The position numbers were made by a program, and so were the translations under genes. A stretch of 64,000 nt of DNA from an uncultured Alphaproteobacteria bacterium (GTDB taxonomy: Bacteria > Pseudomonadota > Alphaproteobacteria > Micavibrionales > CSBR16-224): NCBI GenBank assembly GCA_950054485.1, contig CATLPD010000007.1, forward strand, positions 12,262 to 76,261, in the 5' to 3' direction. Shown piece by piece: positions 1 through 64,000 of the stretch (positions within the stretch are counted from its first letter, which is position 1; each line of letters starts with the position of its first letter). Under the pieces are notes generated by a model. The model had not been told where the DNA came from and made no database searches. It worked only from the letters and a program-made list of their open reading frames with translations.

Positions 1-20
1 ACAAACCTTTTGGAAGAAAA

Positions 21-94
21 TGGAGCGGGCGACGAGAATCGAACTCGCACGACTAGCTTGGAAGGCTAGGGTTCTACCATTGAACTACGCCCGC
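21..94 (-). tRNA. tRNA-Gly (anticodon UCC)
   Basis: The reverse complement folds as a 74-nt cloverleaf: acceptor GCGGGCG/CGCCCGC, D-arm GTTC/GAAC, anticodon stem CTAGC/GCTAG with loop CTTCCAA, T-loop TTCGATT, encoded CCA. Confidence 0.9.
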
Positions 95-157
95 AGATTT
101 GAAATTTATAGCGAACCTGCAGGGGGAATGCAAGGCGTTTTTGCTTGGCGTGTTGTA

Positions 158-997
158 CTATGACATCAGATAATTGACGATTGATTTTGTCAGTGCATTA
201 TCTGCAAACTGATCAAAGCCCGCAAACATGGGCATAGAATTGACCTCCAGAAACTTATATCGACCCGTTTTCGCGCAGGTTTTAAAATCAGCCGCTGCAT
301 AATCCAGTTGCAATATATCTGTCAGCTTGCGAAGCCCCTGAACCAGATTTTCGGGCGGTGTGACCTGAACAATTTCAACATCGCCCATATCCAGCGCGCG
401 GTAATCCAGCGCAGCACTGGATATGCGAAAGGCAAAGAAATCATTTCCGATACGATATAGGCGTAATTCGGGGTTGATCAGCTTTTCCTGAATAATCGAT
501 GGTGACACAGTTGATATATCAGCATCCAGATCCTGCGTGTGGGCCCCGCCCGCAACTGGTTTTATGATTTTATTGTCTTTGGACACAGCGGAAATGTCAT
601 TGGTAAATAAAGTTTCGGGTATTTCCAGACCGGATTCTTTGGCCAGTTTCAAGGTATAGGGTTTATTCGCATAATAGTCTTCAAACAGACGGTTCAGGAT
701 TTTCACGTCAGGATTACAAAAGGCCCAGCCTTTGATAAAGTCAAACCAGTTGTTTAAATGATCAGACGATACATTTGAATCTTTTATCAAACTGAAAACA
801 TCCCAGCGCACAAACAGCGCGCTGGGTTTAACTTCTTCACCATTGATATAAAGGTTGGCGTTATCAAGATCCCATTTGACCTGCCAGGTGTCGGGCTGAT
901 CAATGTAAAGCGTTAATGAAAGGCGGCCCTGATCTGCACAGACTTTCGCCATATGCGTCAGATTAAAATCTTGGCTGCCGCCTGAAATAAAAAGCAT
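158..997 (-). CDS. ATP-grasp macrocyclase of the microviridin/plesiocin (graspetide) type
   Basis: 279-aa ORF 21 nt downstream of the repeat-core precursor on the same strand. ATP-grasp motifs resemble MdnC/MvdD/PsnB-like ligases: ANKPYTLKLAKESGLEIPETLFTND, IIKPVAGGAHT, IIQEKLINPELRLYRIGNDFFAF, DFKTCAKTGRYKFLEVNSMPMF. Confidence 0.75.
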   Translation of the reverse strand: MLFISGGSQDFNLTHMAKVCADQGRLSLTLYIDQPDTWQVKWDLDNANLYINGEEVKPSALFVRWDVFSLIKDSNVSSDHLNNWFDFIKGWAFCNPDVKILNRLFEDYYANKPYTLKLAKESGLEIPETLFTNDISAVSKDNKIIKPVAGGAHTQDLDADISTVSPSIIQEKLINPELRLYRIGNDFFAFRISSAALDYRALDMGDVEIVQVTPPENLVQGLRKLTDILQLDYAAADFKTCAKTGRYKFLEVNSMPMFAGFDQFADNALTKSIVNYLMS

Positions 998-1018
998 TAT
1001 AGTGCCTTCTAAACGTAA

Positions 1019-1813
1019 TTATCGTGGTCCGCGGCCTTCTTCGCCCACCGCCAGAGTGGTCATGGGAGGACGTTTTCTTGGATCAAGGTCTTTGGACTTG
1101 TCACCTTTTTTCTTATCATCATTTTCCGGTTTTTTCGGTGGCAGGGGCTTTTTACCTTCTTCACCAACGGCCAGAGTTGTCGGCCTGAGATCTTTAAAGT
1201 CCTCGCGTGGTGTGCGCGGTTTACGCGGCTTGGTTTCTTCAGGAATCGCAAGCGTTGTCATCATTCCGCTGCCGTCTCTTGGTGGTTTTCTATCTTCTTC
1301 ACCTAAAGCCAGTGTTGTGCCAGATTCTCCGTCATCATTATTTTTCTCTGGCGTGCGTGGTCTGCCTTCTTCGGGAATGGCCAATGTTGTCATCATTCCG
1401 CTACCATCTCTTGGTGGCTTCTTATCTTCTTCACCAATCGCAGCCGTCGTCGGAGAAAGAAAATCCTCATCATCTCTTTCAGGTGTGCGCGGCTTACCTT
1501 CTTCAGGTATGGCCATTGTGCACAAATACTCATCATCACCGGATAGTTGTCTTGGCTTTCTATCTTCTTCGCCCATAGCAGAGCTTGTCGGCCCCTCTCC
1601 AAACCAATCGGTGCCCGGCGCCTTCGGGGCATCATTCGCAACAGCTTTCAAATGTCCTAAGAACTCTTCTTTGGTAAATTCGAAACCTTCGGCATTACCG
1701 ATCGTCACGACTTTATCGATATCGTTTAAAGACATCCCCAGCTTGACCGCGAAAGACGGGTTCTTTTGGGCATGTTGAAACATAAGTATGACTTGTTTGT
1801 TTTTCCGGGACAT
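1019..1813 (-). CDS. Graspetide (omega-ester peptide) precursor: Nif11-like leader plus eight TTxxxxEE-type cores
   Basis: The N-terminal ~60 aa (VILMFQHAQKNPSFAVKLGMSLNDIDKVVTIGNAEGFEFTKEEF) match the Nif11-type leader pattern. Eight copies of an 8-residue motif follow: TSSAMGEE, CTMAIPEE, TTAAIGEE, TTLAIPEE, TTLALGEE, TTLAIPEE, TTLAVGEE, TTLAVGEE. They are separated by K/R/P/D-rich spacers. Confidence 0.8.
   Translation of the reverse strand: MSRKNKQVILMFQHAQKNPSFAVKLGMSLNDIDKVVTIGNAEGFEFTKEEFLGHLKAVANDAPKAPGTDWFGEGPTSSAMGEEDRKPRQLSGDDEYLCTMAIPEEGKPRTPERDDEDFLSPTTAAIGEEDKKPPRDGSGMMTTLAIPEEGRPRTPEKNNDDGESGTTLALGEEDRKPPRDGSGMMTTLAIPEETKPRKPRTPREDFKDLRPTTLAVGEEGKKPLPPKKPENDDKKKGDKSKDLDPRKRPPMTTLAVGEEGRGPR
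1037..1588 (-). repeat. Tandem core-peptide repeat region, including two 132-bp (44-aa) higher-order units at about 1259-1522
   Basis: DNA-level repeats are visible, e.g. gttgtcatcattccgctRccRtctcttggtgg...tcttcttcacc near 1255-1310 and again near 1387-1440. The protein repeats are listed under the precursor. Confidence 0.85.
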
Positions 1814-1891
1814 GGGTGATACCTTTTAATAATTATTAATGAACACGGTTATGTAACATGTAAAATCGGGGAGAGTCAACACCTGATTATG

Positions 1892-2533
1892 TCAGGCGAC
1901 TTCTTTTAAAAGCTGTGCGCGAAACGTCAATAAAAAATCGGCCCGATCTTGTGCGATGCGCTTTCCGCTGTCTGTCTGCATCATAGCTGGCAGCTTTAAC
2001 AGCTTTAATTCAAAATGGTCCAACGCATATTGCTTGTCATCCAGATCACGGTTTTTGCCCAGCGGATCTTCGGGATGGAACAGCTTGGTTCCCATACGGC
2101 CCGACGTATACATGTTACGAGCAACGCCAAGCGCACCCAAGGCTTCCATACGGTCGGCATCCTGCAGGATTCTGGCCTCCAGCGTTTTAGCTGGAATCCC
2201 CGCCGAAAAACTATGCGCCGCAATGGCATGCGCCACGTCATCCAGTTTTTCAGCCGGAAAGCCCATATCACCCAAAATTTCTTTCGATTTTTCAGCCGCC
2301 AATTGTGATGCTTTTGATCTTAAAGGCGAGTTTTTAGGCGGATTAACAACATCATGGAAATAGGCCGCCGCCAATAAAACCAGATCATCGGCGTGACCGC
2401 CCTCGCCTTCGTTAATTTCCAGCGCGACATTGTAAACACGCCTGAAATGCCCCAGATCGTGCGATGCATCATCGCTTTCGTTTTGGTGCCACCAGTTTTC
2501 GAATTCAGATTGCCATGCGGATAAAGTTTTCAT
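1892..2533 (-). CDS. HD-domain phosphohydrolase
   Basis: 213 aa with HDLGH...HD(V) metal-binding motifs (SHDLGHFRRV, AAYFHDVVNP, LQDADRMEALG), typical of the HD superfamily. Confidence 0.7.
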   Translation of the reverse strand: MKTLSAWQSEFENWWHQNESDDASHDLGHFRRVYNVALEINEGEGGHADDLVLLAAAYFHDVVNPPKNSPLRSKASQLAAEKSKEILGDMGFPAEKLDDVAHAIAAHSFSAGIPAKTLEARILQDADRMEALGALGVARNMYTSGRMGTKLFHPEDPLGKNRDLDDKQYALDHFELKLLKLPAMMQTDSGKRIAQDRADFLLTFRAQLLKEVA

Positions 2534-2564
2534 AGCTTTTATCTATAAGCTTAAAGGGATTGTG

Positions 2565-2828
2565 TCAAGCCGACTTGGATGTGCGCGGATCAATTGATCG
2601 ACCCTTTTTGGCAGGCGGATTATCCAAACGCTCGAGGATTTCGAGGATTTTATCCTGCTTTTCGGCCATTTCGTTGAACTGTATTTCCAATCTTTCCAGC
2701 CGTCTTAAGGCTGCAAAAGATAAAGCCAAAGGGGCATATTCCTGAGGCAAAGAACTGTCTGCATTTTTGTAACCCGCAACGCGTTTTCTTATACTCGCTA
2801 CATGTCCTTCAAACCACTCTTCAGCCAT
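2565..2828 (-). CDS. Small hypothetical coiled-coil protein (paralog 1 of a tandem pair)
   Basis: 87 aa. It shares the pattern FNE.AEKQ...LE....L....P..KG.S.DPR with the adjacent 89-aa ORF and overlaps it by 8 nt. Confidence 0.5.
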   Translation of the reverse strand: MAEEWFEGHVASIRKRVAGYKNADSSLPQEYAPLALSFAALRRLERLEIQFNEMAEKQDKILEILERLDNPPAKKGRSIDPRTSKSA

Positions 2829-3090
2829 GACGCCCGCCTATTCTAGGGTCCATACTCTTACCCTTGGGTGATTGCGGGTGCGCAATATCTTCAAGGGCTT
2901 GTGCAATACGCTCCAGCAAGGCATTTTGCTTTTCGGCATTTTCATTAAACTCAGCACGCATTTTTTGCATTTCCTCGAATAAAAAAACAACGGCAAGTGT
3001 ATTGCTGGCAGCATCGCCTATAGTAGCTTCGCGCCATTCATACTCTCTTTTTTTTGCTCGTCTTTTAATATCTTCAATGCTCATAATCAT
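2821..3090 (-). CDS. Small hypothetical coiled-coil protein (paralog 2 of a tandem pair)
   Basis: 89 aa. Similar central and C-terminal pattern (EFNENAEKQNALLERIAQALEDIAHPQSPKGKSMDPR) to the 2565-2828 ORF. Confidence 0.5.
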   Translation of the reverse strand: MIMSIEDIKRRAKKREYEWREATIGDAASNTLAVVFLFEEMQKMRAEFNENAEKQNALLERIAQALEDIAHPQSPKGKSMDPRIGGRHG

Positions 3091-3163
3091 ACTCCATCTG
3101 TATTCTTAATAAAAAATACCAAAAGAACAATTTCGTGTCAATATGAAAAATAAATATGATAAG

Positions 3164-3955
3164 CTATTGGCGCCAGTTCGGGTCGGTTTTATTCAAGAAA
3201 GCCGACAACCCTTCTTTGCCCTCATCACTCGCGCGGGCCTCTGCAATTTTCGCGCAGGTCATTTCGATCATATCATCGTCAACCGGGCGGCGTGCAATAT
3301 CGCGGATCAAGGCCTTGCCCATCGCCTGACCACCGGGCGCGCCCTGAAAAATCGCGCGGATAATCTCGAGGGCCTTTTTATCAAGTTCCTGCGGAAAGAC
3401 GACTTCATGCACCAAGCCGATGCGGCGGGCTTCGCCGCCATTAAAGCGCTCGGCCGTCAGAAAATAACGGCGCGCCTGACGCTCGCCAATCGCGCCAATC
3501 ACATAGGGTGCAATAATGCTGGGGATCAGGCCGATACGAACTTCGGACAGGCAGAATTCGGCATTCGCGGCTGCAATTGCAATATCGCAGGCCGCCGTCA
3601 AACCAACCCCGCCGCCAAAGGCATGGCCCTGCACCAGCGCAATTGTCGGTTTCGGCAATTCATTGATGGTTTTCAGCAATGTGCCGAGGTTGCGTGCATC
3701 CGCCAAATTTTCATCATAGGAATATTCGGCCGAGCGTTTCATCCAGTTGATATCACCGCCCGCGCAAAAACTGACCCCTTCGCCGCGCAGCACGACAACA
3801 CGAACATCCTTGTTTTCGCCCATTTCGATGAATTTTTCGGTCAAGCCGGCAATCATGTCCTCGTCAAAGGCATTGCGTTTCTTGGGCTTGTTCATGGAAA
3901 TCTGGCCGATGCCTTCGTCGGTCACTTCGGTCAGGATGATGGGTTCTGCAGACAT
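3164..3955 (-). CDS. Enoyl-CoA hydratase/isomerase (crotonase) family protein
   Basis: 263 aa with crotonase oxyanion-hole motifs: FCAGGDINWM, ALVQGHAFGGGVGL, EVRIGLIPS. Confidence 0.8.
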   Translation of the reverse strand: MSAEPIILTEVTDEGIGQISMNKPKKRNAFDEDMIAGLTEKFIEMGENKDVRVVVLRGEGVSFCAGGDINWMKRSAEYSYDENLADARNLGTLLKTINELPKPTIALVQGHAFGGGVGLTAACDIAIAAANAEFCLSEVRIGLIPSIIAPYVIGAIGERQARRYFLTAERFNGGEARRIGLVHEVVFPQELDKKALEIIRAIFQGAPGGQAMGKALIRDIARRPVDDDMIEMTCAKIAEARASDEGKEGLSAFLNKTDPNWRQ

Positions 3956-3993
3956 TTTAACCTCGAATTTTTATTGAGGTTTAAATCTACTGG

Positions 3994-4482
3994 TTATGGC
4001 TTGGGTTTGCAAACTTGATTTGGGGCTTTTGTTTTGATTTCGTATCGGGCCTTCGGGACATCTGTAATCTCTACATGATAAATTTTCTCGCCCATTTCAT
4101 CAAAGCCTTGAAATTTAACATCCAGATGGTCGGATGGGGTCAGCTTTTCAAGCACTTCAATTGATTTCTTATCCGTTATTTGAAAATATTCATCATCGTT
4201 CTGGCGCTTGTAAAGCTGAACATCACCGTTAATGTCTTCAATAGAATATTCACCATCATCAAATTGTCCGGCATGCGCCGCACCACTTCCAATTTGCGCG
4301 TCCACTTTCGATGCCAGAATGTAATAATTGAAACGCACGTACCATTGTCCGGATTTATCTTTGAGGGCGGTAATCGAATTTTGCCAAGTTGAAACCTCTG
4401 GGTCAGGCCAACGCAGACTTTCGACACCTTTAACGAAATGCGGCTTTGTAAATCTGCGCCATATATTTTTTAAAGGTTTCAT
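3994..4482 (-). CDS. Hypothetical protein, paralog family member A
   Basis: 162 aa. The N-terminus MKPLKNIWRRFTKPHFVKGVESLRWP and the later GQWYVRFNYY and LEKLTP motifs are shared with the ORFs at 4484-4966 and 5980-6495. Confidence 0.55.
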   Translation of the reverse strand: MKPLKNIWRRFTKPHFVKGVESLRWPDPEVSTWQNSITALKDKSGQWYVRFNYYILASKVDAQIGSGAAHAGQFDDGEYSIEDINGDVQLYKRQNDDEYFQITDKKSIEVLEKLTPSDHLDVKFQGFDEMGEKIYHVEITDVPKARYEIKTKAPNQVCKPKP

Positions 4483-4483
4483 T

Positions 4484-4966
4484 CTACAATTCCCTTGATC
4501 CGAATTTGCCGGATGGTGATCTTTTATGTTCTGGTCTGTTCCTATAATCTGGCGGATCTTTTACAACAATGATCCACCCTCTGTCGCCATGATAATCAAA
4601 TTTTTTGTATGCATATTCTTGAGGTGTCAGCTTTTCCAAGGCTTCGATAGATACAGGGTCAGTTATTTCTTCAAAGCCCCGCCCCATTGAGCGACGATGT
4701 GGAACAATTTCAGCATTCTGATCTTCCAATTCGTAAACTTCTTTTGAGAATTTATCATTATTTCTAGGATTTGCCATGCGGTCTTGGGCGTCTTCTTCCG
4801 GCATATATAAGTTAAAACGACCGAACCAACGGCCATCTTTCGTTTTGCCAAATGTATGCGATACAAGCCAGCATGTTGAATCCTGCATAGGCCAAATCAA
4901 GCTTTCAACTTCATGAACGAATTTCGGCTTTACAAATTGACGCCACAGCTTTTTCAATGATTTCAT
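4484..4966 (-). CDS. Hypothetical protein, paralog family member B
   Basis: 160 aa. Carries MKSLKKLWRQFVKPKFVHEVESLIWP, GRWFGRFNLYMPEEDAQDR and ALEKLTP. Its stop is 1 nt from the start of member A. Confidence 0.55.
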   Translation of the reverse strand: MKSLKKLWRQFVKPKFVHEVESLIWPMQDSTCWLVSHTFGKTKDGRWFGRFNLYMPEEDAQDRMANPRNNDKFSKEVYELEDQNAEIVPHRRSMGRGFEEITDPVSIEALEKLTPQEYAYKKFDYHGDRGWIIVVKDPPDYRNRPEHKRSPSGKFGSREL

Positions 4967-5130
4967 TTCAAATATCCTTTTAATCGCTCATAATTTACCC
5001 TATTTTTTACATTATGTCAAATTAAATTCATCAATCCTTAACCATTCCCTGCAATACTGAAACTATAGGTCTGATAGTTCAGCCTATTTAAAGGAAGAAT
5101 TCCGTAAACTTACATACAGGAGAGAATCTC

Positions 5131-5520
5131 ATGGCTCTAATTATAGATTTAAAACCATCCGAACGAATTATTATAGGCGATGCCCTCATCACAAACGATG
5201 ACGCACGTACGCGTCTGCATATCGAGGGCGATGCCCCGATCCTGCGCGAAAAAGACATTTTACGCCCGGATGATGCCGACAGCCCCAGTAAACGTGTATA
5301 TTTGATGATACAATTGATGTATTTATCAAAAACACCCGAAGATTTACATCATGATTACTTTAAAGCTGTTAAAGAAATACAAGGCGCAGCACCAAGCACG
5401 TCTGTTTTATTCATGAAGATCAACGATTACATTCTGGACGGTCAATATTACAAGGCCTTGAAAGAAGCCCGCGTCCTGATCGATTACGAAAAGGAGTTGG
5501 TCGCCCATGCAACAGCATAA
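5131..5520 (+). CDS. flbT: Flagellar biosynthesis repressor FlbT
   Basis: 129 aa. LIIDLKPSERIIIGDALITN...APILREKDILRPDDADSPSKRVYLMIQLMYL matches the conserved FlbT N-terminal pattern. It is adjacent to, and overlaps, flaF. Confidence 0.85.
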   Translation: MALIIDLKPSERIIIGDALITNDDARTRLHIEGDAPILREKDILRPDDADSPSKRVYLMIQLMYLSKTPEDLHHDYFKAVKEIQGAAPSTSVLFMKINDYILDGQYYKALKEARVLIDYEKELVAHATA

Positions 5521-5977
5521 TCCATATCAAAACGCGTCTGACGCCTATTCGAACAACAAAGCGGCCAGCCTGTCTGACCCGCGCACTATGGAGGCGCAGG
5601 CTCTGCTAAAGGCTGCCTCGAAATTGGATCGCATCCGCGACCTGCTGCGTGAGGGACAAGACCCCGGCTATCTGGCTGTTGGCGAGGCGCTGGAATATAA
5701 TAAAAAGCTCTGGATTGTTTTTGCGGATTCTATGGCTGATCCATCACATGATCTGCCGCAGGAGCTGAAAAACAACATCGCCAGCCTGTCTGTTTTTATG
5801 CTGAAACGCACGCTGGAGGTTTTGGCTGATGCCACAGCGGAAAAGCTGGATGTCATGATTGATATTAATCGTCAGATTGCATCAGGCCTGATGAAAACAC
5901 CCGCAAAGGATGCAACCGATACGGCCGTACCGTCTGAGGCGCCGCCCGCATCCCGCAGCGAAAGTATTGACGCTTAA
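5507..5977 (+). CDS. flaF: Flagellar biosynthesis regulator FlaF
   Basis: 156 aa. Carries EAQALLKAASKL, YNKKLWIVFADSMADPSHDLPQELKNNIASL and IDINRQIASGL, which match conserved FlaF blocks. Confidence 0.85.
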   Translation: MQQHNPYQNASDAYSNNKAASLSDPRTMEAQALLKAASKLDRIRDLLREGQDPGYLAVGEALEYNKKLWIVFADSMADPSHDLPQELKNNIASLSVFMLKRTLEVLADATAEKLDVMIDINRQIASGLMKTPAKDATDTAVPSEAPPASRSESIDA

Positions 5978-5979
5978 AA

Positions 5980-6495
5980 TTATTTAGATAAGTTTTTGGA
6001 TGATCCCGTTTGCGCCTTTGGCCGGACGGGATTTCCTTTTTCGTCAAAATGACGGCTCCAGTGATTGGGGCGCGGATTCTCTTTGAAACCAGGGGGCATT
6101 TTATATTCAACACGCGTTTCAGATGCGATAAAATACAGCATTTCCTGCACTGTTCCACATTTGATATAATCCCCAAACCCACGTGAATACGGCTTTAGTC
6201 GTTTGAATATTTGCACCTGCCCGTTAAAACGGGGAATGGAATATTCACCCGCCTCGACATCAAAGCACTCACCATCGCGCTCTTCATGAGCCAGTCTATC
6301 TTTTACGTTTTCCGGCAATTCAAATAAATCGGTTCTGACGTACCAAGCCCCTTTTTTATCCTGTCCCGCAACCCACATACACCAGAAGTCGCCTTTATCA
6401 GACTTGGTGATTAAAGGCCCTTCGACCTCGCGTACGAACTTGGGAAGAAAAGCCTTCCTGAAATTGACACGTAATTTTTTAATAGCAGCTTTCAT
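5980..6495 (-). CDS. Hypothetical protein, paralog family member C
   Basis: Likely start at MKAAIKKLRVNFRKAFLPKFVREVEGP (the ORF track extends to 6525). GAWYVRTDLFELPENVKDR parallels members A and B. Convergent with flaF. Confidence 0.5.
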   Translation of the reverse strand: MKAAIKKLRVNFRKAFLPKFVREVEGPLITKSDKGDFWCMWVAGQDKKGAWYVRTDLFELPENVKDRLAHEERDGECFDVEAGEYSIPRFNGQVQIFKRLKPYSRGFGDYIKCGTVQEMLYFIASETRVEYKMPPGFKENPRPNHWSRHFDEKGNPVRPKAQTGSSKNLSK

Positions 6496-6565
6496 TTCGA
6501 ACCTTAAAAAAATACAATTTAACATAATTTAAAAACTAAATCAACCAAGCTCATATCCACGCCGT

Positions 6566-6590
6566 AATAAAAGACCGCCCGAAGGCGGCC
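6566..6590 (-). terminator. Rho-independent terminator downstream of the flaG-like gene
   Basis: On the minus strand, a GGCCGCC-TTCG-GGCGGTC hairpin is followed by TTTTATT. Confidence 0.6.
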
Positions 6591-6615
6591 TTCTAATCAT
6601 TGCTGTCTAAAATAA

Positions 6616-7062
6616 TTACGAAACAGATGCGGTATCAGATAATTGGGCTGTACCAGCTGTGACATTACCTGATGCAGCCGATGCACTCTCCGCCTGTACA
6701 GGCTGCGCTGCAGCCGTATTACTTGCCGGCGCTGCTGTCGGCTTTGTTAAGCTGGCTGCGTTTTCAGCAAAGGCATTTTCACGTGCATCCCGCGCCTCTT
6801 CAAGCTGGGCAGCCCGCTGATAGCCTGCTATTTGTTTTTCCGTCGGATATTGACGAATAATATCGCCTGTCTCCGATGATTTGAATTCTAAAATAGCCAT
6901 ATCCAGATTTACATCTACACGAATAGTGGAGACCGTATATTCCGGCTTAGCTTCTGGAAGATTACTCTCAAGTTTTGGAACAGATTCCGGAACGGCCACC
7001 TGCGATTCCACGCGGGGTTGAGCCGTAGGGGCTGTTACTGATGTAATTTCATTACCTATCAT
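6616..7062 (-). CDS. flaG: FlaG-family flagellar protein
   Basis: 148 aa. LDMAILEFKSSETGDIIRQYPTEKQIAGY matches the conserved FlaG core (..D..tGevIRqiP.e..l). It lies in a flagellar context. Confidence 0.65.
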   Translation of the reverse strand: MIGNEITSVTAPTAQPRVESQVAVPESVPKLESNLPEAKPEYTVSTIRVDVNLDMAILEFKSSETGDIIRQYPTEKQIAGYQRAAQLEEARDARENAFAENAASLTKPTAAPASNTAAAQPVQAESASAASGNVTAGTAQLSDTASVS

Positions 7063-7156
7063 ATCCTACACCTTCTGGTATATACACATTCCTACACTTT
7101 CTATCTTATCGCGATTCGCAATAGCATGTCAAGTAAAATGTTCACATTTATTTTTA

Positions 7157-7172
7157 TTAACTAAATATTAAC
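7157..7172. promoter_or_regulatory. Candidate CtrA box (TTAA-N7-TTAAC) in the flaG/fliF divergent intergenic region
   Basis: The sequence is TTAACTAAATATTAAC, a perfect full-site consensus. The region is very AT-rich, so a chance match is plausible. Confidence 0.3.
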
Positions 7173-7456
7173 TTTATATTTACTTATTGTTAACTATTTT
7201 TATTTGAAGGTGCACCCCGCTTTGTCGAAAAATATAATAAAATTTTCGAGGAAATTAGCGGGTTTTTAAACGATTTTGACTACAATTAAAATCGAACTAT
7301 ATGAATCAGTGAGGTTTGGGCAAATTAATTATTTGCAATTTTATGCAGGCAAAATTTGCCTAGTGGATAAAACTGGTGTAGGATAATAAACGAGTGGTTC
7401 CACTTTTTGAAACAATTCACTGATATATAAGCGACTATAGGCATGGGAGTTAGCTG

Positions 7457-9139
7457 TTGGACGCATTACTTGAGACCCTGAAAAAATTGGGCCCCGCCAG
7501 ATTACTTTTGATGGCCGGGACATTTTTGGCGTTAATCGTCTTCTTTGCTTTTATTGCTGTGCGCTCCAGCTCGCCGGCAATGACACTCTTATATAATGAC
7601 CTGACAACATCAGATTCAACACAAATCGCAGCCAAGCTTGACGTATCCGACATTCCCTATCAAATGATCGAGGGCGGAACGCAGGTCATGGTAAACTCGC
7701 AGGATGTTGGGCGCGCCCGCATGCTATTGGCCGAGGAAGGGCTCCCCTCTTCCGGATCAATGGGCTACGAATTATTTGACCGCCAACAGGGTTTTGGTAC
7801 AACCAGCTTTGTTCAGAATATCAACCAATTGCGCGCATTAGAGGGCGAATTGGCCCGCACCATCAGCACGCTTGATCCGATCCGCACGGCCCGTGTGCAT
7901 CTGGTTATGCCTGAACGCGAATTATTCAGCCGTGAAAGCCGTCCGGCAACAGCAAGTGTCTTTGTGAATTTAAGAAACCGCGCTGAAGTCGGTAACGAGC
8001 AAATTACCGCCATCCAGCACCTGGTCGCATCTGCCGTACCGCAATTGCAGCCAACGCGCGTTGCGATTATTGATGGCGCCGGTAACCTTTTGGCCCGCGG
8101 CGATGATACTGACACCCCCGGCTTCGCAGCAGCGGGTGCTGAGGATATGAAGACAAAATATGAACAGCGCCTTGCCCGTTCAATCGAAGATATCGTCGGG
8201 CGCATTGTTGGTTACGGCCGTGTCCGCGCCATCGTTTCAGCTGACCTTGATTTTTCAACTGTCAGCCGCAATTCGGAAATTTATGATCCTGAAGGTCAGG
8301 TTGTCAGATCAACCCAGACCATCACAGAAGAAGATGTAGAAAACACAGCAGAATCTAGCGCCGTCAGCGTGCAGAACAACTTGCCTGGCCTACCGGGGGC
8401 CAGCCAGGATGGATCCGCACCGCCGACGGCTGCTAGTAACCGTTCGGAAGAAGTGGTGAACTATGAAATCACCCGCACCATCGAAAGCGTGACACAGGAA
8501 AGCGGCGAAATTGACCAGCTTTCCGTTGCGGTTCTGATTGATGGTCGATACGAACCGGCGGTTACAACACCCGCGGAGGGCGATGACGCCGACGAAAATG
8601 CCGAAGTGGAAATGACTTATATTCCGCGCAGCGAAGCTGAATTAAATCAAATCCGCGCCTTGGTCAGGTCTGCAATCGGTTTTGATGAAAGTCGCGGTGA
8701 TACGCTTGAAGTCGTCAACATGCAGTTTGCGAAAGAGCGTCTGGAGGCTCCACCACCCGCAGACACCATCATGGGACTGCCGCGCGATCAGATTGTCGGC
8801 ATCGCCGAAACACTTATATTCTCGCTGGTCGGCGTATTGGTCATCCTGCTGGTTTTACGTCCGCTGGTCAGCCATATTTCAGCCGCTGCACAGGCACAAG
8901 CCCGCGCGAACGCGGCAGAGGAAGAAGCCAAATTACTGGCCTCGTCCGGCACCGGTGCCCCGCAGCTGGCAGCTCCTACGGGTGACGGCGAAGGCGGCGA
9001 GCTGGAGGCCACACTTGATATGTCGAACGTTGAAGGTCAGGTTAAGCAGTCCTCCGTCAAGAAAATTTCAGAGCTTGTTGAAAAGCATCCGAACGAAACC
9101 GTTTCCGTTATCCGCAACTGGATGACACAGGAAAACTAG
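7457..9139 (+). CDS. fliF: Flagellar M-ring protein FliF
   Basis: 560 aa. N-terminal TM segment, YscJ/FliF-type ring domains (PYQMIEGGTQVMVNSQDVGRARMLLAEEGLP, RVHLVMPERELF), C-terminal TM segment and a FliG-binding tail. TTG start preceded by GGGAG. Confidence 0.9.
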   Translation: MDALLETLKKLGPARLLLMAGTFLALIVFFAFIAVRSSSPAMTLLYNDLTTSDSTQIAAKLDVSDIPYQMIEGGTQVMVNSQDVGRARMLLAEEGLPSSGSMGYELFDRQQGFGTTSFVQNINQLRALEGELARTISTLDPIRTARVHLVMPERELFSRESRPATASVFVNLRNRAEVGNEQITAIQHLVASAVPQLQPTRVAIIDGAGNLLARGDDTDTPGFAAAGAEDMKTKYEQRLARSIEDIVGRIVGYGRVRAIVSADLDFSTVSRNSEIYDPEGQVVRSTQTITEEDVENTAESSAVSVQNNLPGLPGASQDGSAPPTAASNRSEEVVNYEITRTIESVTQESGEIDQLSVAVLIDGRYEPAVTTPAEGDDADENAEVEMTYIPRSEAELNQIRALVRSAIGFDESRGDTLEVVNMQFAKERLEAPPPADTIMGLPRDQIVGIAETLIFSLVGVLVILLVLRPLVSHISAAAQAQARANAAEEEAKLLASSGTGAPQLAAPTGDGEGGELEATLDMSNVEGQVKQSSVKKISELVEKHPNETVSVIRNWMTQEN

Positions 9140-9152
9140 AGGGTCAATTTAA

Positions 9153-10169
9153 ATGCGCGTAAGAGAAGATTTCAGAACCCTGTCGGGCACCGAGAAAGCG
9201 GCCATCTTTATGATGTCGCTGTCCGAAGATCAGACGGCGAACATCTTTAAACAGATGGACGATGATGAAATCATGGAATTATCACAGGTGATGTCATCAC
9301 TGGGTAAAGTGAATTCAGAAATTATCGAACGCCTGTTTATTGAATTCGCGGAAAGCATGTCATCGACAAACGCCCTTGTCGGTACACTTGATAGTACCGA
9401 ACGCCTGCTGGCCAAGGTCCTGGGTAAAGACAAGGTCGATACCATCATGGAGGAAATTCGCGGTCCAGCCGGTCGCACCATGTGGGAGAAACTGGGTAAC
9501 GTAAACGAAGAGGTTCTGGCAAGCTTTCTGCAAAAAGAATATCCGCAGACTGTCGCTGTCATTCTTTCAAAAATCACATCCGAACATGCAGCGCGCGTTT
9601 TGGCTTTGCTGCCTGAAGGCTTTGCGATGGAAGTCGTTATGCGCATGCTGCGCATGGAGGCTGTCCAAAAAGAAGTTCTGGATGATGTTGAAAAAACATT
9701 ACGCACAGAATTCATGTCAAATCTTGCGCGCACAAACCGCCGTGATTCACATGAACTGATGGCGGATATCTTCAACTTTTTCGAACGCCAGACCGAAACC
9801 CGATTTATGGAGTCACTGGAAGAACGCAACTCAGAATCTGCAGAGCGCATTCGCAGTCTGATGTTCACATTCGAAGACCTTGGCAACCTTGACCCCAGTG
9901 GTATTCAGACCCTTATCCGCACAGCCGATAAAGAGAAAATTCCGTTGGCATTGAAGGGCGCGAACGAGACGATGAAAGACCTGTTCTTCTCGAACATGTC
10001 AGAGCGCGCCGCCAAGATTATGAAGGAAGATATGGCTGCAATGGGCCCTGTCCGCCTAAAAGATGTGGAAGAAGCCCAGCAGGCCCTTGTCAATGTTGCC
10101 AAAGAACTGGCAGAGCGCGGCGATATTACAATCGCAAGCGCCAAAGAAGAAGATGAATTGATTTACTAG
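9153..10169 (+). CDS. fliG: Flagellar motor switch protein FliG
   Basis: 338 aa. Carries [32 protein letters not shown] and MFTFEDL, plus the C-terminal torque-helix region. Confidence 0.92.
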
Positions 10170-10176
10170 GAACTTT

Positions 10177-10875
10177 ATGAACGACACGCCTGAAAAATTT
10201 TTGTTTGACCTGAATGATTTCAGCAATGAAAAACCGGTCAATGCCGAGGAGGAAGAAAAATCCTTCAGCGAGGAGGAGTTGAATTCCGCGCGCGAGGAAA
10301 GTTTCAGGCTTGGCGTGCATGATGCTACGCAGAAAATCCGCAACGAACATGAAGAGCGCAGCATCCAGACGCAGGAAAATCTGACACAGCAACTGGTGAC
10401 CCTGCTGGAGGCCGAACAGCGCCGCGAAATTGAAAAAAGTCTGGATACCGCCAAACTGGTTCTTTCAATCGTCAAAAAAATGATGCCCGGCCTCTCCAGA
10501 AAATACGGCGAGGACGAAATTATATCACTGGTTCGCCAGTCACTTAGCGATCGGGCTGATGAACCACGCATCGTTCTGAGTGTGCATGAAAGCATGCTGG
10601 AAACTATGCGCGGCAAAATCGATAATATTACACAGTCACAAGCCTATCAGGGAAGTGTCGTTATTATTGCAGATGACAATTTGTCTGTAACGGATTGCCG
10701 CGTCGAATGGGCTGATGGCGGGATTGAAAAAGATTTTGACCGCTTGTACGCTTCGATAGACAAAGCATTTCAGCAGGTTGTCGGGCGACTTGAAACGCCT
10801 TCATCAGAACCGCCGGTGCAAACAGCCGAAACACATAATCATGATAATGAAACAGAAATGACAAAAGGGGAGTAA
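10177..10875 (+). CDS. fliH: Flagellar assembly protein FliH (FlbE-like)
   Basis: 232 aa, acidic coiled-coil N-terminal half. It sits between fliG and fliN as in alphaproteobacterial fliF operons. Sequence conservation is weak. Confidence 0.6.
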   Translation: MNDTPEKFLFDLNDFSNEKPVNAEEEEKSFSEEELNSAREESFRLGVHDATQKIRNEHEERSIQTQENLTQQLVTLLEAEQRREIEKSLDTAKLVLSIVKKMMPGLSRKYGEDEIISLVRQSLSDRADEPRIVLSVHESMLETMRGKIDNITQSQAYQGSVVIIADDNLSVTDCRVEWADGGIEKDFDRLYASIDKAFQQVVGRLETPSSEPPVQTAETHNHDNETEMTKGE

Positions 10876-10876
10876 A

Positions 10877-11263
10877 ATGGCAGACGAAAACGAAAATCAG
10901 GAAAACAACATTCCACAAGGCGATGCCGATACAGGAAAAAGTAATCCTGACTATAATGAAATTGCAGAAGATAGTGGCGCGACATTGGGCGATGCCATCA
11001 TATCGGGTGAAACACCAAAAGATGTCGAGGCGATCTATGAAATTCCCGTGCAGGTTTCGGCTGTTTTGGGCCGCTCCAGCATGAAAGTCAGCCAGCTTTT
11101 AAAACTGGGTCGTGGCGCTGTTGTCGAACTGGACCGCAAAGTCGGTGAAGCCATTGATATCTATGTGAACAACCGTCTGGTCGCCCGCGGCGAAGTTGTG
11201 GTTGTTGAAGATCGTCTGGGTGTCACCATGACAGAAATTGTAAAATCTGACCGGGTAAGCTAA
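10877..11263 (+). CDS. fliN: Flagellar motor switch protein FliN
   Basis: 128 aa. The SpoA domain VSAVLGRSSMKVSQLLKLGRGAVVELDRKVGEAIDIYVNNRLVARGEVVVVEDRLGVTMTEIV is present. Confidence 0.9.
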   Translation: MADENENQENNIPQGDADTGKSNPDYNEIAEDSGATLGDAIISGETPKDVEAIYEIPVQVSAVLGRSSMKVSQLLKLGRGAVVELDRKVGEAIDIYVNNRLVARGEVVVVEDRLGVTMTEIVKSDRVS

Positions 11264-11267
11264 TAAA

Positions 11268-12110
11268 ATGAATGCGACTAAAACTGCCAGCGTACGCTTG
11301 AAGGCCGAAAATTTTCGCGCTCCGGAAAGACATCCCGACTATAGCGTCTGGATCGGCCTGACATTATTTCTGATCGTACTTGGTATTGCCTTATCACTCA
11401 GTGGCTCCGTATCGGCATTTGCCGATTTCAGGGCATTTCTGATTGTAATCTGTGGAACGCTTGCGATCATGGGATTATCGTTCAGCGGTAAAACATTGCG
11501 CCTCAGTCTGATGGCCTTGCGCGAACATTTGTTCCAAAAGCCGGAAACACCGCAGGATCGTGCACTAAGCCTGATGGATATTGCCAGCATCGCGCGCCGC
11601 GATGGGCTGCTGAGCCTGCAGACAATCAAAAGCCGCCTGCATGCGCGTGAAGCCTTTTTACGCAGCGGCCTTGAAATGGTCACAGACGGCCGCACACAGG
11701 CCAGCATCAACCGTCTTTTAAATCAGGAAATCGATGCCGAGATTGAACGCCTGCAGGGCGCAATCGGGCTGTTGCGCCGTGGTGCCGAGGCCGCACCCGC
11801 GATGGGCTTGATCGGAACGCTGATCGGTTTGGTGCAAATGCTGTCAACATTGGATGATCCGTCAACAATTGGCCCCGCCATGGCGGTTGCGCTTCTGACA
11901 ACATTCTACGGCGCCCTGCTGGGCAGTGCCTTTTTCGCGCCGCTAGCCGGAAAACTTGAATTACAAGCCAGAAACCTGATTTTGCGTCAGGAACTGGTGA
12001 TCGCGACAATGCTTTCAATCGTCGGTCAGGAAAACCCGCGTATGCTGGAACAGGTATTAAATTCCAAACTACCTGCCAGTGAACGCATAAACTATTTTAA
12101 AGATGTTTGA
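11268..12110 (+). CDS. motA: MotA-type flagellar stator proton-channel protein (MotA/TolQ/ExbB family)
   Basis: 280 aa. Two N-terminal and two C-terminal TM helices, with AAPAMGLIGTLIGLVQML and AVALLTTFYGALLGSAFFAPLAGKLE. It is embedded in the fliF operon. Confidence 0.75.
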   Translation: MNATKTASVRLKAENFRAPERHPDYSVWIGLTLFLIVLGIALSLSGSVSAFADFRAFLIVICGTLAIMGLSFSGKTLRLSLMALREHLFQKPETPQDRALSLMDIASIARRDGLLSLQTIKSRLHAREAFLRSGLEMVTDGRTQASINRLLNQEIDAEIERLQGAIGLLRRGAEAAPAMGLIGTLIGLVQMLSTLDDPSTIGPAMAVALLTTFYGALLGSAFFAPLAGKLELQARNLILRQELVIATMLSIVGQENPRMLEQVLNSKLPASERINYFKDV

Positions 12111-12134
12111 GATTAGAACGAAAGGACGAATACC

Positions 12135-13526
12135 ATGCGCCTCATGATTGTCGGCAGCCTGCAAAGCCACATGACCGAAGCCGGAAAGATCGCCGTTAAA
12201 CGCGGCGCCAAGGTCCAGCATGCCGAAGATACCGAGCAAGCGCTTGCCGCCCTGCGTGCCGGAAACGGCGCGGACGTGATCATGGTTGATGTCAAACAAC
12301 CCATCCAGAAATTCATTGGTCAATTGGAAGACGAGCGTATTGCAGCGCCAGTCGTTGCCTGTGGAATTGATAATGACGCCAAAGCGGCTGTTGCCGCGAT
12401 CAAGGCGGGCGCGAAAGAGTATGTGCCCCTGCCCCCAAATGCCGAACTGATTGCCGCCGTTCTGGAGGCTGTCACCCACGAAGATGTGAATATGATTGCG
12501 GGCGACCCCGTGATGAAGGCTGTGGTTGCAATGGCCGATCAGATCGCGCCGAGTGACGCGACCGTTTTAATTACGGGTGAATCCGGTACCGGTAAAGAAG
12601 TAATGTCGAATTACATCCACAATAAAAGTAAGCGCAAGAACGAGGCTTTTATCTCGCTGAACTGTGCGGCCATTCCCGAAAATCTACTGGAATCCGAATT
12701 ATTCGGCCATGAAAAAGGCGCCTTTACAGGTGCCGTCGGGCGCCGCATCGGTAAATTTGAAGAGGCAAATGGCGGCACACTCCTGCTGGACGAGATATCT
12801 GAAATGCACCCGAGTTTACAGGCCAAATTGCTGCGCGCGATTCAGGAACGCGTCATTGACCGTATTGGCGGCAATAAACCTGTGCCCGTTGATATCCGAC
12901 TGATTGCAACATCCAACCGCAATCTGGAAGAATCCGTGCGCAAAGGCGAATTCCGCGAGGATTTATACTTTCGCCTGAACGTGATTAATGTTGCCCTGCC
13001 CGCCCTTCGTAATCGTCCGGGCGATATTCCGCCACTGGCGCAGATGTTTGCAGATAAATATTCGGAGCAAAACAGCCTGCCGAAGAAGAAGATTTCAGAT
13101 GCCGCTATGGAAAAACTGAAGGCCTATCATTGGCCAGGTAACGTGCGTGAACTGGAAAATACGATGCACCGCACCGTTTTACTGTCCCAAAAACCTGAAA
13201 TCGAAGATACGGCGATCATTCTGTCGGGACAGGCGGAGACCATGGCACAGGCCTATGCAGATAACAAGGCTGCCGCGATTGCCGACACCGCGGCAAAAAC
13301 GGCCCCTATTGAAGACAAATCGCAAGCCAGCGAAGAAGATGTCGAAATGGCAAATTTTGTCGGTAAGACGGTTGCAGATGTCGAGCGTGAATTGATTATA
13401 TCAACCCTTGACCATTGCCTTGGCAATCGCACACATGCAGCAAAGATCCTCGGGATTTCCATTCGCACATTGCGCAACAAAATCAATCAATACACCGACG
13501 AGGGTGTTGCCGTTCCGGGAGGCTGA
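12135..13526 (+). CDS. flbD: Sigma-54-dependent flagellar transcriptional regulator FlbD
   Basis: 463 aa. Receiver-like N-terminus, an AAA+ domain with GESGTGKEV, ESELFGHEKGAFTGA and DEISEM, and a C-terminal Fis-type HTH. It has the same operon position as Caulobacter flbD. Confidence 0.85.
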   Translation: MRLMIVGSLQSHMTEAGKIAVKRGAKVQHAEDTEQALAALRAGNGADVIMVDVKQPIQKFIGQLEDERIAAPVVACGIDNDAKAAVAAIKAGAKEYVPLPPNAELIAAVLEAVTHEDVNMIAGDPVMKAVVAMADQIAPSDATVLITGESGTGKEVMSNYIHNKSKRKNEAFISLNCAAIPENLLESELFGHEKGAFTGAVGRRIGKFEEANGGTLLLDEISEMHPSLQAKLLRAIQERVIDRIGGNKPVPVDIRLIATSNRNLEESVRKGEFREDLYFRLNVINVALPALRNRPGDIPPLAQMFADKYSEQNSLPKKKISDAAMEKLKAYHWPGNVRELENTMHRTVLLSQKPEIEDTAIILSGQAETMAQAYADNKAAAIADTAAKTAPIEDKSQASEEDVEMANFVGKTVADVERELIISTLDHCLGNRTHAAKILGISIRTLRNKINQYTDEGVAVPGG

Positions 13527-13529
13527 TAA

Positions 13530-15623
13530 ATGGCAGAAGACGGCGCAGTAACAACATCAGGCGGAGGGTTTGGAAAATCCCTGCTGCGCGGTGACATCGC
13601 GCTGGCGCTGGGTATTGTTGCAATCCTTGTCGTCCTGATCCTGCCGATGCCGACTTGGATGCTGGATATCTCGCTGGCCCTGTCCCTGACATTCTCGGTT
13701 CTGATTTTGATGACGGTTTTATTTATTGAAAAACCGCTCGAGCTATCATCTTTTCCATCAATCCTTTTGATCGCAACGATGATCCGGCTGGCCTTGAACC
13801 TGGCATCAACGCGTTTGATCCTTGAAAACGGCCACAGGGGCGAGGATGCAGCGGGTAAGGTCATCGAGGCCTTTGGCGATTTTGTCATGCAGGGCAATTT
13901 TATTATCGGTCTGACAGTCTTTGCCATTCTGGTTATTGTGAATTTTGTTGTTATTACCAAGGGTTCGGGCCGTATCGCCGAAGTTGCCGCGCGTTTCAGC
14001 TTGGATTCTATGCCGGGTAAACAGATGGCGATTGATGCTGATTTATCCGCAGGCCTGATTAACGAGGGCGAGGCCAAATCCCGCCGCCGTGAATTGGAAC
14101 AGGAAAGCACCTTTTTCGGAGCCATGGACGGTGCGGCGAAATTCGTGCGCGGGGATGCGATTGCAGGCCTTTTAATTACATTTATCAACATTATTGTCGG
14201 CATGATCATCGGCATTGTGCAAAAAGACATGACCTTTGGTGATGCGGCTGCCAGCTATACGCATTTAACCGTTGGTGACGGTCTGGTCAGTCAGATCCCT
14301 GCCCTGATCGTTTCAATTGCAGCCGGTCTGCTGGTCTCCAAAGCTGGCGTTGCCGGATCAACCGACAAGGCGCTGTTCGGTCAGTTAAAAAAATACCCTT
14401 ATGCCATGGCGCTCAGCTCGGTTTTGATGGTAACGATGGCCGCCATGCCGGGCATTCCTGTTCTGCCGTTTATGATTATGGGCGCATTGACAGGCGCTGG
14501 TGCCTATTTCGGATTTAACCGTGAAAAGGTCGAAGCCCAAGCCGTCGCCATTGCTGAAGAAAAGGAAATGAAAGCAGCCCCTGTTAAAGAGGAGCCTATT
14601 TCAAAAACTCTTGCGATTGACACGATCCGTGTTGAGCTGGGATATGCCCTGCTGCCGCTGGTCAATAACGAGGGTGATGCCAAATTGACCGATCAGCTGA
14701 AAGGCCTGCGCCGCCAGATGGCGGAAGATATGGGATTTGTTTTGCCAACCGTGCGCCTGCAGGATAATTTGCAATTACAGGCCAATACCTATGTTGTGCG
14801 CATCAAGGAAATTGAATCCGGACGCGGCGAAATCCGCCCTGATATGTTGATGTGTATGAACCCGACGGGTGATGCGATTGAACTGCCGGGCGAAGATACG
14901 CGCGAGCCGACATTCGGCCTGCCCGCCAAATGGATTTCACCTGAATATCGCGAAGAAGCGCATTTCCGCGGCTATACTGTCGTTGATGCCGCAACAGTTG
15001 TGACAACGCATGTCACCGAAATCGTCAAAGATAATATGGCTGAATTGCTGTCCTATGCAGAAACACAAAAACTATTGGATGAATTGCCCCAAAGCCATCA
15101 GAAACTGGTCGCCGATGTGATCCCATCGCAATTAACCCTGAGCGGCCTGCAGCGCATATTGCAAAACCTGGTGGGTGAACGCGTATCGATCCGTGACCTG
15201 CCCACCATTCTGGAGGGCGTATCAGAAGCCGCAAATTACACTAAAAATATCACCCTGATTACAGAACATGTTCGCACGCGTCTGGCGCGTCAGCTATGTC
15301 ATCAGAATGCCAATTCACAAGGGATTGTGCCGCTGCTGACCCTGTCAGCGAATTGGGAGCAAGCCTTTGCCGAAAGCCTGATCGGCGACGGGGAAGACAA
15401 ACAGCTTGCCATGCCGCCAACACAATTACAGGAATTCATTACAACCATTCGTAAGAAATATGAAGATATGGCGATGCAGGGGGAAACACCTGTGCTGTTG
15501 ACCAGCCCAGGCATTCGTCATTATGTGCGCACGATCATTGAACGTTTCCGCCCGCAGACAACCGTGATGTCACAGAATGAAATTTATCCGAAAGCGAAAA
15601 TCAAGACGCTTGGACAAATCTAG
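13530..15623 (+). CDS. flhA: Flagellar type III export apparatus protein FlhA
   Basis: 697 aa. FHIPEP motifs are present: FPSILLIATMIRLALNLASTRLIL, RIAEVAARFSLDSMPGKQMAIDADL and FFGAMDGAAKFVRGDAIAG. Confidence 0.95.
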   Translation: MAEDGAVTTSGGGFGKSLLRGDIALALGIVAILVVLILPMPTWMLDISLALSLTFSVLILMTVLFIEKPLELSSFPSILLIATMIRLALNLASTRLILENGHRGEDAAGKVIEAFGDFVMQGNFIIGLTVFAILVIVNFVVITKGSGRIAEVAARFSLDSMPGKQMAIDADLSAGLINEGEAKSRRRELEQESTFFGAMDGAAKFVRGDAIAGLLITFINIIVGMIIGIVQKDMTFGDAAASYTHLTVGDGLVSQIPALIVSIAAGLLVSKAGVAGSTDKALFGQLKKYPYAMALSSVLMVTMAAMPGIPVLPFMIMGALTGAGAYFGFNREKVEAQAVAIAEEKEMKAAPVKEEPISKTLAIDTIRVELGYALLPLVNNEGDAKLTDQLKGLRRQMAEDMGFVLPTVRLQDNLQLQANTYVVRIKEIESGRGEIRPDMLMCMNPTGDAIELPGEDTREPTFGLPAKWISPEYREEAHFRGYTVVDAATVVTTHVTEIVKDNMAELLSYAETQKLLDELPQSHQKLVADVIPSQLTLSGLQRILQNLVGERVSIRDLPTILEGVSEAANYTKNITLITEHVRTRLARQLCHQNANSQGIVPLLTLSANWEQAFAESLIGDGEDKQLAMPPTQLQEFITTIRKKYEDMAMQGETPVLLTSPGIRHYVRTIIERFRPQTTVMSQNEIYPKAKIKTLGQI

Positions 15624-16630
15624 AGCTTGCGTTTCAGCGGCGCCTTGCGCGGGGACTGTCTTCTTATTTCGTGAATTGCCTTTTCTATTTGCGCATCAAA
15701 TTTGCACCAGAATTCAGCCGGGGCTTGATCTTTATAGACCTTTTTAAAACGCTCCATCTGCGAAATATTGTTATTCCAAAAGACATGATCTGCGACCAGA
15801 TCAATTTGCCCTGTTTTTTGCAAGACCTCCATTAATGGCACCCGCTTGTTCAACAGAAATCCGAAATCTTCAGGTTTAGGCGTGATTGAATTCTTCTTCA
15901 TATAATCAACGATCTGGTCAAAGTCGCCACGCGCCGCAAAAACAACAAAATTAACCGCACGGTTTTCAGGTTTACGCACACCCGTGACGATCACGTCATC
16001 AATTTTCACGCCTTCCGCATATAAACGTCCGGCAAGTATATCGCATTCGTAATCCAGATTCTTATTCCAGTAATCCATAAGGGGTTCAATATGGGTCGCA
16101 CTTGCGCAGGTCTGCAATGCGTTACCATGATGCACAAGTATTTCTGTATTAGCACCATGCCTGACGAAATCGCGCATGACCTGCATTTTTTTATCATCCC
16201 CCTCGCTGCGGATAACCTCTTCGAATGCAACGAACAAGGGTGTGTAATGTTTTACAGTGCCCGCCCATTCCATTTGTGCACCATGTTTCAACACAAGCGG
16301 CAAATATTTTGTGTGCCCTGTTTCTGCAATAACGTGAAGGGCTGTATATTCCTCGATATCAACCAGATTTGGGTCGCCGCCCTGCTCCAGCCAAAATCGC
16401 ACGAATTTTTCATTGTCGTTTTTAATCGCGCTGTTTAAAGGGCAATAACCGTTAAAACGCTCACTCAAAAGCGTGCGATCCTGCGCTTGCTTGTAATGCA
16501 TAATCGCATCATCAAAACGCCGGTCACGGATCGCCTGCATAAAGGCCTGTCTTAAGGGTGTGGAATACATAACACATCTTAACAGATCAACCACAACTCG
16601 CAAACTGAAAATCATTGCAGGCACACCCAA
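15620..16630 (-). CDS. Ankyrin-repeat protein
   Basis: 336 aa. Ankyrin repeat signatures are present: CPLNSAIKNDNEKFVRFWLEQGGDPN, YTALHVIAETGHTKYLPLVLKHGAQ and YTPLFVAF...FVRHGANTE. Its stop codon overlaps the flhA stop (convergent). Confidence 0.7.
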   Translation of the reverse strand: MGVPAMIFSLRVVVDLLRCVMYSTPLRQAFMQAIRDRRFDDAIMHYKQAQDRTLLSERFNGYCPLNSAIKNDNEKFVRFWLEQGGDPNLVDIEEYTALHVIAETGHTKYLPLVLKHGAQMEWAGTVKHYTPLFVAFEEVIRSEGDDKKMQVMRDFVRHGANTEILVHHGNALQTCASATHIEPLMDYWNKNLDYECDILAGRLYAEGVKIDDVIVTGVRKPENRAVNFVVFAARGDFDQIVDYMKKNSITPKPEDFGFLLNKRVPLMEVLQKTGQIDLVADHVFWNNNISQMERFKKVYKDQAPAEFWCKFDAQIEKAIHEIRRQSPRKAPLKRKL

Positions 16631-16660
16631 CGCCCTCTATTATTGAGGCAGAGGTTATAT

Positions 16661-17788
16661 ATGCGTTTAAAATCTTTTATTGGCAAATCAATGACAGACG
16701 TCATGGAACAGATCCGCGAGGAACTGGGCGAAGATGCCATTATTGTGAATACCCGCGACATGGCCGGCGGGCGCGTGCGCGTTACTGCTGCGATTGAACA
16801 GCAAAGCCGTCATGGAATTGACCTGCCCGAATTCGACTGGGACAGTGATGAACCATCACCATCTGAAAAGCCTGATTTCAAAATCAAAGAAACACCTGTC
16901 AGTAATGATACACCCGAATATGCCTGGCGCCCCACACCGCTGGATGAAATACCGGAAACAGATGATTTTCTGGCCGGCTGGTTAGAGGATTCCGGTGAAA
17001 GTCTGGAAGATGAAACGCCGCAAGACCTGATCGTGGAATCTGTCACAGATGCTATGCTGCGTCATCGTCTTCCATCAGCCGTATCTGAAAAACTGATTAC
17101 TACGGCAACATTAATTCAAGGCAAAGACCTGCGCGATACATTGGCCGAGGCAATCGAAACCCATTTTGAGTTTAACCCATTGCCGCAAAAACCTTACAAA
17201 AAACCGATTATTCTGGTTGGCCCTCCGGGTGCAGGTAAAACATTGAATGCGGCCAAGCTAGCAACACGCGCTGTCGCAAAAGGACTAAAGCCAGCGGTGA
17301 TCAGCACGGACATCGTGCGTGCAGGTGGACTTGAAATGCTGTCGACTTTTCTGGATGTGCTAGAATTAAAACTAGAAGATGCCAATAACGCCAAAGAGCT
17401 GGCAGCCGCCATTGAACGCAACCGCAGCGCGGATCAAATCATTATTGACACAGGGGGACTGAACCCGTTTGATCCGCATGAAATGAAGGATCTATCACGA
17501 TTGTTAAAAGCCGCCGAAATGGAACCTGTTCTGGTTCTACCTGCAGGCGGTGATGCGGAGGAATCTGCCGAGATGGCCCTGACCTTCGAGCTGCTAGGCG
17601 TGCAGCGTATATATCCGACACGCCTTGATTTTGCGCGGCGCCTCGGCGGTGTTATGGCGGCTGCGGACCGCGGCAAGCTGGCATTTTCAGGGGCCAGTCA
17701 TACCCACCGTATCCCTGATGGCATACTTGATCTGACCCCGACGGTTATTGCCGATTTGTTAATTCCTTCGGGCTATAATAAAAAATAG
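16661..17788 (+). CDS. flhF: Flagellar biosynthesis GTPase FlhF
   Basis: SRP-type GTPase with ILVGPPGAGKTLNAAKLA and IIIDTGGLNPFD. The likely start is MRLKSFIGKSM, preceded by GAGG (the ORF track begins at 16643). Confidence 0.85.
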   Translation: MRLKSFIGKSMTDVMEQIREELGEDAIIVNTRDMAGGRVRVTAAIEQQSRHGIDLPEFDWDSDEPSPSEKPDFKIKETPVSNDTPEYAWRPTPLDEIPETDDFLAGWLEDSGESLEDETPQDLIVESVTDAMLRHRLPSAVSEKLITTATLIQGKDLRDTLAEAIETHFEFNPLPQKPYKKPIILVGPPGAGKTLNAAKLATRAVAKGLKPAVISTDIVRAGGLEMLSTFLDVLELKLEDANNAKELAAAIERNRSADQIIIDTGGLNPFDPHEMKDLSRLLKAAEMEPVLVLPAGGDAEESAEMALTFELLGVQRIYPTRLDFARRLGGVMAAADRGKLAFSGASHTHRIPDGILDLTPTVIADLLIPSGYNKK

Positions 17789-17798
17789 GATTTTTTTA

Positions 17799-18629
17799 AT
17801 GGATAACACGACAACACCCCAGACTCCAGATACGTCAAAGCCCCGCCAGCCCCTTCCAAGACAAATGGAACGCAACCTGATTGCTATTGCATCGGGTAAA
17901 GGCGGCGTCGGCAAAACATGGTTTTCAATTACCCTGTCACATGCCCTTGCAAAACAAGGTAAACGTGTCTTGCTTTTTGATGGTGACCTTGGCCTTGCGA
18001 ATGTCGATGTTCAATTGGGCCTGACCGTGCAGCGTGATTTGAATGACGTTATCGAAGGCCACATAAATCTGGCACAGGCCGTTCAACGATATGAAGCGGG
18101 TGGCTTTGATGTTATTGCCGGACGTTCGGGACAAGCATCTTTGTCAACATTACCCCTGCAACGTTTAAACGAGGTTTTGAAACAATTGCGTCTATTGGCA
18201 CAAAATTATGATGCTGTCCTGATTGACCTGGGGGCTGGCGTTGATAAAACCGTACGCTTTTTGGCCAGTGCGGCAGGTACCATGATCGTTGTATCTACCG
18301 AAGACCCGACATCAATGACCGATGCCTATGCGCTGATAAAATTAAGCCACGCAGCAGGACATGCAGACACCGCACATATCGTCGTCAATATGGCGGAGAC
18401 GGAACGCAGCGGCCAACGTACATACCAAACCCTACAGAATGCGTGCCAAAATTTCTTGCATCTGTCACCGCCTGCCTTTGGTTTTGTCAGGCTGGATCGT
18501 CACGTGCGTGAATCCATCCGTAACCAGACGCCTCTTCTGGTTCGATACCCGAATTCAGATGCTGCAATGGATATCGAACAGATCGCTGCACGCGTTGATG
18601 CGCGCCTTCAGCATTTGAAAGCGCTATGA
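17799..18629 (+). CDS. flhG: MinD/ParA-type flagellar number regulator FlhG (FleN/MotR-like)
   Basis: 276 aa. Carries the deviant Walker A motif IAIASGKGGVGKTWFS, then LLFDGDLGLANVD. It lies directly after flhF. Confidence 0.8.
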   Translation: MDNTTTPQTPDTSKPRQPLPRQMERNLIAIASGKGGVGKTWFSITLSHALAKQGKRVLLFDGDLGLANVDVQLGLTVQRDLNDVIEGHINLAQAVQRYEAGGFDVIAGRSGQASLSTLPLQRLNEVLKQLRLLAQNYDAVLIDLGAGVDKTVRFLASAAGTMIVVSTEDPTSMTDAYALIKLSHAAGHADTAHIVVNMAETERSGQRTYQTLQNACQNFLHLSPPAFGFVRLDRHVRESIRNQTPLLVRYPNSDAAMDIEQIAARVDARLQHLKAL

Positions 18630-20626
18630 CACAGCCCGTCGGACCGCCTGCTGCACCAAATGTTCAGAACATCGCCGAACGTGCCGAGCGTATCATTAAA
18701 CGCGCCGAAGCGAATACGAAAGACGAAGTCAAAAATATTGGCGATAATTCCAAAAACGTCCGCGGTAAAACCGAACGCCTGCCCGAACAATATCAAGATG
18801 CCCCCAATCCCCAAAAGGTAGAGGGCCGCGTTGTATCCGTTGAAGGTAATGTTGTTAAAATCGATACACCAGATGGCAGAGTTACGATAAAAACAGACGT
18901 GCCACCCGATATCAGAGCCGGCCAGAAAGTTGCAGTAGAACTGCCTGCTAACAGCCGTATTGGCGATGCTGTCCGAATATCCTATGCAACTGAAACGCAG
19001 GATATTGAACTCCCGCCGGATATAAAATTACCGCCCACATCAGCGACAGCCGACTATCCGCCCGTAAAAGAAAACGATGTCGTTTTGGCAACACCGCAAC
19101 CCATTTCAAATTACAGCGCTTATATAACAAGCACCGCGACATCTACACCGGCAAATTATCCGCCAGCAGAACTGATCACCATCGCTGATAAATTACCTGA
19201 AGCATTGGCAAGCGCCGCGCGCGTCATCACCGTAACACCCAAACTGCAGGCCGTTATTCAAAATTTTGATCTTGCTGAACAGCCATTACCGCAGATATAC
19301 GATGCGGCACCCGTGCCGCGCCCGGTCCTGACGCAGCCGCTGCAAACAACACCTACACAATTGCCGCAAACAGATGCTGTTGAAAATGTTTTGACTCAAG
19401 CCCATTTAAAATCACCTGTTGCCGAAGTGCAAAAGACCACACAAAAATTCAGCACGAATTTAATTGCTGCATTGGCCGAAATCGGACAGCCGCCGCAGCC
19501 CCAAACACCTTCGCCCTTTGCAACTGCAGGGGAAAAACCGACGGCACAAATTCTGCGTAGTTTTCAGCAGTTAAATGTCCTGGCTGTCATTCCCGAAAAT
19601 ATACCGCAGGCGAATTTAAAACCCATCGTTGCCGAGGCTTTATCGAAGAATATAAAATCACAAAAGTCAGCGCCAATACCACAGGGAGAAATTGTTCTAG
19701 CCAACGTTGCAGGCGCAACCAAAGACGGTCAAACTATTTTGTCATTACCGGCTACAAAAGACAGCGGAACGGATCAGCCGCGCCTATTATACGTACAGAC
19801 ACAAATTTTCGCTGATACTGGCGCACAGCTTTTACTGAATATTTCCGAGGCCCCGATTGGTAGCATTCCATCATCACCTGAACTGATTTCAGCCCTGCCC
19901 CAATCCCTGCAGACACAAATTACACAAAGTATTGCAGCGGCAGCGACACAAACAAACCCGGCATCGGCTTTGCCACCCGCTTTGATGCAGCCCTCTGCAT
20001 CATTTAGCTGGCCCGCCATGCAGGAGGCCATAGACGTTCTTTCACAAGTAGCACCGCAAGCCGCACAAAACATACAGAGCACTCTGCCCGCGCCTTCACC
20101 ACGCATGGTTTCCAGTGCGTTGTTTTTTATTGCTGCATTGAAACTGGGCAACTTGGAAAACTGGCTAGGCAGCAAGAATATGGACGCTATTGAAACCGCA
20201 GGTAAAAAAGGATTGCTGCAGCGTCTGTCGGGCGACTTTGGACGCATGTCTTCACAACTGACAGAACAAAGCACAGGCCAGTGGAAGACCCTGACCCTGC
20301 CAATGTTATTTGAAGGGGAAATATCAAATATTCAATTTCATGTCAGACCCGATGATCATCAAAAAGAAAACGAAAATGGTGAAATTGAAGAGGTTAAAAA
20401 AACGCGATTTGTCCTCGACCTGACACTCAGCAAGATGGGGCCGATGCAACTTGACGGGTTTTTAACGCCGAAAACACTTGATATGATTTTGCGAAACCAG
20501 GATCGTCTGGCCGAAAACGACCGACAAGAGCTGATGAAAATTTTCAGCAATACGCTTGAGCTGACCGGTTTGAAAGGCAGCCTGTCCTTTCAAAACAAAG
20601 CCGAAAACTGGGTGCATGTATCTTGA
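18626..20626 (+). CDS. Pro/Gln-rich protein with a FliK-like C-terminal domain (putative hook-length control protein)
   Basis: 666 aa with a 4-nt overlap with flhG. The C-terminus VLDLTLSKMGPMQLDGFLTPKTLDMILRNQDRLAENDRQELMKIFSNTLELTGLKGSLSFQ fits the FliK pattern L.L.P..LG...v.l.....l...l.......L...L...L...Gl....l.f. Confidence 0.5.
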   Translation: MTQPVGPPAAPNVQNIAERAERIIKRAEANTKDEVKNIGDNSKNVRGKTERLPEQYQDAPNPQKVEGRVVSVEGNVVKIDTPDGRVTIKTDVPPDIRAGQKVAVELPANSRIGDAVRISYATETQDIELPPDIKLPPTSATADYPPVKENDVVLATPQPISNYSAYITSTATSTPANYPPAELITIADKLPEALASAARVITVTPKLQAVIQNFDLAEQPLPQIYDAAPVPRPVLTQPLQTTPTQLPQTDAVENVLTQAHLKSPVAEVQKTTQKFSTNLIAALAEIGQPPQPQTPSPFATAGEKPTAQILRSFQQLNVLAVIPENIPQANLKPIVAEALSKNIKSQKSAPIPQGEIVLANVAGATKDGQTILSLPATKDSGTDQPRLLYVQTQIFADTGAQLLLNISEAPIGSIPSSPELISALPQSLQTQITQSIAAAATQTNPASALPPALMQPSASFSWPAMQEAIDVLSQVAPQAAQNIQSTLPAPSPRMVSSALFFIAALKLGNLENWLGSKNMDAIETAGKKGLLQRLSGDFGRMSSQLTEQSTGQWKTLTLPMLFEGEISNIQFHVRPDDHQKENENGEIEEVKKTRFVLDLTLSKMGPMQLDGFLTPKTLDMILRNQDRLAENDRQELMKIFSNTLELTGLKGSLSFQNKAENWVHVS

Positions 20627-20704
20627 TCGTTGTATATGCATGCGTGAACAGATTTGATTTTAGACTAGGAAAATAAAGCGAAGTGTATTAAACATACACG
20701 ATAT

Positions 20705-20781
20705 GTTCCCGTAGCTCAGCTGGATAGAGCGCGTGCCTCCGGAGCACGAGGTCGGAGGTTCGAATCCTCTCGGGAACGCCA
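20705..20781 (+). tRNA. tRNA-Arg (anticodon CCG)
   Basis: 77-nt cloverleaf: acceptor GTTCCCG/CGGGAAC, D-arm GCTC/GAGC, anticodon stem CGTGC/GCACG with loop CTCCGGA, T-loop TTCGAAT, encoded CCA. Confidence 0.9.
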
Positions 20782-20782
20782 T
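20764..20782 (+). repeat. 19-bp direct repeat copy 1 (3' end of tRNA-Arg)
   Basis: ATCCTCTCGGGAACGCCAT is identical to 20891-20909. Confidence 0.9.
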
Positions 20783-20788
20783 AAATCA

Positions 20789-20815
20789 AAACGCCCATTT
20801 GGGCGTTTTTGTTTA
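20789..20815 (+). terminator. Rho-independent terminator after tRNA-Arg
   Basis: Hairpin AAACGCCCA-TT-TGGGCGTTT followed by a T-rich tract. Confidence 0.7.
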
Positions 20816-20890
20816 TGTTTTTGAATGTCTTCGAACACGTTCGACGGCAAGGGCGCAGCCCGAAGACGCCACGGAGCGAAGTGAACGTAC

Positions 20891-20909
20891 ATCCTCTCGG
20901 GAACGCCAT
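20891..20909 (+). repeat. 19-bp direct repeat copy 2 (att-like duplicate of the tRNA-Arg 3' end)
   Basis: ATCCTCTCGGGAACGCCAT lies 108 bp downstream of the tRNA end and just before the stop of the 739-aa gene. Confidence 0.9.
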
Positions 20910-20912
20910 TTT

Positions 20913-23132
20913 CTAACGCCCCATCACTGGTGTTTTTAAGCCTTTGACATTGGTTGCAGTCAATTTTGTTTTTTCAATTTCAAGGCCAGCCTCTTTAAAA
21001 ATTTTCACCTTTTCCTTTTCAAGGCCATCTTTGAATTTTTGCATAAGACCTTGATCTAAATGTAATGCGTCTTCACCCTGCCAATAAATGTCCTTAACAT
21101 TTCCAAACATATCAAATGTTATGGCCCCATAATATAGGCCATCAACCTTATAGTTCAGATAAATACTGCCTACATCTCTATCAATTCTAATTGTCGATGG
21201 CCCATCTTCGCGGTAATCATGCCCGTCTGGATTGCGGTAAAACTTGTCGACTAGATAACCTTCTTCATCATAACTTACGTAACTTGGCTTGTTATCTGCG
21301 CGCCCTTCACGCCTATCCGAAAACCACATTTCTGAAAGGATCTTTCCGTTATCATGATATCTGACCTGTTGAGGCCCGTCGTCTTCGCGAAAATATTGTC
21401 CATTTTGATGCCATTCTTCCGAAGCAAGCTGCCCCGCAGCATAGTAACGTATTTCTGCAGGCCCGTCGTCACGATGCAAGTTACCATTTTGATTCCACCG
21501 CTCTATATTTAGGCTTCCATTTTCATGATACGTAATGTTCGATGGGCCATCATCGCGGTGTTCTTCACCCTTTTCGTTGTAATAATTTACAAATCTTATT
21601 TGCCCGCTTTCATAGTAATCTATTTCTGCTGGGCCATCGGATCTGAAATATTCGCCGTTTCTTTTCCAATGTTCTTCAACTACATTTCCTTTTTTGTCAT
21701 AGGCGACAAGCGCAGGGCCTCCTTCCCTATGCAATTCACCCCATTCATTAAAATAACAGGTCTTGGCATCAGCGCCGTATGAAGCTTTCAAGTATACCGG
21801 TTGCCCCGGCTGCACTGTTGCCGCATCCACCGATAAAGCCTGCATCATTTGAAAGTTCAATTTCGATGTTTGTGCCTGGATATTTGCAAGTTCTGTTCCC
21901 AGCCGGGCGGGACTGTTCAGATAGGCAATTTCGGGAGAGATCGCCGCCAATTGCCATTTCTTAATCTTAAGATAATCCGGTTGTTTCAACAGCGCTGTCT
22001 GGCGCAGATCATATCCGGCCGCCGCATAATTTTTAATAGTATCGCGCAGATATGTTGCATTGGGAATTTTTCCATCCCACTTTTCTTTCTGCAGAGCCCT
22101 GAATTCAACAGCAATGTATTTTTCAGCATTTGGCGTCGCCTCTTTTACACGCGAAAGAACCATATCGATAATTGGATGGTCAAGCGGCAGAAAACGGTGC
22201 AGGCAATTCCCCAAAAGCATGCCCATGTAATCTATAACTTCGGCCGTATCCATACGTTTATCGGCCTGCATTTTTTCCGATATGCGGTCCAGCTGATCAC
22301 AAAACTTTATACAGCTTTGTTTTAACCTATCTTCATGCTCGCTTCCTGCCAATTCGCGCCAGACTCTTGCATGGTTCAAAATCATAAAACTTTCGTAACT
22401 GCCGATTTTTTCATCCCCTGAATGGGTAAATCCGCCAGACTGCCATTCTGACGCCAAGCTTTTATCGGGGTATTTTGCCGCTTGGTTATGCACATTTGAT
22501 TTTTGAGAAATCGTCTCATTAATCGTTTCACTTGTTATATGATGCTGCATGTCATGGTTTGCCGCAGTTGCCACATTCTGCAAGGCGCGCAATAAAGACG
22601 ACGGCTGATATTTTGCAATTACCATTGCAATATCATCATCAATCCCCAGCAAGGAAATACTATTGCTGCTTTTCTTTTGTGACCAGATATTATTCGGGTC
22701 TTCGTATTCGTAAATCTGGGCAAAGCCGAAGGTCATATTAAGCCCGTTATATTTTGTCGTTTTGGCAAAGACAGGGAACCCCTTTTCTTGCAGTGCTGTC
22801 TTTACATGGCTTTCCGGAAGAATTGTGAATTCAGACAGAATGGTGTTTCCCGTTCTTTCAGCCATACGGTTAAATATGACTTTTGAAAGACCTGCTTTTT
22901 CAATTTGTTCGAGTTCTTGATCTTTCAATCCGAATTTCCTTGCATCCTGCAGCAGCATTTCGTGAAAACTTGCAAAATAAGCCTGAAGACGCACAGTTTC
23001 GGCCTCGGCCAAAACGCGATTATCCTGACGCAAGCCTTTCATATATATCAGAACGTCTCTTAATCTACTTTTTGATAAAGACGTGGACACGGGTGGCTTG
23101 AAATTATTCATATGTACCGGTGCATCGGACAT
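20913..23132 (-). CDS. Large protein with an unknown N-terminal domain (~455 aa) and C-terminal MORN-variant / HR-x-DGPA repeats
   Basis: 739 aa. About seven repeats of 28-30 aa lie between aa ~458-680 (nt ~21093-21761), e.g. LHREGGPALVAY, FRSDGPAEIDYY, HRDDGPSNITYH, HRDDGPAEIRYY, REDDGPQQVRYH and YREDGPSTIRI. The gene is visibly more AT-rich than the neighbouring flagellar genes. Confidence 0.55.
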   Translation of the reverse strand: MSDAPVHMNNFKPPVSTSLSKSRLRDVLIYMKGLRQDNRVLAEAETVRLQAYFASFHEMLLQDARKFGLKDQELEQIEKAGLSKVIFNRMAERTGNTILSEFTILPESHVKTALQEKGFPVFAKTTKYNGLNMTFGFAQIYEYEDPNNIWSQKKSSNSISLLGIDDDIAMVIAKYQPSSLLRALQNVATAANHDMQHHITSETINETISQKSNVHNQAAKYPDKSLASEWQSGGFTHSGDEKIGSYESFMILNHARVWRELAGSEHEDRLKQSCIKFCDQLDRISEKMQADKRMDTAEVIDYMGMLLGNCLHRFLPLDHPIIDMVLSRVKEATPNAEKYIAVEFRALQKEKWDGKIPNATYLRDTIKNYAAAGYDLRQTALLKQPDYLKIKKWQLAAISPEIAYLNSPARLGTELANIQAQTSKLNFQMMQALSVDAATVQPGQPVYLKASYGADAKTCYFNEWGELHREGGPALVAYDKKGNVVEEHWKRNGEYFRSDGPAEIDYYESGQIRFVNYYNEKGEEHRDDGPSNITYHENGSLNIERWNQNGNLHRDDGPAEIRYYAAGQLASEEWHQNGQYFREDDGPQQVRYHDNGKILSEMWFSDRREGRADNKPSYVSYDEEGYLVDKFYRNPDGHDYREDGPSTIRIDRDVGSIYLNYKVDGLYYGAITFDMFGNVKDIYWQGEDALHLDQGLMQKFKDGLEKEKVKIFKEAGLEIEKTKLTATNVKGLKTPVMGR

Positions 23133-23292
23133 GTGTTTCCCTCTCGCCTAAATTGTATACATAAAAAATTAAACTTCTCTAAATTCAGTCAATTTCATTA
23201 AAAAACGCATAAAATTCAATGAATTGTTCACTATTGTTTTATCCTTGTTTTATATACTGGATGGATGGGGAATATCTTTAAAGGTGGGTTTA

Positions 23293-24564
23293 ATGTTGGA
23301 GAGCTTTCTGAAACAATATTTTCGTCAAACGGCCGGTGCTGTGCTGCCGATCGCAGCATTATTATTACCTGTCACCTTGGGAATGACTGCCTTGGGGGTT
23401 GATACCGGCTATTGGGTCATGAATAAACGCAACCTGCAAACCGCTGCTGATGCGGCCGCCATGGCAGCCGCTTTTGAAATCGCAAACGGCTTTTCCGAAA
23501 AGGCCGAATTTGCCGCAAACAAAATTGCGATGGAAAACGGTTATGATCCCGTTGATGGTGATGTTTTATTGATGCAGACCTACGAGAACCCAAATTTTAC
23601 GCAGTCCGTAAACGTTCAGATTAATTATGCCGATGAAACATGGTTCAGTAGCTATTTTATCGATGACATGAATGATGTTGTTGCTGCAGAAGCCACAATC
23701 GATTTATCCGGCGCCAGTTTTTGCATGCTGGCCCTGGATGAAAGTGCCAACGATGCCATATCGACTTCGGGAACCGTTTTGATCAATGCAGAAAATTGCG
23801 GGCTGGCATCCAATTCCGACAGCGATACATCATTTCGTTTTAACGGTGGTGTCGATGTCAATATCGATAATCTCCATACCCGAGGGGGATATGATATTGT
23901 CGGATCGGCAAATCTTAACGTTAATCGTGTCTACACAGAGTCTGTTAAAATCCCAGACCCATACGAAGATCTTGAGACTCCTGAATTTACGCCCTGTGCA
24001 AAAAACGACATCAAAAAGAATTCATTAAGTATCGGCGGCAGTGATAACCTGACGTTAAGCCCGGGCGTCTATTGCGGCGGCATTGATATCAGCGGCAGCG
24101 GGGATATCAACTTTGAACCGGGCGTATATATAATTGACAGCGGTGATTTCAGCATTTCAAGTACTGGTGGAATGTATGGCGAAGGCGTGTCCTTTATTCT
24201 GACCAGCAGCACCGGCAGCTATGGCAATATTGCGATATCCGGTAGCCGTGAAATGGTCTTTTCCGCCCCCGCGGAAGGCGATGAAATGGAAGGTGTTCTG
24301 TTCTATCAGGATCGCAACGCCCCACAAGGTAACGGCGCCAATATGACGAACAAGATCACCGGATCAAACGAAATATTTCTGGACGGGGTGGTCTATACGC
24401 CCAGCCGGGAATTAACAATCGGCGGCAGCGTGGGCGTTGACAGCCCCTGTACGCGCATGATTGCCCGAACAATCGTGCTAAGCGGATCGCCATCAGTTGG
24501 TAATAATTGTGATGATAATGCGGCAAAAAAAATAGCGAGTATATCGGTTAATCTGACGCGGTAA
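23293..24564 (+). CDS. TadG-like (Flp pilus assembly, TadE/G-like N-terminal domain) protein, paralog 1
   Basis: Carries the N-terminal AGAVLPIAALLLPVTLGMTALGVDTGYWVMNKRNLQTAADAAAMAAA motif. ATG at 23293 is preceded by AAGGTGG (the ORF track begins at 23224). Confidence 0.65.
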   Translation: MLESFLKQYFRQTAGAVLPIAALLLPVTLGMTALGVDTGYWVMNKRNLQTAADAAAMAAAFEIANGFSEKAEFAANKIAMENGYDPVDGDVLLMQTYENPNFTQSVNVQINYADETWFSSYFIDDMNDVVAAEATIDLSGASFCMLALDESANDAISTSGTVLINAENCGLASNSDSDTSFRFNGGVDVNIDNLHTRGGYDIVGSANLNVNRVYTESVKIPDPYEDLETPEFTPCAKNDIKKNSLSIGGSDNLTLSPGVYCGGIDISGSGDINFEPGVYIIDSGDFSISSTGGMYGEGVSFILTSSTGSYGNIAISGSREMVFSAPAEGDEMEGVLFYQDRNAPQGNGANMTNKITGSNEIFLDGVVYTPSRELTIGGSVGVDSPCTRMIARTIVLSGSPSVGNNCDDNAAKKIASISVNLTR

Positions 24565-24674
24565 TTAAAAAAACATATAAAAAATACATAAAATTCAAAG
24601 TATTATTCATTTATAATTTAGACTGCTCTGCCTATAATAATAGAGGGAGTGATTATATGCAGAGGTTGGGATAG

Positions 24675-25967
24675 ATGGAGCAGGCGAACACGCTTATAAA
24701 ATATTTAATCCATAAATATAGGGTACAAAAAGATGCCGCTGTTTTGCCGATTGTGGCGCTTTTGATGCCTGTTTTATTGGGAATGACAGCATTGGGTATT
24801 GATACGGGGTATTGGGTTATGAACCAACGCAACCTACAAACAGCTGCAGATGCTGCCGCCATGGCAGCCGCTTTCGAAATTGCGAATGGCGCCGAGGAAA
24901 ATGCGGAATTCGCTGCCACAAAAGAAGCCATGCAAAACGGTTATGACCCAGAAGACGGCGACGTTTTGACCCTCACAGTTTCAGAAGATGAAAACGGCGA
25001 CCAAGGCGTCGCTGTGCAAATTGAATATACAGATACTGCGATGTTCAGCCGCTATTTCATTGACGAGCTGGGTTCGGTCGTGACAGCGGGTGCCGTTGCA
25101 AGTTCTTCAGGTGGAAACTTCTGTATGCTGACATTGGACGAAGAAGCTGACAACGCACTTAGCGCATCGGGAAGCGTAACCATCAATGCCGAGAACTGCG
25201 GATTGGCCTCTAATTCTACCAGCGATGAATCCATTAGTTTTAATGGTAGCGTCGAGGTGAATGTTGATAATGTCCAAACCCGCGGTGATTATGACCTTGT
25301 GGGTTCTGCCGAATTGAATGCCAATAGCATCAAGACAGGATCGGGCCGTCTTGCCGACCCATATGAAGACCTTGAAGTCCCCCCCTTCAGTTCCTGCTCC
25401 AGTAACGATATCAAGAAAAATTCACTCAGCATCAGTGGCAGCACGGATGTGACCCTTAGCCCCGGAACCTATTGCGGCGGCATTCAAATCAGCGGCAGCG
25501 GTAACATCACGTTCGAGCCCGGGGTCTATATTCTGGACGGCGGCGATTTCGATGTATCCGGCAGTGGCGCAATGTATGGTGATGGTGTTTCCTTCATCCT
25601 CACAAATGGCGGGAATGGTGACTATGGCAATATTGATATTACAGGATCAAAAACGCTGAATTTTTCCGCCCCTAATGCCGGCGAAGATATGGCAGGCGTT
25701 TTATTTTATCAGGACCGCGACACACCGGCAGGTAATGGCGCATCAAACCAGAATAAAATTACGGGCTCCAGCGAAATCTTTCTAGATGGCGTTGTTTATA
25801 CACCCAGCCGCGAGATCAAGATTGGCGGCAGCACGGGTGTCGACAGCCCTTGCACGCGTATCATTGCCAGCACGATTTCATTAAGTGGATCGCCTGCGAT
25901 CGGTAATAACTGTGACGACAGTGCGGCAGAGGATATAGGCGGAGTCTCAGTGAGGTTATCGTATTAA
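24675..25967 (+). CDS. TadG-like protein, paralog 2
   Basis: 430 aa, collinear with paralog 1 along its whole length. It shares LGMTALGIDTGYWVMNQRNLQTAADAAAMAAAFEIANG and the C-terminal FLDGVVYTPSRE..IGGS.GVDSPCTR.IA.TI.LSGSP..GNNCDD. Confidence 0.65.
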   Translation: MEQANTLIKYLIHKYRVQKDAAVLPIVALLMPVLLGMTALGIDTGYWVMNQRNLQTAADAAAMAAAFEIANGAEENAEFAATKEAMQNGYDPEDGDVLTLTVSEDENGDQGVAVQIEYTDTAMFSRYFIDELGSVVTAGAVASSSGGNFCMLTLDEEADNALSASGSVTINAENCGLASNSTSDESISFNGSVEVNVDNVQTRGDYDLVGSAELNANSIKTGSGRLADPYEDLEVPPFSSCSSNDIKKNSLSISGSTDVTLSPGTYCGGIQISGSGNITFEPGVYILDGGDFDVSGSGAMYGDGVSFILTNGGNGDYGNIDITGSKTLNFSAPNAGEDMAGVLFYQDRDTPAGNGASNQNKITGSSEIFLDGVVYTPSREIKIGGSTGVDSPCTRIIASTISLSGSPAIGNNCDDSAAEDIGGVSVRLSY

Positions 25968-25983
25968 ATTTAAAGGTTTATGG

Positions 25984-26433
25984 ATGAGTATGTTTTTGAA
26001 AATAAGAAGATGGTCGAAAGATGAAAGCGGCGTTGCGGCCACAGAGTTCGCTTTGATTGTGCCGCTCTTGTCCTTGCTTTTGCTTGGAATTCTTGATTTC
26101 GGGCTGTATATCAACCAGCAAATGAAAATTGAGAATGCAGCGCGCGCCTCGGCTGAATATATAATGCGCGGCGGCAGTGCCGATGATATCCAAACGAATA
26201 TTATATCCCAGATTGTTGAAAACGATAATGGCATCACAGTGACCACAACATCAGTCTGTGAATGCGGCGATGGTGTCACGGTTGATTGTGATGCACCGGG
26301 TGACTGCGCAGACGGATATGCCAGACAATATCAGGAAGTGCGTTTGAACCAGACTTATGATGCCATCTTCGGCTTTCCGGGCCTGACCGACAACCTCGAA
26401 CTTTCCGGTGCAGCCAGGGTACAGGTACAATAA
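25984..26433 (+). CDS. TadE-like protein
   Basis: 149 aa. The N-terminus SGVAATEFALIVPLLSLLLLGILDFG is the TadE/TadG pseudopilin-like signature. Confidence 0.65.
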   Translation: MSMFLKIRRWSKDESGVAATEFALIVPLLSLLLLGILDFGLYINQQMKIENAARASAEYIMRGGSADDIQTNIISQIVENDNGITVTTTSVCECGDGVTVDCDAPGDCADGYARQYQEVRLNQTYDAIFGFPGLTDNLELSGAARVQVQ

Positions 26434-26849
26434 TGTTTATAGATATTCTAAAAAAATATGCCCATAAAAAAGACGGTGCCACCGCGGTCGAATTTGCGAT
26501 TGTCGCCGTGTTGTTTATCACGTTCATGATCGGCATTTTTGAAACGGGACGTGCCCTTTGGATTATGAACCGTATGCAATTTGCCGTTGAAACCGCAACG
26601 CGAACGGCGCTGACAAATGTTGATATTACCGATGGTGAAATCGAAGATATTATTGATGATCAAATGCAGCGTGCCAACGTTTCAATGGCAAATATTACCG
26701 TTACCGTCAATAACCCAACCGCCGGCGGTATCCTATTCAAAGAGGTGATTGCGGTTTATGACTTCCAGACTTTGACAGGCTATTTGCCCGGTGACTGGGG
26801 CAATTTTGATGTAACATCTACATCCCGTATTCCCTTGCCAACTGAATAG
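26433..26849 (+). CDS. TadE-like protein
   Basis: 138 aa. The N-terminus DGATAVEFAIVAVLFITFMIGIFETGRALW is present. Its start overlaps the preceding stop. Confidence 0.65.
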   Translation: MFIDILKKYAHKKDGATAVEFAIVAVLFITFMIGIFETGRALWIMNRMQFAVETATRTALTNVDITDGEIEDIIDDQMQRANVSMANITVTVNNPTAGGILFKEVIAVYDFQTLTGYLPGDWGNFDVTSTSRIPLPTE

Positions 26850-26956
26850 GCTTTCACTTTTTAAAATCTTATCAAATATTTATGGCACGATTTTACCGTT
26901 TGTGCGTATATTATTTTAGAAGAAATCTTTTTAAAATAAAAACAGTGTGAGGAATT

Positions 26957-28027
26957 ATGATTAAAAGAAATGTTATTGCTTTAGGACTAACCGCCATCTT
27001 AGCGGCCTGTTCAGGCGTTCAAACAGCTGCCCCAGTCGGCACAACAGCGGAAATTCAGGCTGAACAGCTTAAACAGCGTTCGCTGGCCTATGAAGGCTTT
27101 GTAAATGCCCAGTCCGAGCTCTACCGTGTGTCTTTACCCGTATTATCCAGCAACGCTGAATTCTGTGGGGATAATGTCCGCCCAGTGACGGGTATATCAG
27201 CATGGAATATATACGCTGTTCCGGCCGAATATCGTGATGCAGCGCGTGCCAGCTATGGCCTTGCCGATAGCCTTGTCGTTCAGAATGTTGTTCCAAATTC
27301 ACCGGGCGCGCGCGCGGGCGTAAGACCTGGTGACGTATTATTGGCTGTAAACGGCCGTAATATTCCACAGGGCAATCAGGCGATTACAGCTGCACAGGAA
27401 TATTTGAACGCTAACGGTTATAACCGTATGGAGCTGGCCTATTCACGCAATGGCGTCAACCGTACCGCGACATTCTCGCCGGTTCCGGCCTGTAACTATC
27501 CTGTTATGTTGGATAACTCGGGCGCAATCAATGCCTATGCCGACGGTGAAAAAATCGTTATCACGCGCGGCATGACACGATTTGCAAATAACGATACAGA
27601 AATCGCACTGGTCGTCTCACATGAATTGGCGCACAATACGATGAACCATATCGGAAAATTAAAACAAAACGCGATGGCAGGCTCTCTTGGGGGGCTAGTC
27701 ATTGACTCCCTTTTGGGTGCGGCCGGCGTCAATACGGGTAACCAGTTCTCGCAATTGGGTGCACAGGCCGGTCAACAAAGATATTCCGTATCCTTTGAAC
27801 AGGAAGCTGACTATGTCGGTATGTATTATCTGGCCCGTGCAGGTTTCCTAACCAGCGGCGTAGCCGATTTCTGGCGCCGCATGGCTACCGAAGGTCAAGC
27901 CAGCATAGATGTCAGAACATCGCACCCGACATCTGCTGAACGCTTTATCGCGATTGAACGCACACACGCTGAAATCGAACAGAAAAAGCGGAGCAATGCC
28001 CCGCTGGTTCCGAATTTCACACGATAA
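26957..28027 (+). CDS. M48-family metallopeptidase lipoprotein with a PDZ domain
   Basis: 356 aa. Lipobox LTAILAACSG, PDZ-like VVQNVVPNSPGARAGVRPGDVLLAVNG, zinc motif HELAHNTMNH, and a downstream EQEADYVG. Confidence 0.75.
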   Translation: MIKRNVIALGLTAILAACSGVQTAAPVGTTAEIQAEQLKQRSLAYEGFVNAQSELYRVSLPVLSSNAEFCGDNVRPVTGISAWNIYAVPAEYRDAARASYGLADSLVVQNVVPNSPGARAGVRPGDVLLAVNGRNIPQGNQAITAAQEYLNANGYNRMELAYSRNGVNRTATFSPVPACNYPVMLDNSGAINAYADGEKIVITRGMTRFANNDTEIALVVSHELAHNTMNHIGKLKQNAMAGSLGGLVIDSLLGAAGVNTGNQFSQLGAQAGQQRYSVSFEQEADYVGMYYLARAGFLTSGVADFWRRMATEGQASIDVRTSHPTSAERFIAIERTHAEIEQKKRSNAPLVPNFTR

Positions 28028-28045
28028 TAGATTTATAATCTGATT

Positions 28046-28369
28046 TTAAGCTGTCGTTGCCGGTTTTGGCGCGGCAGCTTTTGTCGTTGCTGTCTCAGCC
28101 TTTTCCTGTGGCTTGAATTCCAAATGGCTTAAATCTATAGCCATTCTAGTCAAGTCGACCGCCGTTGCGCCCACTATGGTCGCTAATGCAACGGCCGGGT
28201 TCAGTGCGCCAACGACAGCCAGGAAGCCAAGGTTCGCTATTACGGCGCCGCTTGTGGCTGGGGGCATTAGAGACAAAGCACTTTTCGTTTTATCAACGGC
28301 ACCCTTAAATCTGTAAGAAAGTCTATCCTTCAGTGATACTTCTTTTTTTGCAAACAGATTAAATTTCAT
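28046..28369 (-). CDS. Hypothetical small membrane protein
   Basis: 107-aa ORF with a central hydrophobic Gly/Ala-rich segment and an Ala/Thr/Lys-rich tail. I recognise no motif. Confidence 0.35.
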   Translation of the reverse strand: MKFNLFAKKEVSLKDRLSYRFKGAVDKTKSALSLMPPATSGAVIANLGFLAVVGALNPAVALATIVGATAVDLTRMAIDLSHLEFKPQEKAETATTKAAAPKPATTA

Positions 28370-28466
28370 TTTTCACTCCACAAGTTTATTTAAAGAACCA
28401 AATACAGTTACCATAAGACAAAAACCGCGTCAAGTTCATTATGTGAAAATGTAACATTTGTGTAAC

Positions 28467-28494
28467 AAAAAAAGCCCCTTAAAAAGGGGCTTTT
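28467..28494 (-). terminator. Rho-independent (bidirectional-looking) terminator
   Basis: GCCCCTT-AAA-AAGGGGC hairpin flanked by an A-run upstream and a T-run downstream. It lies just after the stop of the 28515-29120 gene. Confidence 0.75.
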
Positions 28495-28514
28495 GAAATT
28501 ATGAATAATTCATG

Positions 28515-29120
28515 TTACGTCCAGCTACGAACACGTCCTGTATCCAAGTGAACGAAACCGCTGCTTGGATAATACCCTACGCCGCCGGCTTTCAATGCAA
28601 TCGCATCCTTGCGCAACGAGCCCAGGTTTGTACCCGGCAAGCGCAAATCAACAGCTTGACCCAGCATGTGCAGGCTTTTCTTAGCAACGCCAGAAGACGC
28701 CTTACGCAGTTTATTATTTGTATTTGGTGAACGGTATCCTGAATAAAGATCATAGCCGTTTTTAGTATTGTTCGCGCGCTGTTGCAGAACATACATAATG
28801 TCCAAAAGGCGCGGATCTATTGGGAAAGTCTCGTTTGCACGATGGTCTTTAAAGACTTCTTTGATTTCTTTAAAGGCATCCGTATTGTACTTTCCGTTCG
28901 CCCAGAATTCACCTTGGAACTTTTGTCCCGTATGTGCATTTGTAATTTGTAGTGTGCGACCAGATTTAACAAAGCTGCGGGCATCTGCCGCAGTCGGCAT
29001 CCATAGTTGTGCCGCGGTCGCGATGATTGCACCTGTTTTCAGAAAGGTGCGACGCTTCGAAGTAGTGTCCAGATTTAAACAATCCAGCAGATCATTGGTT
29101 ATTTGCATGTTTTGACCCAT
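28515..29120 (-). CDS. DUF882/YcbK (MepK-like, peptidase M15A family) protein with a Tat signal
   Basis: 201 aa. Twin-arginine signal SKRRTFLKTGAIIATAA, plus SGYRSPNTN, HMLGQAVDLRLPG and GGVGYYPSSGFVHLDTGRVRSW. Confidence 0.8.
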   Translation of the reverse strand: MGQNMQITNDLLDCLNLDTTSKRRTFLKTGAIIATAAQLWMPTAADARSFVKSGRTLQITNAHTGQKFQGEFWANGKYNTDAFKEIKEVFKDHRANETFPIDPRLLDIMYVLQQRANNTKNGYDLYSGYRSPNTNNKLRKASSGVAKKSLHMLGQAVDLRLPGTNLGSLRKDAIALKAGGVGYYPSSGFVHLDTGRVRSWT

Positions 29121-29235
29121 TTTTTGTTATTACCGTGTCTACTCAATTAAATGTAACATTTTTGTATCAGCATTCAACCCTATAGTACAATTTTTATCCT
29201 ATATTTTTTACTAACAAAAAGTTAATAAAACTTTA

Positions 29236-29862
29236 TTACAGGATATCCTGCCCGCTTGTCGTACCACCTTTTTCACTAATCATGCGGGCTTCGTTAACCG
29301 CTCTTCTGAATTCAACAGGCTCCTCGATCGGAGGAAGCACAACCTCTCCCACTCCCATACCGCGGATAGAAACCTTACCGTAACCCAAGATACGGCCCAA
29401 AATCCCTTGTATCAGGGCGACGCCCTCGACACGGTCGATACTCAGCTCGCCGACATTACGCGCAATCAGGCCGCGTTTATATATAAGTCTGTCTGTTGTC
29501 ACTGCAATTTCGGTTGTTGCCTTGATAATCATCATATTGGCAAACATAAAAAGACCCATCATAAAGGATAATAAAATTCCGATACGGAAAGCAGGGTGAA
29601 GCCCCCACAGGACCTGCATGTAGCCACCTTTTCGGGCAACGATTTCAGCTGCCGCGCGATCATACAGCTCTGCAGGCAGATTTTGGAAGCTTGCGCGCAC
29701 CGAAGAGTTAACATCCATCCATATGGCGCCATAGGCCAGTGCGATACTGACCGATATACCAAACACGATCCACATGACAGCTTTAAATGTATACATCCAG
29801 TGAAAGCGTGCCGCCATCAGAATTTCTTCGTCGGGGCCTAAAGACTGTTGTACATAGAGCAT
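29236..29862 (-). CDS. Membrane protein with a bacterial PH (bPH_2/YdbT-like) domain
   Basis: 208 aa. Two TM helices, then TTEIAVTTDRLIYKRGLIARNVGELSIDRVEGVALIQGILGRILGYGKVSIRG, typical of bPH domains. Confidence 0.6.
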   Translation of the reverse strand: MLYVQQSLGPDEEILMAARFHWMYTFKAVMWIVFGISVSIALAYGAIWMDVNSSVRASFQNLPAELYDRAAAEIVARKGGYMQVLWGLHPAFRIGILLSFMMGLFMFANMMIIKATTEIAVTTDRLIYKRGLIARNVGELSIDRVEGVALIQGILGRILGYGKVSIRGMGVGEVVLPPIEEPVEFRRAVNEARMISEKGGTTSGQDIL

Positions 29863-29930
29863 TGAGAGTCCTTTAGAGAATTAAGGCTATCTAGATTCTA
29901 ACGTTTTTTATAGTTTAACGCCAGCGAATA

Positions 29931-31025
29931 TTACATTTCATCACCGAAACTTATACCTAATGCGCGGGCCGTCTGTACAAGCGTTCCTTTGACATCCACA
30001 GCCTGATAGGCCTTGATCGCGCTTTCGATCGGAACGTCAATAACACAGCGGTTTGACCATGCCACCATCCGGTCTGATTTCCCTTCGGCAATCAGATTAA
30101 CGGCGTGCACGCCGAATGCTGAAGCTAATATCCGGTCGCTCGGTATGGGCGAACAGCCGCGCTGAACGTGCCCCAGAACGGTCACACGTGTTTCGCAGGA
30201 ACATTCTTTGCTGAGATTTTCGCCCAGATAATGGCCGATACCGCCATAACGTGTTTCACCGCCATGATGTTCAACTTCGATTTTGTTTCCGGAAAGGGTT
30301 TTAACGGCCTCGGATACAATAACAAGGGCAAAATTCCGCCCTTCCTTTTCGCGTACTTTTTTGATTTTTGCGACAATGCTCTCAAAATTATATTCAATTT
30401 CCGGTATCAAAATAACATCAGCGCCACCACCAATGCCCGCAGACAAGGCAATATGCCCTGCATCGCGTCCCATAACCTCAAGGATCATGACACGGTCATG
30501 GCTGGCGGCTGTCGGCTGAAGGCGGTCCAGTGCCTCGGTCGCGACATAAACAGCCGTTTCGAACCCGACCGAATTTTCTGTTTCACCCAGGTCGTTGTCA
30601 ATGGTCTTGGGAATACCCACCAACGGAATGCCCCCCTGATCTGCAAGACGTTTCAAAATAGCCAGGCTGCCGTCACCCCCAATGCCGATCAGGGCATCCA
30701 GTTTCAATTCTTTGATGCCTTCTATAATTTCGTTTGAACGGTCTTTGAAACTTCCGTCCGGCATCGGAAATTTAAAGGGGTTGCCTTTATTCGTCGTCCC
30801 CAGAATTGTTCCGCCCAAACGCATGATGGTCGTATCAAACATGGCAGGTGTTAAGACCTGGTAACGATGCGGCCGGTCAAGAACCCCGGCGGTGCCGTCT
30901 TCGATCCCCACGACCTCCCAGCCTTTTTGGTCGGCCGCATGAACTGCTGCGCGTATTACCGCGTTCAATCCGGCGCAGTCACCACCGCTGGTTAAAATTC
31001 CAATTCTTTTTTGGGCTTGTGCCAT
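29931..31025 (-). CDS. pfk: 6-phosphofructokinase
   Basis: 364 aa. Carries RIGILTSGGDCAGLNAVIRA, IGIGGDGSLAI, GIPKTIDNDL and VMGRDAGHIAL. Confidence 0.88.
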   Translation of the reverse strand: MAQAQKRIGILTSGGDCAGLNAVIRAAVHAADQKGWEVVGIEDGTAGVLDRPHRYQVLTPAMFDTTIMRLGGTILGTTNKGNPFKFPMPDGSFKDRSNEIIEGIKELKLDALIGIGGDGSLAILKRLADQGGIPLVGIPKTIDNDLGETENSVGFETAVYVATEALDRLQPTAASHDRVMILEVMGRDAGHIALSAGIGGGADVILIPEIEYNFESIVAKIKKVREKEGRNFALVIVSEAVKTLSGNKIEVEHHGGETRYGGIGHYLGENLSKECSCETRVTVLGHVQRGCSPIPSDRILASAFGVHAVNLIAEGKSDRMVAWSNRCVIDVPIESAIKAYQAVDVKGTLVQTARALGISFGDEM

Positions 31026-31168
31026 ATCAGACCACTCCAGTTTTTAATCATTCATTTAAAATTATATAACCGCTTGCCATTTGTCGTCTAAAAAATTATC
31101 TTTTTTTTCATGAATATCTGACAATATACTTACTTTATGATATCATAAACCGGATTTACACAGGAATT

Positions 31169-31375
31169 ATGCCCATGGACGATACAGAAGATTTAAAGGA
31201 AAAGATCGAGGATCTGAAGACAGAGCACCGCGACCTTGACGTTGTGATCGAACAACTGTCACAAAGCGTACCCGTCGATTTCCTTAGACTTCAACGTCTG
31301 AAAAAACGTAAGCTTATGCTGAAAGACCAGATTTTGAAACTGGAAAGTATGCTTTTACCTGATATCATTGCCTGA
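31169..31375 (+). CDS. DUF465 (YdcH-like) small protein
   Basis: 68 aa. The pattern KIEDLKTEHRDLDVVIEQL...DFLRLQRLKKRKLMLKDQILKLE is the DUF465 pattern. Confidence 0.7.
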   Translation: MPMDDTEDLKEKIEDLKTEHRDLDVVIEQLSQSVPVDFLRLQRLKKRKLMLKDQILKLESMLLPDIIA

Positions 31376-31472
31376 TTTTCTTTAAAACAAAAAAACAGCA
31401 GATTTTCTACTTTGCAAGATTCTGTTTTTATGTTGTAATTTATTTGACATTAAAAAAGGGGGAAACCAAAAA

Positions 31473-31946
31473 ATGTTCGATAGCAATTTAGAAGAATGGG
31501 AAAAGGCACACGTAAACGCCCTGACCTTGAAAATGATTTTTCTGGCTACAGGTGGTACACTTCTTGCCACTGCACTAGCCTTTATTTTACGCACATCCGG
31601 TATGGGCGACATTAACCCTGAACTGTTATTCGTTCCATGGGGAATTGTTGTAGTTCTGGGCGTTTCAACAGCCTTTAAAAAAGGTGTAGAGGAAGAACGC
31701 GCAAGAGCAGCTGCCGCCGCAAAAGCTGCGCCAAAACCTGCTGCTCCGAAAAAGACAGCCACCAAAAAGAAAGCTGCTACTAAGAAGTCAACAGCTAAGA
31801 AAAAAGCGGCTCCTAAAAAAGCTGCTGCTAAAAAGACGACAACCAAGAAGACAACAACTAAAACAACAGCTAAAAAAGCAGCGCCTAAGAAAACAGGCGC
31901 AGCTAAAAAGAAAACAACCAAGAAAACTGCGGCTAAAAAGAAATAA
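31473..31946 (+). CDS. Two-TM membrane protein with a histone-H1-like Lys/Ala/Thr-rich C-terminal tail
   Basis: 157 aa. Two hydrophobic helices (MIFLATGGTLLATALAFIL, FVPWGIVVVLGVSTAF), then ~75 aa of AAPKKTATKKKAATKK-type low-complexity sequence. Confidence 0.6.
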   Translation: MFDSNLEEWEKAHVNALTLKMIFLATGGTLLATALAFILRTSGMGDINPELLFVPWGIVVVLGVSTAFKKGVEEERARAAAAAKAAPKPAAPKKTATKKKAATKKSTAKKKAAPKKAAAKKTTTKKTTTKTTAKKAAPKKTGAAKKKTTKKTAAKKK

Positions 31947-31952
31947 GCCTGT

Positions 31953-32636
31953 CTATAAAGACAAAGTTTTTTTAACGAATGGTAATGTGATGCGGCGCTT
32001 CTCTTTTAAGGACGCCGCATCAATTTTTTCTACCGCTTTAAGAACCTGATCAAACGAACGTTCAAGACGGTTAATCACATATGACACAACATCCGGGTCA
32101 ACCTGTAATTGACGGTCGTGAAGTTGTTTTACAAATATCCCCATTAAAAGCGTTTCATCCGCTGGCAAGATTTCAACAATCTGAGCTGCCTTTAAACGGG
32201 AATCAAGATCCTTTAAATCTATCGACCACCCTGAGGGGCCTGTATCGGATGTCATCAACAATGAACATGCCGGTTTTGATTTCACTGTATTGATTACATG
32301 AAATAAAAAATCCTGAGCATCCTTGCCGCCGTGAAAAAACTTTTGCGCATTATCGATTAATAAGGCTTGCGGCACATTGGCCTGTAAAGCATCTATTTCT
32401 TTAGACAAGTCACCATCACATTGAATTGACCTTGCATCCGATTTCGATTGCCACACGCGCGCGATGTGCGTTTTTCCCGCCCCTTTTGGCCCGTGGATAA
32501 GTGCAACGGGGTTTGACCATTCCGGCCAGGCATCAATAAGGCTCATCGCATCTTCGTTGCAGGGCGCCACCAAAAAATCTTCCCGTGCCAAAGCAGGCCG
32601 GCGCGCCAGATCAAAAATAAGCTGTTCTGCTTTCAT
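31953..32636 (-). CDS. hdaA: DnaA regulatory inactivator HdaA
   Basis: 227 aa. Walker A motif IHGPKGAGKTHIARVW and a DnaA-like AAA+ fold pattern. Its position next to the AI-2E transporter gene matches many alphaproteobacteria. Confidence 0.75.
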   Translation of the reverse strand: MKAEQLIFDLARRPALAREDFLVAPCNEDAMSLIDAWPEWSNPVALIHGPKGAGKTHIARVWQSKSDARSIQCDGDLSKEIDALQANVPQALLIDNAQKFFHGGKDAQDFLFHVINTVKSKPACSLLMTSDTGPSGWSIDLKDLDSRLKAAQIVEILPADETLLMGIFVKQLHDRQLQVDPDVVSYVINRLERSFDQVLKAVEKIDAASLKEKRRITLPFVKKTLSL

Positions 32637-33790
32637 GCTTTCTTTTTCTTTATTTTTTTTCTTTTACTGGTGCCGGTGTAGACTGATGACTTTTTATATT
32701 CGTCCAGAACAAAGCGAACCATCACGCCGATGATCGCCGCCACAGGCACCGCGATCAATACTCCTGTGAAACCAAACAGACTGCCGCCCGCCATCAAGGC
32801 AAACAATACCCATACAGGGTGCAGATTGACATTATCACCGACAAATTTGGGGGACAGGATACTGCCCTCCAGAAACTGTCCGACTGCAAAAATCGCGGCG
32901 ACAATTAGGACGGGTGTCAAACTGGCAAATTGTATCAGGGCAAGACCAATGCATAATATGCCGCCAAAGATTGCGCCAAGGTAGGGTATAAAAGAAATCA
33001 AACCGATAAATAAACCCAACAACAAACCGAAATCAAGCCCGACGACGGAAAGCCCGATGGCATAAAACAACCCCAGCAACAAACAGACAATACCCTGCCC
33101 GCGTAAGAACCCTGCCAGCGTCGCGTCAATATCGCGCATAATACGGCGCACCGTATCGCGGTTTTTCTTGGGGATGTAACTGTCAATACGTTCGATCATT
33201 CTGTCCCAGTCGCGCAATAGATAAAATGCTACGACAGGCGTGATCAGCAACAGTGATACCAATGCAAAAACAGCCTGTCCGCCAGACCATATATTTTTCA
33301 AAGTTGCGGTAATCCATTGCGCTGCTTTTTCACCATAGTTCTGGCCTAGGTTTTCACGCACAATCAACTCTGACCCCAGATAAGGTTCGATATAAACCTC
33401 GCTGAATTCCAATGCTTTTTCTTTACCTAGCTGGATATAGTCGGGAAGGACTTCGGCAAAATGCAGGACTTGCGCCTCTAATATCGGAAGCAACATCGCG
33501 AAAACAGCAACCAACAAAACAAAGAACCCCGACAGAACCAGAAAAGCCGCAATCGTGCGTGGTATTTTCATTTCTTCCAGCCTGTCTGTTGACGGGTCAA
33601 GCAAATAACCGATCACTGCGCCCAGAATAAAAGGCAGCAGTATCTGCTGAAAAAGCAGAATAAAGGCGATGACAAGAAGAGTTACAGCCCCCCAGAAAAA
33701 AGCATGCTTACGGGCGGTCATAGGAGTTATCCCACTCTTTATTGTTTCTGTTCTGGCTGCGGTATTTGTATTCGTATGATCCGCGAGCAT
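32633..33790 (-). CDS. AI-2E family transporter (PerM/UPF0118)
   Basis: Multi-TM protein with the conserved C-terminal block FIPYLGAIFGGILCIGLAL...GDNVNLHPVWVLFALMAGGSLFGFTGVLIAVP. The true start may be the internal MTARKH (33721). Confidence 0.8.
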   Translation of the reverse strand: MLADHTNTNTAARTETIKSGITPMTARKHAFFWGAVTLLVIAFILLFQQILLPFILGAVIGYLLDPSTDRLEEMKIPRTIAAFLVLSGFFVLLVAVFAMLLPILEAQVLHFAEVLPDYIQLGKEKALEFSEVYIEPYLGSELIVRENLGQNYGEKAAQWITATLKNIWSGGQAVFALVSLLLITPVVAFYLLRDWDRMIERIDSYIPKKNRDTVRRIMRDIDATLAGFLRGQGIVCLLLGLFYAIGLSVVGLDFGLLLGLFIGLISFIPYLGAIFGGILCIGLALIQFASLTPVLIVAAIFAVGQFLEGSILSPKFVGDNVNLHPVWVLFALMAGGSLFGFTGVLIAVPVAAIIGVMVRFVLDEYKKSSVYTGTSKRKKIKKKKA

Positions 33791-35027
33791 CAGTATTCTG
33801 ATTCATTAAGCTGGGCTGATCCTGCAACCTTTCGGAGGGTGGCGCCACAACCGCGTTATCTTCTGTATATTGTGGCACGGGCAATGTTTCATAGGACGGA
33901 TATGTATATGTACTGGTATTTTCAGACAGCTCAAACAGCGGCGGTGTCACCTCGGTTCCAAAACCTGTGCGTCCTCTTACCTTTGTCAGGATCAGGTTTT
34001 TGTTAACCAGTGAACTGACAAGCTCATCCGCAGAAGCGTTCAGATTTACGCTGATCAAAGCCTGCGTACGATTAAATGTCTTTGTCTGGATATTTTCAAT
34101 TTCCGGCTGAGCCAGCAGTTTCTTTTGGATCTGCAGCCAATCCCGCATGGATGAAAACTTCACATTCACATCTATGACCCGGTCATCCATAGCACTTTCC
34201 GAATATTTCAAACGGTTTTTCCAGTCTTTATTGATATAATTGCGAACACTGCGAACAGCCTCCGTCCACAACAGGGCCTCGCCCTCTTGTTCAATTGTAA
34301 TTGTTTTTACGGGGCTCAGCTCGGATCCTATATATTCATAGATCGTAATATCGGCGCCGTTCTCTTTCTTCTCGGCAACCGGCAGCAATATTTTATCGGT
34401 TTGATACCTGTTCAGCAGCTCACTGATCTCGCGCTGGCCGCTCATCAAAATCTGGGCTTCGTCTGCAACTGTGGCGTCTTCTATATCACCTTTCGGCACA
34501 ATCACTGGCACAAGTCCCGATACAGATTCAGCACTTTGCCATTCTTTCAGCCATGGGTTATTACGCGACCAAAGATAGGTTGCTTCAGGTTCTGATATAT
34601 AGGGCAAAATCAAAATCGGCTTACCGCGCGACTTGACCAACGACCGGTTCCCCTGTCTGTTCAGATAGTTTTTAACAGCAGAGGAATTAAACCTGACAGT
34701 CATGACAGCACGATAGCGCTTGCCCGAAAACTTTTCTTGGCCTGTTTCAAAGTCATTGATAATTGAAGAGATTTCCAGATCGCTGATATCTGACATTTTT
34801 TCGATGTCCTCATCATCCATGATCAAACGGCGCGTCAAAATCTCGAAAGCCTGCCTTTGGCCGGCTACAATCGCCTCGTCCCTTGCGATGACTGCGTTTT
34901 GTGCTGTTTTGTCGACGATAACATTTTCAACAGTATATAAATCGTTATCGGCCAGTGCCTGCGTAAAAAAGGCGCATATAATCATAAAAATTGCAAAAGG
35001 CACAGTTTTAGAAATATTTGCAGCCAT
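33708..35027 (-). CDS. Secreted hypothetical protein (possibly DUF2066 family)
   Basis: Signal peptide MAANISKTVPFAIFMIICAFFTQALA. The position upstream of the AI-2E transporter and hdaA fits conserved alphaproteobacterial synteny. The family assignment comes from memory of that synteny only. Confidence 0.45.
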   Translation of the reverse strand: MAANISKTVPFAIFMIICAFFTQALADNDLYTVENVIVDKTAQNAVIARDEAIVAGQRQAFEILTRRLIMDDEDIEKMSDISDLEISSIINDFETGQEKFSGKRYRAVMTVRFNSSAVKNYLNRQGNRSLVKSRGKPILILPYISEPEATYLWSRNNPWLKEWQSAESVSGLVPVIVPKGDIEDATVADEAQILMSGQREISELLNRYQTDKILLPVAEKKENGADITIYEYIGSELSPVKTITIEQEGEALLWTEAVRSVRNYINKDWKNRLKYSESAMDDRVIDVNVKFSSMRDWLQIQKKLLAQPEIENIQTKTFNRTQALISVNLNASADELVSSLVNKNLILTKVRGRTGFGTEVTPPLFELSENTSTYTYPSYETLPVPQYTEDNAVVAPPSERLQDQPSLMNQNTDARGSYEYKYRSQNRNNKEWDNSYDRP

Positions 35028-35144
35028 AATAAAGTCTCTTTTTTCGTTATTCACATTAAGATTTCGCATATTTTCTTTATTTCTTAAAGAAAATTTTTTA
35101 TTTTCGTCGTAGAATATTTCGGACAACTACTAAGGAAACTACGA

Positions 35145-35270
35145 ATGTCGAAACATAATGCCCTAAAAGAAGCCCGCCAAGGTTGGGAAAGCTTTACAAA
35201 ATTCACCACTGTTGCCTCCGTTGCCTGCTTTTTAATTATTGCTGTTGTGGTTCTCATTATAACATATTAA
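35145..35270 (+). CDS. Small single-TM protein (41 aa), possibly an aa3-type cytochrome oxidase subunit IV-like protein
   Basis: Not in the ORF track (under 60 aa). ATG preceded by AAGGA. The translation MSKHNALKEARQGWESFTKFTTVASVACFLIIAVVVLIITY has a polar head followed by one TM helix. Confidence 0.4.
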   Translation: MSKHNALKEARQGWESFTKFTTVASVACFLIIAVVVLIITY

Positions 35271-35359
35271 TCATTTACCCCCATAATTATTGATACATGG
35301 GGCGGAGACCTTATCCCTTGGTAAAGAGCATAAAAAACAACAGAGACAAGCGCATCCGC

Positions 35360-38320
35360 ATGACGGGTAACTGCCTTGTATTGCTGTGCTCTTTATTATT
35401 TGCCTTTCTGGTATCTTCAGCATCACAAGCCACCGCGCAGGAGCGCGTTACACCGCAAATTCTAACGGCGCAAACACCCAAAGCTGTTCTTAATGAGTCT
35501 TTGAAGCTCTATAGCGATGTGTCCGAGACTGCCAGTTTTCAGGATATGGTTTCGCGCTATCGACGTTCGGAAGGTATAACGCCTGAAAAAGATCTCATTA
35601 CATTGCGCTCTGGGGAAAATGTGCATTGGCTTGTTTTCTCGCTGTTCAACCAGGACCGCTTTAACCAGCAATGGTTGCTATATCTGGGCGATCTGTTCAA
35701 CGGGACCATTGGACACATTAACCGCATTGAGGTCTATGATCTCGATGAAGGCGATGACGCCTATGTGATTGGCGGACGAAAATCATTCAACAAAATTCAG
35801 CAGCCGGCACAGCGAAAGAATACAATTCCACTGAACGTATCCGTCAGCGAACTGAAAATCTTTGCTGTTAAACTGATTGTTACGCCGGGTTCTACCATAA
35901 CCTTTAGCCCACAGGTACTAACCCATGGCGGATTTCAGGATGTAATGGAAACGGCGCACGGTCACGATTTCATTTTATTGCTGACGATGTCATTCCTGAT
36001 CATTCTTTGCCTTTTGTTCACGCGCCTTAATAATAACCCGCAAACCTATGTTCTGGCAGTTTACATTGCCATGTTCTTTGTCATGATCTTTACACGTGAC
36101 GAAATCGTTTCATTCGGTAATAACGCCTCTGTTATGATGGGGCCGGCAATATTATATGGCCTGATATCGTTCTTTATCTATTTTTCAGCATTGGTCGGGT
36201 TCGACAGCCGATACAAAGCGTTAAAAAAGATTACAGGCCTTATCTTTATTGGCTCTGTTATATTGGGTCTCTACATCAGTTTTTCGGCCAGCGCCGGCGC
36301 GCTCATGCAGAATGTCATTGTTTTTTGGATGCCTTATTTATGGCTTGCAGGCGGCTTGGTTTTAGCCACCGTTGTCTATCTGGATACGGATGATAAAAAA
36401 TCCGGCCTGTTGTTACTGGTCAGCGCCCTATTCCTATCCTTCAGTCAATTGATGTCCGTCTGGTTTATGCATGATGTTGCATTCTCTGCCCAGATATATG
36501 CCTTATTAATCATTATGCATCTGGGCAGTTATATCTTTTTCGTGCATGGCAAATTCATGCAAAAACGCGTTATCGAGAAAATGGAGATGGAGGCCGAGGA
36601 GCAAAAAGCCGAGCGTACATTGCGTCAAAAAGAGCGTCAGAAAGCCGCCGATCAGGAAAAACTGGTTAACATCCTGCAGCGCGAGCGCGAACTTTTGGGC
36701 GAACTTAAAGAACGTGAAGCCGAACGTGCCGAAGCGATGCGCCATGCCAAGATGGTAGCTGACGAGGCCAATCGCGCAAAATCTGCGTTTCTTGCCGTGA
36801 TCAGTCATGAAATCCGTACCCCGATGACAGGTATTATGGGGATGATCCGCTTGCTTTTGGATAGCGAGCTGAAAGGCGAGCAACGCGAATATGCGGAAAC
36901 AATCCAATATTCAGGCGATGCGCTGTTGGCTTTGTTGAATGACATTCTCGACTTCTCGAAAATCGAGGAAGGCCGAATGGATATTGAAAACGTCAACTTT
37001 GATATCCGCAAAATGATCGATAGCGTCGTTATGCTGATGACAGGCCGGGCGCGCGAACGCAAAATCGATTTATCCGCCGTTGTTGCCGACGATGTCCCAC
37101 AATACCTAAAGGGCGACCCGACACGTCTGCGTCAAGTACTATTGAACCTGATCGGGAATGCCATCAAGTTTACCGAAAAAGGCGGCGTCACAATTCACCT
37201 GAAGACCCGCCCCGGTGATGTCAATGAAAACCAAATTTACTTTGGCGTTCAGGATACCGGCATCGGTATTGATAAAGCCGCACAAAAAGAATTGTTTAAT
37301 CCGTTTTCTCAGGCGGATAAGACCATTTCACGTCGTTTTGGCGGTACAGGTCTGGGGCTTGCCATTTGTAAGCGCCTTGTGACGGCCATGGGCGGGGATA
37401 TAGAAATTGACAGCGCCCCTGGCAAAGGCAGTCTGTTCCATTTCACAATTCCAATGGAAACCGGCCAAAAGACAGAAGAAATGTATTATCATGAGAATTA
37501 CGAGCCTGACGAGACCCTGCGTATTCTTGTTGCCGATGATAACGAGATCAACCAGAAGGTTCTGATCGGTCTGTTGCAAAAAGACGGCCACGAAATTATC
37601 GCCGTCTCGAATGGGCTAGAAGCATTGCGTGCCGTGGAAAAACAAAAAATCAGCCTGGTTCTGATGGATATGGAGATGCCGGAAATGAACGGCATCGAGG
37701 CCACACGTAAAATACGCGGGCTGCAGGATAAAGCCAAAGCCAACATTCCGATTGTCGCCATGACCGCTAATGTTGTTCCCGAGGATATCGAACGTTGCCG
37801 CAAAGCCGGTATGAACGAATATGTCAGCAAACCGATCGATCCTGAAAAACTGCGCGCCGTGGTCGCAGCTGTTGCAGCAGGCGAAGGGTCATTCCAGCAA
37901 AAACGCCGCGCCTCGGACACCGTTAAAAGCGGCATTGATCCGAACGTTCACAGCGCGTCCGAAACCACACCGGTTCCTGATTTATTCGACAAAGAAATGC
38001 TGGGTACTTTAAAAGACAGCCTAGGTGTCGATGTCTTGGATGAAATGATGCAGGACCTCTACAATAAGGCAGACGAACTGATCGACGAAATCGAAAAGGC
38101 CTTTGCGGATGGAAATTATACCGACCTGCGTGCCCGCGCCCATGACCTGAAAGGCATGGCGTCAAACTTTGGCCTGACAGGCGTTAGCGAGCTGGCGGCC
38201 CCGATTGAATCCGGTGCGCGCGAGGAAAAGCCGCTGGCTGATCTGGAAAAGTCGGTTACAAAACTTCGCCCGACCTACAAGGCCCTGCGCAAGGACCTGA
38301 AAGACTGGTTCAAAGACTAA
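35360..38320 (+). CDS. Hybrid sensor histidine kinase (periplasmic sensor + ~7 TM + HisKA/HATPase + REC + HPt)
   Basis: H-box [16 protein letters not shown], an N box, G boxes ([14 protein letters not shown]), a receiver ([12 protein letters not shown]...[13 protein letters not shown]...KP) and a C-terminal HPt ([11 protein letters not shown]). The N-terminal layout resembles 7TMR-DISM receptors. The likely start is MTGNCLVLL. Confidence 0.85.
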
Positions 38321-38328
38321 CTCACTGA

Positions 38329-39996
38329 TTATTTTATTGAAATGATTTCCGCGCCCGGGAATGCATGTAGAATTGCGCTGACATTTTTGTCGCTCATCAA
38401 ATCATCTTTCAGGGCATCGTCTGCTTTTTTCTGCTGATCTGCTAAGGTCGCCTGTCCATCTTTATTTGAAACAGAAACAACCCAACGCTCGCCCGTCCAT
38501 TCGCTGAGGCGTTTGGTCAACGTCCCTGTCAGGGTTCGGTCCGCATTCGGGGTCAATCGAATTTCAATCAGGCCCTTGGCAAATTTGACCAGATGCACGT
38601 TATTTGTAATCTGCGCCGCCAACATCGGTTCGCGATTTGTGTGGCACAGGGCAACAACATCCTCCAGACTTGCAACGTCAGGGGCGGGCAACTGTTCTTC
38701 TTGCTGCTCAACCTCTGGGGCCGCTTGCACAGATGCGCCGCCATTCACAACCTTCATGACTGTCGCTCCGGCGCCATTGCCGGATTTTTCTGATTGCGAA
38801 GATACCGCGCCTGTTGGCTGCGTGTCAGCATCGTTTTTGATTTTCTTAACCAGATCACCCGGTGTCGGCAGATCCGCTGCAAACAACAACCTTACCAAAA
38901 CCATTTCCAATGCCTGCTGTGCGTTCGGTGCGTTTTGCACTTCGAACAGGCCCTTGTTTAAAATCTGCCAAGTGCGCGTCAAAACAGGCATCGATAGCTT
39001 TGCTGCCAGCTCTCCGCCCTGTTTGCGCTCGATTTCAGGCAGGCTCATATTTTCGGCATGGTTTGGAATAACTTTGCACTTGGTCAGAAAGTGCGTTACA
39101 TCGAGCAGGTCTTCTACAACCTGGACGGGGTCTGCACCTGTGTTATATAGTTTCTCGAGAAAGCCGAAAGCGTCATCACTATTGCCAGACATCACAGCTG
39201 TATAGAGATCAAACAGGATTGCGCGGTCAACCAGACCCAACATATCAGATACGGTCTGCGCCAATATCTTGCCTTCAGACAGGGCAATGGCCTGATCCAA
39301 TAAACTAAGGCCGTCACGCGCGGAGCCGTCGGCTGCGCGGGCAATCTGACCAATGGCCTCTTCTTCGAAATCGATGCCTTCTTTGCCCATCAGTTCTTTA
39401 AAGAACGGAATCAAAACATCCAGACCAATACGACGCAAGTCGAAACGCTGACAGCGCGACAAAACGGTAATCGGAACCTTGCGGATTTCGGTCGTTGCAA
39501 AGACAAACTTTACATGTTCGGGCGGTTCTTCCAGCGTTTTCAAAAGGGCGTTAAAGGCCTGTTTCGACAGCATGTGGACTTCATCAATGATGTAAATCTT
39601 ATATCGGGCAGAGCTGGGCGCATATTGAACAGAGTCAATAATTTCACGCACATCATCCACACCTGTACGCGATGCCGCATCCATTTCCAACACATCAACG
39701 TTACGGTCCTGTGCAATGGAGACACATTGTTCGCATTCGCCGCATGGCGTTGCGGTCGGCCCGCCGTTCCCATCGGGCCCGATACAGTTCAAGGCGCGGG
39801 CAATGATGCGCGCGGTCGTTGTTTTACCGACACCACGCACACCGGTCAGCATAAAGGCATGGGCCACACGGCCAGAATTGATCGCATTGGTCAGCGTGCG
39901 CACCAGCGCATCTTGCCCTTTTAATTCCGAGAAATTTTGTGGACGGTATTTACGCGCTAGAACCAGATATTCATCTTTTTTGGTGTCTTGCGCCAT
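38329..39996 (-). CDS. dnaX: DNA polymerase III subunit gamma/tau
   Basis: Carries ARKYRPQNFSELKGQDALV, HAFMLTGVRGVGKTTTARI, a Zn module CGECEQC, IYIIDEVHMLS and SRCQRFDL. The likely start is MAQDTKK, preceded by AGGGGA. Confidence 0.93.
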   Translation of the reverse strand: MAQDTKKDEYLVLARKYRPQNFSELKGQDALVRTLTNAINSGRVAHAFMLTGVRGVGKTTTARIIARALNCIGPDGNGGPTATPCGECEQCVSIAQDRNVDVLEMDAASRTGVDDVREIIDSVQYAPSSARYKIYIIDEVHMLSKQAFNALLKTLEEPPEHVKFVFATTEIRKVPITVLSRCQRFDLRRIGLDVLIPFFKELMGKEGIDFEEEAIGQIARAADGSARDGLSLLDQAIALSEGKILAQTVSDMLGLVDRAILFDLYTAVMSGNSDDAFGFLEKLYNTGADPVQVVEDLLDVTHFLTKCKVIPNHAENMSLPEIERKQGGELAAKLSMPVLTRTWQILNKGLFEVQNAPNAQQALEMVLVRLLFAADLPTPGDLVKKIKNDADTQPTGAVSSQSEKSGNGAGATVMKVVNGGASVQAAPEVEQQEEQLPAPDVASLEDVVALCHTNREPMLAAQITNNVHLVKFAKGLIEIRLTPNADRTLTGTLTKRLSEWTGERWVVSVSNKDGQATLADQQKKADDALKDDLMSDKNVSAILHAFPGAEIISIK

Positions 39997-40078
39997 TTTG
40001 ATGTCCCCTAAAATGATTGAGTAATAATCAGCCACAAATCCCGAGCGTAGCGACGACGTATTTGTGAAGATTAAAAGT

Positions 40079-40169
40079 GGAAAGTGACACGACCCGAATC
40101 AAAAACTCGTTACGGCTGCTTCCTTTCGGACCTGACCGGGTTCGCGAGACGATCGCCCGCGCACTTTCC
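40079..40169 (-). ncRNA. ffs: Signal recognition particle RNA (small 4.5S-type)
   Basis: The minus strand reads GGAAAGTG...CCCGGTCAGGTCCGAAAGGAAGCAGCCGTAACG...CACTTTCC. The conserved domain IV motif CAGGUCCG-AAGGAAGCAGCC is present and the termini pair. It sits in the classic position upstream of dnaX. Confidence 0.85.
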
Positions 40170-40238
40170 ATGGATAATATGGGTGGATTCGTGCGGAATA
40201 TCAAGTATAAATAGATAAACAGACATATGGAGGACATT

Positions 40239-41012
40239 ATGCTCGCGCTATTATCACCGGCAAAAAAACTGGATATGGAGGCAAAAGCCAAAACGACGGA
40301 CTTTACACAGCCCCTGTTTCAGGACGACACCAAGGTTCTGGCCCGCCAATTAAAGGCGATGCCGCAACAGGAAATAGGTGATTTGATGAAGCTGAGCGAT
40401 AAACTGGCCGAATTGAACCATGATCGTTATCAGGAATTTTCCTTTCCCTTTTCAAATGACAATGCCAAACAAGCGGTCTATGCCTTTCAGGGGGATACAT
40501 ACGTCGGGCTGGATGCCGATACGATTGACAGCAAAGACATTTCATACCTGCAAGATCATGTCCGCATTTTGTCAGGCCTATACGGGCTGTTGCGCCCGCT
40601 GGACCTGATGCAGGCCTATCGCCTTGAAATGGGCACCAAGCTGGAAAATGAAAAAGGCAAAAACCTTTATGATTTCTGGGGGGAAAAGCTGACCAATTGC
40701 CTGAACGAAGACATTAAATCACACAAGAACAAAGTCTTTGTTAATCTGGCATCGAACGAATATATCAGCGCCGTTGACCCGAAAAAACTGGATGGCGATA
40801 TGATCACCCCGCAGTTCAAGGAAATGAAAGACGGCAAACCCAAAATGATCGGCCTTTTCGCCAAACGCGCCCGCGGCATGATGGCCCGCTTTATGGTTGA
40901 AAATAAAATCGAAAAGCCCGAAGACTTGAAAGACTTTAACATGGATGGCTATCAGTTTCAGACCAAAGCCTCAAACGAACGCGAATACGTGTTTTTGCGC
41001 GATCGAAATTAA
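40239..41012 (+). CDS. yaaA: Peroxide stress protein YaaA (UPF0246/DUF328)
   Basis: The N-terminus is MLALLSPAKKLD, with YQGDTY-like AFQGDTYVGLD and RILSGLYGLLRPLD. GGAGGA lies 4 nt upstream of this ATG. Confidence 0.85.
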   Translation: MLALLSPAKKLDMEAKAKTTDFTQPLFQDDTKVLARQLKAMPQQEIGDLMKLSDKLAELNHDRYQEFSFPFSNDNAKQAVYAFQGDTYVGLDADTIDSKDISYLQDHVRILSGLYGLLRPLDLMQAYRLEMGTKLENEKGKNLYDFWGEKLTNCLNEDIKSHKNKVFVNLASNEYISAVDPKKLDGDMITPQFKEMKDGKPKMIGLFAKRARGMMARFMVENKIEKPEDLKDFNMDGYQFQTKASNEREYVFLRDRN

Positions 41013-41065
41013 AGTTGATCTAGGGCGTTAAATCTTATATTTATTTTGTATTACCCACATAATAT

Positions 41066-41116
41066 GCCGGAGTAGCTCAGGGGTAGAGCAGTGCTTTCGT
41101 AAAGCGAGGGTCGCAC
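41066..41116 (+). pseudogene. Truncated tRNA-Thr 5' fragment
   Basis: The first 40 nt (GCCGGAGTAGCTCAGGGGTAGAGCAGTGCTTTCGTAAAGC) are identical to the complete tRNA-Thr at 41200. Similarity decays through GAGGGTCGCAC, and there is no T-arm or acceptor 3' strand. Confidence 0.8.
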
Positions 41117-41163
41117 AAAAAAGGCTTTGGAATATGAAGGGGTTACGATCTTGCCCCTGCCCG

Positions 41164-41182
41164 TAATAAGGCTATAATAAGG
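41164..41182 (+). repeat. 19-mer TAATAAGGCTATAATAAGG (two TAATAAGG 8-mers, 11-bp period), left copy
   Basis: Identical to 48187-48205. The flanks are also loosely similar (GGGG...CCCC...). Confidence 0.85.
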
Positions 41183-41199
41183 TCGAACATGATTTTAGT

Positions 41200-41274
41200 G
41201 CCGGAGTAGCTCAGGGGTAGAGCAGTGCTTTCGTAAAGCAAAGGCCGGGTGTTCAAATCACCTCTCCGGCACCA
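41200..41274 (+). tRNA. tRNA-Thr (anticodon CGU)
   Basis: 75-nt cloverleaf: acceptor GCCGGAG/CTCCGGC, D-arm GCTC/GAGC, anticodon stem GTGCT/AGCAA with loop TTCGTAA, T-arm GGGTG-TTCAAAT-CACCT, encoded CCA. Confidence 0.9.
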
Positions 41275-41277
41275 TTT

Positions 41278-41832
41278 TTATAGCGCGGGAATTAAATACT
41301 TATCTTGGCGTGTACCATTTTTTCCTAGGTTTATCAGCTGCCCATTGCCTATTGTGAAGGTTTCTCCAACACCATACTCTACCCCATCCTGTTCTTGGAA
41401 GCTTATATAGTCGATGGACATTTTCAGAGCTGTTTCCTGTGTACTGGGTGACAAATAATTATTAATAAGTATTCTACCTTGAAAAATTTGCACAACTGCC
41501 CCTCTAGGCAAATCAGTAGAAAGTTCGACTTTTATCTGGCCATTAGCAATCGGGGATAAGTAACGCTCTCTGCTTTCTTCACAATCTTCTAAAAACTCGT
41601 TATGATATTGTCCATGAGGATAGTAAATGGGTATTCCATAGCTGCAACGCCCATTAATAGAATATATTATTTGAGTTAAACGAGGCTGATCACCATAAGT
41701 TTGCGAGATATCATTTAGGTTTTCTCTTATTTCTGCAGCTTCTTCATCGTACGCCCCCTTATCTACACACCCCGTGGCGAGTAATGATGCGGCAACTACT
41801 AACGTAGATTTTTTCCAAATTTTTTTTAACAT
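41278..41832 (-). CDS. Hypothetical lipoprotein (island cargo)
   Basis: The likely start is MLKKIWKKSTLVVAASLLATGC (lipobox). I recognise no domain. The stop codon is 3 nt from the tRNA-Thr end. Confidence 0.5.
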   Translation of the reverse strand: MLKKIWKKSTLVVAASLLATGCVDKGAYDEEAAEIRENLNDISQTYGDQPRLTQIIYSINGRCSYGIPIYYPHGQYHNEFLEDCEESRERYLSPIANGQIKVELSTDLPRGAVVQIFQGRILINNYLSPSTQETALKMSIDYISFQEQDGVEYGVGETFTIGNGQLINLGKNGTRQDKYLIPAL

Positions 41833-42139
41833 TATTAATTCTCCATTATAAAAAAGCTCTAGCATTATGCAATATAACGCGCCAATGATTCTGTCAAGTG
41901 GAAATATGTAAAAAACCGTTCGTGTTTTAAATTTTCCTTTGTAATTTTACCATCCCCATTTATGGTTAAGGCGGATCAGCAATTGCTGGTCTGGGGCTTA
42001 GTAACCCCTTTACTGGCGGCATTCTAGACACTGCCGTTATATGTGTTGCCTCTCAGCTTAATGGCTGGGTGGTGATGTCATGTTCAGGCGTAAGCTAAAA
42101 GCATCGCGCCGTTTCCAGTAAGCGGTTACTAACACCCAG

Positions 42140-42169
42140 CCACCAAGAGCAATCTTGGTGGTTTATTTA
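42140..42169 (+). terminator. Rho-independent terminator closing a structured non-coding region
   Basis: Perfect 9-bp stem CCACCAAGA-GCAA-TCTTGGTGG followed by TTTATTTA. It lies 23 nt upstream of the 42193 start codon. Confidence 0.7.
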
Positions 42170-42192
42170 TAACCGCATAGAAAGGCTAGAAC

Positions 42193-42591
42193 ATGAAGGT
42201 CCATCCAACCATAGAACTTATTTTTGTACGAACACTTTTAATCGGCATGTTCGTGGTATTCCCAATATTTTTGATCTGGGGGATATGGAATATTTTTTCG
42301 CACGAAATATCAAACAACGACAATAGTTATCAGGTGCAACAGGCAGTATGGATAGAACAAGGGAAAGATGCTGTTAAGACACGGCTAAAAGCCCCCTCCT
42401 CCGCAGAATTTAGAAATGTTTTCTTTAGCCAGAAGAGCGGAACACCTGTAACATGCGGCGAAGTTAATTCGAAGAATAGCTTAGGCGGGTATGCTGGATA
42501 TAAAGCTTTTGTTTCTGATGGCGGAAGCCGTACATTTCTCGCAGACGACGTAGACAATTTTGCCGAAGTTTGGTCAGAGCTGTGCCAATAA
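42193..42591 (+). CDS. Membrane-anchored hypothetical protein (island cargo)
   Basis: 132 aa. N-terminal TM segment (LLIGMFVVFPIFLIWGIW), then AVKTRLKAPSSAEFRNV...VTCGEVNSKNSLGGYAGYKAF. I recall seeing this motif in small proteins encoded by prophages and genomic islands. Confidence 0.5.
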   Translation: MKVHPTIELIFVRTLLIGMFVVFPIFLIWGIWNIFSHEISNNDNSYQVQQAVWIEQGKDAVKTRLKAPSSAEFRNVFFSQKSGTPVTCGEVNSKNSLGGYAGYKAFVSDGGSRTFLADDVDNFAEVWSELCQ

Positions 42592-42743
42592 CAAGGGCAC
42601 ATACTTGCCACCCTACATGTGCGCGAGAGGATAACAACAGAAAGAAATGCGAGGATGCGTAGAGATGCGTTTTTTATCCTTAAGGACAGAATGGGCTGTT
42701 AAGAACCATTTTACAGGCACCTTTGCCTCGCTCTGTCCGTTTT

Positions 42744-42912
42744 CCGGATGTTTTTATCCGGAAATTGATCGGGAAGATATATCCTTCCGAGGGTAAACAA
42801 TAAAACCGGATACCCGGATACACCGGATAATATATTACAAAAGGCAAAGTTTATGTTTATAGCTCTGCATTTTATAAAGTATAAAAATAAGCGGTGCATA
42901 CGGTTTATCCGG
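42744..42912. repeat. Iteron-like cluster of CCGGAT(A/G) motifs (candidate replication origin or primase-helicase binding region)
   Basis: Inverted pair CCGGAT-GTTTTT-ATCCGG at 42744-42761. Three tandem direct copies CCGGATA lie at 42806, 42814 and 42823, and an inverted copy TATCCGG at 42906-42912. The cluster is in the AT-rich non-coding stretch just downstream of the primase-helicase stop (42946). Confidence 0.55.
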
Positions 42913-42945
42913 TTTTTTAAAGCAGGCAAAGAGATACAGCACACC

Positions 42946-45123
42946 TTATTCGTCTTCCCATCCGGCGTTCCGGTTTGGATAATCCAAAGCCCATCCATTA
43001 TTATTCGGCCATTCAACCTCAAAACATTTTTCATCCCATGTTTTTCTGGCCCGTCCTAGTTCGGTAGCTTGCCAACCACGCGGGCGGGGACCATCCCACT
43101 TCCTCAGCCCCATCTGACTAAAGTAATCGCCTACTTTTTTAACACTTAAACCGAGGTCTTTAGCCACTTTACTTGTTTCAATTATTGGGGTCGGCTGGTA
43201 ACGGTCAGTTGGAATCTCGCCCTCCCATAAACAATCAAACCAGTACTTTTCCAGTTTTGATAGGCTTTCTATCCGCTGATCCGCCAAGGCTTGGTTTTGC
43301 GGAATATCCTTCCGTGGGTGCCAGCCTTTTAAGTCTAGGTTTAAAAAGAAGTAAAGCATTGCGGATGCACCCCCGTCCTGCATTTCTTTTTGTATGGCTG
43401 CAAACCACTTTTCGTTTTGCATTTTAGATGAGCAAACATCAAAAACAGCAAAACGCCTTTCATCGACCGATGCCGGTACGACCCAATCAGAATTCGACGA
43501 CATTACAACATGTAATGTATTACGGACTTGTATAACATCATAGCCTTTTGGCTCAATCGCCAGCGTCGGCTCTGTTAGCATCCCCTTTAATACGTTCTCT
43601 GCGGCCTTGTCGTTTGGTGCTATCGCCTCATCAGCATATAACAGCACACAATCACGCAGGTGGGCATTAAAGTTTCCCGTTATATGTTTAGGACTAAATA
43701 CCTGTAAACCATGATGGCCAAATAGGTTTTTGTACCAACCACATACCGTGCCCTTACCAGTACCCTTTGCTCCGCGAAATACAAGAGCAACTCCGGCAGG
43801 CTGATCTAGGTTCTGTACCGTCCAAGCAAGCCACTTCATAATGTATTTAAAAGCTTTTGGATCTTTTTTCGCCAAAACCAACCATATGTGTTTTCGCATT
43901 CGTTTCCATCTACCTTTGCTTGGTTTATAAGCAAAGCCCTGCCAAAGATTATAGCACTTGTCTCGCACAGTCTCACCGGGAGCAAAAACGATACGCTCGA
44001 ACTCGCGCCTTCCCGGGCTTTTAAACCAATGCTTGCCAAGCTCTTCTACCTTGTCTTTTCCAGCGGTTGTACTGATACGAACCCTTTTGTTGGCAAAGAA
44101 TTGTTTAAATTCGCTTGGAGATTGTAAACGCAGTACTCGTTTCTTTTGACCATTGCCGATATCATCTTCTTCGAAAAATGCCACACGGCATTTGCCACCT
44201 TCATTCCCAACCACGAAGAAATCTCGATTTAATTGTGCCACCGCTATATCCGGCACATCACTATATCCAGTATCCATATTTATCATGTTGCCGTATAACC
44301 ATTTATGCAAGGTCGGCTGCAAATCGATTATTCCAAGAAGTTCGCATAACTTGGGTAGCCCCATAACATCTTCGCCTTCATTCAACCTCTCTTGCGTACC
44401 CTTCGCCTTCAAACGCATATCGACCTCTTCGTCACCTTTCTTCTCTGCAATATATGCAATCAGATTATCGGTTGTTTCGACATTAAGGCCGGCACGAAGA
44501 AGCATTCCAGCCATAGCGAGCGCAATATTATCTCTCTGCCCCGCTGTTTCTGGGTAAAGCCTAAGGACTATAGATAGAGCCGCACAGATACCGACTTTGT
44601 GAAGAACATCACTCCACCCCACAACCGGAAATTCCAGTCTATAGCTTGACCATTCTATCAGCTCACCACTTGGGTGTATGGATGGCGGGATCATTGTATA
44701 GCCACCAGAAGACCTTAGCTCGATTATCATATGTTTATCACCATCAGACAAACCAAGTATTTCTGCTTCCTTTGGCTTTAAACCAAACTGTTTTGTTTTC
44801 TCGGCATCATTGCACATAGCCATCCTATGGCCATTTAATGCCGACATGCGTCCAAAACTGGGCCAATCTGCAAACAGGATACTGCCGATCTCTGCAGCTT
44901 CTCTACAATCGAAGTCCAAATCAATTAGCCCTGCGCTGGCATCACCTAAAGCAACTGCAATGTTTTCTTCGTTTGCGAAATGTTTCGATAGGTTTTCGGC
45001 GTTGGTTTTATTGTCTTTCCATTTAAAACCTTTAGCTGGTATTTTGTTTTTTGGCTGCAAAGGGAAAACGTGCCAGCCTTTTTCCACATACTCTTTTGCG
45101 CTATTTACCATGTTATCAGTCAT
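42946..45123 (-). CDS. Primase-helicase (bifunctional Prim-Pol N-terminal domain + P4/D5-type SF3 helicase)
   Basis: The N-terminus KGWHVFPLQPKNKIPAKGFKWKD is Prim-Pol-like. Walker A VFRGAKGTGKGT and Walker B VLLYADEA are present. The likely start is MTDNMVNS (the ORF track extends to 45165). Confidence 0.8.
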   Translation of the reverse strand: MTDNMVNSAKEYVEKGWHVFPLQPKNKIPAKGFKWKDNKTNAENLSKHFANEENIAVALGDASAGLIDLDFDCREAAEIGSILFADWPSFGRMSALNGHRMAMCNDAEKTKQFGLKPKEAEILGLSDGDKHMIIELRSSGGYTMIPPSIHPSGELIEWSSYRLEFPVVGWSDVLHKVGICAALSIVLRLYPETAGQRDNIALAMAGMLLRAGLNVETTDNLIAYIAEKKGDEEVDMRLKAKGTQERLNEGEDVMGLPKLCELLGIIDLQPTLHKWLYGNMINMDTGYSDVPDIAVAQLNRDFFVVGNEGGKCRVAFFEEDDIGNGQKKRVLRLQSPSEFKQFFANKRVRISTTAGKDKVEELGKHWFKSPGRREFERIVFAPGETVRDKCYNLWQGFAYKPSKGRWKRMRKHIWLVLAKKDPKAFKYIMKWLAWTVQNLDQPAGVALVFRGAKGTGKGTVCGWYKNLFGHHGLQVFSPKHITGNFNAHLRDCVLLYADEAIAPNDKAAENVLKGMLTEPTLAIEPKGYDVIQVRNTLHVVMSSNSDWVVPASVDERRFAVFDVCSSKMQNEKWFAAIQKEMQDGGASAMLYFFLNLDLKGWHPRKDIPQNQALADQRIESLSKLEKYWFDCLWEGEIPTDRYQPTPIIETSKVAKDLGLSVKKVGDYFSQMGLRKWDGPRPRGWQATELGRARKTWDEKCFEVEWPNNNGWALDYPNRNAGWEDE

Positions 45124-45137
45124 TATTTTTCTCCTTA

Positions 45138-45326
45138 TTAATATTGTGTTGTTGATGTAAAGCATTGGCTGTCCAGATAGCTCTGGATATCTTCGATCCG
45201 GTAACGGACACTACGGCCTATCTTTATGTATGGAATGGGACTACCGATACGGCGGTCTTTTTGTAGTTTGTAAATACTGCACCCCAACATGGTTGCAGTT
45301 TCTTTTTCAGTTATAAGATTTTTCAT
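45138..45326 (-). CDS. alpA: AlpA-family phage/island transcriptional regulator (excisionase-like HTH)
   Basis: MKNLITEKETATMLGCSIYKLQKDRRIGSPIPYIKIGRSVRYRIEDIQSYL matches the AlpA/Xis-type winged-HTH pattern. Confidence 0.7.
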   Translation of the reverse strand: MKNLITEKETATMLGCSIYKLQKDRRIGSPIPYIKIGRSVRYRIEDIQSYLDSQCFTSTTQY

Positions 45327-45389
45327 CAGACACCTCCTTTGTTGTCGATGTCTGATCATTTCAAAAAAATGTATATGTCGGGAGGGAGC

Positions 45390-45935
45390 TTATACTTCGT
45401 TTAAAAGGTTAATTAGCTCTTTTTTGTATTTTTTTAAAAAAGGCATCAGCACCCTTAAATCACTTTCAATGTCAGGGAAATTTTCAAAACCTTTTCCGGC
45501 CATATCACCGTAATCGTAAAACTGGTTTTCTTTTTTAACTTTACGATAGGTCTTCACAAGCCGTTCCCTTATACTTTCTGGGCTGGTTTGCTCGTCCATA
45601 GCCTGGGCGAGGTCAACATACTCGTCCAGTAAAGCATCCAATGTTTTGTTCGAGCTTTCCATCTCTTCGATCATTTTTAAGGCAAGCTCCGTATCGTGTT
45701 CAACAAAGCCTTTAGGTCCGGCAGGTTTTTTATATTTCGTTTCCCTAAACAACAATTTTAAAATGGCTTCGGTTCTGCTTTTTGGCGAATCCAAAACAAA
45801 ACGAAGCGTAACAATGTCACGCTCTGGGTTAATTTCTGCATCTTCAGGTGGATCGCTAAGGTATTCGGAGAAATTTACAAGACATTTAACTATGTCCTGT
45901 ATTGGTTCGGATTCGTAAGATATCTTCTTTGCCAT
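45390..45935 (-). CDS. Hypothetical protein (island)
   Basis: 181-aa ORF between int and alpA on the same strand. I recognise no motif. Confidence 0.45.
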   Translation of the reverse strand: MAKKISYESEPIQDIVKCLVNFSEYLSDPPEDAEINPERDIVTLRFVLDSPKSRTEAILKLLFRETKYKKPAGPKGFVEHDTELALKMIEEMESSNKTLDALLDEYVDLAQAMDEQTSPESIRERLVKTYRKVKKENQFYDYGDMAGKGFENFPDIESDLRVLMPFLKKYKKELINLLNEV

Positions 45936-47088
45936 TAACTTTATCCAATATGTATCGTTCTATCTGTTGCATAGGTGCACGCAACCGTTCCACCCCGACA
46001 ATAATATAACCGCCGGTAACATCTGTCACCCTGTGGTTTAACATACGCTTTAGGGCATAAGAGCCAATATCAAGGCTTTCGGCAATGGTTATAAATGTAC
46101 GGCGCAAGTCATGGCACGTAAATTCGACCCCAGAATTCCGAATAACCTTGTAGATACCTTTCTTAGGCTCAGCCAAATAGCCGTGTATTCCAGATCCTGG
46201 GAACACATATTTATAATTCCCATACCTCGCCCTTCTCTGCTCGAACATCTCGAATAGATAATCGCATATTGGAAGCACAAGCGGGTCACCGTTTTTTGTA
46301 TCTGGAATTCGTAATGTTCTTTCAGCAAAGTTTATATCTGTCCATGCTATCTTTGCAGCCTCACCTCGCCTTAAGCCTGTAAACAGCAATACAAGAAAGA
46401 AGTCGCGATAAGTATCATTATCCAGGTCATGCACACCGTTCCACCATTCTTTTAAATCACTGGGCTTGATGTAGGTTCTGCGACGACTTTCTTTATACCA
46501 CGCCTTTACGTGGCTCAGGTACGAAACTGGGTTTTCTGATTGCAGGCCATATGTTGCCTTCGCAAAATTGTACAGAGCGCGAAAGACACGCAATACTTTA
46601 TTTGCTGTTGTTGGACCGCTTTCCCTTCCAAGCCTGCCATGCTTTTCTAGAACTTGCTCTTTTGTTATATCCTCGACAGGACGTGCCAACCAATCTGCAA
46701 GGTATTTGCCTGTAATGTATGTATAGTCGGAACGTGTGCGGTCTTTTAAATTCCGGCGTGTTTCCAAAAACTGTTCGAGCACTGTTTGTAATGTTATTTT
46801 CTGCGCTTGTTCTTCGCGCTCTTTTTCCAATGGATTTACACCTGTCGACATCAGGTAGAGTTTTTCTTTTGCAACCTTTCTTGCCTCTTCGGGGGTAAAA
46901 TGCCCATATCGCCCTATGGTGTAACGGACGCTTTTACCCTGCATATCTTTCTGCACTGCAAATGTTTTTGATTGCTTGCCGACAATCAAATAAAACCCTG
47001 GCAGCGTTTTATCGACATAAAAAACCTGTCCCTTTTCTGGGTGTGGCAGGGTTTCGATCACCTGTTTTGTTAGCTTAGCCTTCGGCAT
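45886..47088 (-). CDS. int: Tyrosine site-specific integrase (P4-type, DUF4102-like N-terminal arm-binding domain)
   Basis: The N-terminus is LPGFYLIVGKQSKTFAVQ. The catalytic region carries TGLRRGEA, HDLRRTF and a C-terminal GGY tyrosine. Confidence 0.85.
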   Translation of the reverse strand: MPKAKLTKQVIETLPHPEKGQVFYVDKTLPGFYLIVGKQSKTFAVQKDMQGKSVRYTIGRYGHFTPEEARKVAKEKLYLMSTGVNPLEKEREEQAQKITLQTVLEQFLETRRNLKDRTRSDYTYITGKYLADWLARPVEDITKEQVLEKHGRLGRESGPTTANKVLRVFRALYNFAKATYGLQSENPVSYLSHVKAWYKESRRRTYIKPSDLKEWWNGVHDLDNDTYRDFFLVLLFTGLRRGEAAKIAWTDINFAERTLRIPDTKNGDPLVLPICDYLFEMFEQRRARYGNYKYVFPGSGIHGYLAEPKKGIYKVIRNSGVEFTCHDLRRTFITIAESLDIGSYALKRMLNHRVTDVTGGYIIVGVERLRAPMQQIERYILDKVNGKEDILRIRTNTGHS

Positions 47089-47282
47089 TGTAACCAATCC
47101 TGTTGTTGACACTTAGATTCTTTATAAATGTCAAAAATGACAAAAGGCAACAAAAAACCATTAAAATCAATACACTATACAAATCAATCTTAAAAATTAT
47201 TGTTCTGTACAGATTTTGATAGATCGCACTAGAAGATTATTTCAGCCTTATTTTCGACACATTTTTGATATACAATAAAAGA

Positions 47283-47969
47283 ATGAGAAGTGAATCTGGA
47301 AATGCCCTGTTTTTGATTTTGATTGCGGTCGCGCTGTTCGCAGCGCTGTCTTATGCCTTGACAAATTCAGGGCGTGGTAATGGCGATATAGATAAGGAGA
47401 ACGCCGAAATTATGGTGGGGCAGATTATGGGCACTATCGGCAGCATGCAGCAAGGTTTTATGCGCCTAGACATTTCAGGTGGATATGACCAGATATTGTT
47501 TGATGATAGTGCCGAGACTGCCAGTGGGACATGTTACGATAATAACTCAACGACTTCGCCCTGCAACACTATTGGTTTATTTAATAGTGATACAGGTGTT
47601 CCAAAACCTTTCTTAAAAGATGAATACCACTATACAGGTGTTTTATCGTGGGGTTTTATAACCACACAGACCCAGTTAAGCGGTACGGAATTGGGCACGA
47701 CGGCTGCTGATGACATTTTGCGTTTGTCCTATATGCCGAAAACACTTTGCGAAGCATTGAATAAAAAACTTAATGGTAGCGCAACAATCGGCTCTGTCTC
47801 TAGTTATGCTGCCGGTACCGGTTGGTCAGAAGCTTGGATGCTGGAAGATGAAACATTCGGGCTTTATCTTGGGCCGACAGATTCAGGTATGGCTCTGGAT
47901 AATGAAGGATGTGTTACGTTTGACGGCGGAAATAACTTTGATTTTTACTATGTTTTTAAAGAACGTTAG
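47283..47969 (+). CDS. Hypothetical secreted/membrane protein with a pilin-like hydrophobic N-terminus (island cargo)
   Basis: MRSESGNALFLILIAVALFAALSYALTNSG is followed by a Gly/Thr/Ser-rich domain with Cys pairs. There is no Glu at position +5, so it is not a canonical type IV prepilin. Confidence 0.5.
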   Translation: MRSESGNALFLILIAVALFAALSYALTNSGRGNGDIDKENAEIMVGQIMGTIGSMQQGFMRLDISGGYDQILFDDSAETASGTCYDNNSTTSPCNTIGLFNSDTGVPKPFLKDEYHYTGVLSWGFITTQTQLSGTELGTTAADDILRLSYMPKTLCEALNKKLNGSATIGSVSSYAAGTGWSEAWMLEDETFGLYLGPTDSGMALDNEGCVTFDGGNNFDFYYVFKER

Positions 47970-47970
47970 A

Positions 47971-48093
47971 ATGGAAAAATACATTTTTAAAAACGAAAAC
48001 GCCCTGTTTTTAATTCTGCTCGCGCTCGCATTGTTTGCGGCACTGGCATATGCGATTATGAACGGGCAGCATGCCTCCAAATATTCGGGCTAA
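47971..48093 (+). CDS. Short ORF (40 aa) paralogous to the N-terminus of the preceding gene; possibly a truncated copy
   Basis: MEKYIFKNENALFLILLALALFAALAYAIMNG... parallels GNALFLILIAVALFAALSYALTNSG. It starts 1 nt after the preceding stop. Confidence 0.35.
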   Translation: MEKYIFKNENALFLILLALALFAALAYAIMNGQHASKYSG

Positions 48094-48186
48094 GCCGAAG
48101 GCCATATAAACCCACCATCCGACACATTTCTCTTTTTCCACATTTTATCGCTCGGCGACTCGGGGACGCCCTTACAGGTGCCCCCC

Positions 48187-48205
48187 TAATAAGGCTATAA
48201 TAAGG
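48187..48205 (+). repeat. 19-mer TAATAAGGCTATAATAAGG, right copy (inside the island, 145 bp from attR)
   Basis: Identical to 41164-41182. Confidence 0.85.
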
Positions 48206-48349
48206 CTGCAGAAGACAGGCTAAAATTAGGCGAGCTTAAATAAACCAATTCCAAAAACATAAATAATGGTTTAAAAACAAATATTTATACCGCGAAAAGT
48301 CGCTAAAGCTTAAACCAGAACAAACCGTATTAAAACCGCTCCAAAATAA

Positions 48350-48394
48350 TTCGTAAAGCAAAGGTCGGGTGTTCAAATCACCTCTCCGGCACCA
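48350..48394 (+). repeat. attR: 45-bp duplicate of the tRNA-Thr 3' part (anticodon loop to CCA)
   Basis: TTCGTAAAGCAAAGGTCGGGTGTTCAAATCACCTCTCCGGCACCA matches 41230-41274 at 44 of 45 positions. Confidence 0.9.
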
Positions 48395-48451
48395 CTACCC
48401 CCTATATAATAAAGCATTGAAATTTTCATAATATTGTGATAGTGTATTTTC

Positions 48452-49036
48452 ATGAATTGGACAATCGAAGCAAAAGTTCTGCCCCTCGCCCATTTTGGCG
48501 GGCATCTATATCTGGAGATTTTTGATCCGGAAGGCAAACGCGTTTGTCAAATCAACGGCCTGTCCTACAGCCATCGCTTCAATAAAATCGTGCCGATGGG
48601 CATTCCGGGCGATCAGCTCAAAGCCTATGTCTGCAACCGCACAATTCTGGGTGTCACATCGGGGTATAACCGTGACAACCATCCGCATAAGGGCTATGTC
48701 ATATACAAAGGCAGTGAAGAAGATATTCAAAAAATCATCACCGCGACAAAGGACCTCTCCGTTCAATTTAACGATGAAGGGTTCTTGTATAATGTTCTGT
48801 CTTTCAACAGCAATACGGTCTTTTCATCGATGTTGCAAAAAATCAGTGAAATCGTAGATATTGATCAGAAAGCTGTGCGCAAAGCGATTGCAATACGCCT
48901 GATTACGCCCGGCGTTAAAACAGATGTTATCAACGGGCGTCAAAACCTGACAGATCTGTTTAATGGCAACAAACAGCGTCTTAAGCGCAAAGCCCCGCCC
49001 AAGCCAGCTGCAAAAAATAAAAATTTTAAAAAATAA
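48452..49036 (+). CDS. Hypothetical protein with a Lys-rich C-terminal tail
   Basis: 194-aa ORF immediately outside attR. I recognise no domain. Confidence 0.45.
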   Translation: MNWTIEAKVLPLAHFGGHLYLEIFDPEGKRVCQINGLSYSHRFNKIVPMGIPGDQLKAYVCNRTILGVTSGYNRDNHPHKGYVIYKGSEEDIQKIITATKDLSVQFNDEGFLYNVLSFNSNTVFSSMLQKISEIVDIDQKAVRKAIAIRLITPGVKTDVINGRQNLTDLFNGNKQRLKRKAPPKPAAKNKNFKK

Positions 49037-49040
49037 AAGC

Positions 49041-49823
49041 TTAAATAAGATCCTTGTTTTTGGACTTATTGTTGATGAATTCCGCAATTTTAAAATACAT
49101 GAAATGCGGCATAATACGCATCAGTTTTAAAAACCATGTAAATCGCTTGGGGAAATGAATTTCAAAACGATCAGATGTCAGACCATCCACAATATACGTG
49201 GCCGCCTTTTCGGCCGAGATAATCATCGGCATTTCAAAATCGTTTTTATCCGTCAGCGGTGTTTCAACAAAACCGGGGCAGATCATTCTAACGTCCAGCC
49301 CCAATGGCTTCCATTCAACGTGCAGGCTTTCGGCGTAGTTAATCAGACCGGCCTTGGTTGCGCAATAAGGTTGCCCCTTGGGCAGGCCGCGATAGCCGGC
49401 AACTGAAGCGCACAAAACCAACTGACCTGATCCCTGCTTTTCAAAAACAGGTTTGATTTTCTCGGCGATGTTAAGGGCACCGCCAAGGTTCACCGCGATC
49501 ATCTTGTGAATAAAATCAAGATCTTTCGGCTTGCCGTCGTGTTTACTGTAAATAGCGGCCAGAAATATGACGCTGTCGATATTGTAATATTTATCCTGAA
49601 TCACTTTGAGCGCGCCATCAACGTTCTTTTGATCTGTTACATCCAACGTAACTACGGTATGATCGCCCGCGGCCAGATCAGATTTTACGTCGTTTAGCTT
49701 ATCTTCCCTACGTGCTGAAAGAATGATGTTTGCACCTTTAGATGCAAGATCCTTTGCAAGGGCTGCACCGATGCCGCTGCTGGCGCCAATGATCCAAATA
49801 TTTTTACGCGTCAATGTTTTCAT
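49041..49823 (-). CDS. Short-chain dehydrogenase/reductase (SDR) family oxidoreductase
   Basis: 260 aa. Carries IIGASSGIGAALAKDLA (TGxxxGxG-type), NLGG and the catalytic YCATKAG (YxxxK). It overlaps the bphP 3' end by 20 nt. Confidence 0.85.
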   Translation of the reverse strand: MKTLTRKNIWIIGASSGIGAALAKDLASKGANIILSARREDKLNDVKSDLAAGDHTVVTLDVTDQKNVDGALKVIQDKYYNIDSVIFLAAIYSKHDGKPKDLDFIHKMIAVNLGGALNIAEKIKPVFEKQGSGQLVLCASVAGYRGLPKGQPYCATKAGLINYAESLHVEWKPLGLDVRMICPGFVETPLTDKNDFEMPMIISAEKAATYIVDGLTSDRFEIHFPKRFTWFLKLMRIMPHFMYFKIAEFINNKSKNKDLI

Positions 49824-52536
49824 CAGATATCATACCCTCGACAATAATGTCTTTGATTTTACCGGCTGTCTTTTTCAAATCCAGCGGCTTTGGAATATAG
49901 TAATCCATCCCTGCATCCAGACATTTTTGCCGGTCTTCTTTCAGCGCGTTAGCGGTCATACCGATAATCGGTGTCTTTTTGAAAACGCCAGTGCGTTGTT
50001 TTTCCTTGATGATTTTTGTGGCCGTCAAGCCGTCCATAATCGGCATCTGCACATCCATAATGATCAGATCAAAGTCTTCGCGCTCAAGCTTTTCAATCGC
50101 TTCTTTACCATTGTTTGCAATCACAACCTGATAGCCCTGATTTTGCAAAAAATGCATCGCGACAACAACATTGCCTTCATAATCTTCAACCAGCAGAATT
50201 TTTCTTTTCTGCCCCTCAGAGTCTAAAGCTTCGCGTATAATTTCGGGGTCGACATCACCGACATGTTCAGAGTCACTCTGCTCACATTCCAGCGGCAATT
50301 TGATAATGAACTTTGAACCAAGGCCTTTTTTACTGGTAACATCGATGCTACCGCCCATCAGTTCAACCAGCCCTTTTGATATGGACAGGCCCAATCCCGT
50401 TCCGCCATGCTGCTTAGTTACGGTATTATCTTCCTGAATGAATTTATTAAAGATCGTGTCAATTTTGCTTTCGCTGATACCAACACCACTATCTATCACT
50501 TCAAAGACAGTCATCTCCTGACCGGTGTGATCTTCCTCGAAATAGGCCATAATATTTACAAAACCCTGATCGGTAAATTTCAAAGCATTATTCACAAGGT
50601 TAATCAGAACCTGACGAATACGTGAAACATCACCGCATAAAATGCGTTGGTCTGCCCGATCATAGTTTACATTCAGTTTTAACTGCTTTTCGTTGGCTTT
50701 CACCATCATCATACTGCGGAGGTCCTCAAGAAGGTCGGCCATTTTAAATCGGTTTTCCTCCATCTGGACTTCACCGGATTCAATTTTTGCAATGTCCAGC
50801 AAGTCATTCAACAGCGCCATCAGGGACCGTGAACTGACCCCCATCGTCCTGACAAGTTTTTTGTGCTTTTCACTGAGGTTATCATCGTCATTTAATATCT
50901 GGATAATACCTGTGATCGCCCCCAGAGGCGTTCTTAATTCGTGTGACATATGTGACAGAAATTCTGTCTTGGCCTCATTTGCGCGCTCCGCATAAATTTT
51001 CTCATGCTCAAGTATAATTCGCGTTATCGATTTTGCAGCCTCGACATCCGATTCTGACCATGGGTCGCACTTGCCTTGCGTTTCGGTTTGCCACAAATCA
51101 AATGAACTGCGTGGTGTCAAACGATAACCGGCTTTTGTTTTTTCAACAGGCTTTTCCGGATCACCCGCCCAATTGACTTTGTTCTTTTTCGCACTTCTGA
51201 ACCAGACGGCCAAATCATCGCTCTGAATGCCGATCGGCAATGCCAGAAACCCGCCTGAAAACGTTATGTCGTCGACCTTTTCATCTTTGAAAAACTTTTC
51301 CGCATCACGCGTATAGATAACCGATTTATTGACAGAGTTTTTACACCAGCTCATAAATCTTTCAAGGTTCTTTCCCTGGGGTGTATTCCCGAAACAATTA
51401 GATGTCTTGTTAGTATAAATCACAATACCGTCTGCCATCAAAGCCTGCAGGGCAATTTCATTATGACCGAATAAAATATCGTCCGCTTTGACGGCGCCAT
51501 TCAACTGGGATGCAATTTTTTCAATCAGCAGACTTTTCTGACTGATACGTTTTTGTTTTTCAACCAATTCCATGGAAGACAGTTTGGCCGAGAAAATATG
51601 ACCCAGAATTTCTGACAGTACGCGCATTCTATATGGAACGTGGAGCGGCTCGTCATGATGACAGGCTACTAGCCCCCATAATTGCCCCCCTTGCATGATC
51701 GAAATCGACATGGATGCTTTAACATTAATATTGTCCAGATACTGGATATGCACCGGCGAAACACTGCGCAGAACCGAGAATGTCATATCAACCGGCCTGT
51801 CATCCCCTTCAATTCTTTCAGGATACATATCAATCGGTTTATAACTGATATCTGAAATCAGGCGCAGATAGTTTTTTGAATATAGCAAACGCGCTTGCAG
51901 CGGTATATCGGATGCAGGAAAATTAAGCCCCAAATAAGACGGCATGTGATCCTGGCGCGCTTCCGCAACGACCATACCGTTCCAGTCTTCATCAAACTTG
52001 TATAATTTAACCCGCGCAAAGCCCGTCAATTTTCGTACTTCTTCAATAATAACCTTATAAAGGTTTTCAAGATCGGATACTTTTTGAAAGATAATCGCAA
52101 AATCCCTGAGCTCCTCGTAGATACGGTTTTCATCAAGGTTTGTTTCTTTATCAAACTCTTCCAGTTCAACAACTTTGTAATCACCAGAGAAATGGACAAC
52201 CGCATCATATTCCATGTCATTGACCGTAATAGATGCCGATTTCAGCGGCTGCAATTCATAGGCCCGGGCAACATCATTTATATGACCCAGATCTTTTTTT
52301 CCAAGAATATCAACCAGGTTTTTACCGATTAGATCTTTGGGTGTAATCCCTATGAAAGCCTCGGCATTTTCGCTGACCTGAACGATTTGGTCTGATTTGG
52401 CATTCGCAATGATCATGCATCCATGCGGTTGTATACGATTTGGGATGTGAATAGGCTCTTTCGCGCAGACTTCCAAAGCATCTTTCAGCTCCTGCTCGCT
52501 AAGTTGCTCACGGGATATTAAATTCTTGTCTTTCAT
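49804..52536 (-). CDS. bphP: Bacteriophytochrome histidine kinase with a C-terminal receiver (PAS-GAF-PHY-HisKA-HATPase-REC)
   Basis: 910 aa. Cys24 lies in EVCAKEPIHIPNRIQPHGCMII, the biliverdin-binding context. The GAF block SVSPVHIQYLDNINVKASMSISI, H-box FLSHMSHELRTPLGAI, GTGLGLSISKGLV and receiver ILLVEDYEGN...LIIMDVQMPIMDG are present. Confidence 0.9.
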   Translation of the reverse strand: MKDKNLISREQLSEQELKDALEVCAKEPIHIPNRIQPHGCMIIANAKSDQIVQVSENAEAFIGITPKDLIGKNLVDILGKKDLGHINDVARAYELQPLKSASITVNDMEYDAVVHFSGDYKVVELEEFDKETNLDENRIYEELRDFAIIFQKVSDLENLYKVIIEEVRKLTGFARVKLYKFDEDWNGMVVAEARQDHMPSYLGLNFPASDIPLQARLLYSKNYLRLISDISYKPIDMYPERIEGDDRPVDMTFSVLRSVSPVHIQYLDNINVKASMSISIMQGGQLWGLVACHHDEPLHVPYRMRVLSEILGHIFSAKLSSMELVEKQKRISQKSLLIEKIASQLNGAVKADDILFGHNEIALQALMADGIVIYTNKTSNCFGNTPQGKNLERFMSWCKNSVNKSVIYTRDAEKFFKDEKVDDITFSGGFLALPIGIQSDDLAVWFRSAKKNKVNWAGDPEKPVEKTKAGYRLTPRSSFDLWQTETQGKCDPWSESDVEAAKSITRIILEHEKIYAERANEAKTEFLSHMSHELRTPLGAITGIIQILNDDDNLSEKHKKLVRTMGVSSRSLMALLNDLLDIAKIESGEVQMEENRFKMADLLEDLRSMMMVKANEKQLKLNVNYDRADQRILCGDVSRIRQVLINLVNNALKFTDQGFVNIMAYFEEDHTGQEMTVFEVIDSGVGISESKIDTIFNKFIQEDNTVTKQHGGTGLGLSISKGLVELMGGSIDVTSKKGLGSKFIIKLPLECEQSDSEHVGDVDPEIIREALDSEGQKRKILLVEDYEGNVVVAMHFLQNQGYQVVIANNGKEAIEKLEREDFDLIIMDVQMPIMDGLTATKIIKEKQRTGVFKKTPIIGMTANALKEDRQKCLDAGMDYYIPKPLDLKKTAGKIKDIIVEGMISDENIDA

Positions 52537-53126
52537 GCTTCACCTGCTGATTGTGTGTATTTCACTTTAAAAAAAGCATCCATATCATGAAAAACATTTT
52601 TAGCGGCTTTAACAGCAACCTCTTCTTTAACATGGGGACTTTGATCTTCGATATAGGATAAAAATGAGCGCCAGATATTACCATTATCGGAACCGTAACC
52701 ATTAAAATAAAACAGGTTTTCACCTTTTATGAGCCCCAGGTTTTTCTGTAGCTGGGCCGAAATATACTGACCGCCAAGGGTCGACCCCTGCTTTACGTAC
52801 AGATAGCCGATATAGCTTGAAAAGCATGTATCCTTGACGTCGGCCATGTGTACGATTTCAGGTCGTGACAAAGAGAGGGCATCAAAATCCTTTTCCAGCA
52901 TGTCTACCGGGCAAAATTCGTGCTCGAATTTGCGGTCTATATCTTTGAACGCTTTCTCGTATGCCGCGTGAAATTCATAAAAAGCACGAAGAATACCGAA
53001 ATATTCGGGGCTTGATATTGATTTATCCTGAAGAGGCGATAGCAGCGGGTGGCGGTGCATTTTCATATGCGCATCATGCGTTTGCGCCTTTAATGCGCTA
53101 TGAAGGGGAAATGTTTTGGATGCCAT
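52533..53126 (-). CDS. bphO: Heme oxygenase (biliverdin-producing, BphO-type)
   Basis: 197 aa. The N-terminus LHSALKAQTHDAHMKMH is the proximal His region. A 4-nt overlap with bphP gives the classic bphO-bphP operon layout. Confidence 0.75.
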   Translation of the reverse strand: MASKTFPLHSALKAQTHDAHMKMHRHPLLSPLQDKSISSPEYFGILRAFYEFHAAYEKAFKDIDRKFEHEFCPVDMLEKDFDALSLSRPEIVHMADVKDTCFSSYIGYLYVKQGSTLGGQYISAQLQKNLGLIKGENLFYFNGYGSDNGNIWRSFLSYIEDQSPHVKEEVAVKAAKNVFHDMDAFFKVKYTQSAGEA

Positions 53127-53227
53127 CTTTTTTCTTTTTTATACTCTTCCGTATATCAACATATACATTAGGGAAAAGTTTCATCAAAAACAACAACTGT
53201 CTTGAAGCCATTGCTGGCGAAAAAAGT

Positions 53228-54172
53228 TTATACACGCCCTCTGTAGGGGCTGCAATTCTCCCAGCCGATGCCCATGGCCTGACGGCTTGCATATTGATCG
53301 GGCGAGATGCTGTTAAGAATGTTCAATAACTCGGAATTGCGTTGATTGCGGCCCGGATAGCCAAAAAGAAGGATTGCATAGCGTTGACCGTCTGTTGCTT
53401 CGTGAACATAGGTCATCGTCGAACCTGAAATTTGCGACCAGCCTGTTTTCATGAATACAGGTTCAAGTCTGTTCGCACAGACTACGCTGTCAGGGCGATA
53501 ATTAATATTGCGATATACGGTATTGCGACGGTCAAAATGATGCGTGATCATTGGGTCATCTGCAAGAATGCTCGATAATGTAATCATATCAGACGCTACA
53601 CTGTAGGATGCGCCCCCAAAAGTATTGGTCGGCATACCCGATGCATTCCCGAAATGGGTGTTGTCCATCCCCAGCTCCTGCGCATATTCATTCATCATAC
53701 GGACAAAATTGCGCTCGCTGCCACCAACATGACCCGCAATCGCAACGGCAACATCATTTGCCGAATATTTAGCCATAACCTCCAAGGCGTCATACAGCTT
53801 AATGCGATCGTTAACACGCAGCCCCAGTTCAATAGCGCCCCTGCCTTGTGCTGCGGCGCGCGGTGTTATACGGACCATATCATCCATTGAAACATTGCCA
53901 CGCTCTACCTCGCGTGAAACGACAGCGGCTGTCATCAGTTTTGTTACGGATGCCAGATAGAACCGACATTCGCCGTTGCGCGCACGCTGGTTACGCCGAC
54001 AGCTTGTATCGTTGCGCAAAAACTCGCCCGTATCCATATTCATAACAACCGTTGCACGGGCGCGTGACGATACTGCGGCATCAGCCGCGGTCGTAGGCAC
54101 CACCATCGAAGAGGCCGCCAAGAAACACGCCGCCAGACTGGTTTTTGCTTTCCTAAAGAGCTTCATTTTCAT
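53228..54172 (-). CDS. D-alanyl-D-alanine carboxypeptidase (serine peptidase S11 family)
   Basis: Signal peptide, SxxK motif (ASVTKLMTA), SxN motif (YSANDVA) and KTG motif (FMKTGWS). Confidence 0.8.
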   Translation of the reverse strand: MKMKLFRKAKTSLAACFLAASSMVVPTTAADAAVSSRARATVVMNMDTGEFLRNDTSCRRNQRARNGECRFYLASVTKLMTAAVVSREVERGNVSMDDMVRITPRAAAQGRGAIELGLRVNDRIKLYDALEVMAKYSANDVAVAIAGHVGGSERNFVRMMNEYAQELGMDNTHFGNASGMPTNTFGGASYSVASDMITLSSILADDPMITHHFDRRNTVYRNINYRPDSVVCANRLEPVFMKTGWSQISGSTMTYVHEATDGQRYAILLFGYPGRNQRNSELLNILNSISPDQYASRQAMGIGWENCSPYRGRV

Positions 54173-54302
54173 ATTCTTGTTTAAGTTAGATTGCCAATTT
54201 AACAAGATTGGTTTTATCTGTCAATCCCCCGTTATATTTTGAAATAAACTTACACTTCACTTTTCGACAAAAGCCAATAAAATATCTAGAGGCGGTTTCT
54301 TA

Positions 54303-55517
54303 ATGGATCAGAAAAATTTTTACAGAGTTCTCGATGAAATGGATCAAGCGTTTGATGCGCTTGAACCAGAGCTGGCTGTGACACTGAAAGATGACGATGC
54401 AGATGTTGAAGGCTATATCGTTGTCTGGAACACGGGAATCAGCGAAAACGGACCACTGCACAAAATGGGCAAAGGCGGAACACGCGTTACACCAACTGTA
54501 TCCCTCGACGAAGTCAAGATGCTGGCAAAAATTATGGCCTTGAAAAATGCCGCTGCCGGGCTGCCGCTGGGCGGCGCGAAATCGGGACTAAAAATTGATT
54601 CTTCTGCCCCTGATGCGGAGGAAAAATACAAAAAATTTGTCGCGCTTTCAAAACCTTACCTTCACGAAAACGGCGGTATTTTCGGCGGTTTTGGATATGA
54701 CATTGGCGCGCGCCCGGAAATGGCGCGATGGGCTGTCGAAACGCTTGGTTCGGGAAGGTCTTTCACAGGCAAGACCGTTGAAATGGGCGGCACAGACTAT
54801 GATGTCGAGGGGATTGCGGGGCTGGGTGTCGCCATCGCCGCAAAAACGGCGCTGGAACATGATAAAGCCCCCATTAAGGGCGCAAGCTTTGCCGTTCAGG
54901 GCATCGGGGCCATGGGGGCCGCAGTCATCCGATATTTCAGTGAATTCGGCGGGATTCTCAAAGCTGTATCAGACCCACGTATTGGCGGTAGCTGGTTTTT
55001 CGAAAATGGGGCGCCGCCCGATATCATCGATTTAATATCCCGCGGACAGGTCAGTGCGGTGAAATCAGCCCTTGAAACTACCGAACATCACAGCGTTAAG
55101 CCTGACGCGCAAGACGTATTATATGCCGACGTCGATATCTTGTTCCCCTGCGCCATTCACAATGTAATTACAGAAGATAATGCCGAACTGGTAAAAGCGC
55201 GTTATGTCTCCGAAGGCGCGAACAATCCCGTCTCTGATCAGGCCCGCAGCCTGTTATTTGATCGCGATATAGTTGTCATTCCCGATTTCATTGCTAACCC
55301 AGGCGGGGTCATTGCCGCGTTCGTCGAACTATCATCAGACATCACGCCGGAGGAAAATGCAAAAACCCGCGCCAAAGTTAAAATTGCAAAAGACACAACC
55401 ATCAAACGCATCACCGAGAACGTAACGAATATGCTGGATCTGGCAAAATCACTTAATGTGCGCCCCTGCGATGCCGGCCGTTATATCGCCCTTCAGAGAA
55501 TATTAAACATTTATTAA
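54303..55517 (+). CDS. Glu/Leu/Phe/Val-family amino-acid dehydrogenase (glutamate dehydrogenase-like)
   Basis: 404 aa. Catalytic Lys region LPLGGAKSGLKID and Rossmann motif FAVQGIGAMGAAV. Confidence 0.8.
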   Translation: MDQKNFYRVLDEMDQAFDALEPELAVTLKDDDADVEGYIVVWNTGISENGPLHKMGKGGTRVTPTVSLDEVKMLAKIMALKNAAAGLPLGGAKSGLKIDSSAPDAEEKYKKFVALSKPYLHENGGIFGGFGYDIGARPEMARWAVETLGSGRSFTGKTVEMGGTDYDVEGIAGLGVAIAAKTALEHDKAPIKGASFAVQGIGAMGAAVIRYFSEFGGILKAVSDPRIGGSWFFENGAPPDIIDLISRGQVSAVKSALETTEHHSVKPDAQDVLYADVDILFPCAIHNVITEDNAELVKARYVSEGANNPVSDQARSLLFDRDIVVIPDFIANPGGVIAAFVELSSDITPEENAKTRAKVKIAKDTTIKRITENVTNMLDLAKSLNVRPCDAGRYIALQRILNIY

Positions 55518-55540
55518 TTTTTAATAGGTAGATTTATAGA

Positions 55541-55753
55541 ATGACAACACGTTTATACACGTCCCAGAATGCTGGAAAATCGGTTATGCGCACTGCCGTT
55601 TCGGTTTTGTGCCTTGATGACAGCCGTGTTCATCTGAAAGATTATAAAATGACCGAGTCGGGTTTTAAATTCAACCTGAACAACAAGCGCCTGCAAAAAA
55701 AAGCCATCATCACCGGTGACGGCGAACCCCTTGATCGCATTATAGAATTCTAG
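55541..55753 (+). CDS. Hypothetical small protein
   Basis: 70-aa ORF. I recognise no motif. Confidence 0.3.
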   Translation: MTTRLYTSQNAGKSVMRTAVSVLCLDDSRVHLKDYKMTESGFKFNLNNKRLQKKAIITGDGEPLDRIIEF

Positions 55754-55843
55754 AAAAAATCGTTTCATTTTAATGAATATATATTTGCGTTAACTTGACT
55801 TATACTCTTTTTGACTATATTAATAATCATAAGGAGTATTTAT

Positions 55844-56449
55844 ATGAATTCGCACATATCCGATAAAAAAATAGGATTATTCGGCCTTTCAGCGAACCCG
55901 CCACACTATGGGCACGTTAAAATGGCACAATATGCGAAGTCCGTATTGGGGCTTGATGAAGTCTGGTGGATTGTGGCTGCACATAACCCATTGAAAGATG
56001 CAGCAGAACTTGCCCCTTTCGAGGATCGGGTCAAGATGTGCGAAATAATTGCTGATGACTATAAATGGCTGAAAGTCAGTGATGTCGAACAGCGCCTTGG
56101 CCTTAATAAAAGCTTTGATGTGATAAAGGCCGTCGTTGCAGAGAACCCCGAAAATCAATTCACTTGGATTATTGGCGGCGATAACTTGGTTAATTTTCAC
56201 AAATGGTATAAATGGCAGGATATTTTAAATATTCTTCCTGTTGCCGTTATGGCACGACCTGGGCAGATGGAAGCCGCAGCAAGATCGCCCGCATATGGTT
56301 ATGCCCGCACCCTGCCCGAAAACCCTTTTACGCTTTTGGATAATCCGTTGGTGCCCATATCTTCAACCGCCCTGCGCCAAAATTTGAACGCCGAATATAC
56401 CAAACCGAAAGTCATTGATCATATCAGGCAAAAACGACTTTATCCCTAG
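55844..56449 (+). CDS. nadD: Nicotinate-nucleotide adenylyltransferase
   Basis: IGLFGLSANPPHYGHVKMA is the (H/T)xGH motif, with ISSTALR near the C-terminus. ATG at 55844 is preceded by AAGGAG. Confidence 0.85.
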   Translation: MNSHISDKKIGLFGLSANPPHYGHVKMAQYAKSVLGLDEVWWIVAAHNPLKDAAELAPFEDRVKMCEIIADDYKWLKVSDVEQRLGLNKSFDVIKAVVAENPENQFTWIIGGDNLVNFHKWYKWQDILNILPVAVMARPGQMEAAARSPAYGYARTLPENPFTLLDNPLVPISSTALRQNLNAEYTKPKVIDHIRQKRLYP

Positions 56450-56481
56450 ACCGGAGTGGTCCTGTTGGCTAGAATGCCGAC

Positions 56482-56643
56482 ATGTCAAAAACGCGACTCA
56501 GAAAATTCATAGATCAGGTCAAAAAACCAGAAAACCGTAAAAAGTTGTTCTGGTACTGGGTCGGCTATCAGGCCATTAAAGGCACGCTGACAACATCTTT
56601 TATCTGGATACCTCTGATATTGGCAGCCCTGCACCTGAAATGA
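56482..56643 (+). CDS. Small membrane protein (53 aa), translationally coupled to solA
   Basis: Not in the ORF track. The translation is MSKTRLRKFIDQVKKPENRKKLFWYWVGYQAIKGTLTTSFIWIPLILAALHLK. Its TGA stop overlaps the solA ATG (ATGA). Confidence 0.4.
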   Translation: MSKTRLRKFIDQVKKPENRKKLFWYWVGYQAIKGTLTTSFIWIPLILAALHLK

Positions 56644-57776
56644 AAAACAAGCATTACGATGTCATAGTTGTCGGATTGGGCTCTATGGGCAGCGCCGCAC
56701 TTTACCACCTTGCGAAATCAGGCCTAAAGGTTTTAGGGATTGAACAATTTTCAATCTCGCATGATCAAGGATCACACCATGGCGAAACGCGTATTATACG
56801 CTTTGCTTATGACGAAGGCATGCACTATGTCGATATGGCCTTGGCAGCGCGCGAGCTTTGGCAAGATCTGGAAAGACAGTCAGGTGAAAAAATATACCAT
56901 CCGATTGGCGGCATTTACATTGCGGACCCTGAACATGGGCGGTTTGTTGATAATCCGATCAAAGTTGCACAGACCTATAAATTCGAACACGAAATTATAA
57001 GGGGCGATCAGATTAACGCGCGTTTTCCAGCCTTTAATCTGCCAAAAAACTTTCATGCTTTCTACGAGCCGGCATCTGGATATTTGCTATCAGAGCTGGG
57101 CGTCGAGACACATGTAAAACAAGCCGAAGAATACGGCGCAGAAGTCATTTCAAATGCAGGCGTGCGCGCCATCAATCCCGGTCCACAAACTGAAGTGATT
57201 ACAGATAAACACGCCTATACTGCAGATAAGGTTATTGTATGTGCCGGCGCATGGTCGTCAAAATTGATGCCCGAATTATCAAAGGCGATCACGATCAGCC
57301 GTAATGTAGTGTGCTGGTTCAAACCAGATAGCAGCACAGAAATTTTCAACCCCGATAAAATGCCCATTTTTATATTGTCTGATGAAAACGGTGCCGCTTA
57401 TGGCTTTCCTGATTGCACCGGCGGCGGTGTTAAAATCGGCATCCATGACGAATTCAGCCCCACCGAAATCGACACCGTCAACAGAACGGTTAGTGACGAG
57501 GATAAAACTCGTATCCGAAGATATGCTGATAAATATTTTAATCTGGCGGGGGCCAAGATCATCGATTCATCCGTATGCCTTTATTCGATGACACCTGACA
57601 AAGATTTCATCATCGGCGCCCACCCTAAACATGACAACATATTTATTGCAGCAGGGTTTTCGGGACACGGGTATAAATTCTCACCCGTTATCGGACAAAT
57701 TTTGAAAAACCTTGCGGTTGGCGCAGATGTCGAATTTGATCTATCACCTTTTTCACCCGCGCGTTTTATGGATTAG
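56640..57776 (+). CDS. solA: Monomeric sarcosine oxidase / N-methyl-L-tryptophan oxidase family FAD enzyme
   Basis: 378 aa. Carries YDVIVVGLGSMGSAALYHLA (FAD-binding GxGxxG), the covalent-FAD Cys context SSVCLYSMTPDKDFIIG, and GFSGHGYKFSPVIG. Confidence 0.85.
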   Translation: MKNKHYDVIVVGLGSMGSAALYHLAKSGLKVLGIEQFSISHDQGSHHGETRIIRFAYDEGMHYVDMALAARELWQDLERQSGEKIYHPIGGIYIADPEHGRFVDNPIKVAQTYKFEHEIIRGDQINARFPAFNLPKNFHAFYEPASGYLLSELGVETHVKQAEEYGAEVISNAGVRAINPGPQTEVITDKHAYTADKVIVCAGAWSSKLMPELSKAITISRNVVCWFKPDSSTEIFNPDKMPIFILSDENGAAYGFPDCTGGGVKIGIHDEFSPTEIDTVNRTVSDEDKTRIRRYADKYFNLAGAKIIDSSVCLYSMTPDKDFIIGAHPKHDNIFIAAGFSGHGYKFSPVIGQILKNLAVGADVEFDLSPFSPARFMD

Positions 57777-59509
57777 ACGTCAGCTGCATTAAAGCAGTTT
57801 GCAATCGGTAGGCGCAGGTCTTTACCACGTACAGCACGGCGGGTGGTTTTCACACCGGGCGGGGCCTGATTTTGTTTATAAACGGCAATTTTCATCAGAC
57901 GCAAAATACGATCAACATCTTTTTGGGCAAAGCCGGCCGCCAGAATTTCATCGCGCGATTGTGCGCCTTCAATGCGGCGCTCCAGAATATCATCCAAAAT
58001 TTCGTAATCGGGCAGGCTTTGGCTGTCCTCCTGCCCTTCGCGCAATTCCGCAGACGGTGGACGCGTGATAATATTCCACGGCATGACAATCGCATCACGT
58101 TCTGCATCCTTATCTTTTTTCGGTGTGCTTGGCCCCAAAACATCATCGGGCGTATTTTCATTTCGCCATTCCGACAAGGCACGCACTTTGGTTTTATAAA
58201 CGTCTTTTACGGGATTAAAACCGCCATTCGTATCGCCATATAATGTGCAATATCCAACTGACATTTCCGATTTATTTCCTGTCGTCAAAAGCATCCAGCC
58301 GAACTTATTGCTTAAAGCCATCAACAAAAGACCGCGTGTACGGCTTTGAATATTTTCTTCGGTCACGTCAAGATCAAGGCCAACAAATGATTTCTCGAGC
58401 GCTTTTTCAATCGCGGCGACGGGTTCAGCAATTGCAATTTCGCGGATATCCTTAACGCCCAAAAATTCCGCTTGAATATCGGCATCGCTGTTGCTCATGT
58501 CCGATGTATATTGCGATGGCAACCGCACCAGATGCACGTTATCTGCGCCCAGCGCATCGACAGCAATCGCTGCCACCAGACCTGAATCGATTCCACCTGA
58601 CAAACCCAAAACAACATGCTGAAACCCGGACTTATGCACATAGTCGCGCGTGCCCAAAACCAGCGCCATATACAGCTCTTCCAGATCATCAACGCGCTGT
58701 GTTATTTTCGCAGCATCTTTTTTAAGAACAAGGCGATCGTCTTTTTCTTCCAATTCTAAAACGGTTAAGTCTTCACTCATGACGGGCGCCTGAAATATTT
58801 TTTCACCCTCTGCTGACAATGCAAAAGACCCGCCATCAAAAACCAGTTCGTCCTGCCCGCCGACCTGATTAGAATAGATGATATCAAGCCCTGTTTCGGC
58901 TGCACGTGATTTCACAATTTTATCTTCGCGCGTTTTATATTTTCCCTGCTCGAACGGTGATGCGTTTAATGACAATAAAATTTCAGCGCCGCGCTCGGCC
59001 AGTTTGCTGGAAACATTTTTTAACCATGTATCTTCGCAAATCATCACGCCGATCTTATGCCCATTTAATTCGACTGGCTGAACATCATCCAAAGACCCCG
59101 CCATGAAATTACGCTTTTCATCAAAAACGCCATAGTTGGGCAGCTCGACTTTTTTGATTGTTTGGTTGATTTCACCATCTTTTAAATAAAAAACAGCGTT
59201 ATAGATAATCTGGCGGCCCAGCGTTTTATCTTCACCTTGCCAGAATGGTGCCCCGACCAACAGCGCAGGCCCATCGGATGTTATCTTGGCCAAATCTTTT
59301 AAAGTTTTATCACTCAGCTTTAAAAAGTCTTTGATCTCGACCAGATCTTCCAACGGGTAACCTGTTAATGAAAATTCGGTCGTCATGACCAGATCGGCGC
59401 CTTGGTCCTTTGCCGATTGCCAAACCTGAAATATTTTATCGCTATTACCTTTTAAATCACCGACGGTTGGATTTAACTGCGCAACTGCGATTTTCATTTT
59501 TGTTGTCAT
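57773..59509 (-). CDS. nadE: Glutamine-dependent NAD+ synthetase
   Basis: 578 aa. N-terminal nitrilase/CN-hydrolase domain (IAVAQLNP...MICEDTW) and C-terminal synthetase with the SGGIDS PP-loop. Confidence 0.92.
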   Translation of the reverse strand: MTTKMKIAVAQLNPTVGDLKGNSDKIFQVWQSAKDQGADLVMTTEFSLTGYPLEDLVEIKDFLKLSDKTLKDLAKITSDGPALLVGAPFWQGEDKTLGRQIIYNAVFYLKDGEINQTIKKVELPNYGVFDEKRNFMAGSLDDVQPVELNGHKIGVMICEDTWLKNVSSKLAERGAEILLSLNASPFEQGKYKTREDKIVKSRAAETGLDIIYSNQVGGQDELVFDGGSFALSAEGEKIFQAPVMSEDLTVLELEEKDDRLVLKKDAAKITQRVDDLEELYMALVLGTRDYVHKSGFQHVVLGLSGGIDSGLVAAIAVDALGADNVHLVRLPSQYTSDMSNSDADIQAEFLGVKDIREIAIAEPVAAIEKALEKSFVGLDLDVTEENIQSRTRGLLLMALSNKFGWMLLTTGNKSEMSVGYCTLYGDTNGGFNPVKDVYKTKVRALSEWRNENTPDDVLGPSTPKKDKDAERDAIVMPWNIITRPPSAELREGQEDSQSLPDYEILDDILERRIEGAQSRDEILAAGFAQKDVDRILRLMKIAVYKQNQAPPGVKTTRRAVRGKDLRLPIANCFNAADV

Positions 59510-60242
59510 TTTTTCTATCCTGACGCAAAGATTTTAAATAGTCATCCGAAGATGACAGACGTAATTTACCTGATGCCACATAAGGCGCAAAAACAGGCAG
59601 TTTTAAAACATCTTCAATTTGACCCGTAGCCGCGCGGCCCGGAACATCTGTGCCTATGCCCTGCACCAGATCAGATAAAACCGTAACGCGGCAACCACGT
59701 TTCAAATAGCCCAACATGGCATCATGAACACAATAATCGGACGCCACGCCCATCATCACAACTTCGGTATCAGAACCGACATTCATCTGTTTCAAAAACT
59801 TGTTGCGCGGCATATTTTCAGACGGGCTTTCAAGTCTACCGACCTTAAACAGATTTTTATAAGCTTTGCTGTTAAAGCGATCTGAAAAGGAAATTTCTTT
59901 TAAGGATGGTTTACGTGCCCACATATCGAAAACATTTTTATCCATCTGATAGAACGGAATATCGCGTGCTGTTCCGACGGGAATTTTAAAGGCCATGTCC
60001 CAGCCCCACGTGCCATAAACGCAATGCGGCGGAAATTGTTTTGATTCCGGATTTTTCGCATAGCTTTCAGCAAAATGTGTGTCGTACTTAACCAATGCCA
60101 AATCAAAGTCGCCCGTTTTCAGAGCTTTCAAAAAACTTTTGGCTTTGGGAATAATCTTTTCAGCATCCTGAACATACAGCGCCCCTTTCGGGTCCATAAA
60201 GTCATTCTGCATATCGACGATATCTAGAATACGTTTAACCAT
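59457..60242 (-). CDS. pncA: Nicotinamidase / isochorismatase-family cysteine hydrolase
   Basis: 261 aa. Carries LDIVDMQNDFMDPKGALYV and MGVASDYCVHDA (catalytic Cys). It sits between pncB and nadE. Confidence 0.8.
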   Translation of the reverse strand: MVKRILDIVDMQNDFMDPKGALYVQDAEKIIPKAKSFLKALKTGDFDLALVKYDTHFAESYAKNPESKQFPPHCVYGTWGWDMAFKIPVGTARDIPFYQMDKNVFDMWARKPSLKEISFSDRFNSKAYKNLFKVGRLESPSENMPRNKFLKQMNVGSDTEVVMMGVASDYCVHDAMLGYLKRGCRVTVLSDLVQGIGTDVPGRAATGQIEDVLKLPVFAPYVASGKLRLSSSDDYLKSLRQDRKNDNKNENRSCAVKSNRR

Positions 60243-61845
60243 GGTTTATCCTTCCTTTTCCACGGCGAATTTTCAATATCTTTTTACGCCGTCTTTCAAA
60301 CAATTTATTTTCCAAACCTGCGACATAGGTATGCGGGTTCAAAAGGCGTTTATGCCCGTAATGCAATTTCGCCAATGAATCTTGTGCACGTTTACGCGCC
60401 GTATGGACATCTTCAATATCGCGTACACGGCTGCCCTTATCAAAGGCCGGCTTTAAAGGGTGGTAAAGATGCGTGCCCGCGTTAAAAACCTTGCTGAGGG
60501 TTTCATCATATTTACGCACAGATTCCGTATTACGGTTTAAAGCTTTTGGATAATCGGCATTATCTGAATCTGATACAAATTCCCCATCCTGACGATCATA
60601 AATCATATCGCCATCATACTGCCAATGGCCAAGGTGATCCTTTTTCATGAAACGCACAACATCCAGATCACCCGGGATCGATGTTTTGATCGTTTGTTCT
60701 GACAGTTTCACAACCCCCTGCATCTGACTGGAAAGTTTTTCACCGTCCTGCCCGCGCAGCTTTTCAATATCATCCATCGTTAGCCCATTGCCATAGATCG
60801 CACCTAGTTTATAGACACCACCCAGCGCCGGCTGAGTCTTCGATGTAACAAGGTTTGTGCCAATCCCCCAGATATCTATTTTTGCCCCCTGTTCGATCAG
60901 ACTGGCGATTGTTTTTTCATCCAGATCGTTTGATGCGGCAATTTTTGCATCTTTATACCCGGCCTCGTCCAGCAGTAAACGCGCCTTTTGTGACAGATAG
61001 GCCAGATCACCTGAATCAAGGCGTATGCCCTTCATCGCAATTCCCATTTCTTTACAGGTCGCAATCGCATTTCTAACGCCCTGCAAACTGTCATAGGTAT
61101 CCACCAGAAAGACCGTATTATGCGGCATCGCTTTGGCGTAATCCTTAAAGGCCTGCAATTCATCTTCGTATAACATCACCATTGCATGGGCCATCGTTCC
61201 CGAAGTCGGAATGCCGTAATGTTTTTTGGCCAGATAATTCGATGTACCGTCAATGCCACCAATATAGGCTGCGCGTGTTGCCTCCAGTCCGCCCAACATC
61301 TGCGCGCGGCGCAAGCCTAGCTCCAGTACTGTTTTATTGCCTGCAATTTCACGAAAGCGCGATGCCAGCGTCGCAAATAAAGACTGCGAATTGATTGTGT
61401 TCAAGATTGCGGCCTCCAGCATCAGGCATTGCCAGACAGGACCATGTACGCGGACAATCGGCTCGTCGGGAAATGCGATTTCACCCTCGGGCATCATATC
61501 AACGCTGACCTCTAACTTGGCATTTTTCAGCATATCCAGAAATTCATCACTATAGAGGCGTTTCGGTTTGCCCGTTTTGGGATCGACTGCAACCTCTTCG
61601 CGCAGCAACTCGATATCATCGTCATCAAATGACCAGTTTTCCAACCATTCCATCAAAATATTTTGTCCCGCTGTTAACAGGTATCCGCCCGAATAGGGGT
61701 TCGTACGAATATAACCATGAAAGGTCGTAACCTGATCATGCTTGCCGTTTTCGAATAGGGCCTGCGCCATAGTGAAAGCATACTGATCTGCCCACATCGC
61801 TGTTTTCTGGGCAAGGGGGTCTGGTTTTTTTGATGTTTTTGTCAT
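60235..61845 (-). CDS. pncB: Nicotinate phosphoribosyltransferase
   Basis: 536 aa. Carries GTSNYLAKKHYGIPTSGTMAHAMVM, IRLDSGDLAYLS and IWGIGTNLVT. Confidence 0.88.
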   Translation of the reverse strand: MTKTSKKPDPLAQKTAMWADQYAFTMAQALFENGKHDQVTTFHGYIRTNPYSGGYLLTAGQNILMEWLENWSFDDDDIELLREEVAVDPKTGKPKRLYSDEFLDMLKNAKLEVSVDMMPEGEIAFPDEPIVRVHGPVWQCLMLEAAILNTINSQSLFATLASRFREIAGNKTVLELGLRRAQMLGGLEATRAAYIGGIDGTSNYLAKKHYGIPTSGTMAHAMVMLYEDELQAFKDYAKAMPHNTVFLVDTYDSLQGVRNAIATCKEMGIAMKGIRLDSGDLAYLSQKARLLLDEAGYKDAKIAASNDLDEKTIASLIEQGAKIDIWGIGTNLVTSKTQPALGGVYKLGAIYGNGLTMDDIEKLRGQDGEKLSSQMQGVVKLSEQTIKTSIPGDLDVVRFMKKDHLGHWQYDGDMIYDRQDGEFVSDSDNADYPKALNRNTESVRKYDETLSKVFNAGTHLYHPLKPAFDKGSRVRDIEDVHTARKRAQDSLAKLHYGHKRLLNPHTYVAGLENKLFERRRKKILKIRRGKGRINHG

Positions 61846-61911
61846 TTTTTATCCTTTGAGAGAATCAATTTATACATAGATATACTCAAAATGAGTTTAA
61901 GTCAAGGGCCT

Positions 61912-61939
61912 AAAAAAAACCGCCCCATAACAGGGCGGT
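61912..61939 (-). terminator. Rho-independent terminator
   Basis: On the minus strand, ACCGCCC-TGTTATG-GGGCGGT is followed by TTTTTTTT. It lies just after the stop of the 61960-62430 gene. Confidence 0.75.
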
Positions 61940-61959
61940 TAATATGCGTTATATTACAT

Positions 61960-62430
61960 TTAATCCAAAAGCTTTGCTTTTTGTTTCACATCCTGCAGGT
62001 CCGCGCGAACGCTTGAAAGCTGACGTGTCAAAATTGAATAGGCCTTTGATGTCGACGGAATGCTTTCCAAAGCCTCTTCATAGGCATTCACCAATGCGCT
62101 CTCACCTCGAATGATCTCTCTAAAGATCGCCTCGTCACTTTCACTGAGCTTCGAGCGAAGTTCTACGAACATACGGTGCACACCAGCCAGCATTGAACCG
62201 TCCGTTTCGAAATCTTTACCACTTTCGGCAAGGCATGTGCGGATTTCCGAAGCAAAACTGTCGCGCTGGCGAGCACGCTTTTTAAACAAATCTGCAAAAC
62301 GCGGATTGTCAGACTCATCACAGCATTCTGCATATCCCTTTGCGCTGTCAATGATACGGGTTAAAAGATCACCAAGCTCGTCGGCCTGATCCTGGGTAAT
62401 AATTTTTGCGGTCTGTGTCATTTTAATCAT
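61960..62430 (-). CDS. PA2169-family four-helix-bundle (ferritin-like, DUF2383) protein
   Basis: 156 aa. LNDL-like DELGDLLTRIIDSAKGYAECCD, and repeated helix pairs with R/E/D spacing typical of this family. Confidence 0.6.
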   Translation of the reverse strand: MIKMTQTAKIITQDQADELGDLLTRIIDSAKGYAECCDESDNPRFADLFKKRARQRDSFASEIRTCLAESGKDFETDGSMLAGVHRMFVELRSKLSESDEAIFREIIRGESALVNAYEEALESIPSTSKAYSILTRQLSSVRADLQDVKQKAKLLD

Positions 62431-62474
62431 CCTTTCGTTGTGCGTTCCAAACAGATCAGGATCATCAAAGTTCC

Positions 62475-63329
62475 CTATCTTTTGGGCGGGGCCTTCGGAT
62501 TCGATGGAGATGGCGGGCGTTTATAGAAAAGCTTTTTGACAAAATTCTTCGCGCCGCCGAAAGCCGGTGGCGTTACAAGATCGGGCTTGTCATAGCGGAT
62601 TTCTTCCAGCGTTTTTGCATTATAAAAACCACCACCGGCAGCTTTTATAATTGCGTGACCTGCCGCAACATCCCAATAGCTAAAGGATGAATTAAACTGC
62701 GCCAGATTAGCAGGCCCCTCAGCCGTGACACATAGACGCGCGCCGCCGACAGCCCGGATAATTTCACCTGTTTCGATCGCTGGCCTATCTTTCCAGCCCA
62801 TCGCGGTTTTGATTACACCGGGGTTCTTAGAAACTTTAATACGCTGCGGTGCTGTCTTACCCACCTGCACATAAGCTTTCCCGTTATTGCCTGTGTAATA
62901 CAATTTACCCGCACAGTTTTCCTGGGCCGGGAAAAAGGCCACACCCATGACAGGTTCGCCTTTGTGTATCAGGGCGATGTGAACGCCAAAGCCGTCGTAT
63001 CCTTCAATATAGGATTTTGTGCCGTCCAGCGGATCTGTCATCCAATAGGTTTCGGATTCTTTGACTATTTTGCGGTTGGTCTTCATATCCTGTTCTTCAC
63101 TGACAACAGGAATGTCCGGTGTAAATTCTTTCAGGCTGTTGATAATATGGTCACTGGCATTTTTATCGGCGATCGTAACGGGTGAATCATCACCTTTATA
63201 TTCCGCAGTAACCTGACCACGGTGATGCATCAGGATGTCGCCTGCCTCGCGTGCGATGATAATCACATTTTGAACATTAGGTTTATTTTTCATACACCGT
63301 TTATAACCGGAATATGGCAACACCGTCAA
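62475..63329 (-). CDS. cysQ: Inositol monophosphatase family protein, likely 3'(2'),5'-bisphosphate nucleotidase
   Basis: Carries PVVSEE, YWMTDPLDGTKSY and WDVAAGHAII. It has an extra Pro/Lys-rich C-terminal tail. The true start may be internal (MKNKPN...). Confidence 0.75.
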   Translation of the reverse strand: MTVLPYSGYKRCMKNKPNVQNVIIIAREAGDILMHHRGQVTAEYKGDDSPVTIADKNASDHIINSLKEFTPDIPVVSEEQDMKTNRKIVKESETYWMTDPLDGTKSYIEGYDGFGVHIALIHKGEPVMGVAFFPAQENCAGKLYYTGNNGKAYVQVGKTAPQRIKVSKNPGVIKTAMGWKDRPAIETGEIIRAVGGARLCVTAEGPANLAQFNSSFSYWDVAAGHAIIKAAGGGFYNAKTLEEIRYDKPDLVTPPAFGGAKNFVKKLFYKRPPSPSNPKAPPKR

Positions 63330-63343
63330 GATAGATTGGCTTG

Positions 63344-64000
63344 TTACTTTTTACGTGGCTGCGTTACACCGCGTTCGGAACTTTCGATAAATTCGAACAG
63401 TTTTTGCGCCGGTGCGAAATCTTTATAATCTTCTTTGCACTGCTCCAGACGGTCTTTGAAGACGCCATCGCCTTTGAACAATTTCATGAACAGCTTTTGC
63501 AGTTTTTTAACATCGCCCTCGCTAAAGCCACGGCGCAAAAGACCAACATCATTGATTTTCACAAGACCGGCACGGTCACCTTGCGCGACGCAGAATGGTG
63601 GAATATCCATTGTCGCCATAGTGCCACCACCCAGAAAACAATGATCGCCCAAGCGGGCAAACTGATGCACGGCCGCAAGGCCGCCGACGATACAGTGATC
63701 GCCAACCTGAATGTGGCCCGCAAGCGCGGCTGAGTTCACAAAAATATTGTGATTGCCGATAAATGTATCATGTCCGACATGCGAGCAGGCCATAAATAAA
63801 TTATGATCCCCAACCTTTGTCAATCCGCCGAACTGTTCAACACCCGGCTGTAAGGTTGCATATTCGCGAATAACATTGTGATTGCCAATTTCAAGGCGCG
63901 TATTAGTACCTTCCCACTTCATATCCTGCGGCGCCGATCCGACCGAGGCAAATTGATAAACCTGACAATTGTCACCCAGCGTAGTGTTTCCTTCGATAAC
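63344..64000 (-). CDS. lpxA: Acyl-ACP--UDP-N-acetylglucosamine O-acyltransferase (5' end beyond the window)
   Basis: Hexapeptide left-handed beta-helix repeats (IGNHN.I, VGDHC..), then the LpxA-type helical C-terminus GLLRRGFSEGDVKKLQKLFMKLF. The reading frame continues open to the window edge. Confidence 0.8.
   Translation of the reverse strand, partial: VIEGNTTLGDNCQVYQFASVGSAPQDMKWEGTNTRLEIGNHNVIREYATLQPGVEQFGGLTKVGDHNLFMACSHVGHDTFIGNHNIFVNSAALAGHIQVGDHCIVGGLAAVHQFARLGDHCFLGGGTMATMDIPPFCVAQGDRAGLVKINDVGLLRRGFSEGDVKKLQKLFMKLFKGDGVFKDRLEQCKEDYKDFAPAQKLFEFIESSERGVTQPRKK

Follow-up and report, generated by a model that had tools for sequence, protein, structure and literature searches.

Organization of the locus

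The locus examined here, from an uncultured alphaproteobacterium, places a gene for a protein with a Nif11-type leader and repeated TTxxxxEE-like motifs beside a gene for an ATP-grasp enzyme, and raises the question of what the two genes make together and how far they depart from known systems. We consider it probable, from the sequences of both proteins, that they form an operon for a plesiocin-type (Group 2-like) graspetide, which is a known chemical type. The locus represents neither new chemistry nor a new class of system; what appears unusual, as judged from sequence, is the Nif11-type leader, a deletion in the enzyme where it aligns with the leader-binding region of the plesiocin macrocyclase PsnB, and the presence of three proline-containing cores.

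Both genes lie on the minus strand of the window (the whole 64-kb stretch of DNA that was analyzed), with the precursor gene (positions 1019..1813; 264 amino acids plus a stop codon) followed by the gene for the ATP-grasp macrocyclase, a predicted graspetide synthetase (158..997; 279 amino acids). The coordinates, lengths, strand and gap given for this two-gene operon in the preliminary description proved to be exact. The assignment of the precursor draws on its open reading frame, a Pfam match to Nif11 and homologous multi-core precursors (P0122 and P0142), and that of the enzyme on homology, fold and conserved residues. The intergenic spacer (998..1018, minus strand) is 21 nucleotides long and holds a GAAGG ribosome-binding site 8 nucleotides ahead of the ATG of the ATP-grasp gene, which implies that the two genes are co-transcribed. 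The precursor comprises a Nif11-like leader domain, a linker, and a 190-residue region rich in Pro, Glu, Asp, Lys and Arg that carries eight cores. A plus-strand open reading frame of 258 amino acids (1002-1778) was rejected as an antisense shadow of the repeat gene, as homology and Pfam both favor the minus-strand frame. The GC content of the cassette is 0.42-0.50 (versus 0.39-0.58 in its flanks), and no genomic-island signal was found by composition.

Core motifs of the precursor

All eight of the 8-residue motifs that had been described are present in the 264-residue precursor, each encoded on the minus strand: TSSAMGEE (core 1; 1565..1588, residues 76-83), CTMAIPEE (core 2; 1499..1522, residues 98-105, with Cys at position 1 and Pro at position 6), TTAAIGEE (core 3; 1427..1450, residues 122-129), TTLAIPEE (core 4; 1367..1390, residues 142-149, a Pro variant), TTLALGEE (core 5; 1295..1318, residues 166-173), TTLAIPEE (core 6; 1235..1258, residues 186-193, again a Pro variant, located within a 132-nucleotide duplicated two-core unit), TTLAVGEE (core 7; 1157..1180, residues 212-219) and TTLAVGEE (core 8; 1037..1060, residues 252-259). 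The starts of successive cores are separated by 20-40 residues, and the last core is followed by a basic tail (GRGPR-COOH); both it and the tail are kept in all Nif11-type relatives. TTxxxxEE is the core of plesiocin and Group 2 (bioRxiv 10.1101/2021.03.09.434688). The reading of all eight copies as TTxxxxEE holds literally for five of them and fails for exceptions that include TSSAMGEE (core 1) and CTMAIPEE (core 2). The precursor therefore carries the Group 2 core motif in five exact copies together with these variants, and its paired donor and acceptor residues adjoin an enzyme gene, as in graspetide loci.

The pattern [STC][ST]xxx[GP]EE occurs eight times in the precursor, versus a mean of 0.009 and a maximum of 2 in 200,000 composition-preserving protein shuffles, and at least one match to it was present in just one other six-frame open reading frame of at least 60 residues in the window; the number of cores greatly exceeds what chance would give. 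Copies of identical cores, including the two TTLAIPEE copies, differ in their synonymous codons, and a repeat search identified a sole recent DNA-level duplication (the 132-nucleotide two-core unit, 81% identical across 80 nucleotides). The use of different codons for identical cores, in combination with a single recent duplication, indicates that the motif is maintained at the protein level. Tandem Repeats Finder, run on the precursor gene with a minimum score of 30, found nothing; the repeats have diverged at the DNA level.

Proline occupies position 6 in three of the cores (2, 4 and 6), versus Gly in 483, Ala in 5 and Pro in none of the 488 cores of relatives. In PsnB the backbone amide of core residue Gly36 touches a conserved arginine, Arg72, which corresponds to R64 in the present enzyme (bioRxiv 10.1101/2021.03.09.434688). 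With Pro at the position where PsnB contacts the Gly backbone, and with Pro seen at that position in no relative, the three Pro cores may go unmodified. A product could then be formed in which only the five Gly cores (xxxxxGEE) are substrates, while CTMAIPEE and the two TTLAIPEE copies serve as unmodified spacers or are singly linked, giving about 10 esters in an alternating arrangement. We regard this as a serious contender, somewhat short of an even chance: variant Group 2 motifs are partly modified in RcpA (PMC11626197) and in Gra-5 (PMC9576775), but Thr (position 2) and Glu-Glu (positions 7-8) are still present in the Pro cores, the conservation of the TTLAIPEE copies through synonymous codon changes suggests selection on the Pro cores as well, and the enzyme may have co-adapted. 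The estimate of up to 16 esters that accompanied the first account of the locus was overstated, since core 2 has Cys in place of a hydroxyl residue at position 1, leaving at most 15 O-esters, and the Pro cores are atypical; up to 15 would form if all cores are substrates, and 10 from the five Gly cores alone.

A Nif11-like leader domain

The leader domain (1631..1813, minus strand; residues 1-61) is homologous to Nif11, as indicated by a Pfam match, a profile match and a predicted four-helix bundle. Residues 12-51 match PF07862 (Nif11) with 25.2 bits, which exceeds the gathering threshold of 23.8 by a narrow margin (E = 2e-5); among relatives, the corresponding scores are 25.2 bits (L006) and 22.6 bits (P0133). 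A profile constructed solely from graspetide-linked leaders matched the PDB entry 9zn4 (the Nif11 leader of MppE) at 7.3e-8, with the next match at 0.3. The AF2 model of the leader contains helices at residues 3-17, 19-27, 32-41 and 48-61, with mean pLDDT values of 81-90 in 10-residue blocks across residues 11-60; a Foldseek search of the PDB with this model gave no significant match, with 9zn4 second of four (E = 4.5, TM 0.46). The Nif11-like character of the leader, for which an HMM search had been set as the check, is upheld by the Pfam gathering threshold and by the profile match to 9zn4. Just three protein clusters out of 1.84 billion have this leader type, to which a second, small subtype can be added, in agreement with the earlier view that a Nif11-type leader on a graspetide precursor is uncommon. 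The leader also retrieved a canonical tandem-Nif11 precursor with a Gly-Gly site (P0145) at 6e-5. One large repeat protein from the same search (P0143) was a spurious match limited to a short low-complexity stretch, and two others (P0141 and P0144) are assumed to be likewise spurious.

The precursors of the N11P subfamily (TIGR03798; prochlorosin-type lanthipeptides, and MppE in 9zn4) share a homologous N-terminal helical domain with this protein, and differ from it in several respects. The leader scores 18.6 bits against the TIGR03798 cutoff of 32.3 and so falls outside the subfamily. N11P leaders end in a ELSDEELEAVAGG-type Gly-Gly cleavage motif (PMC2887384), whereas the linker that follows the leader here (1589..1630, minus strand; residues 62-75, DAPKAPGTDWFGEGP) has 'AVAND' at the place of the N11P 'AVAGG', and no Gly-Gly cleavage motif was found in the precursor (...KEEFLGHLKAVANDAPKAPG...) or in its relatives P0122 and P0142. 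The linker is modeled with low confidence (block mean pLDDT of 54 for residues 61-70 and 47 for residues 71-75, with residues 72-75 below 50). [quoted passage not shown]

Export genes were sought in the genes called up to 10 kb on either side and in 10 of the 16 open reading frames of at least 400 residues in the 64-kb window (these ten including every one long enough, at about 650 residues or more, to encode a peptidase-transporter), and no peptidase-containing ABC transporter, and with it no link to a TIGR03796-type peptidase ABC exporter, was found; no frame of about 650 residues or more in the window encodes an ABC transporter of any kind. No linked protease, transporter or immunity gene was found near the cassette. 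A 298-residue membrane protein encoded downstream was rejected as a candidate exporter, since it lies beyond a tRNA-Gly gene, has no Pfam match and is missing from the other Nif11-type loci.

These features are compatible with a product in which the same chemistry takes place and the Nif11-like domain is never cleaved. The product would then be a cross-linked protein of ∼28 kDa, with the domain serving as an integral module for recognition or function, in what would amount to grasp modification at the level of a protein and not, strictly speaking, to a RiPP with leader and core. Beyond the lack of a Gly-Gly or other recognizable cleavage motif after the leader and of a C39 transporter or protease within ±10 kb, this possibility is favored by the precursors of some relatives, which bear large globular N-terminal domains (DUF6174 in a 384-residue Thiothrix protein, a PrcB_C-like domain, and a 647-residue protein), and by a comparison of the Nif11-type loci, in which no common accessory gene was found. 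RiPP proteases and exporters are, however, frequently encoded elsewhere in the genome (PMC8939145, PMC2887384), beyond the 64-kb window to which the absence of such genes applies, and unlinked proteases could act on the basic linkers that follow the cores (EEDRKP, EEGKPR). We view an uncleaved product as possible, though somewhat less likely than not.

Promoter prediction and integrity of the cassette

A promoter had been proposed upstream of the precursor gene (TTGACT-N18-TACATA). The string exists, but it is a weak consensus match and was not returned by a promoter scan, because its −10 hexamer lacks the required final T; promoter-like sites across the region (4 found versus 4.1 expected) were in no excess over shuffled sequence, and no convincing promoter or terminator was found at the cassette. 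That the cassette is silent or decaying and yields no product is nonetheless very unlikely: both open reading frames are intact and each is preceded by a ribosome-binding site, the catalytic residues are intact, the core motif is preserved through synonymous changes, and identical proteins are encoded on 15-22 independently assembled contigs (15 for the precursor).

Identity of the ATP-grasp enzyme

A profile of the enzyme family, searched against the PDB, matched PsnB over its full length (5.8e-35), and all six matches at E ≤ 0.01 were graspetide maturases, with no RimK or GshB sequence found at that threshold. The enzyme was modeled by AF2 with high confidence (pLDDT 92.7). The top 15 Foldseek matches were all PsnB chains and the top 31 consisted of PsnB, PruB, MdnC, AMdnB, CdnC and MdnB, with ArgX, LysX and RimK appearing only below the graspetide maturases (RimK structures at rank 37 or lower). 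PsnB is thus the closest solved relative by both profile and fold (TM 0.75), at an identity of only about 22%. This homology to the MdnB/C, PsnB, CdnC and PruB synthetases agrees with the description of the enzyme as an MdnC/PsnB-like ATP-grasp protein, its best matches being RiPP ATP-grasp maturases rather than RimK.

The best NCBIfam matches were TIGR04187 (66.9 bits against a cutoff of 350) and the MvdC/MvdD models TIGR04184/5 (45.8 against 425 and 45.5 against 475), and TIGR04192 reached 36.2 bits against 230. Every NCBIfam RiPP ATP-grasp model scored below its curated cutoff and no Pfam match was found, and the enzyme family appears by sequence to be a distinct clade without an NCBIfam model of its own. 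The RimK family model (TIGR00768, rimK_fam) gave 11.7 bits against a cutoff of 143.4 (E = 0.12, versus 1.7e-18 for the RiPP maturase model).

Databases list some relatives as 'RimK family' or 'glutathione synthase/RimK-type ligase', and the missing Pfam match and sub-cutoff scores might be taken the same way, but the notion that the enzyme is an amino-acid ligase of the RimK/GshB/LysX type (one that, for example, attaches Glu to the C-terminus of a protein) and that the repeat protein encoded upstream is an acidic, low-complexity protein with no connection to it is exceedingly improbable, given the ranking of the models and folds above, the invariance of the graspetide-specific R179 and D-x-R loop, and the strict adjacency of the enzyme gene to TTxxxGEE repeat genes across phyla. 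Placement in a RimK or GshB clade together with a leader that is not Nif11-like, which the preliminary description had named as grounds for abandoning its proposal, was observed on neither count.

Conserved catalytic residues and a shortened leader-binding segment

The enzyme carries R64, K146, R179, D198-Y199-R200, E251 and N253. Across 51 homologs, R64 (R72 in PsnB), K146 (K172), R179 (R213), D198, R200, E251 and N253 are invariant, and Y199 is kept in at least 90%, in a D(F/W)R loop that aligns with the DFR of PsnB (residues 233-235). These equivalences were taken from sequence and profile alignments with PsnB, for which the roles of the catalytic and core-binding residues have been described (bioRxiv 10.1101/2021.03.09.434688), and extend to the Mg ligands.

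The segment that aligns to the leader-binding region of PsnB (residues 152-165) is short, owing to a deletion of 7-8 residues that was observed solely where the partner precursor has a Nif11-type leader. The interval from G151 to P166 spans 16-17 residues in all Nif11-paired enzymes (16 here), versus 24 residues in 45 of the 46 enzymes paired with precursors that end in a PFGxF motif. No helix is present from residue 148 to 166 in the AF2 model, which suggests that the enzyme is without the usual leader-binding helices, and the Nif11-leader-paired enzymes group together in a neighbor-joining tree. In Group 2a enzymes a further arginine, R101 of PsnB, binds the second Glu; this residue sits in a 12-residue PsnB insertion that is missing from the present enzyme family. 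The leader signature of Group 2a is an LFIEDL motif, which a hydrophobic pocket in the leader-binding domain holds; no LFIEDL-like motif was found in the precursor.

We tentatively suggest, while thinking it rather more apt to be wrong than right, that the enzymes linked to Nif11 leaders constitute a graspetide subgroup of their own, which recognizes its substrates in a new way. In such a subgroup the segment aligned to the leader-binding region would have been lost, and a folded Nif11/LigA-like domain, which might never be cleaved, would dock elsewhere on the enzyme and from that site guide the iterative cross-linking of the eight hairpins, those of the Pro cores included.

Related loci and known systems

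In 64 of 89 related loci the enzyme gene lies directly downstream of a multi-core TTxxxGEE precursor gene (2-23 cores, gaps of 2-250 nucleotides), and this gene order spans phyla. Many cores in a locus of just two genes, counted earlier as part of an uncommon combination, are therefore the norm for this enzyme family and no novelty. The wider family of ∼290-residue ATP-grasp enzymes (from Thiothrix, Craurococcus, and soil and marine metagenomes) is 35-57% identical to the enzyme described here and shares its gene order and core motif, whereas 41 of 57 of its precursors have little or no leader and a C-terminal PFGxF motif. Makarova et al. 2022 include a precursor of the multi-core TTxxxGEE kind from Thiothrix disciformis.

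The closest characterized system is that of plesiocin (PsnA2/PsnB from Plesiocystis pacifica; Group 2/2a), in which TTxxxxEE cores are likewise repeated in one precursor and a single ATP-grasp enzyme forms two Thr-Glu lactones per core, as is predicted here. The core crystallized with PsnB contains AIGEE, identical to the same residues of core 3. The plesiocin system differs in having four cores rather than eight, no Pro in place of Gly, a short leader peptide with LFIEDL rather than a folded Nif11-like domain of ∼60 residues, and an enzyme with both the leader-binding region and the R101-carrying segment. RcpA and RcpB from Rheinheimera, a characterized Group 2 pair, also combine TTxxxxEE-type motifs with a single ATP-grasp enzyme, which esterifies them; RcpA, unlike the present precursor, has only three motifs and a GG-terminated leader, which is cleaved by a C39 ABC transporter encoded in the cluster.

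The Frankia_peptide family (PF14407), whose precursors are linked to ATP-grasp amidoligases, also has a helical leader domain, which has been placed together with Nif11 in the 'LigA-like' group of ECOD; its Pfam description traces the family to Iyer et al. 2009, on ATP-grasp amidoligases (PMC12353581). It offers an earlier example of a Nif11-related fold in a family of RiPP precursors, although it constitutes another Pfam family with other cores, and a Pfam search gave no PF14407 match in this precursor.

Proposed pathway

Under the preferred reading of the locus as a plesiocin-type graspetide operon, the precursor would be made as a folded Nif11-like helical domain of ∼60 residues with a disordered tail that bears the eight 8-residue cores, and would recruit the ATP-grasp enzyme, presumably through that domain. 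At each core the enzyme would phosphorylate a Glu side-chain carboxylate with ATP, with the invariant R179 (R213 in PsnB) positioning that Glu, and attack by a Thr or Ser hydroxyl would close the inner lactone (position 2 to 7) first and the outer lactone (position 1 to 8) second. Each core would thereby be turned into a bicyclic hairpin, and every ester formed would lower the mass by 18 Da. Leader removal and export may follow. Plesiocin inhibits serine proteases potently, and does so more strongly as more of its motifs are cyclized (PMC13097080); by analogy the product here would most likely act as a multivalent inhibitor of serine proteases that presents hydrophobic loop residues (LAIG, LAVG and LAIP).

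Implications

The value of the locus to specialists is modest but concrete. Nif11/NHLP-type leaders are known for their promiscuity across lanthipeptide, azole and radical-SAM pathways, and the locus adds ATP-grasp macrocyclases to that range. Were the Nif11-linked enzymes a distinct subgroup, they would represent the first case in nature of a Nif11 leader fold paired with an ATP-grasp maturase, and together with the PFGxF-tailed relatives would imply that recognition modules (C-terminal 'follower', N-terminal domain and Nif11) have been exchanged within a single enzyme family. The correlated deletion at the segment aligned to the PsnB leader-binding region offers a testable handle on substrate recognition by graspetide synthetases, of relevance to efforts at leader re-engineering, and the eight predicted tandem hairpins with their natural alternation of Gly and Pro provide a ready test of core tolerance and multivalent protease inhibition.

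Annotated as 'hypothetical' or 'RimK-like', the enzyme family may be missed by genome-mining pipelines built on the Pfam and NCBIfam models, because it is invisible to the former and below all cutoffs of the latter. When species-representative genome contigs were searched with the enzyme sequence alone, only one distant locus was recovered, in a Beijerinckiaceae MAG, with a different precursor of the xGEEDGGDF type.

The cassette encodes a multi-core precursor and a PsnB-like ligase

The cassette consists of two co-directional minus-strand reading frames: a precursor gene of 264 codons (1019–1813) and an ATP-grasp gene of 279 codons (158–997). They are separated by a 21-nucleotide spacer that holds a GAAGG sequence 8 nucleotides 5' of the ATP-grasp ATG. 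An N-terminal part of 75 residues is followed in the precursor by 190 residues rich in Pro, Glu, Asp, Lys, Thr, Gly and Arg. Eight cores matching [STC][ST]xxx[GP]EE were found, namely TSSAMGEE (core 1, residue 76), CTMAIPEE (core 2, residue 98), TTAAIGEE (core 3, residue 122), TTLAIPEE (cores 4 and 6, residues 142 and 186), TTLALGEE (core 5, residue 166) and TTLAVGEE (cores 7 and 8, residues 212 and 252). Shuffled versions of the protein contained the pattern 0.009 times on average and at most twice (200,000 shuffles), placing the eight cores far above chance expectation. Given this excess, the differing synonymous codons between identical cores, and the presence of only one recent DNA duplication in the gene (a 132-nucleotide unit carrying two cores), we conclude that the motif is maintained by protein-level selection. 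The gene pair and eight-motif precursor of the preliminary description are therefore confirmed. Its count of 16 potential esters is correct as to the eight cores but must be lowered to a maximum of 15 O-esters, since position 1 of core 2 is Cys; the sigma-70-like promoter that it proposed is not returned by a consensus scan.

The enzyme had no match in Pfam. Its best NCBIfam matches were models of RiPP ATP-grasp maturases, TIGR04187 (1.7e-18) and then MvdC, MvdD and grasp-with-spasm, all far under their cutoffs, and the RimK model gave an E-value of 0.12. A search of 5.8 billion proteins retrieved 165 relatives, most of them 280–300 residues long, 35–57% identical and usually annotated as hypothetical; these come mostly from metagenomes, with a few from Thiothrix, Craurococcus and alphaproteobacterial MAGs. 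When a profile of 51 relatives was compared with the PDB, it aligned with the whole of PsnB (the plesiocin macrocyclase of Plesiocystis pacifica) at 5.8e-35. The other five matches (AMdnB, PruB, CdnC, MdnB and MdnC; 1e-13 to 1e-16) are all graspetide maturases, and RimK and glutathione synthetase were absent. A confident AlphaFold model (pLDDT 92.7) gave PsnB chains as its best 15 Foldseek matches (E 2e-19, TM 0.75), followed by other graspetide maturases and then by ArgX, LysX and RimK.

Arg72, Lys172, Arg213 and the D(F/W)R loop of PsnB have been found essential (bioRxiv 10.1101/2021.03.09.434688). The corresponding residues R64 (Arg72, core backbone contact), K146 (Lys172, nucleotide binding) and R179 (Arg213, which escorts the ring-forming Glu to ATP) are invariant in the 51 homologs, as are D198 and R200 of the D198-Y199-R200 loop (PsnB 233–235, critical for activity), with Y199 present in at least 90%. 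Also invariant in these homologs are E251 and N253, which we take to be the usual ATP-grasp metal ligands. The grouping with RimK or glutathione synthetase that would have spoken against the preliminary description was not seen.

Most features of the cassette are ordinary for its family

We analyzed 80 metagenomic loci encoding enzyme relatives together with other such loci, for a total of 89. An ORF with 2 to 23 [ST][ST]xxxGEE cores lies directly upstream on the same strand in 64 of them, and most of the others are truncated on that side. Makarova et al. 2022 already list a multi-core precursor from Thiothrix disciformis in their supplement. Plesiocin (Group 2) is defined by the core TTxxxxEE, which carries two Thr-Glu lactones per copy, and the structure of PsnB shows the AIGEE portion of a core in the active site (bioRxiv 10.1101/2021.03.09.434688). 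The enzyme, the motif, the multi-core build and the two-gene layout are therefore ordinary for what is a large, poorly annotated, plesiocin-like family, and do not set this cassette apart. The window cassette is a real, intact member of this plesiocin-like graspetide type, as the preliminary description had identified it.

Among 57 distinct precursors adjoining enzyme relatives (loci L010–L089), 41 end in a conserved [N/S/G]PFGx[F/Y]-COOH (for example L010 2678–2974, L016 2200–2982, L023 1255–1467 and L036 2–190). In this large family with plesiocin-like cores, the tail looks like a natural C-terminal 'follower' that serves recognition, and we found no description of it in the literature examined; it brings to mind the RPFG motif through which graspimiditide leaders are recognized, as well as the engineered leader-to-follower swap (PMC13003496). 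Many of these precursors are nearly without an N-terminal leader, their cores beginning at residue 5–15. In a Beijerinckiaceae MAG (L005 4788–5084), a 35%-identical enzyme lies beside a different, 98-residue precursor with xGEEDGGDF repeats (TFRTGEEDGGDF, STDGIGEEDGGV, TTSRIDEEDGGDF and IERIGEEDGGDF), in which the TT pair is mostly missing and which possibly has a single-ester or otherwise different topology.

The precursor carries a rare Nif11-type leader

The precursor N-terminus scored 25.2 bits against PF07862 (Nif11), above the Pfam gathering score of 23.8, and the leader of the nearest relative (L006, enzyme 56% identical) scored the same; a second subtype of graspetide-linked leaders, found in at least five precursors, scored 15.8–22.6 bits. 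A profile made from eight graspetide-linked leaders and nothing else matched 9zn4, the solved Nif11 leader MppE, at 7.3e-8 (next match 0.3), and 9zn4 was also the top match of the window leader as sole query (E 0.09). With the 75-residue leader as query, HMMER was run exhaustively over 1.84 billion representatives; it recovered the sister multi-core precursors P0142 and P0122, as well as P0145 (6e-5), a canonical tandem-Nif11 precursor that has a GG site. The three remaining matches were large repeat proteins; one match, P0143, proved spurious on reading its sequence. The AlphaFold model of the leader contains four helices (residues 3–61; mean pLDDT of 81–90 per 10-residue block over residues 11–60), and a fold search with it returned no significant match. 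On the strength of the PF07862 threshold and the 9zn4 profile match, we conclude that the first 60 residues of the precursor form a Nif11 homolog, as had been noticed.

The leader nevertheless falls outside the N11P leader-peptide subfamily of Haft et al. (2010). Unlike N11P precursors, which belong to TIGR03798 and carry an 'AVAGG' Gly-Gly site, it scores 18.6 against that model (cutoff 32.3), lacks a Gly-Gly motif and has 'AVAND' at the 'AVAGG' position. No peptidase-containing ABC transporter was found within ±10 kb of the cassette, and no ABC transporter in 10 of the 16 window ORFs of at least 400 residues, a set covering every ORF of about 650 residues or more.

Group 2 clusters are often accompanied by NHLM-type peptidase-transporters, and Nif11 shares an ECOD fold group (PMC12353581) with Frankia_peptide, a family of precursors whose description cites work on ATP-grasp amidoligases; the pairing of Nif11 with an ATP-grasp enzyme is therefore conceptually unsurprising. 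In the portions of the literature examined, a Nif11-type graspetide leader is undescribed, 'Nif11' appearing only in reference lists or in a remark on Gly-Gly processing. A 2026 survey covers over 20,000 graspetides, divided into 43 groups, and lists co-occurring HMMs, precursor models among them; in the parts of its supplementary text consulted, no mention of 'Nif11' or PF07862 was found. Of the novelty first proposed, the leader stands, being found in none of the 80 metagenomic loci and, as the window type, in three clusters only among the 1.84 billion representatives; the multi-core two-gene layout, usual in the family, does not.

Leader and enzyme vary together, and three cores contain proline

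A neighbor-joining tree, which is without support values and indicative only, clusters the Nif11-linked enzymes apart from those whose precursors end in PFGxF. The segment between invariant residues G151 and P166, which aligns to part of the PsnB leader-binding region, spans 24 residues in 45 of 46 PFGxF-type enzymes and 16–17 in all Nif11-linked enzymes. The window enzyme model has no helix from residue 148 to 166, and counterparts of the PsnB leader-pocket residues and of the Group 2a-specific Arg101 are missing. The element on which the leader normally docks therefore appears to be missing.

Core position 6 in relatives is Gly in 483 of 488 cores, Ala in five and Pro in none. In the window precursor it is Pro in three of eight cores, which alternate with Gly cores, and these are one genuinely unusual feature of the cassette. 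In PsnB the backbone of the position-6 Gly contacts Arg72 (bioRxiv 10.1101/2021.03.09.434688). What is really unusual is accordingly the rarity of the leader, its co-variation with the enzyme and the Pro cores; the chemistry is not new, and the main interest of the cassette lies in the natural test it offers of how leader and enzyme recognize each other and of how much core variation is tolerated.

Judging from the short spacer and conserved gene order, the two genes are probably co-transcribed. The precursor is predicted to comprise a folded Nif11-like domain and a disordered multi-core tail, and the co-variation suggests that the leader recruits the enzyme. The residues for PsnB-type chemistry are conserved (R64, K146, R179, D198/R200); by analogy, R179 would guide the phosphorylation of Glu7 by ATP, Thr2 would attack, and the Glu8-Thr1 ring would then form, core after core. 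The product, like plesiocin, may inhibit serine proteases via hydrophobic hairpin loops. Leader removal and export are possibly absent.

Genomic setting

The cassette lies between a tRNA-Gly(TCC) gene (21–94, minus strand, 63 nucleotides 3' of the ATP-grasp stop codon) and an HD-domain phosphohydrolase gene (1892–2533; NCBIfam PRK10119, under its cutoff), and adjoins a flagellar gene cluster including FlbT and FlaF. Past the window edge, locus L001 continues with a 298-residue multi-pass membrane protein without a Pfam match (10994–11890), a SNase-like nuclease and XerC. We excluded the membrane protein from the cassette because it is not conserved at other Nif11-type loci, which have no accessory genes in common. 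Base composition across the cassette gave no signal of recent transfer. An identical enzyme is encoded on 22 assembled contigs. The window FlhA is 88–96% identical to some sequences, one of which also occurs in the Tara source, and about 73–74% to those of alphaproteobacterial MAGs and Micavibrio. The host is an alphaproteobacterium that has not been cultured.

At L090, a locus of the second Nif11 subtype (4536–8371), duplicated gene pairs flank the precursor and the enzyme and encode two 58-residue Gly/Ala-rich membrane peptides and two proteins of 312 and 314 residues (66% identical) with hydrophobic, signal-peptide-like N-termini; they have no Pfam match and are absent from the window locus. 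Within the flagellar cluster, beside flbT/flaF, three paralogous minus-strand ORFs of 160–181 residues (3994–4482, 4484–4966 and 5980–6525) have no significant Pfam match and share the N-terminal motif WRxFxKPxFVxxVESLxWP. Two overlapping paralogs of 87 and 89 residues (2565–2828 and 2821–3090, minus strand), also Pfam-negative, lie between the enoyl-CoA hydratase and HD phosphohydrolase genes and have similar C-terminal halves (...ERLxxxLExIxxPxxxKGxSxDPR). A tRNA-Arg gene (20705–20781) is flanked by large ORFs of 666 residues (18626–20626, plus strand) and 739 residues (20913–23132, minus strand), neither with a Pfam match at E≤1e-5. A 739-residue Prim-Pol and DUF5906 protein (42946–45165, minus strand) is encoded 1.7 kb from tRNA-Thr (41200–41274), an arrangement suggestive of a prophage remnant or an integrated mobile element. 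Finally, 49804–52536 (minus strand) encodes a bacteriophytochrome-type hybrid histidine kinase (PAS_2-GAF-PHY-HisKA-HATPase-receiver).
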